Below, one piece after another: positions 1-36,337 of a DNA stretch of 36,337 nucleotides. The notes beneath the pieces were generated by a model. It had not been told where the DNA came from. It was given only the letters and a program-made list of their open reading frames with translations, and made no database searches. Positions within the stretch are counted from its first letter, which is position 1. Each line of letters starts with the position of its first letter. The position numbers were made by a program, and so were the translations under genes. This DNA comes from a virus (taxonomy: Duplodnaviria; Heunggongvirae; Uroviricota; Caudoviricetes), in IMG/VR virus record IMGVR_UViG_2541047902_000001. The stretch is one strand, 5' to 3'.

Positions 1-1284
1 TTACTTCTTCGCCTCTGCAACCACTTTGCTACCCACGCCGCGGTTATTGTATTCCCACATGCGGTTGTAGTTAGTGTCATTCAGATTGCGCTGTACTTCG
101 TCGTTATCATCAACGTTGCCAGTATTACCCGCAAACGGACGATTGGAAATCACCGCATCGGCCCACGGTTTCGCCGTGTTAAAACCTTCGTTGATGGCGC
201 TATCACGGATCACTACCTGACCGTTGGTATTGGCATCAACATCCAGCGAGCGGCCCAGTTGCGCCACGCCATCCCCGGAAGCATTGAAACGGCTGTTTAC
301 GGCGAGGAAACCGTAGTAAATGTTGGACAGCGTAGCCGGTGCAAACACATACGCTTCTTGCTGGGTACGGGAGTTCACCACGCGGAATTCGGTGTTATCG
401 AACACCACTGCGCCGCGACCAGAAACGATATCCACATCCCCTTCAATGTAGCTGTTAGTCACCAGGGTACGCGGCTGACGGTTGCTTTCCAGACGGTTTT
501 GCACACCGCTGTTGGTGACAAAGAAGGTATTCTGGCGACCGAGAATATTGACGTTATTGATCTGCACTTTGTCGCCATCAGTACGCAGTGCCACCGCCGG
601 ATGGTTACCCGCATCTACGCTATCGCCCAGTGTGTTTTCGATGGTCAGGTTTTGCAGTTGCAGGCCATTGTTTTGTGACCAGAAGACCGCAGAACAGAGC
701 ACGCCAATGCTGTCGCTGCGTTTGCTCTGGCAGCTATCGTACATATACCACGCTGGTTTACCCGGCATATATTTGCCGCGTGGGTTGACGTCGTGACGCC
801 AGTCGGCTGGGCTCATGCCCCCATCAAGGGAAAGCCCAATTTTCACATCAATCGGTTTTTCACCTGTACCGTACAGAGTAATTCCACCCGGAGCGGCAGG
901 GACATACACCGTTCCCTGATACTCACCAGGCATCACGGCAATATACTGGCGCTTGTTGGTACGCTTGATAATTGCCGCATCTACCGCCGCCTGAATCGTG
1001 GTATGCGTTACACCTTGAGTACCCGCCGGGCCGACAACAAAGTCAGGTTGTGCAGGCAGGGTAATCGGGGAAGGATTCCACGCTGCAGCACCTGGTGTCA
1101 GGGATGCAAAATAGTGTTGAGCATCGAAATTCTGCGCTTCTTTTGCCGACAGAATCGGGCGAGAAGAGGTACCAGGCGCGGTTTGATCAGAAGGACGTTG
1201 ATCGGGCGGTGTTGAGCTACAGGCGGTCAGCGTCACGCCAAAAGCCAATGCCAGCGCCAGACGGGAAACTGAAAATGTGTTCAC
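1..1284 (-). CDS. ybhC: Host outer-membrane lipoprotein YbhC (pectinesterase-family), flanking attB-lambda
   Basis: Complete 427-aa ORF with signal peptide and lipobox (LTAC); matches my recollection of E. coli YbhC; lies just outside the att core. Confidence 0.85.
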   Translation of the reverse strand: MNTFSVSRLALALAFGVTLTACSSTPPDQRPSDQTAPGTSSRPILSAKEAQNFDAQHYFASLTPGAAAWNPSPITLPAQPDFVVGPAGTQGVTHTTIQAAVDAAIIKRTNKRQYIAVMPGEYQGTVYVPAAPGGITLYGTGEKPIDVKIGLSLDGGMSPADWRHDVNPRGKYMPGKPAWYMYDSCQSKRSDSIGVLCSAVFWSQNNGLQLQNLTIENTLGDSVDAGNHPAVALRTDGDKVQINNVNILGRQNTFFVTNSGVQNRLESNRQPRTLVTNSYIEGDVDIVSGRGAVVFDNTEFRVVNSRTQQEAYVFAPATLSNIYYGFLAVNSRFNASGDGVAQLGRSLDVDANTNGQVVIRDSAINEGFNTAKPWADAVISNRPFAGNTGNVDDNDEVQRNLNDTNYNRMWEYNNRGVGSKVVAEAKK

Positions 1285-1330
1285 AGGTTGCTCCGGGCTA
1301 TGAAATAGAAAAATGAATCCGTTGAAGCCT

Positions 1331-1418
1331 GCTTTTTTATACTAAGTTGGCATTATAAAAAAGCATTGCTTATCAATTTGTTGCAACGAACAGGTCACTA
1401 TCAGTCAAAATAAAATCA
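1331..1418. other. attL: attL: lambda att core GCTTTTTTATACTAA (1331-1345) plus P' arm with Int arm-type sites
   Basis: Exact 15-bp lambda core; downstream sequence matches the recalled lambda P' arm (GTTGGCATTATAAAAAAGCATTGCTTATCAATTTGTTGCAACGAACAGGTCACTATCAGTCAAAATAAAATCATTATTTGATTTCAATTTTGTCC). Confidence 0.9.
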
Positions 1419-2489
1419 TTATTTGATTTCAATTTTGTCCCACTCCCTGCCTCTGTCATCACGATACTGTGATGCCATGGTGTCCGACTTATGCCCGAGA
1501 AGATGTTGAGCAAACTTATCGCTTATCTGCTTCTCATAGAGTCTTGCAGACAAACTGCGCAACTCGTGAAAGGTAGGCGGATCCCCTTCGAAGGAAAGAC
1601 CTGATGCTTTTCGTGCGCGCATAAAATACCTTGATACTGTGCCGGATGAAAGCGGTTCACGACGAGTAGATGCAATTATGGTTTCTCCGTCAAGAATCTC
1701 TTTGCATTTATCAAGTGTTTCCTTCATTGATATTCCGAGAGCATCAACATGCAATGCTGTTGGGATGGCAATTTTTACGCCTGTTTTGCTTTGCTCGACA
1801 TAAAGATATCCATCTACGATATCAGACCACTTCATTTCGCATAAATCACCAACTCGTTGCCCGGTAACAACAGCCAGTTCCATTGCAAGTCTGAGCCAAC
1901 ATGGTGATGATTCTGCTGCTTGATAAATTTTCAGGTATTCGTCAGCCGTAAGTCTTGATCTCCTTACCTCTGATTTTGCTGCGCGAGTGGCAGCGACAGG
2001 GTTTGTTGTTATATGGCCTTCAGCTATTGCCTCTCGGAATGCATCGCTCAGTGTTGATCTGATTAACTTGGCTGACGCCGCCTTGCCCTCGTCTATGTAT
2101 CCATTGAGCATTGCCGCAATTTCTTTTGTGGTGATGTCTTCAAGTGGAGCATCAGGCAGCCCCCTCCTTATTGCTTTAATTTTGCTCATGTAATTTATGA
2201 GTGTCTTCTGCTTGATTCCTCTGCTGGCCAGGATTTTTTCGTAGCGATCAAGCCATGAATGTAACGTAACGGAATTATCACTGTTGATTCTCGCTGTCAG
2301 AGGCTTGTGTTTGTGTCCTGAAAATAACTCAATGTTGGCCTGTATGGCTTCAGTGATTGCGATTCGCCTGTCTCTGCCTAATCCAAACTCTTTACCCGTC
2401 CTTGGGTCCCTGTAGCAGTAATATCCATTGTTTCTTATATAAAGGTTAGGGGGTAAATCCCGGCGCTCATGACTTCGCCTTCTTCCCAT
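1419..2489 (-). CDS. int: Integrase (tyrosine recombinase), lambda Int
   Basis: 356-aa ORF matching recalled lambda Int nearly residue-for-residue; adjacent to attL. Confidence 0.97.
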   Translation of the reverse strand: MGRRRSHERRDLPPNLYIRNNGYYCYRDPRTGKEFGLGRDRRIAITEAIQANIELFSGHKHKPLTARINSDNSVTLHSWLDRYEKILASRGIKQKTLINYMSKIKAIRRGLPDAPLEDITTKEIAAMLNGYIDEGKAASAKLIRSTLSDAFREAIAEGHITTNPVAATRAAKSEVRRSRLTADEYLKIYQAAESSPCWLRLAMELAVVTGQRVGDLCEMKWSDIVDGYLYVEQSKTGVKIAIPTALHVDALGISMKETLDKCKEILDGETIIASTRREPLSSGTVSRYFMRARKASGLSFEGDPPTFHELRSLSARLYEKQISDKFAQHLLGHKSDTMASQYRDDRGREWDKIEIK

Positions 2490-2685
2490 TTCTGATCCTC
2501 TTCAAAAGGCTACCTGTTACTGGTCGATTTAAGTCAACCTTTACCGCTGATTCGTGGAACAGATATTCTCTTCCATCCTTAACCGGAGGAGGGAATATCC
2601 TGCATTCGCGCACCCATCGACGAACTGTTTCAAGGCTTCTTGGGCGTCGCTGGCGTGCGTTCCACTCCTGAAGTGTCAAGTACAT
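2467..2685 (-). CDS. xis: Excisionase, lambda Xis
   Basis: 72-aa ORF (MYLTLQEWNARQRRPRSLETVRRW...) matching lambda Xis; 23-nt overlap with the int start as in lambda. Confidence 0.95.
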   Translation of the reverse strand: MYLTLQEWNARQRRPRSLETVRRWVRECRIFPPPVKDGREYLFHESAVKVDLNRPVTGSLLKRIRNGKKAKS

Positions 2686-2711
2686 CGCAAAGTCTCCGCA
2701 ATTACACGCAA

Positions 2712-2733
2712 GAAAAAACCGCCATCAGGCGGC
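2712..2733 (-). terminator. Hairpin plus U-run on the minus strand just upstream of xis (terminator-like)
   Basis: Stem CCGCC/GGCGG (2719-2732) with an A6 run on plus = T6 on minus; function not established. Confidence 0.3.
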
Positions 2734-3134
2734 TTGGTGTTCTTTCAGTTCTTCAATTCGAATATTGGTTATGTCTGCATGTGCTATCTGCGCCCATATC
2801 ATCCAGTGGTCGTAGCAGTCGTTGATGTTCTCCGCTTCGATAACTCTGTTGAATGGCTCTCCATTCCATTCTCCTGTGACTCGGAAGTGCATTTATCATC
2901 GCCATAAAACAAAACCCGCCGTAGCGAGTTCAGATAAAAGAAATCCTCGTCAGTGCGAGGATGCTGTTCATTGCTGCTATACACTTTTTTGCTCTCAACG
3001 TAAGCGGTAGCCCATTCTGTTGGGTTGGTGCAGTTGCTTTTAGGAAATGCTATTTACCCCTTAAATGTCGGCTGAAAGAGCTAAAATCCATGCAAAAAAT
3101 TTACGCAATTTTGTGTATTATTGTGCAGTAAGTA

Positions 3135-3737
3135 ATGAGCTATTTTCTGCGCAAAAAATGGATGGTAAATTTGTCCGGGTCAGGAAAAATTTTATGGGCG
3201 CTAAACATGAAAAAAGATTCGTATCCTTATTTGATTTGCATGACAGTTTCAGGGCTGATCTTTATTTTCCTTTTCTTCTGGTGGCGGGCAGATATCTACA
3301 GGGTCACGTTTCTTAATCAGAGTATATCCCACTATTACATTCTGTTTAGCATGGGAATAGCTTTTCTGTTATCTCTGTTTTGGGTTAAGAAGGGGATAGT
3401 AAAACAAAGAGGCTGGAAGAGTCTGTCAGCATACCTTAAGGTTTATGCAGGGATGTGCATATTTGCAGGATTTTTTCTGATTATACCCCTTACGACACTA
3501 ACTTATTTTTTGCCTGGAGAGACATCGTCTTATGTTGCACCGTATCGGTATACTTCCGGTAGTTCAAAAAGTTGTTCTGGAGCTGAGGTGGATGACCCCG
3601 ATCTACATGAGAATATTCGCATTTGCTATCCGTATGGCAATTATGAGTACGATAATATTATCTATGTTGAAAAGAAAATTAATATATTAGGTGCGGTAGT
3701 GACATATGCACAGACCGCGCGTGATGATACTGAATGA
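3135..3737 (+). CDS. Hypothetical polytopic membrane protein; accessory gene antisense to the pL operon (ea8.5/ea22 slot)
   Basis: 200-aa ORF in an AT-rich segment; several hydrophobic helices then a hydrophilic C-terminal domain; alternative start at 3207 (MKKDSYPYL); no family recognised. Confidence 0.5.
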   Translation: MSYFLRKKWMVNLSGSGKILWALNMKKDSYPYLICMTVSGLIFIFLFFWWRADIYRVTFLNQSISHYYILFSMGIAFLLSLFWVKKGIVKQRGWKSLSAYLKVYAGMCIFAGFFLIIPLTTLTYFLPGETSSYVAPYRYTSGSSKSCSGAEVDDPDLHENIRICYPYGNYEYDNIIYVEKKINILGAVVTYAQTARDDTE

Positions 3738-3947
3738 TATAGTATATAGCGGGCAAGTTTTAGTTAATTTATCGAGGTAATATAATTTACCTCGACTCGT
3801 TTGTTCTGGTATTAATATTTCGCTTTACGACCGATTTTTATCTGATGATATCATGCGGTTTTCATATACTGACTTACTGTCTTTTCTCCGTTAGCGATTT
3901 TCTCCTGCTCAGCGATGATTTTATCTTTGGCTTCTAGTTAATTTCGC

Positions 3948-4169
3948 TCACTTCGAACCTCTCTGTTTACTGATAAGCTCCAGATCCTCCTGGCAACTTG
4001 CACAAGTCCGACAACCCTGAACGACCAGGCGTCTTCGTTCATCTATCGGATCGCCACACTCACAACAATGAGTGGCAGATATAGCCTGGTGGTTCAGGCG
4101 GCGCATTTTTATTGCTGTGTTGCGCTGTAATTCTTCAATTTCTGATGCTGAATCAATGATGTCTGCCAT
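3948..4169 (-). CDS. TraR/DksA-family C4 zinc-finger protein (lambda Orf73-like)
   Basis: 73-aa ORF with CxxC...CxxC motif (CCECGDPIDERRRLVVQGCRTCASCQ); position matches lambda orf73. Confidence 0.75.
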   Translation of the reverse strand: MADIIDSASEIEELQRNTAIKMRRLNHQAISATHCCECGDPIDERRRLVVQGCRTCASCQEDLELISKQRGSK

Positions 4170-4267
4170 CTTCCATTAATCCCTGAATTGTTGGTTAATA
4201 CGCTTGAGGGTGAATGCGAATAATAAAAAAGGAGCCTGTAGCTCCCTGATGATTTTGCTTTTCATGT

Positions 4268-4579
4268 TCATCGTTCCTTAAAGACGCCGTTTAACATGCC
4301 GATTGCCAGGCTTAAATGAGTCGGTGTGAATCCCATCAGCGTTACCGTTTCGCGGTGCTTCTTCAGTACGCTACGGCAAATGTCATCGACGTTTTTATCC
4401 GGAAACTGCTGTCTGGCTTTTTTGATTTCAGAATTAGCCTGACGGGCAATGCTGCGAAGGGCGTTTTCCTGCTGAGGTGTCATTGAACAAGTCCCATGTC
4501 GGCAAGCATAAGCACACAGAATATGAAGCCCGCTGCCAGAAAAATGCATTCCGTGGTTGTCATACCTGGTCTCTCTCAT
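4268..4579 (-). CDS. Hypothetical early protein in the lambda orf61 position (start uncertain; alternative start at 4483)
   Basis: 103-aa ORF between the orf73-like and orf63-like genes; no recognisable domain. Confidence 0.4.
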   Translation of the reverse strand: MRETRYDNHGMHFSGSGLHILCAYACRHGTCSMTPQQENALRSIARQANSEIKKARQQFPDKNVDDICRSVLKKHRETVTLMGFTPTHLSLAIGMLNGVFKER

Positions 4580-4751
4580 CTGCTTCTGCTTTCGCCACCA
4601 TCATTTCCAGCTTTTGTGAAAGGGATGCGGCTAACGTATGAAATTCTTCGTCTGTTTCTACTGGTATTGGCACAAACCTGACTCCAATTTGAGCGAGGCT
4701 ATGTGCCATCTCGATACTCGTTCTTAACTCAACGGGAGATGCTTTGTGCAT
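4560..4751 (-). CDS. Lambda Orf63-like protein
   Basis: 63-aa ORF with the same length and position as lambda orf63. Confidence 0.6.
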   Translation of the reverse strand: MHKASPVELRTSIEMAHSLAQIGVRFVPIPVETDEEFHTLAASLSQKLEMMVAKAEADERDQV

Positions 4752-4906
4752 ACAGCTCCCCGTTTATTATTTATCTCCTCAGCCAGCCGCTGTGCTTTCA
4801 GGGGATTTCGGATAACAGAAAGGCCGGGAAATACCCAGCCTCGCTTCGTAACGGAGTAGACGAAAGTGATCGTGCCTACGCGGATATTATCGTGAGGATG
4901 TTTCAT
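4724..4906 (-). CDS. Lambda Orf60a-like protein
   Basis: ORF immediately downstream of exo on the leftward transcript; 60 aa if started at MKHPH. Confidence 0.55.
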
Positions 4907-5583
4907 CGCCATTGCTCCCCAAATACAAAACCAATTTCAGCCAGTGCCTCGTCCATTTTTTCGATGAACTCCGGCACCATCTCGTCAAAACTCGCTATAT
5001 ACTTTTCATTCCGCTCAATCACGACATAATGCAGGCCTTCACGCTTCATGCGCGGGTCATAGTTGGCAAAGTACCAGGCATCTTTTCGCGTCACCCACAT
5101 GCTGTACTGCACCTGGGCCATGTAAGCCGACTTTATGGCCTCGAAACCACCGAGCCGGAATTTCATGAAATCCCGGGAGGTAAACGGGCATTTCAGCTCA
5201 AGGCCATTGCCGTCACTGCATAAACCATCGGGAGAGCAGGCGGTGCGCATACTTTCGTCGCGATAGATGATCGGGGATTCAATAACATTTACGCCGGAAG
5301 TGAACTCAAACAGAGTTCTGGCGTCGTTCTCGTACTGTTTTCCCCATGCCAGCGCCTTAGCATTAACTTCCGGAGCCACACCGGTGCAAACCTCAGCCAG
5401 CAGGGTGTGGAAGTAGGACATTTTCATGTCAGGCCACTTCTTTCCTGAGCGGGGCTTGGCTATCACGTTGTGAACTTCTGAAGCGGTGATGACGCCGAGC
5501 CGTAATTTGTGCCATGCATCATCCCCCTGTTCGACAGCTCTCACGTCGATCCCGGTACGCTGCAGGATAATGTCCGGTGTCAT
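4903..5583 (-). CDS. exo: Exonuclease (Red alpha)
   Basis: 226-aa ORF matching lambda Exo. Confidence 0.97.
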
Positions 5584-6365
5584 GCTGCCACCTTCTGCTC
5601 AGTGGCTTTCTGTTTCAGGAATCCAAGAGCTTTCACTGCTTCGGCCTGTGTCAGTTCTGACGATGCGCGAATGTCGCGGCGAAATATCTGGGAACAGAGC
5701 GGCAATAAGTCGTCATTCCATGTTTTATCCAGGGCGATCAGCAGAGTGTTAATCTCCTGCATGGTTTCATCGTTAACCGGAGTGATGTCGCGTTCCGGCT
5801 GACGTTCTGCAGTGTATGCGGTATTTTCGACAATGCGCTCGGCTTCATCCTTGTCATAGATACCAGCAAATCCGAAGGCGAGACGGGCACACTGAATCAT
5901 GGCTTTATGCCGTAACATCCGTTTGGGATGCGACTGCCACGGCCCCGTGATTTCTCTGCCTTCGCGGGTTTTGAATGGTTCGCGGCGGCATTCATCCATC
6001 CATTCGGTAACGCAGATCGGATGATTGCGGTCTTTGCGGTAAATCCGGCATGTGCAGGATTCGTTGTCCTGTTCAAAGTCCATGCCGTCAAACTGCTGGT
6101 TTTCGTTGATGATGCGGGACCAGCCATCAACGCCCACCACCGGAACGATGCCGTTCTGCTTATCAGGGAAGGCGTAAATTTCTTTCGTCCACGGATTAAG
6201 ACCGTACTGGTTGGCGACGATCAGCAATGCGATGAACTGCGCATCGCTGGCATCACCTTTAAATGCCGTCTGGCGAAGAGTGGTGATCAGTTCCTGTGGG
6301 TCGACAGAATCCATGCCGACACGTTCAGCCAGCTTCCCAGCCAGCGTTGCGAGTGCTGTACTCAT
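5580..6365 (-). CDS. bet: Recombinase Bet (Red beta)
   Basis: 261-aa ORF matching lambda Bet; 4-nt overlap with exo. Confidence 0.97.
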
Positions 6366-6370
6366 CCGTT

Positions 6371-6787
6371 TTATACCTCTGAATCAATATCAACCTGATG
6401 GTGAGCAATGGTTTCAACCATGTACCGGATGTGTTCTGCCATGCGCTCCTGAAACTCAACATCGTTATCAAACGCACGGGTAATGGCTTTTTTGCTGGCC
6501 CCGTGGCGTTGCAAATGATCGATGCATAGCGATTCAAACAGGTGCTGGGGCAGGCCTTTTTCCATGTCGTCTGCCAGTTCTGCCTCTTTCTCTTCACGGG
6601 CGATCTGCTGGTAGTGACGCGCCCAGCTCTGAGCCTCAAGACGATCCTGAATGTAATAAGCGTTCATGGCTGAACTCCTGAAATAGCTGTGAAAATATCG
6701 CCCGCGAAATGCCGGGCTGATTAGGAAAACAGGAAAGGGGGTTAGTGAATGCTTTTGCTTGATCTCAGTTTCAGTATTAATATCCAT
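6371..6787 (-). CDS. gam: Gam, RecBCD inhibitor
   Basis: 138-aa ORF matching lambda Gam. Confidence 0.97.
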
Positions 6788-6885
6788 TTTTTATAAGCGT
6801 CGACGGCTTCACGAAACATCTTTTCATCGCCAATAAAAGTGGCGATAGTGAATTTAGTCTGGATAGCCATAAGTGTTTGATCCAT
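6742..6885 (-). CDS. kil: Kil (host cell-division inhibitor)
   Basis: 47-aa reading frame [12 protein letters not shown]... overlapping the gam start, as in lambda; the track ORF begins further upstream. Confidence 0.8.
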
Positions 6886-7018
6886 TCTTTGGGACTCCTG
6901 GCTGATTAAGTATGTCGATAAGGCGTTTCCATCCGTCACGTAATTTACGGGTAATTCGTTCAAGTAAAGATTCGGAAGGGCAGCCAGCAACAGGCCACCC
7001 TGCAATGGCATATTGCAT
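6854..7018 (-). CDS. cIII: CIII (FtsH inhibitor, stabilises CII)
   Basis: 54-aa reading frame MQYAIAGWPVAGCPSESLLERITRKLRDGWKRLIDIL... matching lambda CIII. Confidence 0.9.
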   Translation of the reverse strand: MQYAIAGWPVAGCPSESLLERITRKLRDGWKRLIDILNQPGVPKNGSNTYGYPD

Positions 7019-7090
7019 GGTGTGCTCCTTATTTATACATAACGAAAAACGCCTCGAGTGAAGCGTTATTGGTATACGGTAAAGCCGCAC

Positions 7091-7384
7091 TCAGGCGGCC
7101 TTGATAGTCATATCATCTGAATCAAATATTCCTGATGTATCGATATCGGTAATTCTTATTCCTTCGCTACCATCCATTGGAGGCCATCCTTCCTGACCAT
7201 TTCCATCATTCCAGTCGAACTCATACACAACACCATATGCATTTAAGTCGCTTGAAATTGCTATAAGCAGAGCATGTTGCGCCAGCATGATTAATACAGC
7301 ATTTAATACAGAGCCGTGTTTATTGAGTCGGTATTCAGAGTCTGACCAGAAATTATTAATCTGGTGAAGTTTTTCCTCTGTCAT
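7091..7384 (-). CDS. ea10: Ea10-like protein, annotated from the first in-frame ATG; the position of the ancestral ATG carries ATA
   Basis: 97-aa ORF with acidic C-terminus in the lambda ea10 position; 25 further in-frame sense codons upstream begin with ATA (7457-7459) right after a TAG, behind an intact GAGGA Shine-Dalgarno. Confidence 0.6.
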   Translation of the reverse strand: MTEEKLHQINNFWSDSEYRLNKHGSVLNAVLIMLAQHALLIAISSDLNAYGVVYEFDWNDGNGQEGWPPMDGSEGIRITDIDTSGIFDSDDMTIKAA

Positions 7385-7476
7385 TACGTCATGGTCGATT
7401 TCAATTTCTATTGATGCTTTCCAGTCGTAATCAATGATGTATTTTTTGATGTTTGATATCTATTCATATCCTCACA

Positions 7477-7505
7477 GATAAAAAATCGCCCTCACATTGG
7501 AGGGC
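7477..7505 (-). terminator. Intrinsic terminator (tL2-like) on the leftward transcript between ral and ea10
   Basis: Stem GCCCTC/GAGGGC (7488-7505) followed on the minus strand by a T6 run. Confidence 0.55.
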
Positions 7506-7641
7506 AAAGAAGATTTCCAATAATCAGAACAAGTCGGCTCCTGTTTAGTTACGAGCGACATTGCTCCGTGTATTCACTCGTTGGAATGAATACACAGTGC
7601 AGTGTTTATTCTGTTATTTATGCCAAAAATAAAGGCCACTA

Positions 7642-7842
7642 TCAGGCAGCTTTGTTGTTCTGTTTACCAAGTTCTCTGGCAATCATTGCCGTCGCTCGTA
7701 TTGCCCATTTATCGACATATTTCCCATCTTCCATTACAGGAAACATTTCTTCAGGCTTAACCATGCATTCCGATTGCAGCTTGCATCCATTGCATCGCTT
7801 GAATTGTCCACACCATTGATTTTTATCAATAGTCGTAGTCAT
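7642..7842 (-). CDS. ral: Ral, restriction alleviation protein
   Basis: 66-aa ORF MTTTIDKNQWCGQFKRCNGCKLQSECMVKPEE... matching lambda Ral. Confidence 0.95.
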   Translation of the reverse strand: MTTTIDKNQWCGQFKRCNGCKLQSECMVKPEEMFPVMEDGKYVDKWAIRATAMIARELGKQNNKAA

Positions 7843-7912
7843 AAGGATAGTCCTGGTATTGTTCCATCACATCCTGGGGATGCTCTTCGAACTCTTCAAA
7901 TTCTTCTTCCAT
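7826..7912 (-). CDS. Tiny highly acidic ORF (28 aa) translationally coupled to ral
   Basis: MEEEFEEFEEHPQDVMEQYQDYPYDYDY; strong SD AAGGTGA 4 nt upstream; its 3' end overlaps the ral start. Confidence 0.35.
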   Translation of the reverse strand: MEEEFEEFEEHPQDVMEQYQDYPYDYDY

Positions 7913-8055
7913 ATATCACCTTAAATAGTGGATTGCGGTAGTAAAGATTGTGCCTGTCTTTTAACCACATCAGGCTCGGTGGTTCTCGTGTACCCCTACA
8001 GCGAGAAATCGGATAAACTCTATTCACCCCTACAGAGAGCAAAAGAGAAACGCCG

Positions 8056-8637
8056 ATGAACAACTCATGGTGGCAGGAACTAATGCATTTTTTCCTGCAA
8101 GGAATGACACTTAAACAGTTGATTCATATGCTAATCATCCTGATCATATTGATTATTGTTATGCCGGTAAGCGTAAAAGAATGGATAAACCTGCATAATC
8201 CAGAAATCCTTCCTCATTACTGGATGTATTACATCCTGTTGTTTTGCGTTAGCTATGTGCTTAACGGCGTTGTTAATTCCGCTTATCACGCTGTGACTGA
8301 AAGAATTGAGGTATTCGTTGCTCAGAAGCGCAAATCTAAAGAAGAAAAATATGTGCAAGATTTGTTTGATTCGTTAACTCTTGGAGAAAGAGCGTATTTG
8401 GCATTCGCTGTAGCCGCTAATAACCAGCTACAAACGGAAAAGGGAGCTCATGAATCAATTTCATTGCTCAAAAAAGGACTCCTCGTTCGAAGGCCTCCTG
8501 CTGTTGGATATCCTGATACCGACCGTTTTGTTATTCCTGAAAGCTATAGACATGAGTGCTACATTCGGTTTGCCGGGAAGGCAGACAGCCTTATGGATGA
8601 ACTTATCGCTCAGGATAAGCATGGCAAAAACAAGTAA
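8056..8637 (+). CDS. sieB: Superinfection exclusion protein B
   Basis: 193-aa membrane protein in the lambda sieB position, transcribed antisense to the pL operon. Confidence 0.85.
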   Translation: MNNSWWQELMHFFLQGMTLKQLIHMLIILIILIIVMPVSVKEWINLHNPEILPHYWMYYILLFCVSYVLNGVVNSAYHAVTERIEVFVAQKRKSKEEKYVQDLFDSLTLGERAYLAFAVAANNQLQTEKGAHESISLLKKGLLVRRPPAVGYPDTDRFVIPESYRHECYIRFAGKADSLMDELIAQDKHGKNK

Positions 8638-8653
8638 TTAGCAAATGAATTTA

Positions 8654-8965
8654 TCATCTCGCCGTCAGTTGTTTTGATTTCCGGTAGCCTGCCGCGTAAA
8701 TAGCTACGTTTGGCAGGCAAACACTTCCACTGCATTCATCTACTTTCTTGCAGCGAAGGCTTCCGAGTGATATTGCTTTTTCAGAAAGGCTTAACCGCTT
8801 TCTCGGGTCTTCCTGAACAGGTTCCTCACTGTCTGTGCCGAAGATCGAATCGATGATGTTGCAGATGGAATCACGCTCGATGGCCAGCTTTCTGCGCCGC
8901 TCATGACGGCGAGTTTTGGCATTTCCTGCAAATGTTGATTTTCCGTACACGATTACCGTCATGAT
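8654..8965 (-). CDS. N: Antitermination protein N, P22 gene-24 type
   Basis: Arginine-rich motif GNAKTRRHERRRKLAIER (the P22 N boxB-binding peptide) at residues 13-30 when started at MTVIVYGK; SD GAGGA upstream. Confidence 0.85.
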   Translation of the reverse strand: MMTVIVYGKSTFAGNAKTRRHERRRKLAIERDSICNIIDSIFGTDSEEPVQEDPRKRLSLSEKAISLGSLRCKKVDECSGSVCLPNVAIYAAGYRKSKQLTAR

Positions 8966-9080
8966 GTTTTCCTCATGTGAAATGGCTTTGGTGGTGATGC
9001 GCCAGATGCTGATCTTCTGGTTGCTGTCGTTACTGCTGCAATTCACATCACCCCAAACCCATCTCGTTTGGTATCTGTTC

Positions 9081-9116
9081 GCGCTTTGTCAGCGCATCAT
9101 CGAAGTTAAAGAGCCT
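9081..9116 (-). promoter_or_regulatory. nutL: nutL: boxB hairpin GCGCUGACAAAGCGC (9081-9095) and boxA-like GGCUCUUUAAC (9106-9116)
   Basis: Exact match to the P22 boxB-left sequence on the minus strand, positioned between the expected pL and N. Confidence 0.8.
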
Positions 9117-9119
9117 GCC

Positions 9120-9375
9120 AATCTGTTCCGTTTGGCTGCCAGCGTCCTGCTGATGGCGATGATAATGAACCAATAGTTCGATATTATCAAGAACTATAAG
9201 TACGAATTGTTTGTGGTTCATTAACTTAATGAGATATGTTTTTGATATGTAAAGGAATTTATTTTTGTAAAGATTGAAGATTGGTCAGTAGGAGAGAAAG
9301 AATTGTTTGCTGGCGTGTTAGTTCGTGGGTTAGCACATGTGCGGATGTTAAATAAGGTAGACGATCGTGAGGAAA
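9120..9375 (-). promoter_or_regulatory. Predicted pL/OL region (operators not resolved)
   Basis: AT-rich intergenic region upstream of nutL and N on the minus strand; contains GTACGA motifs also present in the OR region. Confidence 0.35.
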
Positions 9376-9400
9376 AGAAAAACCGGCGCTGAGGCCGGGT
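9376..9400 (-). terminator. Intrinsic terminator ending the cI-operon transcript (tImm equivalent)
   Basis: Stem CCGGC/GCCGG with 6-nt loop and T5 run on the minus strand, 6 nt after the stop of the 299-aa gene. Confidence 0.65.
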
Positions 9401-9404
9401 ATAA

Positions 9405-10304
9405 TTATTTGATTATTTCTTTTATAAAGACTTCTTTCGGTTGGTATTTTTTATCTGATGATTTGAGCTGGTACGTTATTGTTATATCAGCACGTACAGC
9501 AAATTTACCTGCAAAATCTGATGGGTTTACGTTGGGGCCAAGAACCATATTTACTCTTCGATCTATTAATCCAGGGATAACAGCAGCCCAACCTTTCTCT
9601 GGATTGTCGAGGTCTAATGCACGGATTTCAACATCAACATCAAAATGATCCTGAGTATATGACTCTGGTGTGAAGACAACTTCAGTTGGGGCTTTTTTAA
9701 TGGTTTCAGCGGGAATGGTCACTGTACCACCCCCTGTACCTATGACCATCGTAGATCCTTCGTCTGCCCTAGCTGGGGCAAGCGTCTTAATGGAACTTTT
9801 GGCAAGAGTCTTCTTATTGGTTACCGTGCTTTCTATGATTGCTTGAAGACGGTCAGGTGAAATATTAGCCTCACCGGCACCAATATTGATGATTGTATTG
9901 TTATTTGCTTCAAAGTGGGAGGTGTTGCTTGGAGCCATAGCCTTAGTTGCTAGAACTAAGCCATATCCAACCAGACCAATAACAACAGCACCAACGAGAG
10001 CGTTTCTCATTTTCCCATTTCCGATCTTTGCATGAGCGCCAGCAAGAAACTTGTCCATTTCTTCTTGGCTACCAAAGAGGAGTTTAATAACAATATCTTC
10101 ATAAAGGCTTCCTGCTTCTAATCGCGCAACATGCACCGATATATCAAGGATATTAGCCCCTGTCAGTTCCTGCAAAACACCTTCTGATTGTTTTGCGATG
10201 GCCTCCCACCCTTGAAGGGAGGTAATCACATCTTTGATGCTTACAGGTTCTTTAGTTGAATAATATATGTTTTCGGTAAAGGTTAAAGATAATTCTTGGG
10301 ACAT
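9405..10304 (-). CDS. Unknown 299-aa single-pass membrane protein in the rexAB position (candidate exclusion / abortive-infection gene)
   Basis: ORF downstream of cI on the same strand; SD GAGGG; central hydrophobic helix (about residues 120-143, NALVGAVVIGLVGYGLVLATKAMA); low GC; followed by a terminator; no family recognised. Confidence 0.7.
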   Translation of the reverse strand: MSQELSLTFTENIYYSTKEPVSIKDVITSLQGWEAIAKQSEGVLQELTGANILDISVHVARLEAGSLYEDIVIKLLFGSQEEMDKFLAGAHAKIGNGKMRNALVGAVVIGLVGYGLVLATKAMAPSNTSHFEANNNTIINIGAGEANISPDRLQAIIESTVTNKKTLAKSSIKTLAPARADEGSTMVIGTGGGTVTIPAETIKKAPTEVVFTPESYTQDHFDVDVEIRALDLDNPEKGWAAVIPGLIDRRVNMVLGPNVNPSDFAGKFAVRADITITYQLKSSDKKYQPKEVFIKEIIK

Positions 10305-10433
10305 CCGAGCCCTCGCTGTTTCTTTCGATTTGCTGTGTTAAGCTAATATTTTAATATCCATGTTTCTGTTTGCTTGCAGTGTGTTTCTCACCACCATCCA
10401 AACGTACTGGTTACTAGCTATGTGATGATGAAG

Positions 10434-11141
10434 TCATGAACTTTTCAGCCATTCCCTGGCCTCGATGTCATCTAGGTGGCGAGATTGCTTCAGAATACCA
10501 GCTACATACTCCACCTTTGCTACTTGATGATAAGGCAACGTTATTGGCCTGTGGTCTTGGTTGATGCTTGTAAATTGGTATTCTCCGTCTCTGTCATAGC
10601 CAAGAACCTTGATCATGTTGTGCCCTTCAATGGTTCTGACAAACACCTCATCACCTGGGAATACTTTGGTGTTAGGCTCAATGAGTACATATTCTCCTGA
10701 TTTTATTCTGGGCCACATGCTGTCTCCTTTTACACGAAGACCAAAGGCATCTGGATCATCGCTATAAATCTTGAGCCACCCATCGCGCTCTTCGGTCATC
10801 TCGATGGCACCATCAACACCAAGAATTGCCTCACCAACCACGCGCACTAACCCTTTTTTTAATTTGCCAACAATTGAAAAAGTATCTTCATCATTCGCTC
10901 CATTTAACGAAGTGCCGTGCTGAAGCCAAACAACATCAACGTTTAGAAATTTCGCAAGCGCATTCATTTTTTCCTGGCGTGGTAAAGACTCAGCATTAAA
11001 CCATTTGCTAACGCCTTTGGACGAAAGAGAAAGGGCACGGGCTATGGCCATTCCCCTACCATGTTCATCAAGACCAGCTTCTTTACAGGCTTGCGCTAGC
11101 CGCTGGGCGAATTCTTTGCGCACTTTTTCATTCTGAACCAT
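10434..11141 (-). CDS. cI: CI-type prophage repressor (HTH plus LexA/S24-like self-cleaving domain), non-lambda immunity
   Basis: 235-aa ORF divergent from cro; C-terminal GDSMWP...K pattern typical of S24 peptidase-fold repressors; sequence unlike lambda CI or P22 C2. Confidence 0.8.
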   Translation of the reverse strand: MVQNEKVRKEFAQRLAQACKEAGLDEHGRGMAIARALSLSSKGVSKWFNAESLPRQEKMNALAKFLNVDVVWLQHGTSLNGANDEDTFSIVGKLKKGLVRVVGEAILGVDGAIEMTEERDGWLKIYSDDPDAFGLRVKGDSMWPRIKSGEYVLIEPNTKVFPGDEVFVRTIEGHNMIKVLGYDRDGEYQFTSINQDHRPITLPYHQVAKVEYVAGILKQSRHLDDIEAREWLKSS

Positions 11142-11219
11142 GAGTACGATACTAAAGCACTTGCAAAAACTTTCAGTTCAACCATAATGCGTACTGAAAG
11201 TACGAAAAAGGACATTCCT
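11142..11219. promoter_or_regulatory. OR/pR/pRM region; candidate pR -35 TTGCAA (11161-11166) and -10 CATAAT (11183-11188); candidate operator CGTACTGAAAGTACG (11190-11204)
   Basis: Divergent cI-cro intergenic region; inverted repeat CGTAC-N5-GTACG read directly from the sequence. Confidence 0.4.
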
Positions 11220-11447
11220 ATGCAAAATCTTGATGAGCCGATTAAAGGTGTCGGCATCCCTGAAGTTGCGAAGGCTTGTGGAGTTAGCGAAAGGGCTGTC
11301 TATAAGTGGCTCAAAAACGGCTTCCTCCCTAAGACTGAGTTTTTTGGGAAAACGAAATACGCATCAAAAATCGAAGAGATTTCTGGTGGCAAATATCAAG
11401 CAAGCGAAATGCTTGAAATAAGCAAAAAGAACCTTCTGGCAGCATAA
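11220..11447 (+). CDS. cro: Cro-like HTH repressor
   Basis: 75-aa ORF from ATG 11220 with SD AAGGA; HTH-like GIPEVAKACGVSERAVYKWLKNG; divergent from cI. Confidence 0.75.
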   Translation: MQNLDEPIKGVGIPEVAKACGVSERAVYKWLKNGFLPKTEFFGKTKYASKIEEISGGKYQASEMLEISKKNLLAA

Positions 11448-11455
11448 GTAACACC

Positions 11456-11489
11456 GCTCTTTATCAATCTGCACCGCCGACAACGCGGT
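11456..11489 (+). promoter_or_regulatory. nutR: nutR: boxA CGCTCTTTA (11456-11464) and boxB hairpin ACCGCCGACAACGCGGT (11473-11489)
   Basis: boxA consensus followed by a stem ACCGC/GCGGT with a GACAA-containing loop; P22-like. Confidence 0.7.
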
Positions 11490-11553
11490 AACTAATTAAG
11501 AACTCATCGAAAGATGCGTATTAGTGATTATTTACCTATGGAAATAGTAAGAA

Positions 11554-11853
11554 ATGGAACAAACAAATTACAGCAAACTATCACAGCGCGACGTTGATCG
11601 CGCAGAAACAGATTTACTTATCAACCTGTCAACGCTTACTCAGCGCGGTCTGGCAAAGATGATTGGCTGTCATGAATCGAAGATAAGCAGAACAGACTGG
11701 AGGTTTATAGCTTCGGTCTTGTGTGCTTTTGGCATGGCATCAGACATCAGTCCGATTAGCAGAGCTTTTAAGTATGCGCTTGATGAAATCACCAATAAAA
11801 AACGCCCGGTGTGCAAGACCGAGCGTTCTGAACAAATCCAGATGGAGTTCTGA
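11554..11853 (+). CDS. cII: CII transcriptional activator
   Basis: 99-aa ORF; C-terminus ...TNKKRPVCKTERSEQIQMEF very close to lambda CII. Confidence 0.85.
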   Translation: MEQTNYSKLSQRDVDRAETDLLINLSTLTQRGLAKMIGCHESKISRTDWRFIASVLCAFGMASDISPISRAFKYALDEITNKKRPVCKTERSEQIQMEF

Positions 11854-11865
11854 GGTCATTACTGG
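11786..11865 (-). ncRNA. oop: oop antisense RNA
   Basis: Minus-strand sequence GTTGATAGATCCAGTAATGACCTCAGAACTCCATCTGGATTTGTTCAGAACGCTCGG...GGGCGTTTTTTAT matches recalled lambda oop; antisense to the cII 3' end with its own terminator. Confidence 0.8.
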
Positions 11866-11885
11866 ATCTATCAACAGGAGTCATT

Positions 11886-12785
11886 ATGACAAATACAGCA
11901 AAAATACTCAACTTCGGCAGAGGTAACTTTGCCGGACAGGAGCGTAATGTGGCAGATCTCGATGATGGTTACGCCAGACTATCAAATATGCTGCTTGAGG
12001 CTTATTCGGGCGCAGATCTGACCAAGCGACAGTTTAAAGTGCTGCTTGCCATTCTGCGTAAAACCTATGGGTGGAATAAACCAATGGACAGAATCACCGA
12101 TTCTCAACTTAGCGAGATTACAAAGTTACCTGTCAAACGGTGCAATGAAGCCAAGTTAGAACTCGTCAGAATGAATATTATCAAGCAGCAAGGCGGCATG
12201 TTTGGACCAAACAAAAACATCTCAGAATGGTGCATCCCTCAAAACGAGGGAAAATCCCCTAAAACGAGGGATAAAACATCCCTCAAATTGGGGGATTGCT
12301 ATCCCTCAAAACAGGGGGACACAAAAGACACTATTACAAAAGAAAAAAGAAAAGATTATTCGTCAGAGAATTCTGGCGAATCCTCTGACCAGCCAGAAAA
12401 CGACCTTTCTGTGGTGAAACCGGATGCTGCAATTCAGAGCGGCAGCAAGTGGGGGACAGCAGAAGACCTGACCGCCGCAGAGTGGATGTTTGACATGGTG
12501 AAGACCATCGCGCCATCAGCCAGAAAACCGAATTTTGCAGGGTGGGCTAACGATATCCGCCTGATGCGTGAACGTGACGGACGTAACCACCGCGACATGT
12601 GCGTGCTGTTCCGCTGGGCATGCCAGGACAACTTCTGGTCCGGTAACGTGCTGAGCCCGGCCAAACTCCGCGATAAGTGGACCCAACTCGAAATCAACCG
12701 TAACAAGCAACAGGCAGGCGTGACAGCCAGCAAACCAAAACTCGACCTGACAAACACAGACTGGATTTACGGGGTGGATCTATGA
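11886..12785 (+). CDS. O: Replication initiator O
   Basis: 299-aa ORF matching lambda O; contains the ori iterons. Confidence 0.97.
   Translation: MTNTAKILNFGRGNFAGQERNVADLDDGYARLSNMLLEAYSGADLTKRQFKVLLAILRKTYGWNKPMDRITDSQLSEITKLPVKRCNEAKLELVRMNIIKQQGGMFGPNKNISEWCIPQNEGKSPKTRDKTSLKLGDCYPSKQGDTKDTITKEKRKDYSSENSGESSDQPENDLSVVKPDAAIQSGSKWGTAEDLTAAEWMFDMVKTIAPSARKPNFAGWANDIRLMRERDGRNHRDMCVLFRWACQDNFWSGNVLSPAKLRDKWTQLEINRNKQQAGVTASKPKLDLTNTDWIYGVDL
12234..12365. repeat. ori: ori-lambda: four iterons (ATCCCTCAAAACGAGGGA-type) followed by an AT-rich region
   Basis: Four about 19-bp direct repeats at 12234-12319 inside O, then an A-rich tract. Confidence 0.9.
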
Positions 12786-13483
12786 AAAACATCGCCGCAC
12801 AGATGGTTAACTTTGACCGTGAGCAGATGCGTCGGATCGCCAACAACATGCCGGAACAGTACGACGAAAAGCCGCAGGTACAGCAGGTAGCGCAGATCAT
12901 CAACGGTGTGTTCAGCCAGTTACTGGCAACTTTCCCGGCGAGCCTGGCTAACCGTGACCAGAACGAAGTGAACGAAATCCGTCGCCAGTGGGTTCTGGCT
13001 TTTCGGGAAAACGGGATCACCACGATGGAACAGGTTAACGCAGGAATGCGCGTAGCCCGTCGGCAGAATCGACCATTTCTGCCATCACCCGGGCAGTTTG
13101 TTGCATGGTGCCGGGAAGAAGCATCCGTTACCGCCGGACTGCCAAACGTCAGCGAGCTGGTTGATATGGTTTACGAGTATTGCCGGAAGCGAGGCCTGTA
13201 TCCGGATGCGGAGTCTTATCCGTGGAAATCAAACGCGCATTACTGGTTGGTTACCAACTTGTACCAGAACATGCGGGCCAATGCGCTGACTGACGCGGAA
13301 TTACGGCGCAAGGCTGCCGATGAACTGACCTGTATGACAGCGCGAATTAACCGTGGTGAGACGATACCTGAACCAGTAAAACAACTTCCTGTTATGGGCG
13401 GTAGACCTCTAAATCGTGCACAGGCTCTGGCGAAGATCGCAGAAATTAAAGCTAAGTTTGGACTGAAAGGATCGATGAAATAG
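12782..13483 (+). CDS. P: Replication protein P (DnaB helicase loader)
   Basis: 233-aa ORF matching lambda P. Confidence 0.97.
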   Translation: MKNIAAQMVNFDREQMRRIANNMPEQYDEKPQVQQVAQIINGVFSQLLATFPASLANRDQNEVNEIRRQWVLAFRENGITTMEQVNAGMRVARRQNRPFLPSPGQFVAWCREEASVTAGLPNVSELVDMVYEYCRKRGLYPDAESYPWKSNAHYWLVTNLYQNMRANALTDAELRRKAADELTCMTARINRGETIPEPVKQLPVMGGRPLNRAQALAKIAEIKAKFGLKGSMK

Positions 13484-13722
13484 AGCTAAAATATTAGCTT
13501 TAAAATAAAGTATATCTAGCGAATATAATCCAGGACTGGTTGTAATGCCCGCAATAATTGATTGCGTGACTAATAAAATTTTTCTTCCATTGTAATCATT
13601 TAACCATAAAGTTTATGTGGATATTTTATTTGTGTGTTGATTTTTTTGTAACGTTCTGTATATTTCGCACCTCTTGTCATACCAGTTATTTTTTTCATTA
13701 TATTCATAACGTTGATTGAACT

Positions 13723-16700
13723 ATGACCACTGTGAATAAAAAGTTAAAAAAAACTGCATCTGGCGCGATTACATGGTCAGTAATTGTTACCCAGATATTA
13801 TCTCCAGTTTCTCTTTCTTTGATTCCGGCAAACAGTTTTGCATCGTCTGATAATAAAGATGTTACGCAAATTTATGCTAGCGATGAGCGTGCAAATAAAG
13901 TGGCCTCATTTGCAGTAAGTGCAGGTCAGAGTCTGGCGAATAATAATGCAAGTAGTTTTGCTGTAAATACTTTATCAACTCAGGCGACAAAAGAGGTCGT
14001 CGATTGGTTGCAACAATATGGCAATGCGCGCATCAAGCTTAATGTCGATAATTCTTTTTCCTTGAAGGATTCATCATTCGACTTTTTATATCCATGGCTG
14101 GATACTCAGGATTATGTGCTATTCAGTCAAACATCACTACATCGTACTGATGACCGTAATCAGACCAATATTGGTTTGGGGATTCGTCATTTCACTCCTG
14201 ATAATGCAATGTTGGGTGCGAATGTTTTCTACGATTATGATTTAAGTCGCAGCCACTCTCGCGCAGGTTTTGGGGTTGAGTACTGGAGAGATTATTTCAG
14301 GCTTGGTGTAAATACCTATTTTGGTTTATCTGACTGGAAGGACAGTCGGGATATTGATGATTATCTGGAAAGACCCGCAAATGGCTGGGATTTTTCTGCT
14401 GAAGGATGGCTACCTGCTTATCCGCAATTAGGGGCATCTATTCAGTTTGAAAAATATTATGGTAAAAATGTCGGATTATTTGGAAGCGATAATCTGCAGG
14501 AAAACCCTTACGCAGTTACTGGGGGAATTTCTTATACACCAGTTCCTCTGATTAAGTTTTCTGCACAGCATAAGCAAGGACAGAGCAACGTTCACGATAC
14601 AACCTTTGGTGTTGAGTTTAATTACCGCCCAGGCGTTTCCCTTGCTGAACAGCTTAGCAGTGACAATGTTGCAGTTATGCGAGAAGTCCAGAACCGGCGT
14701 TATGATTTTGTTGAACGAAATAACAACATTGTTCTGGAGTACAAGAAGAAGCATGCACTGAAAATCAGCTTACCAGAGTCTGTTCAGGGGGATGGCGAAT
14801 CAATCATCCCTGTAACACTGACAATCAACAATGCCAGTGGTGGTATCAAGTCTGTACAGTGGAATGATAGTGTATTCACTGCGGCTGGCGGTAAGATCAG
14901 TGGAAATGGCACATCATGGCAGGTCACTTTACCGGCTTATAAAAGCGAAGGTGTAAATTCGTGGAATGTTGGAGCCACGGTCCAGGATAATAGAGGCAAC
15001 GTTTCCAACTATGCGGTGATGAATATTAGCGTTATTAATAGTGGTGTCTCGACAGCGGATTCTTCTTTTATGTTGGATGGAGATTCATCTCCGACGATCT
15101 CTGCTGATGGTCAATCCACTCATCCAATAGTATTAAGCCTGAAAGACAGTAACGGTAAGGCATTAACCGGACTGGCTGATGACATTGAAATGTCAGTGGA
15201 ATTTACTGCGGATAGCAATAGTGCTCGACAGCGTGAAACGGTAACTGCCCCGTCATTAGGCGCGGTAGAGGAAATCTCTGCTGGTGTATATCGCTCTGTT
15301 CTGACTGCTGGTTCGCAGGCTGGCACAGTACGTGTAACAGCAAAAGTTCAGGGAAAAACCTTTACTTTGAATATTAAGCAGGCAGCCGTTATTGATAGTG
15401 ATGTCTCGACAGCGGATTCTTCTTTTACGTTGGATGGTGATTCGTCTCCGACGATCTCTGCTGATGGTCAATCCACTCATCCAATAGTATTAAGCCTGAA
15501 AGACAGTAACGGTAAGGCATTAACCGGACTGGCTGATGACATTGAAATGTCAGTGGAATTTACTGCGGATAGCAATAGTGCTCGACAGCGTGAAACGGTA
15601 ACTGCCCCGTCATTAGGCGCGGTAGAGGAAATCTCTGCTGGTGTATATCGCTCTGTTCTGACTGCTGGTTCGCAGGCTGGTACGGTACGTGTAACTGCAA
15701 AAGTAATGGATAAAACATTTACTCTCAGTATTAAGCAAACAGCAGCAACAGAACCTGATTCTGAGGTCAGTGCTGTTTTAACCGCTGCACCAGCAGAACA
15801 GGTAGTTGGTTACAATATCAATCTACAACTGGCAGTGAAGGATTCACAAGGAAATGCAATCACTGGTGATAACACTCTGAGCTTTTATGCTCTTAACCAG
15901 GCAGAAGGAGTCGAGTTTGGGGCTGTAACGGAAAAAGACGGTGTCTATAGCGCGACAGTAACTTCAAAACGAGCTGGTAAGATTCGGATCGGTGTTAAAT
16001 CGGGTAGTCACAATTTCTCAGGTATTGAGAAAGAAATCTCCTTTATTGAAGATCGAACACAGTTCGCATTCTCTCGTATTGAAGCCAGTAAAAATAATGC
16101 ATTGGCTGACGGCAAACAACAGAATACGGTGACTTTAAGCCTTGCAGATCGTTTCGGCAATGTTGTGCCCGGTTATGCTGTTACGCTGTCCTTACCTGCG
16201 GGGGTAACTCAAGTTGGTGGTGAACATGCTGTGTCAACTGACGAAAACGGTAATGCTGTTTTTGCGTTAATAAGCTCCACTCCGGGTTCTTACGTGATTA
16301 AAGCTCATGCTGGTTCTCAGATGTCTACTGAGTTAACAGTAACCTTTGCATCAAATATGATCGGAGCTTCACTGTCACTGACGCCTGGAAACAGTAGCTT
16401 AATTTCCAATATTCCTGCTAATGGTAAGGATGCTGCGGTATTGAATGTGCAACTGACAAATACGAATGCGTCGGTCAATGGACAGAAGATTCAGCTCATC
16501 ACCTCATCTGAAAGATTGTCTGTACCGACAAATATCGTGACTGATTCAACAGGGCATGTTTCCGTACCACTTACAACGGTGAGAGCTGGTGAGTATACGG
16601 TGGCTGCACGAGTGACTGACGGTTCCCATAGTGTGGAGTCTGGCAGCGTTAAGTTAACTTTTGTACCAGATGCTGCTTCCGCAGAACTTACTATGAGTAC

Positions 16701-17631
16701 ATCAAAACAGCAGATTGTGGCCGATGGTAGTGAAAGTGCAACAGTGGACATTCAGTTGGTTGATGCCAATAACAATGCGTTTACAGGCGATGTGGATTTA
16801 ACGGTTACACCATCGACGGGAGCATCATTGACCAGTAGTAAACTGCAGTTGGATGCTCATGGACAGGCAACAACGCAGTTCACAGCATCGAAATCAGGCC
16901 AGTACACAATTCAGGCTGAGTATGTTCTAGATGGGAAACGTATAACCGCAAGCAAAAATATTGATGCCGTGACGGATGTGAAGGAGGCTGTGTTGGAGAT
17001 CACATCATCTGCATCTTCGGCTGTAGTGAGCGATACCAACAATCTGATATTTACGTTACTGTTGAAAAGTACGTCAGGCGAAGTATTAAGTGGTCGAGTA
17101 TTGAATATCAAGGCATCTGGGCCGTCCAAATATGGTGCGTTGGTGGTTGATAAAACCACTGTAACGACTGATGAGTATGGTCTGGCTACGGTAAGCGTAC
17201 ATGGTCGAACGGCTGGTTCGTATAAATTAACGGCGACCTTAGATGAACTTGGCAGTGATGTTAGTGAGGTGAAGTCATTCTCTCTGTATGCTGATGAGGC
17301 AAATGGAGTATTGACACTGCATAAAGATGGAGGCTATGACACAGATGATGGTACTCCAGTGGGGGTTTATGCCCGATTTGTTGACCATTTCGGCAATCCG
17401 TTATCTGGTACGGTTGAGTTTTCTGCTGGTAGTGAAGATAGTCCAAACTCTCAACGGGTTAAAATGGAGCCTGCTACAGTAACGTTACACTGGACAGGTA
17501 ATGCAGCCTCGGAGTTCAGCACCTATGAAAGCGGTTATCACTGGATTAAGGCCAAAATAACGAACAGCAAAAATACATATGAGAAAACAATAAGGACTTA
17601 TGTTGTAAAGCTCCCTGAAAAGGATAGTTAA
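13723..17631 (+). CDS. Invasin/intimin-family inverse autotransporter adhesin with bacterial Ig-like repeats (cargo in the ren slot)
   Basis: 1302-aa ORF; signal-like N-terminus; beta-barrel motifs typical of invasin/intimin beta-domains; long run of Ig-like repeats; AT-rich upstream region; own terminator. Confidence 0.8.
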   Translation: MTTVNKKLKKTASGAITWSVIVTQILSPVSLSLIPANSFASSDNKDVTQIYASDERANKVASFAVSAGQSLANNNASSFAVNTLSTQATKEVVDWLQQYGNARIKLNVDNSFSLKDSSFDFLYPWLDTQDYVLFSQTSLHRTDDRNQTNIGLGIRHFTPDNAMLGANVFYDYDLSRSHSRAGFGVEYWRDYFRLGVNTYFGLSDWKDSRDIDDYLERPANGWDFSAEGWLPAYPQLGASIQFEKYYGKNVGLFGSDNLQENPYAVTGGISYTPVPLIKFSAQHKQGQSNVHDTTFGVEFNYRPGVSLAEQLSSDNVAVMREVQNRRYDFVERNNNIVLEYKKKHALKISLPESVQGDGESIIPVTLTINNASGGIKSVQWNDSVFTAAGGKISGNGTSWQVTLPAYKSEGVNSWNVGATVQDNRGNVSNYAVMNISVINSGVSTADSSFMLDGDSSPTISADGQSTHPIVLSLKDSNGKALTGLADDIEMSVEFTADSNSARQRETVTAPSLGAVEEISAGVYRSVLTAGSQAGTVRVTAKVQGKTFTLNIKQAAVIDSDVSTADSSFTLDGDSSPTISADGQSTHPIVLSLKDSNGKALTGLADDIEMSVEFTADSNSARQRETVTAPSLGAVEEISAGVYRSVLTAGSQAGTVRVTAKVMDKTFTLSIKQTAATEPDSEVSAVLTAAPAEQVVGYNINLQLAVKDSQGNAITGDNTLSFYALNQAEGVEFGAVTEKDGVYSATVTSKRAGKIRIGVKSGSHNFSGIEKEISFIEDRTQFAFSRIEASKNNALADGKQQNTVTLSLADRFGNVVPGYAVTLSLPAGVTQVGGEHAVSTDENGNAVFALISSTPGSYVIKAHAGSQMSTELTVTFASNMIGASLSLTPGNSSLISNIPANGKDAAVLNVQLTNTNASVNGQKIQLITSSERLSVPTNIVTDSTGHVSVPLTTVRAGEYTVAARVTDGSHSVESGSVKLTFVPDAASAELTMSTSKQQIVADGSESATVDIQLVDANNNAFTGDVDLTVTPSTGASLTSSKLQLDAHGQATTQFTASKSGQYTIQAEYVLDGKRITASKNIDAVTDVKEAVLEITSSASSAVVSDTNNLIFTLLLKSTSGEVLSGRVLNIKASGPSKYGALVVDKTTVTTDEYGLATVSVHGRTAGSYKLTATLDELGSDVSEVKSFSLYADEANGVLTLHKDGGYDTDDGTPVGVYARFVDHFGNPLSGTVEFSAGSEDSPNSQRVKMEPATVTLHWTGNAASEFSTYESGYHWIKAKITNSKNTYEKTIRTYVVKLPEKDS
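15040..15753. repeat. Tandem duplication (2 x 357 bp) encoding two nearly identical 119-aa Ig-like domains inside the adhesin gene
   Basis: About 300 bp repeated almost perfectly with a 357-bp period (15046 vs 15403). Confidence 0.9.
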
Positions 17632-17643
17632 CAAAACAGAATA

Positions 17644-17670
17644 GGGAGGGCTAAGCCCTCCCACTTTTTA
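17644..17670 (+). terminator. Intrinsic terminator after the adhesin gene
   Basis: GGGAGGGC-TAA-GCCCTCCC stem followed by a T-run. Confidence 0.7.
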
Positions 17671-17831
17671 ATTGAGACGGACTGTTTCTTAAATTCACTT
17701 ACGTTAGATATGAACTGGTTATTTTTTATAACAATAAAAGACTTTTGATTTTTGAATATCAGTAAGTAATAATGATTTACGTCGACAGACTGAACATCTG
17801 TTGGTGACTTCTGCGCTAAACGGGGACGTTT

Positions 17832-17933
17832 ATGCGCACATACAATCTAAACTCTCTTCTCTCTTCACAGATGCAGAAATGCACCTGCGATTCTTTGCAT
17901 CCAACGTTTGACCTCTGCGGAGGTGAAGCGTGA
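17832..17933 (+). CDS. ylcH: Small Cys-containing protein (DLP12 YlcH-like, 33 aa)
   Basis: [33 protein letters not shown]; stop overlaps the ybcN start; same position and length as DLP12 ylcH. Confidence 0.45.
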
Positions 17934-18385
17934 ACCTCCCACAAGATGGCATCAAATTACATCGCGGTAACTTCACCGCTATCGGTCGGCAGATCCAGCC
18001 TTATCTGGAGGACGGCAAATGCTTTCGCATGGTGCTTAAACCGTGGCGCGAGAGACGCAGTCTTTCCCAGAATGCACTCAGCCACATGTGGTACAGCGAA
18101 ATCAGTGAATACCTCATCAGCAGGGGTAAAACGTTCGCCACTCCAGCTTGGGTAAAAGATGCTCTCAAACACACATATCTCGGTTATGAAACCAAAGACC
18201 TGGTTGATGTCGTAACCGGTGATATCACCACTATCCAGTCGTTACGCCATACCTCCGATCTTGATACCGGAGAGATGTATGTCTTCCTGTGTAAGGTTGA
18301 AGCCTGGGCGGTGAATATTGGCTGCCACCTGACTATTCCGCAGAGCTGCGAGTTCCAGCTGCTCCGCGACAAGCAGGAGGCGTAA
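17930..18385 (+). CDS. ybcN: YbcN-family protein in the NinB position of the nin region
   Basis: 151-aa ORF matching recalled DLP12 YbcN; SD GGAGGTG; GTG start. Confidence 0.8.
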
Positions 18386-18555
18386 TGGCTACACCGCTTA
18401 TTCGTGTCATGAACGGACACATCTACAGAGTATCAAATCGTCGTAAGCGTAAGCCTGAGCTGAAGCCATCCGAAATACCAACACTGCTCGGATATACCGC
18501 TAGCCTGGTTGATAAAAAATGGTTGCGACTGGCAGCAAGGAGGAATCATGGCTGA
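18385..18555 (+). CDS. ninE: NinE
   Basis: 56-aa [59 protein letters not shown]; start overlaps the ybcN stop (TAATG). Confidence 0.75.
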   Translation: MATPLIRVMNGHIYRVSNRRKRKPELKPSEIPTLLGYTASLVDKKWLRLAARRNHG

Positions 18556-18838
18556 TTTGAGAAAAGCAGCGCGTGGTCGGGAATGCCAGGTAAGAATCCC
18601 TGGCGTATGTAATGGCAATTCTGAAACGTCTGTACTGGCACATATCCGGCTGGCTGGATTGTGCGGTACCGGTATCAAACCGCCAGACCTGATTGCCACC
18701 ATTGCATGTTCTGCCTGCCACGACGAAATCGACCGCCGCACACATTTTGTCGATGCTGCATATGCAAAAGAATGCGCGCTGGAAGGTATGGCGAGAACAC
18801 AGGTTATCTGGCTGAAAGAGGGGGTTATTAAGGCGTGA
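18548..18838 (+). CDS. ybcO: YbcO (DUF1364, putative nuclease)
   Basis: 96-aa frame [23 protein letters not shown]... with conserved Cys residues; start overlaps the ninE end. Confidence 0.8.
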
Positions 18839-19198
18839 ATACCTACAGTATCACATTACCCTGGCCTCCGAGCAATAATCGCTATTACCGCCATAATCGC
18901 GGGCGCACGCACGTCAGTGCAGAGGGGGCAGGCATACCGCGATAACGTCGCCCGAATCATTAAAAACGCAATGCTGGATATCGGCCTGGCTATGCCTGTG
19001 AAAATCCGCATTGAGTGCCACATGCCGGATCGCCGTAGCCGTGACCTGGATAATCTGCAAAAAGCCGCTTTTGACGCACTCACTAAAGCAGGTTTCTGGC
19101 TGGATGATGCTCAGGTCGTTGATTACCGCGTTGTGAAGATGCCTGTTACCAAAGGTGGGAGGCTGGAACTGACCATCACCGAAATGGGGAATGAATGA
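18835..19198 (+). pseudogene. rusA: rusA (Holliday-junction resolvase) disrupted by a +1 frameshift in a G-run
   Basis: N-terminal RusA sequence [31 protein letters not shown] in frame 1 stops at 18943-18945; the rest ([16 protein letters not shown]...TITEMGNE) continues in frame 2; shift at GAGGGGG (18922-18928). Confidence 0.8.
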
Positions 19199-19335
19199 TG
19201 TTTGAGTTTAATATGGCAGAACTTCTTCGCCACCGCTGGGGGCGTCTGCGCTTATATCGTTTCCCCGGCTCTGTTTTGACCGATTACCGAATACTGAAGA
19301 ATTACGCCAAAACACTGACAGGAGCAGGAGTATGA
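19195..19335 (+). CDS. ylcG: YlcG (small DLP12-type protein, 46 aa)
   Basis: [46 protein letters not shown]; start overlaps the rusA stop. Confidence 0.6.
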
Positions 19336-19420
19336 AGTCAGAGATAACAATCAACTAATACTGTTTTGTTGATTTTTGCTTGTAATTGGCGTTCTGGTCT
19401 GAGTTTTGTGGAGTAAGTTG

Positions 19421-19798
19421 ATGCGTGATATTCAGATGGTTCTTGAGCGTTGGGGAGCGTGGGCGGCTAATAATCATGAAGATGTGACCTGGTCGTCCAT
19501 TGCCGCCGGTTTTAAGGGATTAATTCCTTCAAAAGTAAAATCTCGCCCGCAATGTTGTGACGATGACGCGATGATCATTTGCGGGTGCATGGCCCGTCTG
19601 AAAAAGAACAACAGCGATTTGCATGATTTATTGGTGGACTATTATGTCGGCGGCATGACTTTTATGGCGCTTGCACGTAAGCATGGGCGATCTGATTGTT
19701 GGGTTGGCAGGATGCTCCAGAAAGCTGAGGGCGTAGTGGAGGGTATGCTGATGGTGTTGGATCTCCGATTGGAGATGGATGCTGATTGTTCGAAATAA
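19421..19798 (+). CDS. Q: Late-gene antiterminator Q, phage-82/DLP12 QuuD type
   Basis: 125-aa frame from ATG 19421 ([24 protein letters not shown]...) with Cys-rich putative zinc-binding region. Confidence 0.85.
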
Positions 19799-19898
19799 TT
19801 AAAGGAAAAGTTGCTGTCTGATTCTCATTAGTCTAACATTTTAAATGTTGGAATCGCAACGTAGTTATTATCATATAACAGCTTGTTTCCTGATTTAG
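19799..19898 (+). promoter_or_regulatory. Predicted late promoter pR' / Q-utilisation region
   Basis: Position immediately downstream of Q and upstream of a short-transcript terminator; -35/-10 elements not confidently resolved. Confidence 0.35.
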
Positions 19899-19926
19899 CC
19901 AGCCTCCCCAAAGGCTGGTTTTTTTC
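19899..19926 (+). terminator. Intrinsic terminator (tR'-like) downstream of Q
   Basis: Stem CCAGCCT/AGGCTGG with 6-nt loop followed by T7. Confidence 0.75.
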
Positions 19927-19953
19927 TAATAAGTATTATTTCGGGTAGGGATT

Positions 19954-20478
19954 TTATTGTTTAACCCATAATAATTCATTGACATTGAATCCCAACTTTT
20001 GAGCGGTTCGCACATAGTCTGCTTTTACTTTATCTGGAATAGTTGGGGTCCTTGCCAGAATCCATAGGTATTCTCTGTTCGGACCACTGACAAGAGCATA
20101 CTTATACTCATCATCCAGTTTGATTACATTATAGCCACCATAGAAGGGGCCAAAAAACGAAACCTTCAACGCTGCAGTTTTAGTATCTCCAGTAAAGTAT
20201 GCTTTACCTTCGCTCTCGCTCCATTTATTTTTCGTTGGATCGTATCCACGGTTAAGTACACGAATCCCTCCGTCGTTCCGTTTTCCATAAGTAGCGCTGA
20301 CCTGTTCCAGACCACGTTCGAACCGGTTCTCGAGGCGAGCTATTTCATACCACTTTCCGAGGTAGCGGTTGGCGTCAAAATTTGTAATCGGCTGCACACC
20401 TTTAGGTGGTGTCGGGGCCTTACATGCTATAAGAGTGAAAGAGAGTGCAATGCCAGTCAACACAGGCCATAACTTCAT
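19954..20478 (-). CDS. Bacterial lipocalin (Blc-like outer-membrane lipoprotein)
   Basis: 174-aa ORF with lipobox LIAC and conserved lipocalin motifs (NFDANRYLGKWYEIARLENRFERG..., FFGPFYGGYNVI); opposite orientation to the late operon. Confidence 0.8.
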   Translation of the reverse strand: MKLWPVLTGIALSFTLIACKAPTPPKGVQPITNFDANRYLGKWYEIARLENRFERGLEQVSATYGKRNDGGIRVLNRGYDPTKNKWSESEGKAYFTGDTKTAALKVSFFGPFYGGYNVIKLDDEYKYALVSGPNREYLWILARTPTIPDKVKADYVRTAQKLGFNVNELLWVKQ

Positions 20479-20670
20479 AATAAATCCTGTACTTTTGATA
20501 GTTGAGAGTAAGTATGAAAGATAGATGATTACGACCGATCACTTAAAGAACTTTCATACTATATTAGGAATAGTCCATAACAGAAAAATTGTCAGTGATG
20601 ACGCCAGAAAGGCAATTTATTCCGTGCACTACACAGTTTATGTGTTAATGAATTAGTCAAGGGGGAGGAT

Positions 20671-21630
20671 ATGATAAAAAAACCTGTGATTGGAATCAGC
20701 GGTTGTCTGGCCGGTTCTGCTGTTCGTTTTGATGGTGGTCACAAAAGAGCTGACTTTTTAATGGACAAATTAGTGGAATGGGTAACATTCAGACCAGTAT
20801 GTCCGGAAATGGCTATAGGGCTGCCAGTTCCGCGTCCTGCTCTACGTCTTGTGCGCTCGACGCAAGGAAATATACGGATGTGTTTCAGCCACGACCAGAA
20901 TGAGGATGTGACAGAGAGAATGACAGAGTTTAGTCGTTCTTATATGGACAAATTAAAGGATGTATCGGGGTTTGTGGTTTGTGCTAAATCTCCCAGCTGT
21001 GGCATGGAGCGCGTGCGTGTCTATGATGAAAATGGTAATCGAGGTCGTAAAGATGGAGTGGGACTATTTACGAGCACTTTGATGGAAAAGTTTTCCTGGC
21101 TACCGGTTGAAGAGGATGGGCGATTACATGATCCAGTGCTTCGTGAGAATTTTGTTGAAAGAGTTTTTGCTTTGCATGAGCTCAATCACCTTTACAAGGA
21201 GAAATTATCAAGAAGAGAGTTATTAGCTTTTCATAGTCGTTATAAGCTTCAGTTGTTGGCGCATAGTCAGGCAGGCTATAAAGATATGGGACCATTTGTG
21301 GCTGCAATACACGAGTGGGCGGACCTTGAATCATACTTTGAGGTGTATCGTGATAAGCTGATGGCGATTCTCAGAAAACCTGCATCACGTAAAAATCACA
21401 CGAATGTGATGATGCATATACAGGGGTATTTTAGTAACTACTTAAGTACACGCCAGCGTAAAGAGTTGAGCGAGGTTATACTTAACTATCGTTCTGGCAC
21501 ATTACCTCTTCTTGCGCCGTTGACTCTGCTGAAGCATTATCTGGGTGAGTATCCTAATGATTACTTGCTTACACAGAATTACTTCGATCCCTATCCGGAC
21601 GAACTGGCTCTAAGACTGATGGTAAATTAA
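20671..21630 (+). CDS. DUF523/DUF1722-family protein (YbgA/TudS-like, Cys-rich)
   Basis: 319-aa ORF; N-terminal Cys positions GISGCLAG, RPVCPEM, CAKSPSCGMERV resemble the DUF523 fold; C-terminal extension. Confidence 0.55.
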   Translation: MIKKPVIGISGCLAGSAVRFDGGHKRADFLMDKLVEWVTFRPVCPEMAIGLPVPRPALRLVRSTQGNIRMCFSHDQNEDVTERMTEFSRSYMDKLKDVSGFVVCAKSPSCGMERVRVYDENGNRGRKDGVGLFTSTLMEKFSWLPVEEDGRLHDPVLRENFVERVFALHELNHLYKEKLSRRELLAFHSRYKLQLLAHSQAGYKDMGPFVAAIHEWADLESYFEVYRDKLMAILRKPASRKNHTNVMMHIQGYFSNYLSTRQRKELSEVILNYRSGTLPLLAPLTLLKHYLGEYPNDYLLTQNYFDPYPDELALRLMVN

Positions 21631-22124
21631 TTGTATGCGATATCATCCAAAAGGATGAGTTCCTGCATGCAGGATATTTACAATCGTAAAAACTACACTA
21701 TGATACCCAGAGTGTCAGTTTGTATAAAAACTCTGTTTACGCTGAAGAAACCATTGAGATGCAACTTAAAGTTGGTAAACATGCCAGTCAAAATATATAA
21801 TATTATGATTCCACGCAGCTATATATAATATAACAGATTGGTTTAATAATTTGTCTTTGTGAGTTAAATACATAATTTTATACTTGTGATGCAATGAGAT
21901 TTTCCTTATTGTTGAACTGGCGAATATTGATTTTCCACCTATACTTACTTGGTGTAACCCCAATGATATCAGGTGGATAATATGCCATACATATGTTCTA
22001 TCATTTTGGTGTTGAACTCGTTTGATGTCCGAATTGGTAAAGAAGATATTTTATTTAAAAAAGGAAGTGCTGTTCTCATTGATTAAAATTTAAAAGATTT
22101 TTTTCATCAAATATAGATCATGCA

Positions 22125-22706
22125 ATGATCGTAGATGTTGAAGAGAAAACAGTTAATGATTTCTTTAAAAGCAACACACTCTCACCTTTTTCTGTAAGAA
22201 GGTTTTATCCGGCATACTTGATGGTGGAATGTGAAGATTTTTCATTGTTAAAGAACTTGATTGCATGCTTGAATTGTGATGGCAGAACTGTGGATTTTGT
22301 TAGAAATCAAATATCACTTGCATGTCTTGCTATCTTATCTTCAGAGAAAATAGTGCAAAGTTTTTTATTTGGATGTCTTAATAGTTTAGGAAGTAAAGTT
22401 AAGGCTATTATTCACACGGATATATCTGCAGCATGGAGACTTTGTGATATATCTTCAAGACTGTATCTGAGTGAAAGTCTGTTAAAAAGAAAATTAAAGC
22501 ACGAAGGCTTATCATTTAGTAAGTTAATTCTTGAAGAGCGAATGGTGATGGCGGAAAGGTTATTAAGCTACAATTTATATTCTGTTGGAAAAGTTGCTGA
22601 GATATGCGGTTATGAAAACACGTCATATTTTGTAAGTGTTTTCAGAAGATATTTTTGTGTTCCTCCCCATCAATATTCATCAAGATTTTTTTTAGAAAAG
22701 ACATGA
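22125..22706 (+). CDS. AraC-family transcriptional regulator (C-terminal HTH), probably the downstream part of a frameshifted gene
   Basis: 193-aa ORF with AraC-type HTH; very AT-rich; a 34-codon ORF with strong SD at 21982 ends at 22086 in another frame. Confidence 0.6.
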   Translation: MIVDVEEKTVNDFFKSNTLSPFSVRRFYPAYLMVECEDFSLLKNLIACLNCDGRTVDFVRNQISLACLAILSSEKIVQSFLFGCLNSLGSKVKAIIHTDISAAWRLCDISSRLYLSESLLKRKLKHEGLSFSKLILEERMVMAERLLSYNLYSVGKVAEICGYENTSYFVSVFRRYFCVPPHQYSSRFFLEKT

Positions 22707-22899
22707 TGTAACGTGATGCGTTTTAATGATTTTGTAATTTTCGTATTTGATAATTGTATGATGCTTTCAGCTACGCCAGAATAATCGCTGGCGTTTTTCT
22801 TTTTGAATAGATGTTCAAGCCTTACGCTAATGTAACTTCTATACCTTTCCTCTTCGTTCCGAACCGTGTACACCATCCGTTATTTGCGGAGGTGAGGCT

Positions 22900-23115
22900 A
22901 TGAAATCCATGGATAAGTTAACAACGGGCATTGCCTACGGCACCTCCGCAGGCAGTGCTGGCTACTGGTTTTTACAGCTGCTCGATAAAGTCACGCCCTC
23001 ACAGTGGGCAGCAATAGGTGTGCTGGGTAGCTTGGTATTTGGCCTGCTGACGTACCTGACAAACCTTTATTTCAAGATTAAAGAAGATAAGCGCAAGGCT
23101 GCGAGAGGTGAATAA
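22900..23115 (+). CDS. S: Class II holin (pinholin), phage-21 S21 type with dual-start motif
   Basis: 71-aa [32 protein letters not shown]... matching recalled S21; two TM segments. Confidence 0.9.
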
Positions 23116-23612
23116 TGCCTCCATCATTACGAAAAGCCGTTGCTGCTGCTATTGGTGGCGGAGCAATTGCTATAGCATCAGTGTTAATCACTGGTCCAGG
23201 TGGTAACGATGGTCTGGAGGGTGTCAGCTACATACCATACAAAGATATTGTTGGTGTATGGACTGTATGTCACGGGCATACAGGAAAAGACATCATGCTC
23301 GGTAAAACGTATACCAAAGCAGAATGCAAAGCACTCTTGAATAAAGACCTTGCCACTGTCGCCAGACAAATTAACCCGTACATCAAAGTCGATATACCGG
23401 AAACAACGCGCGGCGCTCTTTACTCATTCGTTTACAACGTGGGTGCTGGCAATTTCAGAACATCGACGCTTCTTCGCAAAATAAACCAGGGCGATATCAA
23501 AGGCGCATGTGATCAGTTACGTCGCTGGACATATGCTGGCGGTAAGCAATGGAAAGGTCTCATGACTCGTCGTGAGATTGAGCGTGAAATCTGTTTGTGG
23601 GGTCAGCAATGA
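23115..23612 (+). CDS. R: SAR endolysin (lysozyme), phage-21 R21 type
   Basis: 165-aa ORF with N-terminal signal-anchor-release segment ([20 protein letters not shown]) and lysozyme domain; matches recalled R21. Confidence 0.9.
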
Positions 23613-24070
23613 ACAGAGTAACCGCGATTATCTCCGCTCTGGTTATCTGCATCATCGTCTGCCTGTCATGGGCTGTTAATCATTACCGTGATAACGCCAT
23701 TACCTACAAAGCCCAGCGCGACAAAAATGCCAGAGAACTGAAGCTGGCGAACGCGGCAATTACTGACATGCAGATGCGTCAGCGTGATGTTGCTGCGCTC
23801 GATGCAAAATACACGAAGGAGTTAGCTGATGCGAAAGCTGAAAATGATGCTCTGCGTGATGATGTTGCCGCTGGTCGTCGTCGGTTGCACATCAAAGCAG
23901 TCTGTCAGTCAGTGCGTGAAGCCACCACCGCCTCCGGCGTGGATAATGCAGCCTCCCCCCGACTGGCAGACACCGCTGAACGGGATTATTTCACCCTCAG
24001 AGAGAGGCTGATCACGATGCAAAAACAACTGGAAGGAACCCAGAAGTATATTAATGAGCAGTGCAGATAG
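23609..24070 (+). CDS. Rz: Rz i-spanin
   Basis: 153-aa frame from [23 protein letters not shown]...; start overlaps the R stop. Confidence 0.9.
23829..24011 (+). CDS. Rz1: Rz1 o-spanin lipoprotein, embedded in the +1 frame of Rz
   Basis: 60-aa ORF with lipobox VVGC and proline-rich region [15 protein letters not shown]. Confidence 0.9.
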
Positions 24071-24101
24071 AGCTGCCCATATCGATGGGCAACTCATGCA
24101 A

Positions 24102-24395
24102 TTATTGTGAGCAATAGACACGCGCTTCCAGCGGAGTATAAATGCCTAAAGTAATAAAACCGAGCAATCCATTTACGAATGTTTGCTGGGTTTCTGTTTT
24201 AACAACATTTTCTGCGCCGCCACAAATTTTGGCTGCATCAACAGTTTTCTCCTGTCCAATTCCCGAAACGAAGAAATGATGGGTGATGGTTTCCTTTGGT
24301 GTTACTGCTGTCGGTTTGTTTCCAACAGTAAACGTCTGTTGAGCACATCCTGTAATAAGCATTGCCAGAGCGGCAGAAAACAACATTTTTTTCAT
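24102..24395 (-). CDS. bor: Bor lipoprotein (serum-resistance)
   Basis: 97-aa frame from MKKMLFSAALAMLITGC... matching lambda Bor. Confidence 0.9.
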   Translation of the reverse strand: MKKMLFSAALAMLITGCAQQTFTVGNKPTAVTPKETITHHFFVSGIGQEKTVDAAKICGGAENVVKTETQQTFVNGLLGFITLGIYTPLEARVYCSQ

Positions 24396-24757
24396 CTTAT
24401 TATCCTGCATTGTTAAAAACGGCAGAATCCTATGTGACAACAATTAAACGATAGTTAAATGGATTGATGAAAATTAAAACTATATAGGTGTACGCTCAGA
24501 CTATTGGAGGAAGTTGGGGACACTCAGAATCCTGTGGAATGAAATAAACCGGTCTATCCGTCTATTACCCTTTTAGCTGCGCTGTATCGTCGCCGTATTC
24601 CCGCATTAACCATGACCGTAGCCCGACGGGGAATTCCTTCTGCGTGAGTGTGCGGGAACAATCAAAAACGATGCACACCGGGTTTTACTGTGCTGACATA
24701 CGCAGGGTTACCCTCATAGTCGCTTTTCCGGTGCGATGGTGGAAGAAACCGGGATGT

Positions 24758-24952
24758 TCATCCATCATCACTTTGGATTGATGTATATGCTCTCTTTTCT
24801 GACGTTAGTCTCCGACGGCAGGCTTCAATGACCCAGGCTGAGAAATTCCCAGACCCTTTTTGCTCAAGAGCGATGTTAATTTGTTCAATCATTTGGTTAG
24901 GAAAGCGGATGTTGCGGGTTGTTGTTCTGCGGGTTCTGTTCTTAGTTGACAT
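24758..24952 (-). CDS. Small hypothetical protein (possible ribbon-helix-helix fold) conserved at the lambda right end
   Basis: 64-aa basic ORF; flanking sequence matches recalled lambda DNA near cos. Confidence 0.45.
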   Translation of the reverse strand: MSTKNRTRRTTTRNIRFPNQMIEQINIALEQKGSGNFSAWVIEACRRRLTSEKRAYTSIQSDDG

Positions 24953-25151
24953 GAGGTTGCCCCGTATTCAGTGTCGCTGATTTGTATTGTCTGAAGTTGT
25001 TTTTACGTTAAGTTGATGCAGATCAATTAATACGATACCTGCGTCATAATTGATTATTTGACGTGGTTTGATGGCGTAGATGCACGTTGTGATATGTAGA
25101 TGATAATTATTATCATTTTTCGGGTCCTTTCCGGCGATCCGACAGGTTACG

Positions 25152-25163
25152 GGGCGGCGACCT
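25152..25163. other. cos: cosN cohesive-end site (GGGCGGCGACCT)
   Basis: Exact lambda 12-nt cohesive-end sequence followed by CGCGGGTTTTCGCTATTTATGAAAATTTTC. Confidence 0.9.
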
Positions 25164-25339
25164 CGCGGGTTTTCGCTATTTATGAAAATTTTCTGGGGAA
25201 AATCATGTCGGTACTTCTCGAACATAACTATTTGTTTTTTCTAATATCGAATCCGTAAAAGGTCCGACATGAAAACGCCTAAAAAAGTCATTTTCGGGCA
25301 CTTTCATGTCGGCCCCTGTATTTATTGTGAGACTGTTTC
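25164..25339 (+). promoter_or_regulatory. cosB region (small-terminase binding sites), diverged from lambda
   Basis: Segment between cosN and the Nu1 start; sequence after position about 25196 differs from recalled lambda cosB. Confidence 0.5.
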
Positions 25340-25859
25340 ATGAAGGTTAATAAAAAGAAACTTGCCGAAATTTTCAACGTGGATCCGCGAACGATTGAAC
25401 GCTGGCAGTCTCAGGGACTCCCTTGCGTCTCCGGAGGTGGTAAGGGCGTTGAATCTGTATTTGATACCGCCATGGCAATTCAGTGGTATGCGCAGAGGGA
25501 AGCTGATATCGAAAATGAAAAACTCCGTAAAGAGGTTGAGGATTACAGGGCTGCCAGTGAGGCAGATCTCCAGCCTGGGACTATTGAGTACGAACGCCAT
25601 CGACTTACGCGTGCGCAGGCCGACGCACAGGAGCTGAAGAATGCCAGAGACTCCGCAGAGGTGGTGGAAACCGCATTCTGTACTTTCGTGCTGTCACGGA
25701 TCGCAGGTGAAATTGCCAGTATTCTTGACGGGATCCCTCTCTCGGTACAGCGGCGTTTTCCGGAACTGGAAAACCGACATGTTGATTTCCTGAAACGGGA
25801 TATCATCAAAGCCATGAACAAAGCAGCCGCGCTGGATGAACTGATACCGGGGTTGCTGA

Positions 25860-25885
<26 letters not shown>
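25340..25885 (+). CDS. nu1: Terminase small subunit Nu1 (phage-21-like N-terminal DNA-binding domain, lambda-like C-terminus)
   Basis: 181-aa ORF; N-terminus [29 protein letters not shown] resembles phage 21 gp1; residues after about 75 match lambda Nu1. Confidence 0.9.
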
Positions 25886-29566
<3,681 letters not shown>

Positions 29567-29586
<20 letters not shown>

Positions 29587-30886
29587 TCTCCCGCATATTG
29601 CCAGCATGGCTTTTAATGAGCCGCTGATGCTTGAACCCGCCTATGCGCGGGTTTTCTTTTGTGCGCTTGCAGGCCAGCTTGGGATCAGCCGCCTGACGGA
29701 TGCAGTATCCGGCGACAGCCTGACTGCCGGAGAGGCACCCGCGGCACTGGCGTTATCCGGTGATGATGACGGACCACGACAGGCCCGCAGCTATCAGGTC
29801 ATGAACGGCATCGCCGTGCTGCCGGTGTCCGGTACGCTGGTCAGCCGGACGCGGGCGCTGCAGCCGTACTCGGGGATGACCGGTTACAACGGCATTATCG
29901 CCCGTCTGCAACAGGCTGCCAGCGATCCGATGGTGGACGGCATTCTGCTGGATATGGACACACCGGGCGGGATGGTGGCGGGAGCATTTGACTGTGCTGA
30001 CATCATCGCCCGTGTGCGAGACATAAAACCGGTATGGGCGCTGGCCAACGACATGAACTGCAGTGCAGGTCAGCTGCTTGCCAGCGCCGCCTCCCGGCGT
30101 CTGGTCACGCAGACCGCCCGGACAGGCTCCATCGGCGTCATGATGGCTCACAGCAATTACGGTGCTGCGCTGGAGAAACAGGGCGTGGAAATCACGCTGA
30201 TTTACAGCGGCAGCCATAAGGTGGATGGCAATCCCTACAGCCATCTTCCGGATGACGTCCGGGAGACACTGCAGTCCCGGATGGACGCAACCCGCCAGAT
30301 GTTTGCGCAGAAGGTGTCGGCATATACCGGCCTGTCTGTGCAGGCTGTGCTGGATACCGAGGCTGCAGTGTACAGCGGTCAGGAGGCCATTGATGCCGGA
30401 CTGGCTGATGAACTTGTTAACAGTACCGATGCGATCACCGTTATGCGTGATGCACTGGATGCACGTAAATCCCGTCTCTCAGGAGGGCGAATGACCAAAG
30501 AGACTCAATCAACAACTGTTTCAGCCACTGCTTCGCAGGCTGACGTTACTGACGTGGTGCCAGCGACGGAGGGCGAAAACGCCAGCGCGGCGCAGCCGGA
30601 CGTGAACGCGCAGATCACCGCTGCGGTTGCGGCAGAAAACAGCCGCATTATGGGGATCCTCAACTGTGAGGAGGCTCACGGACGCGAAGAACAGGCCCGC
30701 GTGCTGGCAGAAACCCCCGGTATGACCGTGGAAACGGCCCGCCGCATTCTGGCAGCTGCACCACAGAGTGCACAGGCGCGCAGTGACACTGCGCTGGATC
30801 GTCTGATGCAGGGGGCACCGGCACCGCTGGCTGCAGGTAACCCGGCATCTGATGCCGTTAACGATTTGCTGAACACACCAGTGTAA
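29567..30886 (+). CDS. C: Head maturation protease / scaffold C (GTG start)
   Basis: 439-aa frame VTAELRNLPHIASMAFNEPLML... matching lambda gpC; start overlaps the B 3' end. Confidence 0.93.
30281..30886 (+). CDS. nu3: Scaffolding protein Nu3 (in-frame internal start within C)
   Basis: 201-aa C-terminal frame from MDATRQMFAQ..., same arrangement as lambda. Confidence 0.8.
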   Translation: MDATRQMFAQKVSAYTGLSVQAVLDTEAAVYSGQEAIDAGLADELVNSTDAITVMRDALDARKSRLSGGRMTKETQSTTVSATASQADVTDVVPATEGENASAAQPDVNAQITAAVAAENSRIMGILNCEEAHGREEQARVLAETPGMTVETARRILAAAPQSAQARSDTALDRLMQGAPAPLAAGNPASDAVNDLLNTPV

Positions 30887-30895
30887 GGGATGTTT

Positions 30896-31228
30896 ATGAC
30901 GAGCAAAGAAACCTTTACCCATTACCAGCCGCAGGGCAACAGTGACCCGGCTCATACCGCAACCGCGCCCGGCGTATTGAGTGCGAAAGCGCCTGCAATG
31001 ACCCCGCTGATGCTGGACACCTCCAGCCGTAAGCTGGTTGCGTGGGATGGCACCACCGACGGTGCTGCCGTTGGCATTCTTGCGGTTGCTGCTGACCAGA
31101 CCAGCACCACGCTGACGTTCTACAAGTCCGGCACGTTCCGTTATGAGGATGTGCTCTGGCCGGAGGCTGCCAGCGACGAGACGAAAAAACGGACCGCGTT
31201 TGCCGGAACGGCAATCAGCATCGTTTAA
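30896..31228 (+). CDS. D: Head decoration protein D
   Basis: 110-aa frame [26 protein letters not shown]... matching lambda gpD. Confidence 0.95.
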
Positions 31229-31246
31229 CTTTACCCTTCATCACTA

Positions 31247-31270
31247 AAGGCCGCCTGTGCGGCTTTTTTT
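31247..31270 (+). other. Hairpin plus T-run between D and E (terminator-like structure inside the late operon)
   Basis: GCCGC-CTGT-GCGGC stem followed by T7. Confidence 0.5.
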
Positions 31271-31283
31271 ACGGGATTTTTTT

Positions 31284-32309
31284 ATGTCGATGTACACAAC
31301 CGCCCAGCTGCTGGCGGCAAATGAGCAGAAATTTAAGTTTGATCCGCTGTTTCTGCGTCTCTTTTTCCGTGAGAGCTATCCCTTCACCACGGAGAAAGTC
31401 TATCTCTCACAAATTCCGGGACTGGTAAACATGGCGCTGTACGTTTCGCCGATTGTTTCCGGTGAGGTTATCCGTTCCCGTGGCGGCTCCACCTCTGAAT
31501 TTACGCCGGGATATGTCAAGCCGAAGCATGAAGTGAATCCGCAGATGACCCTGCGTCGCCTGCCGGATGAAGATCCGCAGAATCTGGCGGACCCGGCTTA
31601 CCGCCGCCGTCGCATCATCATGCAGAACATGCGTGACGAAGAGCTGGCCATTGCTCAGGTCGAAGAGATGCAGGCAGTTTCTGCCGTGCTTAAGGGCAAA
31701 TACACCATGACCGGTGAAGCCTTCGATCCGGTTGAGGTGGATATGGGCCGCAGTGAGGAGAATAACATCACGCAGTCCGGCGGCACGGAGTGGAGCAAGC
31801 GTGACAAGTCCACGTATGACCCGACCGACGATATCGAAGCCTACGCGCTGAACGCCAGCGGTGTGGTGAATATCATCGTGTTCGATCCGAAAGGCTGGGC
31901 GCTGTTCCGTTCCTTCAAAGCCGTCAAGGAGAAGCTGGATACCCGTCGTGGCTCTCATTCCGAGCTGGAGACAGCGGTGAAAGACCTGGGCAAAGCGGTG
32001 TCCTATAAGGGGATGTATGGCGATGTGGCCATCGTCGTGTATTCCGGACAGTACGTGGAAAACGGCGTCAAAAAGAACTTCCTGCCGGACAACACGATGG
32101 TGCTGGGGAACACTCAGGCACGCGGTCTGCGCACCTATGGCTGCATTCAGGATGCGGACGCACAGCGCGAAGGCATTAACGCCTCTGCCCGTTACCCGAA
32201 AAACTGGGTGACCACCGGCGATCCGGCGCGTGAGTTCACCATGATTCAGTCAGCACCGCTGATGCTGCTGGCTGATCCTGATGAGTTCGTGTCTGTACAA
32301 CTGGCGTAA
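31284..32309 (+). CDS. E: Major capsid protein E
   Basis: 341-aa frame MSMYTTAQLLAANEQKFKFDPLFLRLF... matching lambda gpE. Confidence 0.97.
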   Translation: MSMYTTAQLLAANEQKFKFDPLFLRLFFRESYPFTTEKVYLSQIPGLVNMALYVSPIVSGEVIRSRGGSTSEFTPGYVKPKHEVNPQMTLRRLPDEDPQNLADPAYRRRRIIMQNMRDEELAIAQVEEMQAVSAVLKGKYTMTGEAFDPVEVDMGRSEENNITQSGGTEWSKRDKSTYDPTDDIEAYALNASGVVNIIVFDPKGWALFRSFKAVKEKLDTRRGSHSELETAVKDLGKAVSYKGMYGDVAIVVYSGQYVENGVKKNFLPDNTMVLGNTQARGLRTYGCIQDADAQREGINASARYPKNWVTTGDPAREFTMIQSAPLMLLADPDEFVSVQLA

Positions 32310-32350
32310 TCATGGCCCTTCGGGGCCATTTTCTCTCTGTGGAGGAGTTC

Positions 32351-32749
32351 ATGACGAAAGATGAACTGATTGCCCGTCTTCAGGAGCTGGGTGAGCAACT
32401 GAACCGCGATGTCAGTTTGACGGGAACGAAAGAAGAACTGGCGCTTCGTGTGGCAGAGCTGGAAGAAGAGCTTGATGACACGGATGAAACTGCCGGTCAG
32501 GACACCCCTCTCAGCCGGGAAAATGTGCTGACCGGGCATGAAAATGAGGTGGTATCAGCGCAGCCGGATACCGTGATTCAGGATACGGCTGAACTGGTCA
32601 CGGTCGTGGCACTGGTGACGCTGCATACTGATGCGCTTCACGCCACGCGGGATAAACCTGTGGCATTTGTGCTGCCGGGAACGGCGTTTCGTGTCTCTGC
32701 CGGTGTGGCAGCCGAAATGACAGAACGTGGCCTGGCCAGAATGCAATAA
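32351..32749 (+). CDS. FI: DNA-packaging protein FI
   Basis: 132-aa frame from MTKDELIARLQELGEQLNRDVSLTGTKEELALRVAEL... matching lambda FI. Confidence 0.9.
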   Translation: MTKDELIARLQELGEQLNRDVSLTGTKEELALRVAELEEELDDTDETAGQDTPLSRENVLTGHENEVVSAQPDTVIQDTAELVTVVALVTLHTDALHATRDKPVAFVLPGTAFRVSAGVAAEMTERGLARMQ

Positions 32750-32760
32750 CGGGAGGCGCT

Positions 32761-33114
32761 GTGGCTGATTTCGATAACCTGTTCGATGCTGCCATTGCCC
32801 GCGCTGATGAAACGATACGCGGGTACATGGGAACGTCAGCCACCATTACATCCGGTGAGCAGTCCGGTGCGGTGATACGTGGTGTTTTTGATGACCCTGA
32901 AAATATCAGCTATGCCGGACAGGGCGTGCGCGTTGAAGGCTCCAGCCCGTCCCTGTTTGTCCGGACTGATGATGTGCGGCAGCTGCGGCGTGGAGACACG
33001 CTGATCATCGGTGAGGAAAACTTCTGGGTAGATCGGGTTACGCCGGATGATGGCGGAAGCTGTCATCTCTGGCTTGGGCGGGGCGTACCGCCTGCCGTTA
33101 ACCGTCGCCGCTGA
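32761..33114 (+). CDS. FII: Head completion protein FII
   Basis: 117-aa ORF (GTG start) matching lambda FII. Confidence 0.93.
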   Translation: MADFDNLFDAAIARADETIRGYMGTSATITSGEQSGAVIRGVFDDPENISYAGQGVRVEGSSPSLFVRTDDVRQLRRGDTLIIGEENFWVDRVTPDDGGSCHLWLGRGVPPAVNRRR

Positions 33115-33125
33115 AAGGGGGATGT

Positions 33126-33704
33126 ATGGCCATAAAAGGTCTTGAGCAGGCCGTTGAAAACCTCAGCCGTATCAGCAAAACGGCGGTGCCTGGTGCCGCC
33201 GCAATGGCCATTAACCGCGTTGCTTCATCCGCGATATCGCAGTCTGCGTCACAGGTTGCCCGTGAGACAAAGGTACGCCGGAAACTGGTAAAGGAAAGGG
33301 CCAGGCTGAAAAGGGCCACGGTCAAAAATCCGCAGGCCAGAATCAGGGTTAACCGGGGGGATTTGCCCGTAATCAGGCTGGGTAATGCGCGGGTTGTCCT
33401 GTCCCGCCGCAGGCGTCGTAAAAAGGGGCAGCGTTCATCCCTGAAAGGTGGCGGCAGCGTGCTTGTGGTGGGAAACCGTCGTATTCCCGGCGCGTTTATT
33501 CAGCAACTGAAAAATGGCCGGTGGCATGTCATGCAGCGTGTGGCCGGGAAAAACCGTTACCCCATTGATGTGGTGAAAATCCCGATGGCGGTGCCGCTGA
33601 CCACGGCGTTTAAACAGAATATTGAGCGGATACGGCGTGAGCGTCTTCCGAAAGAGCTGGGCTATGCGCTGCAGCATCAACTGAGAATGGTAATAAAGCG
33701 ATGA
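33126..33704 (+). CDS. Z: Tail completion protein Z
   Basis: 192-aa ORF matching lambda gpZ. Confidence 0.95.
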   Translation: MAIKGLEQAVENLSRISKTAVPGAAAMAINRVASSAISQSASQVARETKVRRKLVKERARLKRATVKNPQARIRVNRGDLPVIRLGNARVVLSRRRRRKKGQRSSLKGGGSVLVVGNRRIPGAFIQQLKNGRWHVMQRVAGKNRYPIDVVKIPMAVPLTTAFKQNIERIRRERLPKELGYALQHQLRMVIKR

Positions 33705-34096
33705 AACATACTGAACTCCGTGCAGCCGTACTGGATGCACTGGAGAAGCATGACACCGGGGCGACGCTTTTTGATGGTCGCCCCGCTGTTTTTGATGAGG
33801 CGGATTTTCCGGCAGTTGCCGTTTATCTCACCGGCGCTGAATACACGGGCGAAGAGCTGGACAGCGATACCTGGCAGGCGGAGCTGCATATCGAAGTTTT
33901 CCTGCCTGCTCAGGTGCCGGATTCAGAGCTGGATGCGTGGATGGAGTCCCGGATTTATCCGGTGATGAGCGATATCCCGGCACTGTCAGATTTGATCACC
34001 AGTATGGTGGCCAGTGGCTATGACTACCGGCGCGACGATGATGCGGGCCTGTGGAGTTCAGCCGATCTGACTTATGTCATTACCTATGAAATGTGA
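33701..34096 (+). CDS. U: Tail terminator protein U
   Basis: 131-aa ORF matching lambda gpU. Confidence 0.95.
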
Positions 34097-34103
34097 GGAC
34101 GAT

Positions 34104-34844
34104 ATGCCAACACCAAATCCTCTGGCACCGGTGAAAGGGGCCGGGACCACACTGTGGGTTTATAAGGGGAACGGTGACCCTTATGCGAACCCGCTTTCAG
34201 ACGTTGACTGGTCGCGTCTGGCAAAAGTTAAAGACCTGACGCCCGGCGAACTGACCGCTGAGTCCTATGACGACAGCTATCTCGATGATGAAGATGCGGA
34301 CTGGACTGCGACCGGGCAGGGGCAGAAATCTGCCGGAGATACCAGCTTCACGCTGGCGTGGATGCCCGGAGAGCAGGGGCAGCAGGCGCTGCTGGCGTGG
34401 TTTAATGAAGGTGATACCCGTGCCTATAAAATCCGCTTTCCTAACGGCACGGTCGATGTGTTCCGTGGCTGGGTCAGCAGTATCGGTAAAGCGGTGACGG
34501 CGAAGGAAGTGATCACCCGCACGGTGAAGGTCACCAATGTTGGACGCCCGTCGATGGCTGAAGATCGCAGTACGGTGACGGCAGCAACCGGCATGACGGT
34601 AACGCCAGCCAGTGCTTCCGTAGTGAAAGGGCAGAGCACCACGCTGACCGTGGCATTCCAGCCGGAAGGTGTAACCGACAAGAGCTTCCGTGCGGTGTCT
34701 GCGGATAAAACAAAAGCCACCGTGTCGGTCAGTGGTATGACCATCACCGTGAACGGCGTTGCTGCAGGCAAGGTCAACATTCCGGTCGTATCCGGTAATG
34801 GTGAGTTTGCTGCGGTTGCAGAAATCACCGTCACCGCCAGTTAA
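34104..34844 (+). CDS. V: Major tail protein V
   Basis: 246-aa frame from [22 protein letters not shown]... matching lambda gpV including the C-terminal Ig-like domain. Confidence 0.95.
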
Positions 34845-34859
34845 TCCGGAGAGTCAGCG

Positions 34860-35276
34860 ATGTTCCTGAAAACCGAATCATTTGAATATAACGGCGTGAC
34901 CGTCACGCTTTCTGAACTGTCAGCCCTGCAGCGTATTGAGCATCTCGCTCTGATGAAACAGCAGGCAGAATCCGACAGCAACCGGAAGTTTACTGTGGAA
35001 GACGTCATCAGAACCGGCGCTTTTGTGGTGGTGGCGATGTCCCTGTGGCATAACCATCCGCAGAAGACGCAGATGCCGTCCATGAATGAAGCCGTTAAAC
35101 AGATTGAGCAGGAAGTGCTTACCACCTGGCCCACAGAGGCAATTTCTCATGCTGAAAACGTGGTGTACCGGCTGTCCGGAATGTATGAGTTTGTGGTGAA
35201 TAATGCCCCTGAACAGGCAGATGACGCCGGGCCTGCAGAGCCTGTTTCTGCGGGAAAGTGTTCGACGGTGAGCTGA
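34860..35276 (+). CDS. G: Tail assembly chaperone G
   Basis: 138-aa ORF matching lambda gpG; ends just after the slippery site. Confidence 0.93.
35252..35258 (+). promoter_or_regulatory. Programmed -1 ribosomal frameshift slippery heptamer G_GGA_AAG (G to G-T frame)
   Basis: Heptamer in the G zero frame 6 codons before the G stop; the -1 frame continues open with the gpT N-terminal sequence [27 protein letters not shown]. Confidence 0.85.
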
Positions 35277-36007
35277 GTTTTGCCCTGAAACTGGCGCGAG
35301 AGATGGGGCGACCCGACTGGCGCGCCATGCTTGCCGGGATCCCTTATGCGAACCCGCTTTCAGACGTTGACTGGTCGCGTCTGGCAAAAGTTAAAGACCT
35401 GACACCCGGCGAACTGACCGCTGAGTCCTATGACGACAGCTATCTCGATGATGAAGATGCGGACTGGACTGCGACCGGGCAGGGGCAGAAATCAGCCGGA
35501 GATACCAGCTTCACGCTGGCGTGGATGCCCGGAGAGCAGGGGCAGCAGGCGCTGCTGGCGTGGTTTAATGAAGGTGATACCCGTGCCTATAAAATCCGCT
35601 TTCCTAACGGCACGGTCGATGTGTTCCGTGGCTGGGTCAGCAGTATCGGTAAAGCGGTGACGGCGAAGGAAGTGATCACCCGCACGGTGAAGGTCACCAA
35701 TGTGGGACGCCCGTCGATGGCTGAAGATCGCAGTACGGTGACGGCGGCAACCGGCATGACGGTAACGCCAGCCAGTGCGTCCGTAGTGAAAGGACAGAGC
35801 ACCACGCTGACCGTGGCATTCCAGCCGGAAGGCGTAACCGACAAGAGCTTCCGTGCGGTGTCTTCGGATAAAACAAAAGCCACCGTGTCGGTCAGTGGTA
35901 TGACCATCACCGTGAACGGCGTTGCTGCAGGCAAGGTCAACATTCCGGTCGTATCCGGTAATGGTGAGTTTGCTGCGGTTGCAGAAATCACCGTCACCGC
36001 CAGTTAA
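35258..36007 (+). other. Chimeric ORF: gpT N-terminal 27 codons fused in frame to V residues 26-246 (product of the tandem duplication), in the -1 frame of G
   Basis: 249-aa [30 protein letters not shown]|[17 protein letters not shown]...; junction at 35340/35341. Confidence 0.7.
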
Positions 36008-36022
36008 TCCGGAGAGTCAGCG

Positions 36023-36337
36023 ATGTTCCTGAAAACCGAATCATTTGAATATAACGGCGTGACCGTCACGCTTTCTGAACTGTCAGCCCTGCAGCGTATT
36101 GAGCATCTCGCTCTGATGAAACAGCAGGCAGAATCCGACAGCAACCGGAAGTTTACTGTGGAAGACGTCATCAGAACCGGCGCTTTTGTGGTGGCGATGT
36201 CCCTGTGGCATAACCATCCGCAGAAGACGCAGATGCCGTCCATGAATGAAGCCGTTAAACAGATTGAGCAGGAAGTGCTTACCACCTGGCCCACAGAGGC
36301 AATTTCTCATGCTGAAAACGTGGTGTACCGGCTGTCC
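36023..36337 (+). CDS. G: Second copy of tail assembly chaperone G (partial, runs off the window end)
   Basis: About 99 percent identical to the first G but with a 3-bp in-frame deletion (GAFVVAMSLW vs [11 protein letters not shown]). Confidence 0.85.
   Translation, partial: MFLKTESFEYNGVTVTLSELSALQRIEHLALMKQQAESDSNRKFTVEDVIRTGAFVVAMSLWHNHPQKTQMPSMNEAVKQIEQEVLTTWPTEAISHAENVVYRLS

What the first reader, a model, noticed from the sequence alone, without database searches (positions are those of the whole stretch)
2965..3930. Opposite-strand membrane-protein cassette replacing ea8.5/ea22 between xis and the orf73-like gene
Lambda-like sequence flanks an AT-rich block of about 1 kb carrying a 200-aa polytopic membrane protein gene (3135-3737), with several hydrophobic helices and a soluble C-terminal domain, transcribed antisense to the pL operon. 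That orientation mirrors sieB and allows expression in the lysogen from its own promoter. No family was recognised.
Basis: partly seen in the sequence, partly recalled or inferred. Interest (0 to 1): 0.6.

Follow-up and report, generated by a model that had tools for sequence, protein, structure and literature searches.

The report
Uncharacterised membrane-protein moron of phage 434
A self-contained, AT-rich gene cassette in this lambda-like prophage encodes a small inner-membrane protein of an unnamed family that also sits in the defence hotspot of P2-like prophages; it is probably a prophage-expressed envelope factor, perhaps one that blocks other phages, but its function has never been tested.

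Summary
Window 2963-3935 (38% GC; flanks 46-50%) replaces lambda 29356-30379, which holds ea8.5 and ea22. It carries a + strand gene antisense to the pL operon.

The true start is almost certainly Met25 (ATG 3207), giving 176 aa rather than 200. The protein has three transmembrane helices and a roughly 75-aa periplasmic small beta-barrel. Two cysteines are the only invariant residues of the family.

The block is 98.7-99.7% identical in phages 434, mEp332 and 2B8. It is present in 905 of 5426 complete E. coli genomes.

Pfam, NCBIfam, PADLOC, PDB and fold searches give no family. The only match is a PHROG of unknown function.

Diverged homologues (47-79% identity) lie in P2-like prophages, always between portal gpQ and replication gene gpA, the old/tin anti-phage hotspot. 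Others are chromosomal in Enterobacter, Klebsiella and Hafnia.

A conserved extended -10, tandem TTGTGCA decamers upstream and a terminator hairpin downstream make it a textbook moron.

The best guess is a lysogen-expressed envelope protein that excludes superinfecting phages at genome entry. That function is inferred only. A non-defence envelope role is nearly as likely.

The parts
2963..3935 (.). AT-rich replacement block (38.1% GC) that takes the place of lambda 29356-30379 (ea8.5 plus ea22)
   Evidence: blastn against lambda; GC content; 98.7-99.7% identical block in phages 434, mEp332 and 2B8; present at 80% coverage or more in 905 of 5426 complete E. coli genomes
3207..3737 (+). Gene proper: a 176-aa inner-membrane protein. 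Predicted topology is N-terminus in the cytoplasm, three TM helices, and a periplasmic C-terminal five-stranded beta-barrel with an invariant Cys pair (C147 and C164 in 200-aa numbering).
   Evidence: Conserved start and invariant cysteines; AlphaFold pLDDT 82 for the full length and 88 for the C-domain; hydropathy and positive-inside counts; dN/dS 0.09-0.16
3135..3206 (+). It is probably not translated and holds promoter and 5' UTR sequence.
   Evidence: A TAG interrupts it in E. coli copy L014, and the ATG is absent in the Salmonella copies; pLDDT about 50; phage 434 and some RefSeq annotations use shorter starts
3100..3128 (+). Two to three 10-bp-phased direct repeats of TTGTGCA type (TTTACGCAAT / TTTGTGTATT / ATTGTGCAG), a candidate binding site for an unknown, probably host-encoded, regulator. 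The 434 annotators read part of it as a CII-like TTGY-N6-TTGY site.
   Evidence: Three to four cleaner copies are conserved at the same position in P2-like copies with only 51-78% protein identity; TTGTG-N5-TTGTG occurs once in the window against 0.09 expected; 434 annotation
3163..3171 (+). Candidate extended -10 promoter element TGgTAAATT. The predicted transcript start is near 3178, leaving a 5' UTR of about 29 nt.
   Evidence: TGnTA...T is invariant, 35-39 nt before the ATG, in seven contexts down to 51% protein identity, although synonymous sites are saturated. The simple consensus scan did not report it because the -35 is poor. This is inferred, not mapped.
3772..3805 (+). Intrinsic-terminator-like hairpin (9-bp stem, -12.9 kcal/mol) followed by CTCGTTTGTTCT, ending the + strand unit
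   Evidence: z = -2.96 against shuffles; a similar hairpin follows the 78%-identical copy in L103; a G-U-compatible change is seen in L014
3850..3951 (-). Pseudogene remnant of an ea22-type gene. The first 5 codons (VSEIN, shared with lambda ea22) run into a stop. An out-of-frame piece then reads LEAKDKIIAEQEKIAN..., corresponding to about residue 84 onward of a short Ead/Ea22-like allele.
   Evidence: Translations; the L103 neighbour is a 127-aa Ead/Ea22-like protein (Pfam 2.7e-29) that starts MSEINYQALRE and contains LETKDNRIAELEKIAT
2912..2962 (-). Two tandem terminator-like hairpins on the pL-transcript strand at the left edge of the block (t-L4 in the 1990 phage 434 record). They are shared with lambda.
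   Evidence: -20.9 kcal/mol, z = -3.8
2961..3131 (+). 56-aa ORF annotated in phage 434 as a 'putative membrane protein' (CPT_434_35). It is doubtful as a gene.
   Evidence: Annotated in 434 and mEp332 but not called by PGAP; absent upstream of the Salmonella copies; no family

Best explanation
The block is a moron, an independently transcribed accessory unit inserted in the xis-exo (b/ea) region of a lambda-like prophage.

It consists of three parts:
- a weak sigma-70 promoter with an extended -10, preceded by tandem TTGTGCA decamers that probably bind a host regulator;
- one gene (3207-3737);
- a hairpin terminator.

The unit points against pL. It can therefore be transcribed when pL is repressed in the lysogen, and it would be swamped by converging N-antiterminated transcription during lytic growth.

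The product is a 176-aa inner-membrane protein. Its N-terminus is in the cytoplasm and it has three transmembrane helices. A short strand from the first periplasmic loop packs onto a C-terminal five-stranded small beta-barrel. The barrel is held by a Cys-x16-Cys pair, presumably a disulfide, and is displayed on the periplasmic face.

The most likely job is superinfection exclusion. The tethered periplasmic domain would bind a component of an incoming phage's genome-delivery apparatus (tape-measure or ejection proteins), or the inner-membrane host factor that the apparatus uses. Entry of foreign phage DNA would be blocked without killing the cell.

Shown here: the anatomy, the conservation, the distribution and the hotspot context.

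Inferred: use of the promoter, the topology, the disulfide, and the whole of the function.
For: Moron anatomy:
- Foreign GC content.
- Precise replacement relative to lambda.
- Terminator hairpin.
- Conserved TGnTA...T and tandem decamers upstream in contexts where synonymous sites are saturated.
- Owen et al. 2020 (PMC7067206) describe orientation antisense to the lytic genes as characteristic of moron loci.

Real, constrained protein:
- dN/dS 0.09-0.16.
- The two cysteines are the only invariant residues across 31 family members.

Topology:
- Three hydrophobic peaks. K+R residues are concentrated at the N-terminus and in loop 2 (4 K/R and no D/E in this protein), and the C-domain is acidic.
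- AlphaFold pairs loop-1 strand 58-60 with the C-domain.
- An invariant Cys pair fits an oxidising compartment.

Accessory or defence context:
- Of 80 IMG/VR loci, 65 are lambdoid, all in the same slot with 95% or more protein identity. The other 15 are P2-like at 47-79% identity. Fourteen of those lie between gpQ and gpA, and one locus shows gpA but ends before a portal gene.
- Independent look-ups in Salmonella and Klebsiella michiganensis give the same P2-like position. There the gene lies beside a YafO toxin gene or an NB-ARC/STAND NTPase gene.
- That locus is the documented old/tin anti-phage hotspot (PMC9122126).

Retention in decayed prophages:
- The gene is intact in O157:H7 CP-933K, where exo and bet are disrupted.
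- It is intact in a KplE1-like remnant where every neighbour is a pseudogene.
- This suggests a benefit to the host.

Precedent: P22 SieA is a 162-164-aa inner-membrane protein with three TM segments that blocks DNA delivery (PMC10883804).
Against: - There are no expression data and no phenotype.
- No sequence or profile similarity to SieA (BLASTP E = 12; hhalign probability 0.5%), to SieB (Pfam), or to any PADLOC or function-annotated PHROG family.
- The family has syntenic, apparently vertically inherited chromosomal orthologues in at least six Enterobacter species.
- It has singleton chromosomal copies in Klebsiella, Citrobacter and Pseudescherichia, and in Hafnia, where it lies next to a TolA-domain lipoprotein gene, an Ail/Lom-type outer-membrane protein gene and phoPQ. 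This is not what a dedicated anti-phage gene must look like.
- A conserved regulator-binding array suggests signal-dependent rather than constitutive expression.
- Hotspot residence is guilt by association.
Confidence: 0.38

Rival explanations
1. Lysogenic-conversion or housekeeping envelope factor unrelated to phage defence. The membrane-tethered periplasmic barrel would modulate or protect the cell envelope. Examples are immunity against a periplasm-acting bacteriocin or T6SS effector, tolerance to antimicrobial peptides, or tuning of a membrane sensor or the Tol-Pal machinery. Expression would be under a host signal-responsive regulator. Phages carry the gene because it raises lysogen fitness, as lom and bor do.
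For: - Syntenic chromosomal orthologues across Enterobacter species next to a diguanylate cyclase gene and a LysR gene.
- The Hafnia copy lies beside a TolA C-terminal-domain lipoprotein gene, an Ail/Lom/PagC-type outer-membrane protein gene and phoPQ.
- The Citrobacter copy lies beside an RstB-like kinase gene.
- Tandem 10-bp-phased direct repeats upstream resemble response-regulator sites (the resemblance is from my own knowledge).
- No PADLOC hit.
- This window's prophage carries other non-defence morons, an intimin/invasin-type adhesin and a lipocalin.
Against: - No toxin or effector gene is consistently adjacent.
- The chromosomal neighbourhoods differ between genera, so no pathway link emerges.
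- All diverged phage-borne copies sit precisely in the P2 hotspot, which is enriched for anti-phage cargo.
Confidence: 0.3
2. Abortive-infection membrane effector. The protein would sit inert in the inner membrane and, when triggered by an infecting phage, depolarise or permeabilise the membrane. This is functionally like RexB or SieB, or like the transmembrane effectors of CBASS, retron and TIR systems.
For: - It is a polytopic membrane protein in a defence hotspot.
- Rousset et al. note that transmembrane proteins in such loci are usually suicide effectors (PMC9122126).
- It has the same orientation as sieB.
- There are weak BFVD resemblances to '2TM beta-strand-rich effector' and NfeD-like proteins (E = 0.2-0.7).
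Against: - It is a single gene with no sensor partner in the lambdoid context.
- The conserved, disulfide-bonded domain faces the periplasm, where it cannot sense cytoplasmic infection cues.
- The BFVD hits are not significant.
- Constitutive chromosomal orthologues under purifying selection argue against a latent toxin.
Confidence: 0.12
3. A phage developmental gene that functionally replaces ea8.5/ea22 in the lysis-lysogeny decision.
For: It occupies the exo-xis region, whose genes influence lysogenisation and induction (PMC7093339 and PMC3824215, listed).
Against: - It lies on the opposite strand to the pL operon.
- It is a membrane protein with a periplasmic domain.
- The same gene lives in P2-like hotspots and on chromosomes that have no lambdoid circuitry.
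- An ea22-type gene was originally present next to it and has since decayed.
Confidence: 0.05
4. Not a functional gene: a chance ORF in AT-rich junk left by recombination.
For: No annotated family, and the start codon is ambiguous.
Against: - dN/dS about 0.1.
- 61 clusters at 50% identity, from Enterobacterales plus a few Pseudomonas, share one architecture and an invariant Cys pair.
- The AlphaFold model is confident.
Confidence: 0.02

Closest known systems
P22 SieA (superinfection exclusion A)
   Same: A prophage-expressed single gene with its own promoter. Similar size (162-164 aa against 176 aa). An inner-membrane protein with three predicted TM segments. Several very divergent sequence types share one topology (PMC10883804).
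   Different: No detectable sequence or profile similarity. The conserved SieA motif FxRYPxEAxxFNK is predicted to be cytoplasmic, and that motif is absent here. Here the conserved part is a periplasmic Cys-x16-Cys beta-barrel. The genomic positions differ (immI region against xis-exo or the P2 cos hotspot).
Lambda/P22 SieB
   Same: Encoded inside the pL operon on the opposite strand. AT-rich (this window's sieB has GC 0.405; the new gene has 0.39). A membrane-associated prophage product.
   Different: No match to Pfam SieB, although the window's own sieB matches at 2.5e-22. SieB acts as an abortive-infection protein from the cytoplasmic side, whereas this protein's conserved domain is periplasmic.
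HK97 gp15 moron (YebO-like superinfection exclusion protein)
   Same: A textbook moron (promoter, gene, terminator) that encodes an inner-membrane protein with a chromosomal homologue family. It blocks genome injection (Cumby et al., cited; annotation).
   Different: gp15 is 62 aa with a single TM and sits inside the tail-gene operon. There is no sequence relation. The function of the present gene is untested.
Cargo of the P2 gpQ-gpA (old/tin) hotspot
   Same: Diverged family members occupy exactly this hotspot in P2-like prophages of Salmonella, Klebsiella and E. coli. The hotspot is defined in PMC9122126.
   Different: The gene is not among the systems recognised by PADLOC. Its anti-phage activity is unknown. 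In this window it lies in a lambdoid phage, not a P2-like one.
DUF1093 / OB-fold and cold-shock-like small beta-barrels

Membership tests
Moron (autonomous accessory unit in a phage genome) | Present between genes that are adjacent or differently filled in close relatives | tested here: met
   Replaces lambda 29356-30379 with 97-99% identical flanks. The same slot holds other cargo in Stx and P22-like phages, where homology stops at about window 2988.
Moron (autonomous accessory unit in a phage genome) | Nucleotide composition differs from the surrounding phage genes | tested here: met
   GC 0.381 against 0.459 and 0.503
Moron (autonomous accessory unit in a phage genome) | Own terminator | tested here: met
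   Hairpin at 3772-3795 plus a T-rich tail, -12.9 kcal/mol, z = -2.96
Moron (autonomous accessory unit in a phage genome) | Own promoter | tested here: inconclusive
   The consensus scan finds none upstream of the gene. A conserved extended -10 (TGnTAAATT, 3163-3171) and tandem decamers are seen by phylogenetic footprinting. No transcript start has been mapped.
Moron (autonomous accessory unit in a phage genome) | Expressed from the repressed prophage | not testable with these tools
   Needs RNA-seq or 5'-RACE on a lysogen
SieB (Pfam PF14163) | Match to the SieB profile | tested here: not met
   No Pfam hit at E <= 1. The window's genuine sieB (8056-8637) scores 2.5e-22.
P22 SieA family | Sequence or profile similarity, including the FxRYPxEAxxFNK motif | tested here: not met
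   BLASTP E = 12; hhalign probability 0.5%; motif absent from alignment A6
P22 SieA family | Inner-membrane protein with three TM segments, about 160-175 aa | tested here: met
   (prediction only); SieA description in PMC10883804
P22 SieA family | Blocks DNA delivery by superinfecting phage | not testable with these tools
   Requires phage challenge and DNA-entry assays
Known anti-phage defence systems (PADLOC-DB v2) | Match to any of the 5027 defence-protein models | tested here: not met
   0 families at E <= 1
MliC/PliC membrane-bound lysozyme inhibitors (considered because S-x-S-G-A resembles their motif as I recall it) | Pfam MliC match or the 8-stranded barrel fold | tested here: not met
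PHROG phrog_1416 | Profile match | tested here: met
   E = 7e-51, but only over residues 113-200, and the family has no known function. Short database entries of this kind are frameshifted or truncated copies.

The most novel reading that the evidence does not exclude
This is the founding member of an unrecognised family of inner-membrane superinfection-exclusion proteins with three TM helices and a disulfide-bonded periplasmic small barrel. The family is shared between the two classic accessory hotspots of temperate coliphages, the lambdoid xis-exo region and the P2 gpQ-gpA locus, and it has been domesticated on Enterobacter and Hafnia chromosomes. It would block phage genome delivery in the periplasm. 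Its expression would be controlled by a host regulator that binds tandem TTGTGCA decamers, which would make exclusion conditional on an environmental signal.
Probability: 0.25. Interest if true: 0.65.

Novelty: new member of a known kind. Interest (0 to 1): 0.45.

Why it matters
Phage 434 is one of the founding model phages. This gene has been visible in its sequence since 1990 as 'ORF-22+' and is still annotated only as 'putative membrane protein'.

The same cassette is present in about one in six complete E. coli genomes, including O157:H7 and Shigella sonnei. It survives intact in decayed prophages.

If it excludes phages, it would be a common determinant of phage host range, which matters for phage therapy and for typing. 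No current defence-finder would detect it. It would also link the lambdoid exo-xis region to the P2 defence hotspot as exchange partners.

If instead it is an envelope-fitness factor, it would be a widespread lysogenic-conversion gene under host-signal control.

Either way the test is cheap: one clone and a phage panel.

Tried and rejected

2. Homology to P22 SieA. Rejected.

4. Profile search against PDB sequences found nothing below E = 0.6.

5. The exhaustive HMM search of 1.84 billion representatives found only 61 clusters, all with the same architecture or fragments of it. The one large hit (P0124, a 3074-aa repeat protein) is a spurious low-complexity Cys-motif match.

6. Short 'C-domain only' proteins and the 90-aa PHROG profile are frameshifted or truncated copies, not a separate architecture.

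7. Rfam finds no RNA family in 2700-4200.

8. The 56-aa upstream ORF (2961-3131) was judged doubtful.

10. Looking for a consistent chromosomal neighbour showed that the contexts differ by genus. The TolA-domain lipoprotein neighbour was seen in Hafnia only.

11. The CII-site reading of the upstream repeats by the 434 annotators was considered. The same repeats are conserved in P2-like prophages, which as far as I know encode no CII homologue, so a host regulator is more likely.
Full report
WHAT IS THERE

The window is a lambda-like prophage integrated at the lambda attachment site. The left end reads as follows:
- ybhC at 1-1284 (-)
- int at 1419-2489 (-)
- xis at 2467-2685 (-)
- orf55 at 2725-2892 (-)
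- the block in question
- a TraR/DksA-type zinc-finger gene, 'orf73', at 3948-4169 (-)
- exo at 4903-5583 (-) and bet at 5580-6365 (-)

blastn against lambda aligns window 1331-2962 with lambda 27724-29355 (98.9%) and window 3936-5655 with lambda 30380-32100 (97.3%). So 973 bp (2963-3935) stand where lambda has 1024 bp carrying ea8.5 and ea22. The block is 38.1% G+C. The sequence to its left is 45.9% and the sequence to its right is 50.3%.

THE GENE

The + strand ORF 3135-3737 (200 aa) is real, but the start is almost certainly the ATG at 3207 (Met25), giving 176 aa.
- Every diverged homologue begins there with MK(K/N)xSY.
- One E. coli copy has a TAG inside the 24-codon extension, and the Salmonella copies lack ATG3135.
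- The extension is modelled with pLDDT of about 50.
- Both candidate promoters lie downstream of ATG3135.

The gene is under purifying selection. dN/dS is 0.09 against a 96.6%-identical E. coli copy (nucleotide identity) and 0.10-0.16 against Salmonella copies whose synonymous sites are saturated.

THE PROTEIN

AlphaFold2 with a 23-sequence alignment gives pLDDT 82. The model (200-aa numbering) has:
- helices at 30-53, 62-85 and 94-125
- a short strand at 58-60
- five strands between 129 and 195

The C-terminal 81 residues modelled alone give pLDDT 88 and the same five strands. Hydropathy shows three peaks. Lys and Arg cluster at the N-terminus and in the loop between helices 2 and 3 (four K/R and no D/E). 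The C-terminal domain is acidic, with 12 D/E against 6 K/R. By the positive-inside rule the N-terminus and loop 2 are cytoplasmic, and loop 1 and the C-domain are periplasmic. This agrees with the model packing the loop-1 strand onto the C-domain.

Across 31 family members down to 17% identity, the only invariant residues are two cysteines spaced C-x16-C (C147 and C164). The spacing varies by one residue in a few distant members. I read this pair as a periplasmic disulfide. Topology and disulfide are inferences.

NO KNOWN FAMILY

- Pfam gives nothing (best E = 0.18, far below cut-off), NCBIfam gives nothing and PADLOC gives nothing.
- PHROGs gives phrog_1416, of unknown function, over residues 113-200 only. 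Short database entries of that kind are frameshifted or truncated copies.
- A profile search of PDB sequences finds nothing.
- I noticed that the invariant S-C-S-G-A resembles the MliC/PliC lysozyme-inhibitor motif as I remember it. Neither Pfam nor the fold search supports that idea, so I drop it.
- P22 SieA is similar in size and has three TM segments (PMC10883804), but it shows no sequence or profile similarity.

WHERE ELSE IT OCCURS

The whole block is 98.7-99.7% identical in phage 434, mEp332 and 2B8. In the 2022 phage 434 genome the gene is CPT_434_36, 'putative membrane protein'. In the 1990 fragment M60848 its first 22 codons are 'ORF-22+'.

It is present at 80% coverage or more in 905 of 5426 complete E. 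coli genomes.
- These include O157:H7, where it is intact in the decayed CP-933K prophage at ybhC (exo is split by an IS element and bet is truncated).
- In a KplE1-like remnant it is the only intact gene among pseudogenes.
- Shigella sonnei also carries it.

An exhaustive HMM search of 1.84 billion representative proteins finds only 61 clusters. Those that carry a source name are from Enterobacterales, with one Pseudomonas cluster, and every name given is 'hypothetical protein' or 'uncharacterised protein'.

A scan of IMG/VR returned 80 loci.
- Sixty-five are lambdoid, with the near-identical allele in the same slot.
- Fifteen are P2-like, at 47-79% identity. Fourteen of these lie between the portal gene Q and the replication gene A. 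One locus shows gpA but ends before a portal gene.

Independent look-ups give the same P2-like position for two Salmonella alleles and for a Klebsiella michiganensis allele. In those loci the gene lies beside a YafO toxin gene or an NB-ARC/STAND NTPase gene. That locus is the old/tin hotspot, which Rousset et al. showed to be a reservoir of anti-phage systems (PMC9122126). The diversity therefore resides in P2-like phages, and the lambdoid allele looks like a single recent acquisition.

The family is not exclusively phage-borne.
- At least six Enterobacter species carry it at one syntenic chromosomal site next to a diguanylate cyclase gene. Family identity between species is 63-97%.
- Klebsiella, Citrobacter and Pseudescherichia have singleton copies in unrelated neighbourhoods.
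- The Cedecea copy is followed by an integrase fragment.
- In Hafnia alvei it is followed by a lipoprotein with a TolA C-terminal domain, an Ail/Lom-type outer-membrane protein gene and phoPQ.

HOW THE CASSETTE IS BUILT

Downstream of the stop codon is a 9-bp-stem hairpin (3772-3795, -12.9 kcal/mol, z = -3) followed by a T-rich tail. A similar hairpin follows the 78%-identical copy in a P2-like element.

Upstream, the simple consensus scan finds no promoter. Comparing seven contexts down to 51% protein identity shows two conserved non-coding features, although synonymous sites are saturated.
- An invariant TGnTA...T lies 35-39 nt before the ATG. In the window it is TGgTAAATT at 3163-3171, an extended -10.
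- Just upstream are three to four direct repeats of ATTGTGCA(G/A)T in 10-bp phase. The window copy at 3100-3128 is degenerate.

The 434 annotators read part of the repeats as a CII-like site. The repeats are equally conserved in P2-like prophages, so a host regulator seems more likely. Their phasing resembles response-regulator sites, and the decamer is reminiscent of the TorR box. Both resemblances are from memory and untested.

The right end of the block is not junk. The first five codons of ea22 (VSEIN) are kept and run into a stop. An out-of-frame stretch then reads LEAKDKIIAEQEKIAN. This matches LETKDNRIAELEKIAT in a 127-aa Ead/Ea22-like gene that lies convergent to the family gene in the P2-like element L103. 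The cassette therefore arrived, or once existed, as 'membrane gene plus convergent short ea22 allele', probably by recombination within the conserved ea22 5' end. The ea22 allele has since suffered an internal deletion.

HOW IT MOST LIKELY WORKS

Shown here:
- It is a compositionally foreign unit with a terminator, on the strand opposite pL.
- It carries conserved promoter-like and operator-like elements.
- It encodes a constrained small membrane protein.
- It recurs in the accessory hotspots of two unrelated temperate phage families.
- It is retained intact in decayed prophages.

Inferred: it is transcribed in the lysogen while pL is off, and it is interfered with by converging pL transcription in lytic growth. 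The protein displays a disulfide-bonded barrel on the periplasmic face of the inner membrane.

I think superinfection exclusion at the genome-entry step is the most likely function. Functionally this resembles P22 SieA or HK97 gp15. My confidence is about 0.38.

A non-defence envelope role is nearly as likely, at about 0.30. The reasons are the chromosomal orthologues, the envelope-gene neighbourhood in Hafnia and the apparent signal-dependent regulation.

An abortive-infection effector (0.12) is less attractive, because the conserved domain faces away from the cytoplasm and no sensor partner is present. A role in the lambda lysis-lysogeny circuit (0.05) is less attractive still.

NOVELTY AND VERDICT

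The sequence itself is long known and widely deposited, but nobody has named the family or tested the gene. Searches by accession number, locus tag and topic found nothing.

As a kind of thing, a prophage moron encoding a small envelope protein, it is ordinary. As a protein family it is unannotated and has a distinctive architecture. I file it as a new member of a known kind. Interest is moderate (0.45). It is common, it sits in a model phage and in pathogens, it is invisible to defence-finders, and the decisive experiment is simple. Nothing here is yet surprising, however, and the function is unproven.

Noticed in passing
window 9405-10304 (-): A 299-aa ORF between the cI-like repressor (10434-11141, -) and N/pL, in the position of lambda rexAB. 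It has no Pfam or PADLOC family (only a weak DUF1206 hit, E = 0.007). It is a second unannotated candidate for a lysogen-expressed gene.
   Followed up: partly
window 13723-17631 (+): A 1302-aa inverse autotransporter (IAT_beta 1e-100, plus Big_1 and Invasin_D3 repeats; intimin/invasin-type adhesin) encoded immediately after replication gene P. It is a large virulence-type moron in the nin region.
   Followed up: partly
window 19954-20478 (-), 20671-21630 (+), 22125-22706 (+): Further accessory genes in the late-regulatory region: a lipocalin (Blc-like) on the opposite strand, a 2-thiouracil desulfurase/DUF1722 protein, and an AraC-family regulator.
   Followed up: partly
window 8056-8637 (+): A genuine sieB homologue (Pfam SieB, 2.5e-22), antisense to pL and AT-rich (GC 0.405), next to N (8654-9046, -). 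The prophage therefore already carries one classic exclusion gene in the same orientation as the cassette.
   Followed up: yes
window 3850-3951 (-); L103 8685-9068 (-): An internally deleted ea22-type pseudogene lies at the right edge of the block. An intact 127-aa Ead/Ea22-like gene sits convergent to the family gene in a P2-like element that also carries ParM/StbB partition genes. This suggests exchange between P2-like and lambdoid phages through ea22 homology.
   Followed up: partly
L005 about 5880-5915; L109 about 7955-8000; window 3100-3128: Three to four tandem 10-bp-phased ATTGTGCA(G/A)T repeats are conserved upstream of family genes in unrelated phage backgrounds. The binding protein is unknown. 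The decamer resembles the TorR box as I recall it, and one E. coli copy lies in a KplE1-like remnant beside torI.
   Followed up: partly
L038 7571-7975 (+) (Hafnia alvei): A 134-aa lipoprotein (LVGC lipobox) with a TolA C-terminal domain lies 64 nt downstream of the Hafnia family member. An Ail/Lom-type outer-membrane protein gene and phoPQ follow. A link to Tol-Pal or to the envelope is possible and was not pursued.
   Followed up: no
L020 3281-6623 (-) (Klebsiella michiganensis P2-like prophage): A 790-aa NB-ARC/STAND NTPase gene and a 279-aa gene with no family share the gpQ-gpA hotspot with the family member. They are a likely Avs/NLR-type defence candidate that PADLOC v2 does not recognise.
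   Followed up: no
window 2961-3131 (+): A 56-aa ORF annotated as a 'putative membrane protein' in phages 434 and mEp332. PGAP does not call it and it is not conserved outside the near-identical copies. It is probably not a gene.
   Followed up: yes
L013 6002-8663 (E. coli O157:H7 CP-933K): In O157:H7 the prophage carrying the cassette is defective: IS1203 splits exo, and bet is truncated and fused to the nin region. The membrane gene, orf73 and int-xis remain intact.
   Followed up: partly

What the first reader, a model, noticed from the sequence alone, without database searches (positions are those of the whole stretch)
9376..10433. Unrecognised 299-aa membrane protein in the rexAB slot, co-oriented with cI
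In lambda the slot between cI and pL holds the RexA/RexB exclusion system, transcribed with cI in lysogens. Here it holds one low-GC gene (9405-10304) with its own SD and an intrinsic terminator 6 nt after its stop. The product has a single central hydrophobic helix flanked by soluble domains of about 115 and 155 aa, and I cannot assign it to any family. Its position, orientation and membrane topology make it the best candidate in the window for an uncharacterised single-gene superinfection-exclusion or abortive-infection determinant.
Basis: partly seen in the sequence, partly recalled or inferred. Interest (0 to 1): 0.85.

Follow-up and report, generated by a model that had tools for sequence, protein, structure and literature searches.

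The report
Unknown membrane protein beside prophage repressor
A lambda-like E. coli prophage carries, where lambda has rexAB, a conserved 299-aa membrane-anchored protein of a widespread, unstudied phage family that usually sits just after the repressor gene, which makes it a good but untested candidate for a new phage-exclusion gene.

Summary
Window 9405-10304 (- strand) is a real 299-aa gene between cI (10434-11141) and the pL/N region. It has a GAGGG ribosome-binding site, a terminator 6 nt after the stop, and one strongly hydrophobic helix (aa ~101-121). It matches no Pfam, NCBIfam, PADLOC or PDB family, only PHROG 4506 ("unknown function"). New findings:
- It is under strong purifying selection (dN/dS 0.05-0.09).
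- The family is large (659 clusters at 50% identity) and almost always ~300 aa. It occurs in temperate phages of Proteobacteria and in one cyanophage.
- In about half of non-redundant loci (25 of ~47) the gene lies directly downstream of, and co-oriented with, a CI-type repressor. The repressors themselves are unrelated in sequence.
- DNA homology to prophages of other genera covers only the ribosome-binding site, ORF and terminator, so it is a mobile single-gene cassette with no conserved partner.
- It shows no detectable similarity to RexA, RexB, SieB or HK97 gp15, and its architecture differs from published SieA. There is no significant fold match.

Its function is inferred from position only. 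It is most likely a lysogen-expressed inner-membrane exclusion or defence protein (about 0.45). Abortive infection, other lysogenic conversion or a phage regulatory role remain open. Interest is moderate to high, and the hypothesis is directly testable.

The parts
9405..10304 (-). 299-aa coding sequence (RefSeq WP_000076839.1, 'hypothetical protein'; PHROG 4506)
   Evidence: dN/dS 0.05-0.09; 55 clusters at 90% identity and 659 at 50% identity
10310..10314 (-). Shine-Dalgarno GAGGG, 5 nt upstream of the ATG
   Evidence: sequence read
10305..10433 (-). 129-bp cI-to-gene spacer with no terminator-like and no sigma-70-like site, so read-through from the cI transcript is expected. The part from about 10305 to 10366 travels with the cassette
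9373..9398 (-). Intrinsic terminator: 5-bp G+C stem, 6-nt loop, U-run. It ends the cI-gene transcription unit (counterpart of lambda tImm) and marks the downstream edge of the mobile cassette
10014..10304 (-). N-terminal alpha/beta domain, aa 1-97 (beta-alpha-beta-beta-alpha), with conserved L30, G65-S66-L67, E69 and F77. Predicted cytoplasmic
9936..10004 (-). Single hydrophobic, Gly-rich transmembrane helix, aa ~101-123. K+R-rich N-terminal flank
9870..9908 (-). Juxtamembrane motif ANNNTIINIGAGE (aa 133-145). It is largely invariant in the 37-sequence alignment (8 invariant and 4 nearly invariant positions) and less conserved in the wider family
9408..9758 (-). C-terminal beta-rich domain, aa 183-299, with near-invariant P206, R228-A229-x-D231-x-D233, G238-W239 and R250. 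Predicted periplasmic
10434..11141 (-). cI-type repressor (HTH_3 + Peptidase_S24), upstream gene of the same transcription unit
9162..9210 (-). Candidate pL (TTGATA-17-CATTAT, 9190..9162) overlapping operator-like repeats shared with the cI-cro intergenic region. This is the left boundary of the slot

Best explanation
The gene is a self-contained accessory cassette (ribosome-binding site, ORF, terminator) inserted in the repressor operon of a lambda-like prophage. It is therefore made in lysogens on the cI (pRM/pRE) transcript.

Its product is most likely a single-pass inner-membrane protein. The ~100-aa alpha/beta N-domain would face the cytoplasm. One Gly-rich transmembrane helix follows, then a conserved Asn-rich juxtamembrane helix and a ~150-aa helical and beta-rich part facing the periplasm.

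I propose that it protects the lysogen against other phages by acting alone at the cytoplasmic membrane. The most likely mode is interference with genome delivery across the inner membrane (superinfection exclusion), as P22 SieA and HK97 gp15 do, but with an unrelated protein.

Shown: the gene is real and under selection, the cassette boundaries, the family size, the recurrent position after repressors, the absence of a partner gene, and the absence of known homologues.

Inferred: co-transcription with cI, the N-in/C-out topology, and the function. Rough sub-probabilities are 0.85 for expression in lysogens, 0.65 for the single-pass N-in/C-out topology, 0.5 for an anti-phage function of any kind, and 0.3 for an entry block specifically.
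For: - Slot and signals. There is no terminator between cI and the gene, there is a terminator right after it, and the geometry matches lambda cI-rexAB.
- Recurrent position: a CI-type S24/HTH repressor lies directly upstream and co-oriented in 16 of 27 non-redundant viral contigs and in 25 of ~47 non-redundant loci overall. In Pseudomonas phage vB_Pae_U9 (24% identity) and a metagenomic phage, it lies further down the same repressor operon, after two other genes. The repressors share only 8-43% identity.
- Mobile cassette: homology to the Edwardsiella, Kluyvera, Leclercia and Citrobacter prophages ends at ~9371-9378; upstream it reaches ~10313-10366 in the first three and lies within the ORF (10280) in the most diverged. 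The adjacent repressor and pL-side DNA do not match.
- No conserved neighbour other than the repressor module.
- Other locations are classical accessory-gene slots in phages and one satellite-like element.
- Membrane anchor: a single hydrophobic segment is conserved in 186 homologues. K+R averages 3.2 in the N-flank against 1.1 in the C-flank, and 86% of sequences have more K+R on the N side.
- Confident model: pLDDT 83 with a helix spanning 101-145.
- Purifying selection in all three regions.
- From published knowledge: the cI-to-pL slot holds exclusion genes in other lambdoid phages, namely rexAB (PMC11077077) and BstA downstream of the repressor locus (PMC8585504). Single inner-membrane proteins suffice to block DNA injection, as with P22 SieA (PMC10883804) and HK97 gp15 (Cumby et al. 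2012, cited in PMC13492144).
Against: - No functional data exist. No paper mentions the protein, and it is absent from the DefensePredictor supplements.
- PADLOC gives no hit.
- Co-cargo genes in the same operons are mostly unknown, not recognised defence genes.
- dN/dS is low with no sign of diversifying selection. That is not what is typical of proteins that bind fast-evolving phage parts directly.
- A pure entry blocker would not obviously need the equally conserved cytoplasmic domain.
- The copy in the EPEC strain E2348/69 carries a nonsense codon, so the gene can be lost.
- Topology is not settled. The segment after aa 145 is K/R-rich, and a hairpin or same-side arrangement cannot be excluded. 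My co-variation test was uninformative.
Confidence: 0.45

Rival explanations
1. Abortive-infection effector. The cytoplasmic N-domain senses a phage product. The Gly-rich transmembrane helix and the Asn-rich juxtamembrane helix then oligomerise into a pore or otherwise depolarise the membrane. The infected cell dies or arrests before phage release. This would make it a one-protein counterpart of RexA (sensor) plus RexB (membrane effector).
For: - It occupies the same slot as rexAB.
- The cytoplasmic domain is as conserved as the rest of the protein.
- The helix is rich in small residues (G105, G110, G113, G115; G115 is present in 83% of the family), and the polar ANNNxIINxGAG motif next to it is largely invariant. 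Both features suit helix-helix packing.
- No partner gene is needed.
Against: - A single transmembrane helix is a minimal pore former.
- A large conserved domain on the far side of the membrane has no role in this model.
- No similarity to RexB or any PADLOC effector.
- No toxicity data.
Confidence: 0.2
2. Lysogenic-conversion factor unrelated to phage defence. In this model it is an envelope protein that changes host physiology or host interaction, as the other accessory genes of this prophage may do (Iss/Bor lipoprotein, lipocalin, inverse autotransporter).
For: - The prophage is loaded with envelope-related accessory genes.
- The family shows strong purifying selection with no arms-race signature.
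- There are no defence-database hits.
- Lysogen expression suits any host-benefit gene.
Against: - The family spans phages of enterics, pseudomonads, nitrifiers, Desulfuromonadales and a cyanobacterium. A niche-specific host-interaction role is unlikely to be shared across these hosts.
- The repeated choice of the repressor operon matches known exclusion genes.
Confidence: 0.2
3. A function for the phage itself. In this model it is a membrane-tethered modulator of the lysogeny/induction decision or of lysis timing, for example by relaying envelope or periplasmic signals to the cytoplasm. RexA and RexB are also reported to bias the lambda switch.
For: - The architecture (cytoplasmic domain, one transmembrane helix, periplasmic domain) is that of transmembrane signal transducers such as anti-sigma factors. 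This comparison rests on my own knowledge and was not tested.
- Tight linkage to repressors.
- In other phages the gene sits just before lysis genes: between Q and the holin and upstream of the lysozyme.
- RexA/RexB influence the lambda switch (PMC11077077, abstract).
Against: - The cassette swaps freely between unrelated repressors, which argues against a specific partner in the switch.
- It also sits in head and tail modules and in a non-phage mobile element.
- E2348/69 tolerates a null allele.
Confidence: 0.12
4. Not a real gene: a chance ORF or a decaying remnant.
For: RefSeq calls it 'hypothetical'. One strain has a premature stop.
Against: - dN/dS of 0.05-0.09.
- Full-length homologues down to 24-32% identity with constant length.
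- Confident predicted fold.
- At least 99% identical in 150 complete E. coli genomes.
Confidence: 0.01

Closest known systems
Lambda RexA/RexB (abortive-infection exclusion system in the cI operon)
   Same: Same genomic slot, orientation and transcription-unit geometry: the spacer after cI and a terminator before oL/pL. Expression in lysogens is expected. There is a membrane component.
   Different: One gene instead of two. One transmembrane helix with two large soluble domains, against a soluble RexA plus a small RexB with several membrane spans. No sequence relation (hhalign probability 0.1% and 0.6%).
[quoted passage not shown]
   Same: A single prophage-expressed inner-membrane protein that is sufficient on its own. 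It sits in an accessory slot and has sequence types that diverge strongly.
   Different: SieA is 162-164 aa with three predicted transmembrane segments. It sits between genes 16 and 9 of P22-like phages and is limited to Enterobacteriaceae. The protein here is 299 aa with one helix, is found mostly after the repressor, and occurs across Proteobacteria and in a cyanophage. No sequence comparison was run.
HK97 gp15 (accessory-gene superinfection exclusion protein)
   Same: A cassette with its own terminator. One family member (L007) sits at the same place, between the tail chaperone and tape-measure genes.
   Different: gp15 is 62 aa. hhalign probability is 0.1%.
BstA (prophage abortive-infection protein downstream of the repressor locus; PMC8585504)
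   Same: A single ~300-aa gene in the same position relative to the repressor, found in diverse Gram-negative prophages.
   Different: BstA is reported to act at sites of phage DNA replication and (from my own knowledge) has a KilA-N type N-terminal domain. No KilA-N or other Pfam domain is found here, and this protein has a membrane helix.
SNIPE / PD-lambda-4 (membrane-bound nuclease that cuts DNA during injection; PMC13190303)
   Same: A membrane-anchored single-protein defence with a cytoplasmic working domain, acting at the injection site. It is a possible functional analogy.
   Different: SNIPE carries DUF4041 and a nuclease domain. No nuclease motif, Pfam hit or PADLOC hit is found here.
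PHROG 4506
   Same: Full-length match, E = 1.9e-170. The protein is a member.
   Different: The PHROG has no assigned function, so membership explains nothing.

Membership tests
PHROG 4506 (unknown function) | Full-length match to the family profile | tested here: met
   E = 1.9e-170, residues 1-299 against profile positions 1-300 of 300
Lambda RexA | Sequence or profile similarity to RexA | tested here: not met
   hhalign probability 0.1%; no PADLOC or Pfam hit
Lambda RexB | Sequence or profile similarity to RexB; polytopic small membrane protein | tested here: not met
   hhalign probability 0.6%, only a hydrophobic stretch aligns; a single hydrophobic segment here
RexAB-type system | Two-gene sensor plus membrane-effector operon after cI | tested here: not met
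   One gene, then a terminator; no conserved partner in ~47 loci
SieB | Similarity to SieB | tested here: not met
   hhalign probability 0.2% against the window's own SieB at 8056-8637
HK97 gp15 | Similarity to gp15 | tested here: not met
   hhalign probability 0.1%
P22 SieA | ~160 aa, three transmembrane segments, FxRYPxEAxxFNK motif, located between genes 16 and 9 (PMC10883804) | tested here: not met
   299 aa, one hydrophobic segment, and that motif is not in the translated sequence. Different location. No direct sequence comparison was run
BstA | KilA-N-like N-terminal domain. This feature is from my own knowledge; PMC8585504 gives the position downstream of the repressor locus | tested here: not met
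   No KilA-N or any Pfam domain at E <= 1. The position criterion is met
Any PADLOC-DB v2 defence family (includes the PD-T4, PD-T7 and PD-lambda systems) | Profile match | tested here: not met
   0 families at E <= 1
DUF6575 proteins (the domain occurs in one defence system of Vassallo et al. 2022; PMC9519451) | Match to Pfam DUF6575 | tested here: not met
   No hit in the query or in 37 relatives at E <= 0.1. The only link is a Foldseek match to a viral DUF6575-containing protein (E = 2e-4, TM-score 0.43). Whether the match covers the DUF6575 part could not be checked
M16 / insulinase-like alpha/beta fold | Structural superposition; HxxEH zinc site | tested here: not met
Phage accessory gene ('moron') cassette (operational class) | A non-essential gene with its own boundaries and terminator, present or absent between otherwise related phage regions, in varied slots | tested here: met
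   Homology limited to ~9371-10366; terminator present; at least 5 different slot types. An own promoter was not detected
Single-pass N-in/C-out inner-membrane protein | One transmembrane helix, positive-inside charge bias, no signal peptide | tested here: inconclusive
   The hydrophobicity and K/R bias are met in 186 homologues. A same-side or hairpin arrangement is not excluded. PhoA/LacZ fusions are needed

The most novel reading that the evidence does not exclude
The family is a new, widespread class of single-protein membrane devices that temperate phages place in the repressor operon. It would couple events on the periplasmic side of the inner membrane, such as arrival of a foreign injection apparatus or envelope damage, through one transmembrane helix to a conserved cytoplasmic domain. 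It would thus sense superinfection at the membrane and trigger a response (exclusion, abortive infection or prophage induction) by a fold and mechanism not yet seen in any defence system.
Probability: 0.15. Interest if true: 0.85.

Novelty: new variant of a known kind. Interest (0 to 1): 0.6.

Why it matters
Genes carried in the repressor operon are, by their position, expected to be made in every lysogen. In the cases studied (rexAB, bstA) they turned out to be phage-exclusion systems.

This family is large and spans phages of enteric bacteria, pseudomonads, beta-proteobacteria and a cyanobacterium. It has no recognisable domain or fold, and no defence database lists it. The exact protein occurs in about 3% of complete E. 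coli genomes, including clinical isolates.

If it is a defence gene, it adds a compact single-gene membrane mechanism, and it would affect the host range of therapeutic and temperate coliphages. If it is not, it is a conserved lysogeny-linked membrane function that nobody has studied. The test is simple because it is one gene in E. coli.

Tried and rejected
- Family searches: Pfam, NCBIfam and PADLOC gave nothing significant. The weak DUF1206, Bromo_TP_like and DUF3082 hits are below cut-off and were rejected.
- PDB by sequence and by profile: nothing.
- Foldseek against PDB and BFVD: repeated M16/insulinase-like hits, but TM-scores <= 0.2, rejected as similarity in the order of secondary-structure elements only.
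- The afdb50 library was unavailable.
- The DUF6575 lead could not be followed because the sequence is not retrievable and the term is not in the held supplements.
- Tab (PMC10884400) and SNIPE (PMC13190303) were read and are unrelated proteins.
- The sRNA svsR (PMC12803456) lies inside cI and is not relevant to this gene.
- The Brenes & Laub 2025 prophage defence screen is not held in the library, so I cannot exclude that it tested a homologue.
- Mean-field co-variation analysis on 186 homologues (Neff 161) was meant to test whether the N- and C-domains touch. It was dominated by gap artefacts and then by noise, and did not recover the predicted hairpins, so it was discarded.
- A second homologue search with a 142-sequence profile added no depth.
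- The UniRef name 'Baseplate protein J-like' for one relative was not reproduced by Pfam.
- Scanning genes that share the operon for defence families gave one weak nuclease hit only.

Full report
**1. What is in the sequence**

The window is a lambda-like prophage. The matching RefSeq prophage (E. coli CUVET16-394) lies next to ybhC. Around the finding the gene order is:
- ral
- sieB (8056-8637, + strand)
- the N antiterminator (RefSeq CDS at about 8654-8962, - strand)
- about 420 bp of non-coding DNA
- the gene of interest (9405-10304, -)
- a 129-bp spacer
- a cI-type repressor (10434-11141, -; HTH_3 + Peptidase_S24)
- then, as RefSeq annotates them, cro, cII, replication protein and replication protein P

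The lambda record shows the same layout with rexA and rexB in this slot. The ORF has a GAGGG ribosome-binding site 5 nt before the ATG. Six nt after its stop codon there is a 5-bp G+C hairpin followed by UUUUUCUUUU (9398-9383).

No terminator-like hairpin and no sigma-70-like promoter is detected in the cI-to-gene spacer. The simplest reading is therefore co-transcription with cI, ending at this terminator. That is an inference, not a measurement.

A pL-like promoter (TTGATA-17-CATTAT, 9190..9162) overlaps operator-like repeats shared with the cI-cro intergenic region. This marks the left end of the slot.

GC content is 41.3%, against 45.3% for cI and 48.3% for the window.

**2. It is a real gene under selection**

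- Against the orthologues in Edwardsiella hoshinae and Kluyvera ascorbata, dN/dS is 0.09 and 0.05. It stays below 0.13 in each of the N-terminal, central and C-terminal thirds.
- The gene is at least 99% identical in 150 of 5,426 complete E. coli genomes.
- The exact protein is recorded on at least 1,000 assembled contigs, always as 'hypothetical'.
- Eleven sequenced coliphages (1H12 and the Lambda_ev series) carry it at 99.7% identity.

**3. The protein**

There is a single strongly hydrophobic segment, aa 102-120 (Kyte-Doolittle mean 2.24), and no N-terminal signal sequence.

The AlphaFold2 model is confident (mean pLDDT 83, pTM 0.68). It has these elements:
- an N-terminal beta-alpha-beta-beta-alpha unit (aa 6-94)
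- a long helix from 101 to 145, broken only at P125
- three short helices
- a beta-rich C-terminal part (aa 186-297)

In 186 homologues the hydrophobic segment is always present near residue 105, and no second candidate reaches transmembrane hydrophobicity. K+R residues average 3.2 in the 15 residues before it and 1.1 in the 15 after it. In 86% of sequences the N-flank has more K+R.

By the positive-inside rule this gives a cytoplasmic N-domain and a periplasmic C-terminal part. I put this at about 0.65. The reasons for caution are that the stretch at aa 146-182 is again K/R-rich and that I could not inspect the model coordinates.

Conserved positions:
- L30, G65-S66-L67, E69 and F77 in the N-domain
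- the motif ANNNxIINxGAG just after the helix, largely invariant in the 37-sequence alignment
- P177-A178, P206, R228-A229-x-D231-x-D233, G238-W239 and R250 in the C-terminal part

**4. No known relatives**

- Pfam, NCBIfam and PADLOC give nothing.
- PDB sequence and profile searches give nothing.
- Foldseek gives only weak M16-like hits with TM-scores <= 0.2.
- The only family match is PHROG 4506, of unknown function.
- Profile comparison with lambda RexA and RexB, the window's SieB and HK97 gp15 gives probabilities below 1%.
- One lead is left open. Foldseek matched a viral protein annotated as containing DUF6575 (E = 2e-4, TM-score 0.43). DUF6575 occurs in one of the E. coli defence systems of Vassallo et al. 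2022 (PMC9519451). However, Pfam DUF6575 and the PADLOC models do not match this family.

**5. The family and where it lives**

A profile search over 1.84 billion cluster representatives found 659 clusters at E <= 1e-3 and 280 at E <= 1e-30. Almost all are 290-330 aa and align end to end.

Members occur in these groups:
- Enterobacterales and Pseudomonas
- Pasteurella and Kingella (plasmid records)
- many beta-proteobacteria (Nitrosomonas, Zoogloea, Cupriavidus, Accumulibacter)
- Desulfuromonadales
- the Mu-like cyanophage Lsp-JY19 (hhalign probability 100%, 32% identity)

I fetched 25 genomic and 41 viral loci.
- The gene directly upstream and co-oriented is a Peptidase_S24/HTH repressor in 16 of 27 non-redundant viral loci. 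By clustering, it is a repressor in 25 of about 47 non-redundant loci overall.
- These repressors are only 8-43% identical to one another.
- The divergent cro-like, cII and replication genes are the only other recurrent neighbours. Nothing recurs downstream.
- In Pseudomonas phage vB_Pae_U9 and a metagenomic phage, the gene is the last of three or four genes following the repressor.

The remaining members sit in other classical accessory slots:
- between the Q antiterminator and the holin
- in a Mu-like head module before the protease
- between the tail chaperone and tape-measure genes (L007)
- just before the lysozyme of the cyanophage
- in an AlpA/DUF3987/MobA element

**6. It is a mobile cassette**

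DNA similarity between the window and the prophages of Edwardsiella (95%), Kluyvera (90%), Leclercia (77%) and Citrobacter (65%) ends at window 9371-9378. Upstream it reaches 10313-10366 in the first three and 10280, inside the ORF, in Citrobacter. That span covers the ribosome-binding site, the ORF and the terminator. The adjacent repressor and pL-side DNA do not match.

Within E. coli it always travels with this immunity type. In E2348/69, however, the surrounding prophage differs (Rad52/Ssb recombination genes, a different replication module and no SieB), and that copy has an E19-to-stop mutation.

**7. Interpretation**

Three things are well supported:
- a selected, single-gene, membrane-anchored accessory protein;
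- repeated placement by temperate phages in the operon that is transcribed in lysogens;
- no relation to any described protein.

What it does is inferred. Genes studied in this slot exclude other phages: rexAB, and bstA (PMC8585504). Single inner-membrane prophage proteins can block DNA injection: SieA (PMC10883804) and HK97 gp15.

I therefore favour a lysogen-expressed defence acting at the inner membrane (0.45). An entry block is somewhat more likely than abortive infection, because a large conserved domain is predicted to face the periplasm.

Several points weigh against over-confidence:
- there is no arms-race signature;
- the cytoplasmic domain is equally conserved;
- the topology is unresolved;
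- there is a complete lack of functional data.

A non-defence conversion factor, or a role in the phage's own switch or lysis control, remains plausible.

**8. Verdict**

- Novelty: a new variant of a known kind, that is, a repressor-operon accessory or exclusion gene encoded by an undescribed protein family.
- Interest: 0.6.

Noticed in passing
L028 4001-4900 (E. coli O127:H6 E2348/69, NC_011601.1 729618-730517): The copy in the EPEC reference strain has a G-to-T change that turns codon 19 (GAA, Glu) into a stop. RefSeq therefore annotates a shortened 256-aa product. The surrounding prophage differs from the window outside the N-gene-cI-cro-cII block.
   Followed up: partly
window 13723-17631 (+), repeat at 15030-15737: A 1302-aa inverse autotransporter (intimin/invasin-like by RefSeq annotation) is inserted between replication gene P and the nin region. 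It contains a 357-bp unit repeated twice at 95% identity, which duplicates one domain.
   Followed up: partly
window 19954-20478 (-), 20671-21630 (+), 24102-24395 (-): Further accessory genes lie around the lysis cassette: a lipocalin-family protein and a YbgA-family protein between Q and the holin, and the Iss/Bor serum-survival lipoprotein after the Rz gene. The prophage is unusually rich in envelope-related cargo.
   Followed up: no
window 8056-8637 (+): A SieB superinfection-exclusion gene lies opposite in orientation to the pL operon, next to N, as in lambda. The prophage may therefore carry two exclusion-type genes flanking N.
   Followed up: partly
window 6973-7031 (-): The lambda cIII thermoregulator RNA element (Rfam RF01804, 88.5 bits) is the only Rfam family in the window.
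   Followed up: no
window 9191-9382: About 190 bp of AT-rich non-coding DNA lie between the terminator of the gene and the candidate oL/pL. This stretch is not part of the mobile cassette and has no annotated feature. RefSeq calls a doubtful 71-aa ORF on the + strand further left (window about 8961-9176).
   Followed up: no
L082 3019-5882 and L027 3154-5915: In a metagenomic phage and in Pseudomonas phage vB_Pae_U9 the repressor operon holds a string of cargo genes before the family member. One is a staphylococcal-nuclease-like protein with a weak PADLOC candidate hit. The two genes before it in vB_Pae_U9 have no recognisable family. This suggests a multi-gene accessory island after the repressor.
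   Followed up: partly
L029 7001-7900; L033 7001-7933; L078 3281-4279: Family members sit immediately before late or lysis genes in other phages: before the Mu-like protease, between Q and the holin, and before the lysozyme. These copies may be expressed late in lytic growth rather than in lysogens.
   Followed up: partly
P0015 (Kluyvera intermedia, UniRef100_A0ABX3UIR1): UniRef names this 60%-identical relative 'Baseplate protein J-like domain-containing protein'. Pfam scans of the family do not reproduce any baseplate J match.
   Followed up: partly

Follow-up and report, generated by a model that had tools for sequence, protein, structure and literature searches.

The locus described here lies in a lambdoid E. 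coli prophage beside ybhC, within a window of 36,337 nucleotides (the whole stretch of DNA that was analysed), and is probably a self-contained cargo cassette, or 'moron', that occupies the slot between P and the nin genes and encodes an FdeC-like inverse autotransporter adhesin. Its single large ORF of 3.9 kb starts with ATG and contains no internal stop codon through its 1302 codons (Table 1). The predicted product has the form of an FdeC-like inverse autotransporter (type Ve secretion), and thus belongs to the familiar intimin/invasin/FdeC type of protein and not to a new kind of system. The sequence-only reading had proposed an inverse autotransporter with a signal-like N-terminus and a long array of Ig-like domains, its gene being cargo placed between P and the nin region, and these proposals have been borne out by the analyses below.

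Table 1 Features of the cassette, in window coordinates
Feature	Position	Strand	Basis or remark
AT-rich upstream spacer, putatively regulatory	13484..13722	+	239 bp, 28% GC, from P stop codon to adhesin start codon
Candidate sigma-70 promoter	13500-13529	+	TTAAAA-18-TATAAT; promoter scan, consensus-level
Candidate sigma-70 promoter	13637-13664	+	TTGATT-16-TATATT; promoter scan, consensus-level
Candidate sigma-70 promoter	13674-13701	+	TTGTCA-16-CATTAT; promoter scan, consensus-level
Inverse-autotransporter gene	13723..17631	+	1302 aa and stop codon; RefSeq product WP_001550848.1, 'inverse autotransporter beta domain-containing protein'
Putative Sec signal peptide, aa 1-40	13723..13842	+	Translation: Lys-rich start, hydrophobic core, likely cleavage at SFA/SS; aligns with FdeC N-terminus
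Outer-membrane beta-barrel translocator and linker, aa 69-341	13927..14745	+	PF11924 IAT_beta; barrel structure matches
First Ig-like passenger domain, D00-like, aa 342-441	14746..15045	+	Intimin D00-D0 6TQD, E 1.7e-9, aa 342-442
Two tandem 119-aa (357-bp) Ig-like domains, aa 442-560 and 561-679	15046..15759	+	Tandem Repeats Finder
Five Ig-like (Big_1/Invasin_D3) domains D4-D8, aa 680-1190	15760..17292	+	Per-domain scans; weak matches to FdeC 4E9L and invasin 1CWV
Distal tip D9, divergent Ig-like, aa 1191-1302	17293..17628	+	Weak Big_1 match; near-orphan in sequence databases
Intrinsic terminator	17644..17670	.	GGGAGGGC-TAA-GCCCTCCC, then T-run; scan calls minus strand too
116-bp cassette-type-specific segment	17671..17786	.	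Replaces 1.35-kb alpha/beta-hydrolase segment of ST131-type cassette

The product consists of a signal-like N-terminus, an IAT beta-barrel and nine Ig-like domains. Pfam IAT_beta matches aa 69-334 at E 1.4e-100 (337 bits, cut-off 22.3), and the barrel also matches the solved structures of invasin (4E1T, E 9.7e-74) and intimin (4E1S, E 1e-63). Related solved barrels have 12 strands. As in the inverse autotransporter family, the barrel stands N-terminal to the passenger, in which Big_1 (E 5.8e-54) is found in five stretches and Invasin_D3 (E 1.7e-53) in six. The label 'invasin-like', given on first inspection, fits in a loose sense only: the barrel is homologous to those of invasin and intimin, but the protein lacks cysteine, a lectin tip and LysM. 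With the NCBIfam models its scores fall far short of the cut-offs for Inv (276 bits vs 710), intimin (intimin_all, 334.8 bits vs 1400), SinH, IatC, Ilp, YrIlm and YchO, and below that of every named inverse-autotransporter model. Domain scans detected no LysM, C-type-lectin tip or intimin C-terminal domain, and because there is no cysteine among the 1302 residues, disulfide formation is impossible.

Part of the passenger is repetitive. Tandem Repeats Finder delimits 15030-15737 as 2.0 copies of a 357-nucleotide period with 95% matches, and one 119-aa unit matches Invasin_D3 at E 7e-12. Since blastp of the protein against itself returned the full-length self-match only, the repeat has been defined from the DNA and from protein alignment. 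Family members of 1183, 1302, 1421 and 1540 aa carry 1, 2, 3 and 4 copies of this Ig domain, respectively. The passenger rod would thus be adjustable in length through variation of the tandem repeat.

The tip domain D9 has 19 matches in all among 1.84 billion cluster representatives, and those that span its whole length are limited to members of the adhesin family and E. albertii fragments (53-57% identity). D9 is matched by Big_1 at E 0.067 and by the internal domains at E 5e-4 (hhalign, probability 31%), and has no match among PDB sequences. No characterised relative is thus available that would hint at a ligand for the tip. An AlphaFold2 tip model built from a three-sequence alignment is all-beta, with a mean pLDDT of 52.9 (54-78 in the tip blocks); a single-sequence model of aa 1080-1302 reached 40.6. 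The best structural matches of the D9 model are the intimin D0-D1 and InvD Ig domains, and the neck of phage Chi supplies a further match, also an Ig-like protein; the model confidence being only low to moderate, we treat these matches as supportive only. Ig-like domains are common on phage structural proteins, and together with the phage Chi match this could point to a virion-associated decoration or fibre protein. Such a protein, like a decaying pseudogene, is extremely improbable here, and both readings were rejected: the product has a putative signal peptide and an outer-membrane barrel, the gene belongs to the early region, at a distance from the genes for head and tail, and the ORF is intact and under purifying selection. 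The disruption that the sequence-only reading had allowed for is not seen, and the identical protein is encoded on 476 public contigs.

It is also evident that the gene differs from its surroundings. The replication gene P occupies 12782-13483, so that 13484 is the base directly 3' of its stop codon, and the AT-rich DNA noticed there (13484-13722) contrasts in GC content with the flanking phage genes (28% vs ~50%). The adhesin gene has a GC content of 43.9% and a GC3 of 35.8%, as compared with a GC3 of 54-61% in O, P, ybcN and terL; its Shine-Dalgarno sequence is weak. No Rfam family matches in 13300-18100. Related free phages match the window from 17787 onward, and their slot after P holds other genes: ren (directly 3' of P), an acyltransferase and a lipoprotein gene in PhiR30_1, and ybcK, ybcL and ybcM in PhiR68_2. 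There is no ren at the adhesin locus, which agrees with the suggestion that the gene sits where lambda has ren. All copies examined have the cassette flanked by P and ybcN, and they belong to at least two prophage backbones (at the ybhC site and at the icd site), and the same placement is seen wherever flanks are present among 37 IMG/VR loci. A tblastn search recovered the gene from no deposited phage genome; the only matches, at ~30% identity, were inverse autotransporters from a Salmonella draft-genome entry and from a 2-kb entry. The distinct GC3, the AT-rich spacer, the other genes in the slot of free phages and the two backbones argue that the gene is cargo.

The cassette also ends in a terminator of its own, as had been noticed from the letters. 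The hairpin at 17644-17662 has an 8-bp stem with 7 G-C pairs followed by ACTTTTT, the T-run ending at 17670, and its folding energy is -17.4 kcal/mol (z = -4.1 vs shuffles). In the ST131-type cassette the adhesin gene and an alpha/beta-hydrolase gene converge, and the terminator separates their stop codons. Comparison with that cassette led us to reject the 116 bp 3' of the terminator as a remnant of the hydrolase segment. Because both an AT-rich upstream region and a terminator belong to the cassette, it appears to be built as a separate unit, and this bears on whether the protein serves the phage instead of the host. The gene shares its orientation with O, P, the nin genes and Q and falls within the delayed-early transcription unit, and the same prophage carries sieB and the envelope cargo genes iss/bor and lipocalin; most of the protein might then be translated from the pR transcript once the prophage is induced, and might either clump neighbouring cells so that progeny find hosts or alter the envelope to exclude other phages. 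We consider this quite improbable, in view of the separate build of the cassette and of an E. albertii homologue, known here from fragments (a protein search seeded with its N-terminus returned fragments only), which has the same promoter-proximal block in a non-phage chromosomal locus. Moreover, no inverse autotransporter is to our knowledge active in exclusion.

Promoter-like sites are no more numerous in the spacer than in shuffled sequence, and the three candidates in Table 1 are therefore leads only. The start-proximal ~70 bp, which include the last two candidates, are kept in the two copies examined from icd prophages (of strain PAR and of an ST131 isolate). They are conserved in E. albertii too, upstream of the chromosomal homologue, although the remaining spacer is poorly conserved there. 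A search of the spacer for the H-NS high-affinity motif gave no convincing site.

The gene was found in 558 of 5426 complete E. coli genomes (~10%), including that of the ST131 strain EC958. Alleles at least 99% identical to that of the window occur in 53 genomes; in the two of these that were examined, the same prophage lies beside ybhC and the flanking host proteins are identical. The alleles are under purifying selection, with a dN/dS of 0.15 overall and 0.02 in the barrel at a dS of 0.18. Identity between alleles falls towards the tip, from at least 98.9% in the barrel to 85-93% in D7-D9. IS66-family elements or deletions interrupt the gene in some copies, which suggests that it is dispensable in some lineages. 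These data bear on the possibility that the gene encodes a genuine inverse autotransporter that is kept off in lysogens by xenogeneic silencing, brings the host no measurable benefit and persists by hitch-hiking on successful prophages. Low-GC DNA is a typical target of H-NS silencing, and the 28% GC spacer and low-GC gene are DNA of this type; the promoter matches at chance level and the insertion sequences in some copies point the same way, and the 53 genomes may represent one clone. However, the dN/dS at this dS and the almost invariant barrel indicate long-term selection on the protein, the rise in variability towards the tip is expected of an exposed surface protein, and the cassette has been kept on two prophage backbones and in about a tenth of complete genomes. 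We therefore regard a silent gene as unlikely, although it is the alternative to which we give most weight.

If the cassette instead supplies the lysogen with an adhesin, as we favor, its mode of action can be sketched from the family. Sec would export the preprotein by way of the N-terminal signal peptide, BAM would insert the barrel (aa 69-341) into the outer membrane, and the C-terminal passenger would thread out through the barrel to form a rod of nine Ig-like domains. The rod may present the family-specific tip D9 for binding to host or abiotic surfaces, with adhesion and biofilm formation as the likely phenotypes. In the lysogen, transcription would start from a promoter in the AT-rich spacer that is probably silenced by H-NS and conditionally switched on, like that of fdeC, and the strong terminator would prevent transcripts of the adhesin gene from extending into the nin genes and Q. 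In the lytic cycle the gene would be part of the pR transcript, read through under N antitermination. In this scheme we infer how the protein is secreted, that it is displayed at the surface and adheres, that H-NS controls it and which promoter is used. A study that, by its title, concerns FdeC and H-NS is cited in PMC6714894. IatB, IatC and IatD expressed in K-12 are located at the surface and drive biofilm formation (Goh et al. 2019, PMC6714894), and the same phenotype as for these over-expressed proteins is the most likely one for the prophage adhesin. The intact gene, the purifying selection and the adhesin behaviour of characterised relatives lead us to hypothesise, as did the sequence-only reading, that lysogenic conversion may alter adhesion or biofilm formation.

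If expressed, the gene would let a temperate phage give E. coli a large FdeC-like adhesin in one step, and roughly a tenth of complete genomes already have it, among them that of the pandemic ST131 reference EC958. The survey of Goh et al. (2019, PMC6714894) included EC958 and recorded only fdeC, iatA and iatB for it, so this family went uncounted. Virulence-gene surveys built on this main published catalogue of E. coli inverse autotransporters would overlook the gene, since it is missing there. Papers on IatC/eaeX, YeeJ and SinH were considered as descriptions of the prophage adhesin and rejected, as they concern other genes. When the literature was searched for an inverse autotransporter named from a prophage, the one relevant paper was PMC8541385, which mentions in passing the ST131 gene EC958_1349, presumed to be EC958_RS06345; the clinical hint in that paper comes from a repeat-containing gene and is confounded by other mutations. 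The same paper describes FdeC as a vaccine candidate, and a phage-borne paralogue with a variable, presumably exposed passenger would bear on adhesin redundancy and on the choice of antigen. The prophage adhesin may also help to explain differences in colonisation among lineages. More speculatively, and in our view unlikely as a whole, it could represent an eighth class of inverse autotransporter adhesin in E. coli that has so far gone unrecognised, spread by lambdoid-phage recombination in the P-nin slot and acting through lysogenic conversion to promote colonisation by extraintestinal pathogenic lineages, ST131 among them; the number of Ig repeats would then tune the reach of the tip beyond capsule and O-antigen, and the orphan tip would bind a receptor unused by characterised adhesins.

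The closest E. coli relative is FdeC/EaeH. The protein is 33% identical to FdeC of Nissle and collinear with it over aa 15-1198; between the barrels the protein identity is 56%, and at the DNA level, too, no E. coli gene outside the family matches the barrel better than that of FdeC (~66%). In both, a signal peptide, putative in the prophage protein, is followed by a short N-terminal part that lacks LysM, an IAT barrel and ~9-10 Ig-like domains, and neither has a lectin cap, so that by predicted architecture the prophage adhesin is a twin of FdeC/EaeH. However, fdeC has a fixed chromosomal locus beside aldo/keto-reductase genes whereas the prophage gene is cargo; FdeC has 1416 aa and two extra C-terminal domains unrelated in sequence to D9, whereas the prophage protein has 1302 aa and a variable tandem Ig repeat. 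Given the 33% identity and the prophage slot in place of the fdeC neighbourhood, the prophage adhesin is not an orthologue of FdeC. Yersinia invasin (InvA) and EPEC/EHEC intimin share with it a homologous barrel, a Big_1/Invasin_D3 passenger and a D00-like first domain, but they carry a C-type-lectin-like receptor-binding tip with a disulfide, both absent here along with LysM, and the LEE/Tir context of intimin has no counterpart at this locus. YeeJ, IatC and IatD carry LysM and a C-type lectin cap (PMC6714894). The prophage adhesin has neither, and, although it has its secretion class in common with these three and with IatB (SinH), it stays under the cut-offs of all their NCBIfam models.

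Outer-membrane cargo is familiar among lambdoid phages, as exemplified by lom and bor/iss of lambda and by the prophage-borne Eib trimeric autotransporters. Like these, the adhesin gene rides as cargo on a temperate lambdoid phage and codes for a predicted surface protein; it differs from them in belonging to another protein family, in occupying the P-nin slot instead of the lysis or tail regions, and in its much larger size of 3.9 kb.

The adhesin gene is a single long plus-strand ORF that begins with ATG and has zero internal stops on translation of the window. The cassette span of 13484-17670 proposed in the sequence-only reading was confirmed in full: its left end is the first base past the stop codon of P, and its right end is the end of the terminator T-run. 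The 1302-aa ORF, the AT-rich DNA upstream of it and a terminator of its own, all claimed in the same reading, are likewise borne out by the translation, the 28% GC of the 239-bp spacer and a hairpin with a folding energy of -17.4 kcal/mol (z = -4.1 against shuffles). The gene has a GC content of 43.9% and a GC3 of 35.8%; GC3 is 54-61% in the neighbouring phage genes O, P, ybcN and terL.

Coordinates of the adhesin cassette and of other genes of the prophage
Feature	Position in window	Strand	Remarks
Orphan ORF, 200 aa	3135-3737	plus	38% GC stretch between xis and TraR/DksA-like gene
ORF, 299 aa	9405-10304	minus	adjoins cI repressor gene
Replication gene P, lambda-type	12782-13483		stop codon directly before 13484
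Upstream spacer			239 bp, 28% GC, ends at adhesin ATG
Adhesin gene	13723-17631	plus	1302 aa
Hairpin terminator	T-run ends 17670	called on both strands by scan	GGGAGGGC-TAA-GCCCTCCC then ACTTTTT
Q	19406-19798
Lipocalin	19954-20478	minus
YbgA-like protein	20671-21630		2-thiouracil desulfurase and DUF1722 domains
AraC-type HTH gene	22125-22706		ORF; strain 144 counterpart annotated as frameshifted
Holin S	22900
iss/bor	about 24100-24395	minus	after Rz; coordinates transferred from strain 144

Domain searches show that the structural reading of an invasin/intimin-type barrel followed by Ig-like domains was correct. An inverse-autotransporter beta domain is found by Pfam at aa 69-334 (E = 1.4e-100), and Big_1 and Invasin_D3 Ig-like domains match five to six stretches of the protein. 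The barrel matches the solved structures of invasin (4E1T, E = 9.7e-74) and intimin (4E1S, E = 1e-63), aa 342-442 match intimin D00-D0 (6TQD), and later domains show weak matches to FdeC (4E9L) and invasin (1CWV). By inspection, the N-terminus reads as a putative long signal peptide, with a Lys-rich start, a hydrophobic core and SFA|SS near residue 40. In our division, the passenger comprises nine Ig-like domains: D00, a 119-aa repeat present twice, and D4 to D9.

The tip domain D9 is close to an orphan. An HMMER search with the last 118 aa through all 1.84 billion cluster representatives returned 19 matches, of which only family members and an E. albertii protein fragment (P0123) cover the whole domain, the remaining ones covering short stretches. 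E. albertii fragments are collinear with D8 and D9 at 50-57% identity; these tip fragments are annotated solely as "hypothetical protein". The tip matches Big_1 at E = 0.067 and the internal Ig domains in hhalign at E = 5e-4 (31% probability, with the strands in the register expected), and a sequence search of the PDB gave no match to it. An AlphaFold2 model from a three-sequence alignment is all-beta, with a pLDDT of 54-78 in the tip blocks and an overall mean of 52.9; its Foldseek matches, among them intimin D0-D1, intimin D00-D0 and InvD, all have an Ig-like structure, and there is no lectin among them. With low structural confidence, the tip can be taken as a divergent Ig-like domain.

Positions 13484-17700 are 100% identical to E. 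coli strain 144, whose annotation places the lambdoid prophage beside ybhC, a site that we take to be the lambda attachment region. Despite this identical cassette region, the window does not appear to be exactly the strain 144 genome; the two coordinate systems go out of register by 1 bp at some point from about 17700 to 19954. In the annotated gene order of strain 144, the adhesin gene is preceded by int, xis, exo/bet/gam, kil, cIII, ral, sieB, cI, cro, cII, O and P and followed by a 102-nt ORF, ybcN, ninE, ybcO, rusA, ylcG, Q, cargo genes, lysis genes, iss/bor, and terminase, head and tail genes, and ren is absent. In phage 82, PhiR68_2 and similar free lambdoid phages, the match to the window begins only at 17787. 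Between P and the equivalent point, PhiR30_1 carries ren (immediately after P), an acyltransferase and a lipoprotein instead of the adhesin, and PhiR68_2 carries ybcK, ybcL and ybcM. Since free phages carry other genes there, the P-nin junction is a recognised type of variable cargo slot with the adhesin as one alternative occupant, in agreement with the earlier placement of the gene as cargo in the position of ren. Lambdoid phages often carry outer-membrane cargo, so carriage of the adhesin is unsurprising in principle.

Three cargo genes of the prophage lie between Q and S, within 19954-22706, in the slot where Stx phages carry stx. The serum-survival lipoprotein gene iss/bor is a second surface-related cargo gene of this adhesin-carrying prophage. 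The 299-aa ORF occupies the position corresponding to rexAB of lambda; it matched neither Pfam nor the PADLOC defence models and could be an exclusion or defence gene of unrecognised kind. The 200-aa ORF is also without a Pfam or PADLOC match.

The whole cassette is present at ≥90% identity in 561 of the 5426 complete E. coli genomes, and the barrel region over ≥80% of its length in 558. Barrel-region matches fall into 53 records at ≥99% identity and 508 records at 95-99%. Both window-allele genomes examined share the same ybhC-side prophage with identical flanking host proteins, which suggests that this allele is a single lineage. The commoner allele, with about 94% protein identity to that of the window, resides in a lambdoid prophage at icd with another integrase and immunity region, still between P and ybcN. 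In the icd prophage, a convergent alpha/beta-hydrolase gene follows the adhesin gene and the terminator is common to both; in the window, the 1.35-kb hydrolase segment is replaced by 116 bp of unrelated sequence (17671-17786). The 347-aa hydrolase, which is without a counterpart in the window, is at 16195-17238 in L002 and 22420-23463 in L049, two loci of ST131-type icd prophages. The same two cassette types are found on the 37 IMG/VR viral contigs, with P upstream and ybcN downstream wherever flanks are present.

The 357-bp Ig repeat occurs once to four times in family members, which accordingly have 1183, 1302, 1421 or 1540 aa. A form one repeat shorter and otherwise identical to the window protein was found on 158 contigs, and thus repeat copy number changes quickly. 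One 357-bp contig of a Moraxella osloensis draft (CAXORL010000232.1) is 97% identical to exactly one period of the repeat, and is probably E. coli contamination in which the tandem repeat collapsed in assembly. There are at least three alleles, which are mosaic: barrels are ≥98.9% identical, and D7-D9 fall to 85-93%. Comparison of the window allele with the 94% type in the icd prophage of strain PAR gives a dN/dS of 0.15 for the whole gene and of 0.02 for the barrel (dS = 0.18), the pattern of a protein that is functional and exposed at the surface. A few copies are broken by an IS66-family element or partly deleted.

Among species-representative genomes, a relative was found only in the E. 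albertii type strain, where it is 80% identical over aa 1-237 before being cut by the contig end. Immediately upstream of this homologue (NBRC 107761, L044 1-8713) are ydcR, ydcSTUV and patD, and its contig has no phage genes on that side; the family thus has a chromosomal form in E. albertii and a phage-cargo form in E. coli. E. albertii and the window share a conserved stretch of about 70 bp ahead of the start codon, and the remainder of the spacer is not conserved. The arrangement is compatible with a lambdoid phage having picked up the transcription unit whole.

By analogy with intimin, invasin and FdeC, the preprotein would be exported by Sec and the barrel inserted into the outer membrane by BAM, and the passenger would then exit through the barrel to form a rod of nine Ig-like domains presenting the D9 tip. 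The AT richness of the spacer suggests that H-NS silences the gene and that this silencing is lifted under certain conditions. The terminator may stop cassette transcription ahead of the nin genes and Q, as would be needed for any promoter that is active in the lysogen upstream of Q; in the lytic cycle, N-modified polymerase could read through it. The most likely phenotype, judged from its relatives, would be adhesion or biofilm formation: IatB, IatC and IatD confer biofilm upon expression in K-12 (PMC6714894).

RefSeq annotation of the product is generic. Goh et al. (2019, PMC6714894) sorted the inverse autotransporters of 126 E. coli genomes into seven groups; among these genomes was EC958, the ST131 reference strain, which encodes the 1421-aa form (EC958_RS06345). 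Their table lists only fdeC, iatA and iatB for EC958, and therefore this family was uncounted. The sole literature mention that we found, probably of the ST131 gene, is by Terwilliger et al. (2021, PMC8541385) under the old locus tag EC958_1349; the description fits EC958_RS06345 of the icd prophage, and our literature search found no other paper citing the locus. The gene is widespread and conserved, is missing from the main catalogue in print and lends itself readily to testing.

The label "invasin-like" given to the protein earlier holds for the secretion class but not in a stricter sense. There is no cysteine in the whole 1302-aa protein; no LysM, C-type-lectin or intimin C-terminal domain is among its domain matches; and the named NCBIfam inverse-autotransporter models IatC, intimin, SinH, Ilp, YrIlm, Inv and YchO all score below their curated cut-offs. 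It is nearer to FdeC. Outside the family, no E. coli DNA matches the barrel region better than fdeC does (about 66%). FdeC of Nissle 1917 (1416 aa) is collinear with adhesin aa 15-1198 at 33% identity, rising to 56% in the barrel alone, and FdeC, too, has neither LysM nor a lectin cap (Goh et al. 2019, PMC6714894). Because of the collinear alignment, the barrel identity and this shared lack, "FdeC-like paralogue" is the best description of the adhesin, which is an uncharacterised new addition to a well-known protein class and occupies a phage cargo slot of a well-known type.

Follow-up and report, generated by a model that had tools for sequence, protein, structure and literature searches.

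The window analysed here, the whole 36,337-nucleotide stretch, is a lambda-like prophage integrated beside ybhC, as read from the PGAP annotation of E. coli TUM2330, whose DNA is identical to the window over 11000-24000. The left part of the prophage carries int, xis, exo, bet, gam, kil, cIII, ral, sieB, an S24-family repressor gene, a Cro-like HTH gene, cII, O and P. The middle holds the gene for a 1302-aa inverse autotransporter, followed by ybcN, ninE, ybcO, rusA, ylcG and Q, and the right part consists of a lipocalin gene, a YbgA-family gene, an HTH gene, lysis genes, iss, and the terminase, head and tail genes. The context of rusA is that of a lambdoid nin region (ybcN/ninB-ninE-ybcO-rusA-ylcG-Q), in which the following genes are of importance for the present analysis:

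17930-18385, plus strand: ybcN, a DNA base-flipping protein of the Orf/NinB family; chimeric, with the left crossover (below) inside it
18509-18838, plus strand: ybcO, a putative nuclease (DUF1364), upstream of rusA and inside the recombinant patch (below)
18835-19198, plus strand: rusA pseudogene, 364 bp vs 363 bp in intact copies; PGAP calls the identical sequence "frameshifted"
19195-19335, plus strand: ylcG, downstream of rusA, with its ATG overlapping the rusA stop
19421-19798, plus strand: late antiterminator of the Q family, holding the right edge (19549) of the minimal patch

These genes are tightly packed: the GTG start of rusA overlaps the stop of ybcO (GTGA), and its own stop overlaps the start of ylcG (ATGA, 19195-19198).

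Several other features of the prophage were observed. The prophage is integrated directly beside ybhC (window 1-2489), with its integrase gene at 1419-2489 on the minus strand; the left end of the window is host DNA, identical in strains 144 and TUM2330. The inverse-autotransporter (intimin/invasin-like) gene at 13723-17631 on the plus strand is cargo between P and ybcN. Within it, two directly repeated copies of about 350 bp (15030-15380 and 15387-15737, 95.5% identical) code for duplicated domains. The interval from Q to the lysis cassette holds a Blc-like lipocalin gene (19954-20478, minus strand) and the YbgA-family gene (20671-21630, plus strand); K-12 DLP12 has the porin gene nmpC in this interval, and the lipocalin/YbgA pair seems to be an alternative cargo cassette in that position. 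The HTH-domain gene at 21982-22706 (plus strand) is a second frameshifted gene, called "frameshifted" by PGAP in TUM2330, strain 144 and CNR65D6. Compared to the intact copy of strain 2452, the window is missing one T near 22097 and one A near 22695, which leaves a 193-aa ORF at 22125-22706. A serum-survival lipoprotein gene of the iss/bor family (24102-24395, minus strand) lies downstream of the lysis cassette in the TUM2330 annotation.

The rusA reading frame

The rusA region of the window can be broken down into the following parts:

18835-18945, plus strand: 5' ORF of 36 aa with a GTG start, encoding RusA residues 1-31, five out-of-frame residues (AGIPR) and a TAA stop at 18943-18945
18924-18928, plus strand: run of five Gs (G5) with a one-base insertion, from alignments; intact alleles have four (G4)
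18917-19198, plus strand: 3' ORF of 93 aa in the next frame, encoding RusA residues 32-120 from 18929
19037-19039, plus strand: codon 68, AGC (Ser) aligned with CGC (Arg) in K-12, in the Arg-rich DNA-binding loop 65-69

The preliminary description of this DNA had proposed a rusA gene with a single-G (+1) insertion in a G run, in which the N-terminal frame stops at 18943-18945 and the remaining 93 or so residues continue in the next frame from 18917. The ORF list agrees with this arrangement, and the insertion itself is confirmed by the ORFs, by alignment with a phage rusA, and by the 120-codon ORF that is restored once the extra base is removed. A single uninterrupted rusA ORF of about 120 codons is absent from the window, as the frame is broken at the G run. 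The first 31 residues of the 5' ORF are those of K-12 RusA, none of the catalytic residues of RusA are encoded in it, and by itself it has no match in Pfam or to the RusA family model. The 3' ORF encodes the Arg-rich loop along with R69, D70, D72, K76, and D91, and matches the Pfam RusA profile (PF05866) with E=4e-17 over positions 25-124 of 124. Against the NCBIfam RusA model NF007305 it scores 199 bits as encoded (profile positions 30-120), under the 200-bit cutoff of that model, and a full-length RusA family match above the curated cutoff is not reached by the window gene as encoded. In the characterized protein, the Arg-rich loop residues 65-69 bind DNA, with R69 as a DNA-binding residue, while D70, D72, K76, and D91 are catalytic (PMC1636454).

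Alignment with the intact 363-bp rusA of phage PhiR34_1 revealed exactly one gap, a single base within the G run, which reads GAGGGGGCAG in the window vs GAGGGGCAG in the phage gene; the intact sequence that had been predicted from the window alone matches the latter. With one G deleted, the window has a 120-codon rusA ORF that scores 276 bits against NF007305 over positions 1-120, and the resulting protein matches PDB 1q8r with E=2e-79. The preliminary description had also pointed to DLP12 rusA as a comparison, and here the G-deleted gene is that of K-12 but for three nucleotides and one residue (R68S). It agrees at every nucleotide with the intact rusA of E. coli O7:K1 CE10 (WP_001099715.1), and the extra G is therefore the only lesion. 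Over the 1.7 kb of ybcM-ybcN-ninE-ybcO-rusA, CE10 is separated from the G5 haplotype by a single SNP and the indel, which makes the insertion a recent one. We considered whether R68S might be a second inactivating lesion or a sign of decay, and rejected this because the intact CE10 allele encodes Ser68 as well. The substitution is thus older than the frameshift, and is by this alignment a pre-existing polymorphism rather than evidence of decay. By standard decoding, the window gene cannot yield a full-length RusA Holliday-junction resolvase.

A donor-type patch and its probable origin

To locate the allele in other genomes, we used an 81-bp probe across the G run, which tells G5 from G4, in complete RefSeq E. 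coli assemblies only; all counts of complete genomes are lower bounds with that scope. The probe had an exact G5 match in 58 complete E. coli genome records. The other rusA-bearing records, about 2,600, are below 99% identity to the probe, and all those among the matches listed align over 80 bases, corresponding to G4. In IMG/VR, a G5 40-mer occurs in three contigs and the G4 39-mer in 38, and the best 30 of 47 phage records with rusA all have 363-bp copies (G4). The G5 allele is always found on one haplotype.

The prophage of the window occupies the same ybhC site in 53 complete genomes. Among the best 25 of these 53, the segment corresponding to 11000-24000 has its 13,001-bp (G5) version only in TUM2330 and KKa019, while the other 23 have 13,000 bp at 99.6% identity, and the rusA matches of these genomes lie within the segment; by sequence comparison, the usual form of the ybhC-site prophage is one that carries an intact rusA. 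Strain 144 has the same prophage with an intact rusA (WP_001099655.1), and its comparison with the window is highly structured: there are no differences at 1-18258, 50 differences (including the extra G) at 18259-19549, and again none at 19550-33406. When compared to the DLP12-type element of strain 2452, the window shows no differences across 18055-20289 (2.2 kb, 100% identity). These comparisons delimit the following:

18259-19549, unstranded: minimal recombinant patch, with 50 consecutive informative sites, including the extra G, that are donor-type, agreeing with the emrE-ybcKLM (DLP12-type) prophage and not with the sister copies of the window prophage
18055-20289, unstranded: maximal recombinant patch, with no differences from the donor-type DNA of strains 2452 and CNR65D6

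The left crossover interval is 18055-18258, inside ybcN, for which TUM2330, strain 144, and strain 2452 have three different protein accessions. The right interval, 19550-20289, covers the 3' part of Q and extends into the lipocalin gene.

Both prophage types are found together in CNR65D6, and FFFEB2 is among the matches for both. In CNR65D6, prophage 1 is of the ybhC-site type with an intact rusA, and prophage 2 carries O, P, ren, emrE, ylcJ, ybcK, ybcL, ybcM, ybcN, ninE, ybcO, a frameshifted rusA, ylcG, and Q. In a three-way comparison of the window with these two prophages, 17 informative sites at 17786-18054 are of the sister (ybhC-site) type, the 50 sites at 18259-19549 match the second (emrE-ybcKLM) prophage, and at least 15 sites at 20290-24016 are sister-type again. 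The window therefore has a contiguous donor-type block with recipient-type flanks on both sides, the pattern characteristically left by a double crossover or gene conversion.

Some further observations concern these elements and the distal part of the window. The emrE-ybcK-ybcL-ybcM element of CNR65D6 (NZ_OU701452.1, 1919571-1935271) looks more fully prophage-like than the K-12 remnant, with genes from a repressor, YdaT, O, P, and ren through to terminase. From Q to the lysis genes, the two CNR65D6 prophages are nearly identical over a long stretch, which provides ample homology for further exchange or chromosomal rearrangement. Compared to strain 144, the tail genes of the window have a cluster of 32 substitutions at 33407-34701 and, beyond it, a 3-bp indel at 35025-35027. 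From 34241 on, the window also departs from TUM2330, with strong divergence after 35340. This mosaic of the tail genes (33407-34701 and 34241-36337) suggests further recombinational exchange of tail modules.

Taken together, we consider it highly probable that the window rusA is a genuine heritable frameshift pseudogene that was imported by homologous recombination from a DLP12-type prophage already carrying G5. The insertion that turned G4 into G5 would have come first, in a lambdoid prophage of the emrE-ybcK-ybcL-ybcM (DLP12-type) kind. A segment of 1.3-2.2 kb, from ybcN to Q/lipocalin, would then have been replaced in the lineage of the ybhC-site prophage that includes the window, TUM2330, and KKa019, through a double crossover or else through gene conversion. 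A single rusA-like place is present in TUM2330, meaning that the donor prophage is now absent from this strain, and the exchange may therefore date to an earlier host or to phage growth. Exchanges of this kind have been described experimentally: homologous recombination that depends on Red or RecA lets lambda and phi80 acquire DNA of DLP12, Rac, and Qin, and the substrates tested with phi80 included the Dlp12 nin region (PMC3945230).

A single exchange in an unrooted comparison gives no direction by itself, and the patch might instead have originated in the ybhC-site prophage and been copied later into prophages of the emrE-ybcKLM type. We regard this reversed polarity as unlikely. The G5 allele is found in the emrE-ybcKLM context in 55 complete genomes and in all three of the IMG/VR G5 contigs, which match that prophage at 99.97% or more over about 9 kb, but in the ybhC-site context it is found in just two complete genomes (TUM2330 and KKa019, among the best 25 of 53) and the window. 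In addition, the closest G4 haplotype, that of CE10, has the DLP12-type context with ybcM-ybcN upstream, and is the one that differs by one SNP over 1.7 kb. The most parsimonious reading of these counts and of the nearest intact haplotype, in an unrooted comparison, is that the insertion would have arisen in a DLP12-type prophage and subsequently been copied to the ybhC-site prophage.

Other readings of the extra G

The preliminary description had made the loss of the resolvase conditional on the extra base not being a homopolymer sequencing error. It is true that G runs are error-prone on some platforms and that the lesion is one base in a homopolymer, but an error of sequencing or assembly, with the real rusA intact, is very unlikely given the recurrence of G5 and its linkage to one haplotype. 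The same allele is present in 58 independently assembled complete genomes and three IMG/VR contigs, and in the window prophage it is tied to 49 other patch-specific sites. Random errors would be expected to scatter over haplotypes, but the other matches listed span 80 bases (G4). Recurrence in many independent assemblies, always on one haplotype, marks the extra G as an inherited allele and not an artefact of the homopolymer. The 364-bp window rusA is also 100% identical in many complete E. coli genomes; for strains 2452, TUM2330, and CNR65D6, the independent RefSeq/PGAP call is "crossover junction endodeoxyribonuclease RusA, frameshifted". This exact G5 allele thus already figures among the annotated pseudogenes of RefSeq, and it is an ordinary one. 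A literature search for reports of an E. coli rusA frameshift allele found nothing relevant.

It could also be asked whether G5 is a functional element, either a programmed +1 frameshift at GGG-G or a site of reversible G-tract slippage that throttles a harmful resolvase. Under such a scheme, low-efficiency recoding or slippage would keep RusA nearly off, and the spread of the allele would reflect selection for silencing it. A tRNA-Gly could re-pair perfectly on GGGGG after a +1 slip, and the full downstream rusA frame is still open and undegraded. Even so, we give this idea very little credence, as the shift site is restricted to one near-clonal haplotype, G4 is found in the divergent rusA alleles of the roughly 2,600 other genome records and in the best 30 of 47 phage records, and the 0-frame A-site codon after GGG is GCA rather than a stop. 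By inspection we recognised no stimulator of +1 frameshifting, the only purine-rich element being the slippery run itself. Two features of prfB-type +1 frameshifting are lacking, namely a shift site conserved across diverged homologues and, as judged by inspection, a slow or stop A-site codon with a spaced upstream Shine-Dalgarno sequence. Five Gs make a short run for phase variation, and no G6 variants or mixed states were present among the best matches. A +1 slip at G5 may rarely yield full-length RusA in trace amounts.

Finally, short-homopolymer slippage is a common source of 1-bp indels, but an independent origin of the frameshift by replication slippage in the window prophage itself is extremely unlikely, as the G sits among 50 contiguous donor-type sites with flanks that do not differ from the sister prophage, and the window matches donor-type DNA at 100% over 2.2 kb.

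Related systems and consequences of the lesion

The closest characterized relative of the window gene is rusA of K-12 DLP12 (b0550; PDB 1Q8R and 2H8C), with which it shares the gene order ybcN-ninE-ybcO-rusA-ylcG-Q. The window copy differs in its +1 G, which makes it untranslatable as a single 120-aa protein, and in its location, as K-12 DLP12 is an argU-linked remnant while the window rusA belongs to a lambda-like prophage next to ybhC that seems to be complete. The frameshifted rusA genes annotated in E. coli 2452, TUM2330, and CNR65D6 are 100% identical over 364 bp and have the same G5. With respect to this allele, TUM2330 and KKa019 show no difference from the window, and in the 55 other genomes it is found in a prophage of the emrE-ybcK-ybcL-ybcM type. 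The intact rusA of CE10, with G4, has an open 120-codon frame and a DLP12-type context, unlike the window. The exchanges of lambda with DLP12, Rac, and Qin reported by De Paepe et al. in 2014 (PMC3945230) were likewise patchwise, with high-identity flanks serving as homology arms. The exchange in the window differs in that it is natural, and in that what it brought in was a recombination gene in defective form, not a selectable marker or a novel function.

The RusA activity of the window allele, which includes symmetric, Mg2+-dependent Holliday-junction cleavage and ruv suppression, should be lost as predicted from its broken frame. Inspection showed no Shine-Dalgarno-like sequence before the GTG at 18917 or before the next in-frame ATG (Met46). 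We also considered the 93-aa product of the 3' ORF as a functional protein in its own right, and rejected it by inference because no Shine-Dalgarno-like sequence was seen and residues 1-31 are missing from it; the S13 region and the 15-28 loop of RusA lie in this N-terminal segment (PMC1636454). Because the ylcG ATG overlaps the rusA stop, translational coupling of rusA to ylcG is probably lost as well.

We expect the lesion to be near-neutral with little phenotype, because rusA is quiescent in DLP12 and, as a rule, silent in cryptic prophages, the gene is a dispensable accessory of the nin region, and hosts normally have RuvABC. The quiescence in DLP12 holds unless IS2 or IS10 activates the gene (PMC1636454), and it is the nin region as such that has been reported as non-essential (PMC3945230). 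The loss of rusA may reduce phage recombination through Holliday junctions, to judge by the analogous case of lambda rap. Rap (NinG) is an analogous junction endonuclease of the nin region that occupies the same place in the genome and has a similar accessory function when phages recombine, and we know of no sequence relationship between it and RusA. Rap is dispensable for growth, and when rap is deleted, recombination with Dlp12 by the RecA pathway drops about 500-fold and recombination by the Red pathway 3-6-fold (PMC3945230). For the hosts, we infer that strains with only a G5 rusA should give no rus-type suppressors of ruv mutations.

The G5 defect is a stable lineage marker, and its arrival in the window by recombination is a tidy instance of lambdoid mosaicism rather than a new kind of event. 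It provides a clean natural case in which a short homologous exchange passed a gene that was already broken from one prophage to another, lambdoid one, and it follows that mosaic recombination can spread decay as well as new functions.

Follow-up and report, generated by a model that had tools for sequence, protein, structure and literature searches.

The interval between the antiterminator gene Q and the holin gene S is a known cargo site of lambdoid phages: DLP12 and its relatives carry the nmpC/ompD porin moron there, and the Stx phages carry stx. Lipocalin genes (blc) have previously been listed among the morons of gut lambdas (PMC6969025). A phage-encoded RudS, RudS_vir (H3V29_gp66) of Escherichia phage 1H12, has been found to lower the 4-thiouridine (s4U) content of tRNA in E. 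coli, although other enzymes in the assay were more active and its own protein levels were good (Jamontas et al., 2024; PMC11417400). The same study identified DUF1722 as a tRNA-binding domain and noted the pairing of rudS with a MerR gene for Salmonella ORF319 and in E. cloacae (PMC11417400). Among prophage-borne AraC-like regulators, activation of gadE/hdeA is known for PatE, PsrA and PsrB only (PMC10877973). As blc is already on record as a gut-lambda moron and a phage rudS has already been assayed, the gene cluster described here is not novel; as prophage cargo it is ordinary and for the most part already described.

The DNA analysed (hereafter the window) is a 36,337-nucleotide stretch from an E. 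coli lambda-like prophage, in which the cargo cassette occupies positions 19781–22888, between Q and the lysis genes. Its left flank is an antiterminator Q of the QuuD/DLP12 type (19421–19798, plus strand, PGAP CDS coordinates; Pfam Phage_antitermQ, 2.5e-51) and its right flank a holin S of the EssD type (22900–23115, plus strand; Phage_holin_2_1, 2e-35), with the open reading frames of all three cargo genes lying between the two. The initial annotation had proposed that this interval is a moron site. In agreement, homology to DLP12 and to ev243, a phage with OmpD as cargo, breaks off at 19780 and sets in again at 22889, so that the insert sits between conserved phage genes and is missing from these related phages. 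Base composition points the same way, as G+C is 0.44 in blc, 0.43 in rudS and 0.32 in the regulator gene, compared with 0.48–0.49 in Q and S and 0.48 over the whole window; the last contrast also bears out the very AT-rich DNA originally remarked on at the regulator. Judged from these comparisons, the Q–S interval is here a cargo slot, at the same position as the nmpC/ompD porin of DLP12-type phages. The family assignments first made from the letters alone (Blc-like lipocalin, DUF523/DUF1722 protein, AraC-family regulator) were all right on domain annotation, with matches to Lipocalin_2, DUF523, DUF1722 and helix–turn–helix (HTH) models, and none of the three is a lambda gene. Four small open reading frames in the cassette (20525–20656, 21631–21828, 21766–21963 and 22670–22876) are treated as non-coding because they had no Pfam match where tested. 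An Rfam scan of 19300–23300 gave only sub-threshold matches, the best of them on a terminator hairpin, and thus no known RNA family. Elsewhere in the same prophage, rusA is also frameshifted.

The first cargo gene, blc2 (19954–20478), lies on the minus strand, as previously described, and encodes a 174-residue lipoprotein of the Blc subfamily (Lipocalin_2, PF08212, 7e-44; NCBIfam NF007786, 316 bits against a cutoff of 267), matching E. coli Blc structures at 3.5e-69. Its N-terminus, MKLWPVLTGIALSFTLIAC followed by KAP, is a lipoprotein signal peptide with the lipobox LIAC, the lipobox cysteine at Cys19 and a lysine at +2. There is no inner-membrane retention residue at +2, and by the +2 rule the protein is predicted to be sorted to the outer membrane. 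An identical Blc protein (WP_000780581.1) occurs in three unrelated strains.

The second gene, rudS (20671–21630, plus strand), encodes 319 residues in which a 2-thiouracil desulfurase domain (DUF523, PF04463; residues 7–149, 2e-40) is fused to DUF1722 (PF08349; residues 192–309, 4e-40); the TudS structure 6Z92 was its sole match in the PDB. The product is 93% identical to RudS_vir. Cys12 (ISGCLAG), Cys44 (RPVCPEM) and Cys110 (SPSCGME), which ligate the [4Fe-4S] cluster in RudS_vir and RudS_ST (Table 1 of PMC11417400), are all present, as are the catalytic residues E46, R55, S107 and S109, at offsets from the cysteines that match E51, R60, S111 and S113 of RudS_KT, an equivalence judged from motif spacing rather than structural alignment. 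On its residues, then, the 319-residue protein is RudS with every cluster and catalytic residue, and by analogy with its 93%-identical relative we predict that it removes s4U from tRNA. The initial annotation, which likened it to a TudS-type thiouracil desulfurase, was correct about the domain but not about the enzyme, since this is a fusion enzyme of a family shown to act on tRNA s4U and not primarily on free thiouracils (PMC11417400).

Relatives of this gene pair are also found on chromosomes. In 41 of 63 close enterobacterial chromosomal loci, blc stands divergent to rudS at a distance of 3 kb or less, usually with merR and hiuH intervening, and in two (both from Citrobacter genomes) it directly adjoins rudS as in the phage. 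None has an AraC, Q or holin homologue nearby. The chromosomal blc-merR-hiuH-rudS locus of Enterobacter, Leclercia and Citrobacter has the same divergent layout of blc and rudS, and its proteins are 78–82% (Blc; the range for the rudS-linked blc of Enterobacter and Leclercia) and 66–76% (RudS) identical to the phage copies. The phage cassette differs in lacking the MlrA-like MerR regulator and the hydroxyisourate-hydrolase-like gene, in carrying an AraC gene instead, and in having blc/rudS intergenic DNA unrelated to that of the chromosomal locus. We suggest from this synteny that blc and rudS were probably captured jointly from an enterobacterial chromosome, an event of which we found no description in the literature searched. 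Such joint origin hints at a role for the lipocalin in the stress response that involves RudS, but the linkage could be simple co-transfer of neighbours without shared function. Our literature searches tying lipocalins to light regulons returned nothing usable, and those on lipocalin, YbgA and prophage together found no paper; the published account of phiv142-3 has no bearing on the cassette.

The cassette is widespread. We found it in 979 of 5426 complete E. coli genomes (18%) and in 12 phage records, among them cultured plaque-forming phages and gut lambdas. Of 80 viral loci, 79 have an intact blc reading frame and all 80 an intact rudS, the latter count being biased because the loci were retrieved by a RudS search. 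Purifying selection acts on both genes: between alleles with dS of 0.2–0.3, blc has a dN/dS of 0.06 and rudS one of 0.11, compared with 0.07–0.12 for Q, S and R.

As to expression, the only block common to the otherwise unrelated post-Q spacers of the cassette type and of DLP12/ev243 is ATATAACAG (19873–19881, plus strand), which its conservation makes a candidate pR' -10 or Q-utilization element. It is followed, about 100 nt after Q, by a tR'-like intrinsic terminator (19897–19927, plus strand) found by terminator scan and folding, with a 9-bp GC-rich stem and a run of seven T (-14.9 kcal/mol, z = -3.76; none of 200 shuffled sequences was equally stable) and without a T tail on the minus strand. 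In line with the original placement of the cargo downstream of pR', for which the ATATAACAG block is the candidate, the genes lie beyond this strong terminator hairpin. A second intrinsic terminator (22773–22804, plus strand; -11.3 kcal/mol, z = -2.56) lies after the regulator gene and upstream of S. The divergent blc/rudS intergenic region (20479–20670) presumably holds promoters of its own; both genes have Shine–Dalgarno sequences (AGGA before blc, GGGGGAGGA before rudS). A sigma-70 consensus scan gave 12 matches where 10.2 were expected from shuffled sequence, and because this count is at chance level we name no promoter other than the candidate ATATAACAG block; even the two best promoter-like matches of the region (10 of 12 positions; 21677–21704 and 21772–21801), both in the AT-rich spacer, belong to a set that is not above chance overall. 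Alignment of the blc/rudS intergenic sequences of phage and Citrobacter revealed no conserved promoter or operator, and inspection of this sequence by eye found no match to the LexA box CTGT-N8-ACAG.

Taken together, we consider it probable that the Q–S slot of this DLP12/lambda-type prophage next to ybhC carries a widespread cassette for lysogenic conversion, with a divergent blc2-rudS core of chromosomal origin, a RudS that erases s4U8 and a regulator that is dead in this copy. On this explanation, blc2 and rudS would have been lifted as a unit from a divergent blc/merR-hiuH-rudS locus, leaving the MerR regulator behind. RudS, with a [4Fe-4S] cluster on Cys12, Cys44 and Cys110 and with Glu46, Arg55, Ser107 and Ser109 as catalytic residues, would convert s4U8 of host tRNA to U while its DUF1722 domain holds the anticodon arm, so that the lysogen would gain an s4U-erasing activity missing from K-12-type strains; less near-UV crosslinking of tRNA and a weaker stringent growth delay would be expected to follow. 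Blc2 would be exported as an outer-membrane lipoprotein, in the manner of the membrane morons Bor/Iss and Lom. The third gene would be a separately acquired, AT-rich activator of the PatE/Psr type, regulators that switch on gadE/hdeA acid resistance according to the literature. Expression would come from the cassette's own promoters in lysogens and, in the lytic cycle, from pR' by read-through under Q antitermination. Some net physiological benefit to the lysogen may be supposed, but s4U loss can also destabilize some tRNAs.

RudS might instead mainly serve the phage. As part of the late-operon transcript after Q antitermination, it would erase s4U during UV/SOS induction, late translation would escape the s4U-dependent near-UV arrest and the ppGpp burst, and a larger phage burst would result, making rudS akin to an auxiliary metabolic gene. 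The gene does lie on the late-transcript strand, after the tR'-like terminator and before S; it has lost the MerR regulator that accompanies it on chromosomes; its dN/dS is as low as that of the lysis genes; and E. coli expressing RudS is less delayed in growth by UVA (PMC11417400). UVA, however, is a different stimulus from the UVC/SOS signal that induces the prophage, the antisense orientation of blc relative to the late transcript is in keeping with expression of the pair in the lysogen, and the divergent intergenic region has kept its own ribosome-binding sites. We regard a mainly phage-serving role as unlikely. A related and more speculative proposal, to which we would give a similarly low likelihood, is that blc and rudS form a co-selected module against near-UV and photo-oxidative stress, in which rudS, placed behind pR' without MerR, erases s4U from host tRNA at induction and thereby frees the synthesis of late proteins from the stringent arrest that s4U triggers. 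If this were true, we would have a phage-encoded eraser of a tRNA modification acting as an auxiliary gene, and a prophage would set about one-fifth of E. coli strains apart from K-12 in the way they respond to UVA.

The probable lysogenic-conversion cassette described above includes a regulator that no longer works, and here the initial annotation was right about the family but took the tail of a broken gene for the gene itself. The 193-residue open reading frame at 22125–22706 is what is left of a 243-codon gene starting at 21982, downstream of an AT-rich spacer (21631–21981, G+C 0.32), and this pseudogene of a PatE/Psr-family, YdeO-like AraC regulator (21982–22706, plus strand; HTH_18, 1e-13, and HTH_AraC, 6e-9, in a C-terminal double HTH) makes one of the three cargo genes a remnant in the window. 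Compared with the intact allele of phage IdasGreatGrand, it carries one nonsense codon (TAC to TAA at 22084–22086, codon 35) and two frameshifts (T8 to T7 at 22098–22104; A5 to A4 at 22696–22699), and PGAP marks it 'frameshifted' in the 100%-identical chromosome of strain TUM2330. Intact 243-residue alleles are carried by IdasGreatGrand and 1H12. The intact product aligns to positions 1–234 of the 253 of the YdeO model but scores 127 bits against an equivalog cutoff of 348, and hence is YdeO-like rather than YdeO itself. It is 53–54% identical over 235 residues to Sakai ECs_0287, probably PatE (Z0321), and 39–40% identical to PsrA (ECs_1087) extended to 237 residues. It was the P0018 context adjoining paoD that pointed to PatE, relatedness then being gauged against Sakai ECs_0287. 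In complete genomes the intact T8 allele was counted 254 times, T7 with TAC 235 times and T7 with TAA 50 times, and about 20% of viral loci have either a shortened regulator or IS1 in its place. We suggest that the AT-rich regulator was added separately, and it has been lost recurrently through slippage in a T6–T9 run, nonsense mutations and IS1, a history we did not find in the literature searched. Such repeated loss of a PatE/Psr-like regulator marks a dispensable or costly part of the cargo.

Could the truncated, 193-residue product still be made, as a constitutive regulator consisting of the DNA-binding domain alone? AraC-type proteins of that kind, such as MarA and SoxS, are active; the 22125–22706 frame keeps both HTH motifs, and a cluster of called proteins with 623 members consists of 195-residue versions. 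The ATG at 22125, however, has no Shine–Dalgarno sequence before it, whereas AGGTGGA precedes the true start at 21982, and three independent lesions have accumulated. Other copies show many different truncation points as well as replacement by IS1, which suggests that function was lost and not that a short form was selected, and we therefore think continued activity of the fragment quite improbable.

Still less probable is that the enzyme salvages free thiolated nucleobases, as TudS does, instead of acting on tRNA. It does share the TudS domain and its cluster ligands, and in a uracil auxotroph RudS_vir had the shortest lag on 4-thiouracil of the RudS proteins tested. This was only a shortened lag, however: none of the RudS proteins matched TudS in sustaining growth on thiouracils, none sustained it on 2-thiouracil, and every RudS tested, RudS_vir included, lowered tRNA s4U (PMC11417400); DUF1722, moreover, is a tRNA-binding domain. 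Finally, that the whole cluster is decaying, untranscribed and functionless hitch-hiking DNA is barely credible, for although the regulator has three lesions here, is truncated or IS1-replaced in a fifth or so of viral loci and is frameshifted about as often as it is intact, and although rusA of this prophage is broken as well, blc and rudS are almost invariably intact with dN/dS values that already contradict decay of both, the catalytic residues of RudS are all kept, the same Blc recurs in unrelated strains, and plaque-forming phages carry the cassette.

The cassette leaves our understanding of phage cargo slots unchanged. Its main practical consequence is for the tRNA-modification literature, where the statement that 'E. 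coli lacks RudS' is true for K-12 but needs correction for the 18% of genomes with a prophage copy. As those genomes carry a rudS close to the assayed enzyme, lysogeny may make strains differ in near-UV growth delay, in ppGpp bursts and in the s4U-based stability of tRNA.

How, then, does the cassette compare with known systems? With the porin and stx phages it shares the slot and the backbone, which in the DLP12-type phages runs ybcN-ninE-ybcO-rusA-ylcG-Q ... essD-rrrD-rzpD-bor, and in the porin phages, too, the first cargo gene is on the opposite strand; the cargo itself is unrelated, as is the post-Q spacer except for the ATATAACAG block. The E. coli chromosomal Blc (K-12 b4149) has the same fold and family as Blc2 but only 60% identity, and YbgA (b0707), of the same family as RudS, is 48% identical over the DUF1722 part but lacks the catalytic TudS domain. 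PatE and PsrA/PsrB of EHEC O157:H7 prophages resemble the cassette regulator in being YdeO-like proteins of about 240 residues, AT-rich and prophage-borne, and psrA (ECs_1087) even occupies the same Q–S interval in prophage Sp4; the cassette regulator, however, is a distinct, uncharacterized branch, inactivated in the window and here without linkage to a type III effector or pch genes. The closest counterpart is that of phage 1H12, in which RudS_vir has the same 319-residue TudS–DUF1722 architecture and the same three cysteines, and its gene stands between blc and the AraC gene of the Q–S slot just as in the window; with 90% DNA identity across the cassette, the copy in the window belongs to a second allele group.

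The cargo cassette between Q and the holin gene S is real, correctly identified and common, and has largely been described before. At a threshold of at least 80% query coverage, 979 of 5426 complete E. coli genomes contain it, as do 12 phage records, among them plaque-forming gut lambdas. The gene order Q(+), blc(−), rudS(+), araC(+), S(+), R(+) holds in 74 of 80 IMG/VR loci. The blc, rudS and regulator proteins each belong to a separate PHROG family, all annotated as unknown function, and our literature search found no paper that treats the three genes together. The statement in the literature that 'E. coli lacks RudS' fails for 18% of complete genomes, the carriers of the prophage copy, and this correction is new from the present analysis. 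One set of complete genomes (H6, H7) has an IS200/IS605 tnpA within the cassette. The cassette also appears, at 93–100% protein identity, on two short contigs (L064, L074) of a 'Candidatus Nanosynbacter' (Saccharibacteria) MAG, one with Q-blc-rudS and the other with rudS-araC-S-R; these contigs were almost certainly misbinned in the public genome.

Profile matches upheld the families to which the initial annotation had assigned all three ORFs. The middle gene, rudS (20671–21630), encodes 319 aa with a 2-thiouracil-desulfurase domain (DUF523/TudS, 2e-40) and a DUF1722 domain (4e-40); such a TudS-DUF1722 fusion, stripping 4-thiouridine (s4U) from tRNA, is what defines RudS (Jamontas et al., PMC11417400). 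The viral enzyme assayed in that study, RudS_vir, is the product of gp66 of Escherichia phage 1H12, a match to the window cassette with gene order alike. Judged by its sequence, 93% identical to RudS_vir, the window protein is RudS. It keeps all three cluster cysteines (C12, C44 and C110), together with E46, R55, S107 and S109, the equivalents of catalytic E51, R60, S111 and S113 in RudS_KT. The TudS-like assignment made earlier stands, but not the proposed substrate, thiolated nucleobases: by its similarity to RudS_vir, the enzyme would act on tRNA. K-12 YbgA is 48% identical to the DUF1722 half of the window protein.

RudS removes s4U8 from tRNA using a [4Fe-4S] cluster, and its expression shortened the UVA growth delay of E. 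coli; RudS_vir reduced tRNA s4U in E. coli to a smaller extent than other RudS enzymes, the lag on 4-thiouracil was shortest with RudS_vir, and none of the RudS proteins acted like the free-base enzyme TudS (PMC11417400). Lysogens would thereby gain an s4U-removing activity; that rudS chiefly benefits the phage during UV-linked induction seems to us unlikely.

On the opposite strand, as initially noted, blc (19954–20478, −) encodes a Blc-subfamily lipocalin, which matched Lipocalin_2 (7e-44), the NCBIfam Blc model (316 bits, cutoff 267) and E. coli Blc structures (3.5e-69), and has the lipobox LIAC with Cys19. The protein is identical across three unrelated strains. It shares only 60% identity with E. 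coli's own Blc. The gene has already been listed as a moron, in over half of 19 gut lambda phages (Mathieu et al., PMC6969025), and its product (Blc2) would be exported to the outer membrane, as are other membrane morons.

Comparison of window-type with 1H12-type alleles (dS 0.2–0.37) gave dN/dS of 0.06 for blc and 0.11 for rudS, with 0.07–0.12 for Q, S and R, and 0.25 for the regulator among intact alleles. Both blc and rudS are under purifying selection. Intact copies occur in 79 of 80 viral loci for blc and in 80 of 80 for rudS, the latter count being biased in that the loci were found by a search with RudS. The alternative that the cargo is functionless decay, with the genes as remnants, is contradicted for blc and rudS by their intact ORFs and low dN/dS, and is true for the regulator in the window copy.

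Where did the pair come from? Scanning one genome per species, we found RudS homologs of 66–76% identity in Citrobacter, Enterobacter, Leclercia, Klebsiella, Kluyvera, Pectobacterium and other genera. A divergent lipocalin gene lies within 3 kb upstream of rudS in 41 of 63 chromosomal loci, its product 78–82% identical to phage Blc in most of the 41; the order is blc(−), merR(+), hiuH(+), rudS(+) in 36 loci, and in two Citrobacter loci blc directly adjoins rudS, as in the phage. No AraC, Q or holin homologs were found near the chromosomal rudS loci, and the blc/rudS intergenic DNA showed no conservation between phage and chromosome. From this arrangement we conclude that blc and rudS were taken jointly by the phage from such a chromosomal locus, a co-capture that is new here, and that the phage cassette lost the MlrA-like MerR regulator and gained its far more AT-rich regulator gene separately. 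Two rudS copies, on separate contigs (L011, L012), occur in Citrobacter braakii ATCC 51113; neither has a linked blc, and each product shares 75% identity with the phage protein.

The third ORF (22125–22706, 193 aa) encodes an AraC double helix-turn-helix in DNA with a GC content of 0.32 (0.48 for the window). The family and the AT-richness had been recognized correctly, but the gene is not intact: the window copy is a pseudogene (21982–22706), which PGAP annotates as frameshifted. A 243-codon gene is present in IdasGreatGrand (98% DNA identity) and in 1H12/ev087 (90%), its start corresponding to window position 21982 with a good Shine-Dalgarno sequence. Relative to IdasGreatGrand the window carries TAC to TAA at codon 35 (22084–22086), T8 to T7 (22098–22104) and A5 to A4 (22696–22699); the 193-aa ORF is the stretch left after an internal ATG, which lacks a ribosome-binding site.

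An end-to-end alignment of the intact allele with the YdeO model scores 127 bits, far short of the 348-bit equivalog cutoff, and the homologs of this allele form a small family centred on E. coli. The allele is 53–54% identical to Sakai ECs_0287, a 247-aa AraC-like gene of prophage Sp1 that is inferred to be the PatE ortholog, and 39–40% identical to PsrA (ECs_1087, named psrA in PMC13502914) once the probable true start of the latter ORF is used. The gene psrA lies in the Q–S interval of prophage Sp4, just 5' of the tRNA genes ileZ-argN-argO, so regulators of this type recur in the Q–S slot. The annotated 195-aa PsrA ORF (L010, the Sakai psrA region, 18678–19391) continues in frame 42 codons further upstream, to MVVVCSVIMV...; the extended N-terminus fits the conserved family N-terminus, with the YdeO alignment starting at position 1, and the true start codon probably lies upstream of the annotated one. 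Known actions of PatE and PsrA/B are the activation of gadE and hdeA and the repression of type III secretion (PMC10877973); the window-type branch may act likewise.

This PatE/Psr-like regulator has been lost repeatedly, another point new from the present analysis. It was detected in 76 viral loci, full length (237–248 aa) in 60 and truncated in 13 at five points (34, 36, 44, 52 and 109 aa). IS1-family elements disrupt or replace it in two further viral loci: L152 has a complete IS1 (insA/insB) in its place (6061–6836), and in L138 an IS1-family transposase ORF begins at the gene start (from 6382), with a large transposase-like ORF, possibly of IS66 type, behind it. Probes spanning the lesion sites, run on complete genomes, counted 254 with intact T8, 235 with T7 alone, 50 with T7 plus TAA as in the window, and about 110 with the homopolymer-free allele of 1H12 type; intact and frameshifted states agree with PGAP annotation, and roughly half of the window-type alleles are out of frame. 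Tracts of 6, 7, 8 and 9 Ts all occur (22098–22104 and the equivalent site in the viral copies L086–L165). At least two or three rudS haplotypes carry T7, each nearer to a T8 neighbour than to the others, and slippage is therefore recurrent. The tract could be a slippage hot spot working as an on/off switch, or a mere weak point during decay; the window copy, with its extra nonsense codon, speaks more for decay than for reversible switching.

The cassette (19781–22888) is flanked by Q (19421–19798) and S (22900–23115). A strong plus-strand terminator (19897–19927; 9-bp stem, T7 tail, predicted fold −14.9 kcal/mol, z = −3.8) lies about 100 nt past the Q stop codon, and a second (22773–22804) past the regulator gene. 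During lytic growth the Q-modified polymerase would pass 19927 and 22804, and the read-through transcript would be sense for rudS and antisense for blc. In the two cargo types (L083, L006; Q genes about 91% identical) the post-Q spacers resemble each other only in ATATAACAG (19873–19881), just 5' of the first hairpin, after which come GTTT, TTAG and the hairpin; this block is a candidate pR' −10 or qut (late promoter or Q-utilisation) element. A generic promoter scan gave no more sites than shuffled sequence.

The window, a lambda-like prophage, is 100% identical to the E. coli TUM2330 chromosome, where it is integrated beside ybhC, and runs int-xis-exo-bet-gam-kil-cIII ... cI-cro-cII-O-P, nin region, Q, cargo, S-R-Rz, bor/iss, terminase, head and tail. 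A second, far bigger piece of cargo is an inverse-autotransporter gene (intimin/invasin-type beta domain, 1302 aa, 13723–17631, +) in the nin region between P and ybcN, and a further membrane moron is the Bor-family lipoprotein directly past Rz (24102–24395, −), annotated Iss (increased serum survival). The TUM2330 record annotates a frameshift in rusA (18835–19198, +), whose 3' part is a 93-aa ORF (18917–19198); rusA aside, the remaining prophage appears complete. The K-12 cryptic prophage DLP12 has this backbone of late-regulation and lysis genes too (ybcN-ninE-ybcO-rusA-ylcG-Q ... essD-rrrD-rzpD-bor). The proposal that the Q–S interval is a cargo slot is borne out by ev243, which has an OmpD porin there and whose homology to the window stops at 19780 and restarts at 22889, 11 nt ahead of the S start codon, and likewise by DLP12, in which the slot is of identical construction and the cargo is nmpC.

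Follow-up and report, generated by a model that had tools for sequence, protein, structure and literature searches.

A head-to-tail V-G-T' repeat at a contig end in a lambda-like prophage of Escherichia coli UMEA 3163-1, most likely an assembly artefact

Source and prophage context

The window, meaning here the whole analysed stretch of 36,337 nucleotides, was byte-identical to sequence of scaffold KE701782.1 of Escherichia coli UMEA 3163-1 (NCBI GCA_000460495.1), a draft genome of 2013. It corresponds to the left two-thirds of P1, a lambda-like prophage that is inserted at att-lambda (ybhC, int ... tail fibre, bioA) and encodes exo, bet and gam. The V, G, T and H genes of P1 constitute an ordinary lambda module for the tail tube, the chaperone with its frameshift, and the tape measure. 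The KE701782.1 contig runs 2 nt beyond the window end and is followed by a 5,610-N gap. A second lambdoid prophage, P2, which is also carried by the relative TUM2330, is located elsewhere in the genome and is 95–99% identical to P1 in the repeat stretch. UMEA 3163-1 was not mentioned in the literature searched; the Broad pipeline presumably comprised ALLPATHS-LG with Pilon.

Genes and reading frames

The final part of the window, on the forward strand, begins with a complete ORF for the major tail (tube) protein V (V1, 34104–34844), which is 246 amino acids (aa) long and contains the Pfam domains Phage_TTP_12 and Big_2. The exact V1 protein could be found elsewhere in at least 34 blocks, each with a single V-G-T-H order. 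It is followed by an ORF for the tail assembly chaperone G (G1, 34860–35276; 138 aa), which carries one extra Val encoded by GTG at 35025–35027. Among 153 billion gene positions, the exact G1 protein with this Val was present in one contig only, and the +GTG allele of G was found in none of the complete E. coli genomes. The lambda-type -1 slippery heptamer GGGAAAG was intact at 35252–35258, forward strand, and in phase with G1 (G GGA AAG), as the first-pass annotation had stated.

The -1 frame was occupied by a T'::V' chimeric ORF of 249 aa (35258–36007, forward strand; stop at 36005–36007), in which 27 T codons are followed by a hybrid Ile codon and V residues 26–246, in agreement with the in-frame fusion read earlier. 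The ORF has been deposited as EQX36128.1, "major tail protein V", and occurs in one contig only in the public collection. The formal -1 frameshift product, G-T'-V', is 382 aa long. The GTG at 35258 had been proposed as an independent start; no convincing ribosome-binding site was located upstream of it, and its use as a start follows the annotation convention for gene T. To our knowledge, lambda T is produced solely as the G-T fusion.

A second G starts at 36023, as had been noted, and is truncated by the contig end to its 5' part (G2, 36023–36337, forward strand). This end lies 1 nt before a P1/P2 difference, and the 5,610 N follow it. The arrangement resembles a lambda-type module in that a G ORF (Phage_TAC_2) lies between V and the tape-measure gene (V1 and G1, with H fragments after the gap), and in that an in-phase slippery heptamer is located near the 3' end of G in copy 1, while the site of copy 2 falls in the unassembled gap. 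The full T domain (Phage_tail_T, approximately 144 aa), which is present as a 144-aa T in finished relatives, was absent from the -1 frame of copy 1, where 27 T codons lead into V'. A full T had been presumed beyond the window. The sequence there consisted of 5,610 Ns, a contig of 1,560 nt beginning at about T codon 39, and more Ns; T codons ~39 to 144 of copy 2 lie on that contig and codons 1–38 are missing in the gap. From codon 106 onwards the second G is unassembled, as are its slippery site and the first 38 codons of T.

The tandem repeat and its junction

The presence of a head-to-tail V-G-T' repeat in the deposited sequence could be confirmed, with the anatomy V(26-end)-G-T(1-27) described in the first-pass annotation. 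Copy 1 (34178–35340, forward strand) is 1,163 nt long and extends from V codon 26 through G to T codon 27 plus 2 nt; it has P2-type alleles at 7 sites and the private +GTG. Copy 2 (35341–36337, forward strand) extends from V codon 26 to the end of V and through G codons 1–105, where it is cut by the window end, and differs from the P1 reference at a single position, the P2-type base at 35494. An identity of 99% over such a repeat length is far beyond chance.

Comparison of the copies within the window revealed 8 substitutions and a 3-bp indel, a difference of about 0.8%; the indel had been reported correctly, while the earlier count of about nine substitutions was too high. The substitutions (copy 1/copy 2) were G/A at 34241/35404, T/A at 34331/35494, T/G at 34541/35704, A/G at 34583/35746, T/G at 34616/35779, G/A at 34631/35794, T/C at 34670/35833 and G/T at 34701/35864. 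Only the last of these changes the V protein (Ala/Ser), and the indel is the extra GTG of copy 1 at 35025–35027.

A genuine tandem duplication is expected to have a novel head-to-tail junction, and such a junction could be located at 35340/35341 (GGGAT/CCCTTAT, 35336–35347, no strand assigned). The sequence reads GCTTGCCGGGAT up to the breakpoint and CCCTTATGCG after it; the same T'/V' junction can also be written as GCCGGGAT followed by CCCTTATG. The junction has 0 bp of microhomology and forms a GGATCC. A restriction or cloning artefact at this hexamer was considered and rejected, as neither parent contains GATC at the breakpoint and the window contains five GGATCC, which points to chance. 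A switch mediated by microhomology at GCCGGGA, a heptamer shared by T (35333–35339) and V (34140–34146), was likewise discarded because 31 nt would then be missing relative to the observed junction. Rearrangements with zero microhomology are unusual in E. coli, and such a junction is more in keeping with a ligation or joining artefact than with replication slippage.

Alleles of the second prophage

All 8 substitutions between the copies were P2 alleles, carried by copy 1 at seven sites and by copy 2 at the eighth, while both copies had P1 alleles at the remaining P1/P2 sites that they both cover. The 7/1 split looks like a phase switch. As in false duplications, the differences between the copies were thus alleles of a paralogous sequence, except for the 3-bp indel, which is not explained in this way. 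The P2 alleles in the copies are a sign of cross-talk between paralogous prophages (mis-phasing or gene conversion) and not of time-dependent divergence. A private patch of 11 SNPs with P2 alleles was also observed in J/lom on the same scaffold, in a single-copy context; no relative sharing it was found (best match 99.0%). Natural V alleles are themselves highly mosaic.

Relatives and searches for the junction

TUM2330 was 100.0% identical to window positions 1–25000 and had 0 mismatches over positions 25000–34177 (9,178 nt), and the 1,560-nt contig after the gap was 100% identical to TUM2330 P1. A single V-G-T-H was present in TUM2330, strain 631 and other genomes matching at 99% or more; besides TUM2330, about 49 complete genomes had this single arrangement. 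The finished assemblies of the closest relatives therefore have no duplication, as would be expected if the repeat were false.

Neither the 5,426 complete E. coli genomes nor the 50,697 phage records contained the junction, and an exact 27-nt search gave no match in GTDB representatives, IMG/VR or JGI metagenomes. A protein word search, in which cluster representatives of similar length only were covered and which is thus a weak negative, revealed neither the junction nor the +Val allele. Across these searches no independent sighting in another assembly, isolate, phage or metagenome, and no chimeric fragment, supported a genuine duplication. The full haplotype of copy 1 occurred in no complete genome, the best match being 99.1%. 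Import of copy 1 as a whole from another natural phage was rejected, as this match is the P1 allele itself; the segment 34530–34720 was the sole part of copy 1 with a 100% match, which was to P2.

Assembly quality around the repeat

Five of the eight contig ends in the tail region were located exactly 1 nt from a difference between P1 and P2 (TUM2330), and the other three were inside P1/P2-identical runs of at least 138 nt. The contig end at the window end belongs to the former kind, lying beside the 5,610 N, and a contig end within a repeat is a mark of false duplication. The deposited gaps were further checked against TUM2330 P1, by the length of P1 sequence absent between the contigs on either side, and their sizes were off by kilobases. 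Gaps of 5,610 N, approximately 8,080 positions and 370 N corresponded to 192, 664 and 123 nt, respectively, and a 10-N gap corresponded to a 49-nt overlap of the contigs, a minor false duplication spanning that gap. At the start of a different E. coli draft, G-3'/T-5' stands in an exact tandem repeat of 128 nt, which yields a T'::G' chimeric ORF; assemblers can create such junctions in the G/T region. False duplications have been reported to cluster at gaps and to arise from near-identical alleles (PMC9516828), and gap extension may enter another copy of a repeat (PMC4237348).

Interpretation

These observations suggest that the tandem V'-G-T' repeat is probably a repeat-driven misassembly and is most likely not in the chromosome. 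The repeat occupies the last 2.2 kb of a contig, where the short-read assembler failed to tell P1 and P2 apart. The extra copy and the junction may stem from chimeric mate-pair reads or from one of the assembly steps (graph resolution, patching, gap extension), and the true structure would be a single V-G-T-H as in every finished relative. An assembly error would then account for the annotated T'::V' ORF and for the G-T'-V' product of frameshifting. Four features count against misassembly. Neither P1 nor P2 contains the junction or the +GTG, and therefore some source, either reads or a patching step, is required. Both G copies have P1-specific alleles where TUM2330 P2 differs, and a simple P1/P2 mix-up is no explanation for a P1-type G occurring twice. 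Furthermore, the haplotype switches between SNPs 40–90 nt apart, and switches so close together are expected from a pure large-k de Bruijn assembler only where matching reads exist; this leaves room for real gene conversion and duplication. Lastly, natural V alleles are themselves mosaic to a high degree.

A real, very recent and strain-private 1,163-bp tandem duplication in P1 is the principal alternative, although a rather unlikely one. Its origin would lie in an illegitimate, homology-independent fusion of T codon 27/28 with V codon 25/26, and the same episode of repair or recombination could also have copied P2 patches and introduced a +GTG slip into one of the G copies. It would supply both the junction and the +GTG sequence and would account for a P1-specific G occurring twice, with copies told apart by the indel. 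The 313-nt exact repeat and the loop alone would explain the contig stop; loops that stay unclosed are described for Pilon (PMC4237348). The P2-type patch in J/lom could be true gene conversion, indicating P1–P2 recombination in the lineage, and natural V alleles are mosaics. On the other hand, the duplication is seen in one draft assembly only and is absent from TUM2330, despite 100% identical flanks, and from other finished relatives, and it would have to fall by chance at a contig end within the ~0.3% of the genome in which the two prophages are almost the same. Beside 34 kb of unchanged sequence, several rare private events would be needed: the junction, the +GTG and no fewer than 3 conversion tracts, one of them a reciprocal-looking swap at 34331/35494. 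The zero microhomology would be unusual for E. coli, and the wrong gap sizes and overlapping contigs make the scaffold unreliable in this region.

It is improbable that a real duplication was confined to a subpopulation of the culture, for instance after spontaneous induction and Red-mediated recombination, and was promoted to the consensus by the assembler; the exo, bet and gam of the prophage and a supply of junction and +GTG reads without fixation would suit this course, but assemblers as a rule prune junctions of low frequency. An old duplication, or a recombinant of two related free phages, kept as a functional variant tail module, is so improbable that it was rejected: the ~0.8% difference between the copies and the in-frame fusion speak for it, whereas the flanks are identical to those of relatives without the duplication, the differences are all alleles of the co-resident P2 shared out over both copies, no second occurrence was present in any collection searched, and the full copy 1 haplotype reached 99.1% at best in complete genomes. 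The first-pass annotation had taken the divergence as an argument against a trivial assembly duplication and for recombination between related phages or an old duplication; old-age divergence is not supported because the flanks are 100% identical to TUM2330 and the substitutions are P2 alleles. Its suggestion of recombination between related phages represents a minority reading.

Overall, the repeat is most likely an artefact or, at the most, a recent duplication private to the strain and without demonstrated importance. Were the duplication real, the prophage would have a full-length V, an extra G and a rare G-T'-V' fusion lacking 117 of the 144 T residues, in addition to normal G and G-T, provided that an intact copy lies in the gap. 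A neutral to mildly harmful effect would be expected, with the doubled G dose shifting the G:GT ratio and the fusion lacking the first 25 V residues. It is very unlikely that the duplication is real and that -1 frameshifting also yields low levels of a G-T'-V' fusion, in which a truncated tube subunit is tethered directly to the tape-measure-binding chaperone. If true, this fusion would be a natural experiment on the recruitment of V by the T domain, alongside an extra G and normal G/G-T from the second copy. A real duplication would be one more private prophage rearrangement rather than a new kind of system, with modest value for understanding the G:GT ratio and the T domain in lambda tail assembly. 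The main value of the case is one of caution: the chimeric EQX36128.1 and the one-off G variant WP_021561289.1, both from this contig end, are now in public protein databases and could be mistaken for a gene fusion or a frameshift novelty.

Comparison with known systems

The module resembles the tail module of phage lambda in gene order (Z-U-V-G-T-H), in V DNA (95–96% identical), in Pfam content (Phage_TTP_12 and Big_2, Phage_TAC_2, Phage_tail_T, TMP_2) and in the same G GGA AAG heptamer, 18 nt upstream of the G stop. In lambda, G and GT are made at a ratio of approximately 30:1 by programmed -1 frameshifting, and the G part binds the tape measure H while the T part binds V (PMC5009743). The deposited first G differs in being followed by 27 T codons and then V residues 26–246, and the second G-T is unassembled, whereas finished relatives are canonical.

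Spontaneous tandem duplications with arbitrary end points are reportedly classical in phage lambda (Bellett/Emmons, 1970s). These and the short-junction duplications of enterobacteria, which have been proven physically or genetically, are matched by the present repeat in its local head-to-tail form of about 1 kb, its arbitrary ends and its lack of long junction homology; the UMEA 3163-1 case differs in that it rests on a single draft contig end. The P2-type patches in P1 (V, J/lom) and the mosaic V alleles resemble gene conversion among co-resident lambdoid prophages, but homologous exchange gives in-register hybrids and does not by itself give an out-of-register T-to-V junction.

Compared with false duplications at gaps (Ko et al. 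2022, PMC9516828; Pilon, PMC4237348), the seamless novel junction rather than Ns between the copies is atypical, and the organism is haploid, with two co-resident prophages acting as haplotypes. The likeness lies in near-identical versions standing in tandem beside a gap, in copies distinguished by alleles of a paralogue, in absence from better assemblies and in other overlap and gap-size errors in the same scaffold.

Structure and coding content of the repeat

The presence of a head-to-tail repeat at the 3' end of the window could be confirmed using a repeat finder and pairwise alignment, with copy 1 located at 34178–35340 (1,163 nt) and copy 2 at 35341–36337, where it is truncated by the window end. 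With an ORF map and direct reading, V1, the major tail protein ORF (246 aa), was placed at 34104–34844 and G1, the chaperone ORF (138 aa), at 34860–35276, and direct reading located the lambda heptamer G GGA AAG in phase at 35252–35258. A 249-aa ORF in the -1 frame (T'::V', 35258–36007) consisted of T codons 1–27, a hybrid Ile codon, and V residues 26–246, while a second G (G2) starts at 36023 and is open at the window end. Alignment, ORF map, and direct reading thus agreed with the first-pass annotation on the V-G-T' anatomy and its coding consequences, namely the slippery site, the in-frame T'::V' ORF, and the second G. Slippage at the heptamer would yield a 382-aa G-T'-V' protein. The same annotation had given T'::V' its own GTG start at 35258; sequence inspection revealed no convincing ribosome-binding site upstream of this codon, leaving an independent T'V' product unsupported.

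The copies were found to differ at 8 substituted positions, together with one additional GTG in copy 1 at 35025–35027; the divergence described earlier therefore stands, with the count of about nine substitutions corrected to eight. At the breakpoint (GGGAT/CCCTTAT), the parents have zero bases in common. A GGATCC arises at the junction, which was treated as chance because the window contains five GGATCC in total and GATC is absent from both parents at the breakpoint.

Source scaffold and prophage organization

The exact 249-aa chimeric protein occurred in one contig among 153 billion gene positions, scaffold KE701782.1 of GCA_000460495.1, and its public entry is EQX36128.1, "major tail protein V", of Escherichia coli UMEA 3163-1. 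The window corresponds to KE701782.1 without differences and ends 2 nt upstream of a run of 5,610 N, which is followed by a 1,560-nt island from approximately T codon 39 to codon 416 of the tape measure gene H and then by further Ns. From G codon 106 onward, the second G is missing from the assembly, as are the second slippery site and T codons 1–38; the second G and presumably full T expected earlier are thus not readable.

The prophage (P1) is lambda-like and inserted at att-lambda, based on annotation borrowed from a 100%-identical relative. Its left part contains ybhC (1–1284), int/xis, exo-bet-gam, cIII, ral, sieB, the repressor, cII, and O/P, followed by a 1,302-aa inverse autotransporter, the nin region, Q, lysis genes, and iss/bor. 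The late genes in the window are terminase, portal, protease, D, E, FI, FII, Z, U, V, and G, and further along the scaffold are H (C-terminal part), M, L, K, I, J, lom, tail fibre, and bioA-D. The Pfam families on V-G-T-H were those expected, and DNA identity to lambda V was 95–96%. Classical att-lambda integration could be seen, with ybhC and int at the left (window 1–2489) and bioA–bioD past the tail fibre genes at the right (17048–22400 of scaffold stretch L021).

The cargo gene for the inverse autotransporter (intimin/invasin-like; window 13723–17631) separates replication gene P from the nin region. Within this gene is a direct repeat of 357 nt with 98% identity (15030–15329 and 15387–15686), considered real because the gene is identical in E. 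coli TUM2330. According to the annotation of the 100%-identical TUM2330 copy, rusA and a helix-turn-helix gene (18835–19198 and 21982–22706) are frameshifted pseudogenes. Other cargo included iss/bor (24102–24395, minus strand), sieB (8056–8637), a lipocalin (19954–20478, minus strand), and a YbgA-family gene (20671–21630).

Junction in other genomes

When a 321-nt query with the junction at its centre was searched, the V half and the T half were matched in 3,699 of 5,426 complete E. coli genomes, with no junction-spanning record at ≥80% coverage among them. The query gave no junction-spanning match among 50,697 phage records either, and the exact 27-nt junction had no match in GTDB representative genomes, IMG/VR, or JGI metagenome contigs. 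The late region of P1 was matched at ≥99% by 49 complete genomes, and the relatives inspected, strains 631 and TUM2330, each carry a single V-G-T-H. TUM2330 was the nearest relative, with 100.0% identity over window 1–25000 and 0 mismatches over 25000–34177, while the island was 100% identical to P1 of strain 631, which differs from that of TUM2330 at 8 of 16,338 late-region positions. More than 35 kb without any change is thus set against a 2.2-kb repeat region in which 8 substitutions and an indel occur together with a new junction.

Among short proteins matching the junction peptide, one of 48 aa (P0118) was a T(1–22)::G(C-terminus) chimera. Its contig, JARFOP010000060.1 in the E. coli draft assembly GCA_037544505.1, opens with a tandem repeat of an exact 128-nt unit from the G-3'/T-5' region (L027 1–257), and the 127+1 period at the contig start looks like a de Bruijn graph artefact. 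Chimeric-ORF junctions of downstream to upstream sequence therefore do arise at contig ends in the V-G-T neighbourhood, and other genomes offer well-documented cases in which near-identical alleles gave rise to false duplications at gaps (PMC9516828). Separately, in a deposited T protein of 69 aa (P0098), ...AMLAG (residue 27) is fused to ...GVRFGPD by an internal deletion. Both deletion ends in T carry the 8-nt direct repeat CTTGCCGG (window 35329–35336; scaffold stretch L002 ~16877–16884), so the T codon 25–27 region also marks the end of a deletion elsewhere.

Origin of the differences between copies

A second lambdoid prophage (P2), carried by TUM2330, ES1, and a strain named ST38, has tail genes 95–99% identical to those of P1. 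When both copies were aligned with P1 and P2, all eight substitutions fell on P1/P2 differences; the differences are therefore not accumulated divergence, and the proposal of an old duplication does not hold. Copy 1 carried P2 alleles at 34241 and 34541–34701 (7 sites altogether), whereas copy 2 was P1 sequence apart from a P2 allele at 35494, where copy 1 is P1-type. The other P1/P2 sites covered by both copies (34439, 34442, 34787, and sites in G) were P1-type in both. The substitutions thus are cross-talk with P2, arising either technically, through mis-phasing of a two-copy repeat, or biologically, through gene conversion; as natural V alleles are mosaics of the same variants, haplotypes alone have no power to separate the two. 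The additional GTG and the junction were the only features that matched neither P1 nor P2. Among 6,207 G genes from complete genomes, none had the GTG allele, and the corresponding G protein occurred in this one contig only.

Scaffold quality around the repeat

The downstream part of the scaffold was retrieved via the tail-fibre protein, and TUM2330 P1 sequence absent between flanking contigs served as the gap yardstick. The gap past the window was deposited as 5,610 N (L002 11083–16692) for 192 missing nt, the gap past the island as ~8,080 positions, 3,169 of them unseen (L002 18253 onward and L021 1–2413), for 664 nt, and a gap within the tail genes as 370 N (L021 5756–6125) for 123 nt. Between contigs D and E in gene J, 10 N were deposited (L021 8297–8306) where the flanks overlap by 49 nt on TUM2330 P1 (L017 30181–30229), amounting to a short stretch falsely duplicated on the two sides of the gap. 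Compared with TUM2330 P1, the tail-region gaps were oversized by ~13 kb in total.

Five of eight contig ends, including the end just past the window and both island ends, lay exactly 1 nt from a difference between P1 and the TUM2330 P2, and the remaining three within P1/P2-identical runs of 138–193 nt. These positions show that UMEA 3163-1 carries a TUM2330-type P2 and that the P1/P2 repeat causes every break in the tail region. The genome was presumably processed with a Pilon pipeline. For a gap that is not closable, Pilon provides "consensus extensions from each flank", with one wrong extension into a different copy of a repeat described (PMC4237348). A contig halt at the first divergent base would be expected of such flank extension.

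The single-copy P1 contigs of the scaffold were P1-type at 875 of 886 P1/P2 sites. The other 11, all P2-type, formed one patch at the J 3' end and lom 5' end (L017 31104–31322, L021 ~9230–9448) with two unconverted sites inside, absent from seven other P1 carriers (six loci and TUM2330) and from all complete genomes. Private to UMEA 3163-1, the patch reflects either real gene conversion or cross-talk from polishing. P2-type patches in P1 are thus a general trait of the assembly or strain and are not limited to the duplication.

Evaluation of explanations

As a property of the deposited sequence, the observation holds; the duplication is most probably no real genomic feature, and an assembly artefact is the probable source of the tandem V'-G-T' repeat. 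The repeat is located at a contig end, within the ~0.3% of the genome over which the two prophages are nearly identical; its blunt junction has no independent sighting, and the nearest finished relatives are single-copy with identical flanks. In addition, P2 alleles are divided between the copies with a phase switch, gross errors occur elsewhere on the scaffold, and several "rare events" would be clustered beside 35 kb unchanged. The earlier interpretation is thus supported only in part: its anatomy and coding consequences hold, but the argument from age, the argument that the copy differences speak against an artefact, and the expected intact T do not.

A real, private, and recent duplication is a possible but clearly less probable explanation. 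It would supply a source for the junction and the additional GTG, P1-specific G sequence is found twice, and a genuine loop would account for the unclosed gap; moreover, some haplotype switches are only 40–90 nt apart, and a strict large-k graph assembler would emit these only if they are in the reads. A subclonal event is improbable. An old or functional variant can be considered very improbable, as the copy divergence previously taken as a sign of age consists of P2 alleles split between the copies.

Consequences for the tail module

If the duplication is real, full-length V would still be produced from copy 1, and normal G and G-T from copy 2, provided that the gap hides an intact copy. The added products would be a second G dose and G-T'-V' from a few percent of G1 ribosomes, with no independent T'V' product. 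T is known to be synthesised solely as the G-T fusion; the G-T'-V' fusion lacks 117 of the 144 residues of T along with V residues 1–25. The effect would likely be neutral or mildly deleterious, and the repeat would represent an unremarkable rearrangement, private to this strain, of a module that is well known. In lambda, G and the -1 frameshift product G-T occur at a ratio of ~30:1, the G part of these chaperones binds the tape measure H while the T part binds V, and the virion contains neither (PMC5009743).
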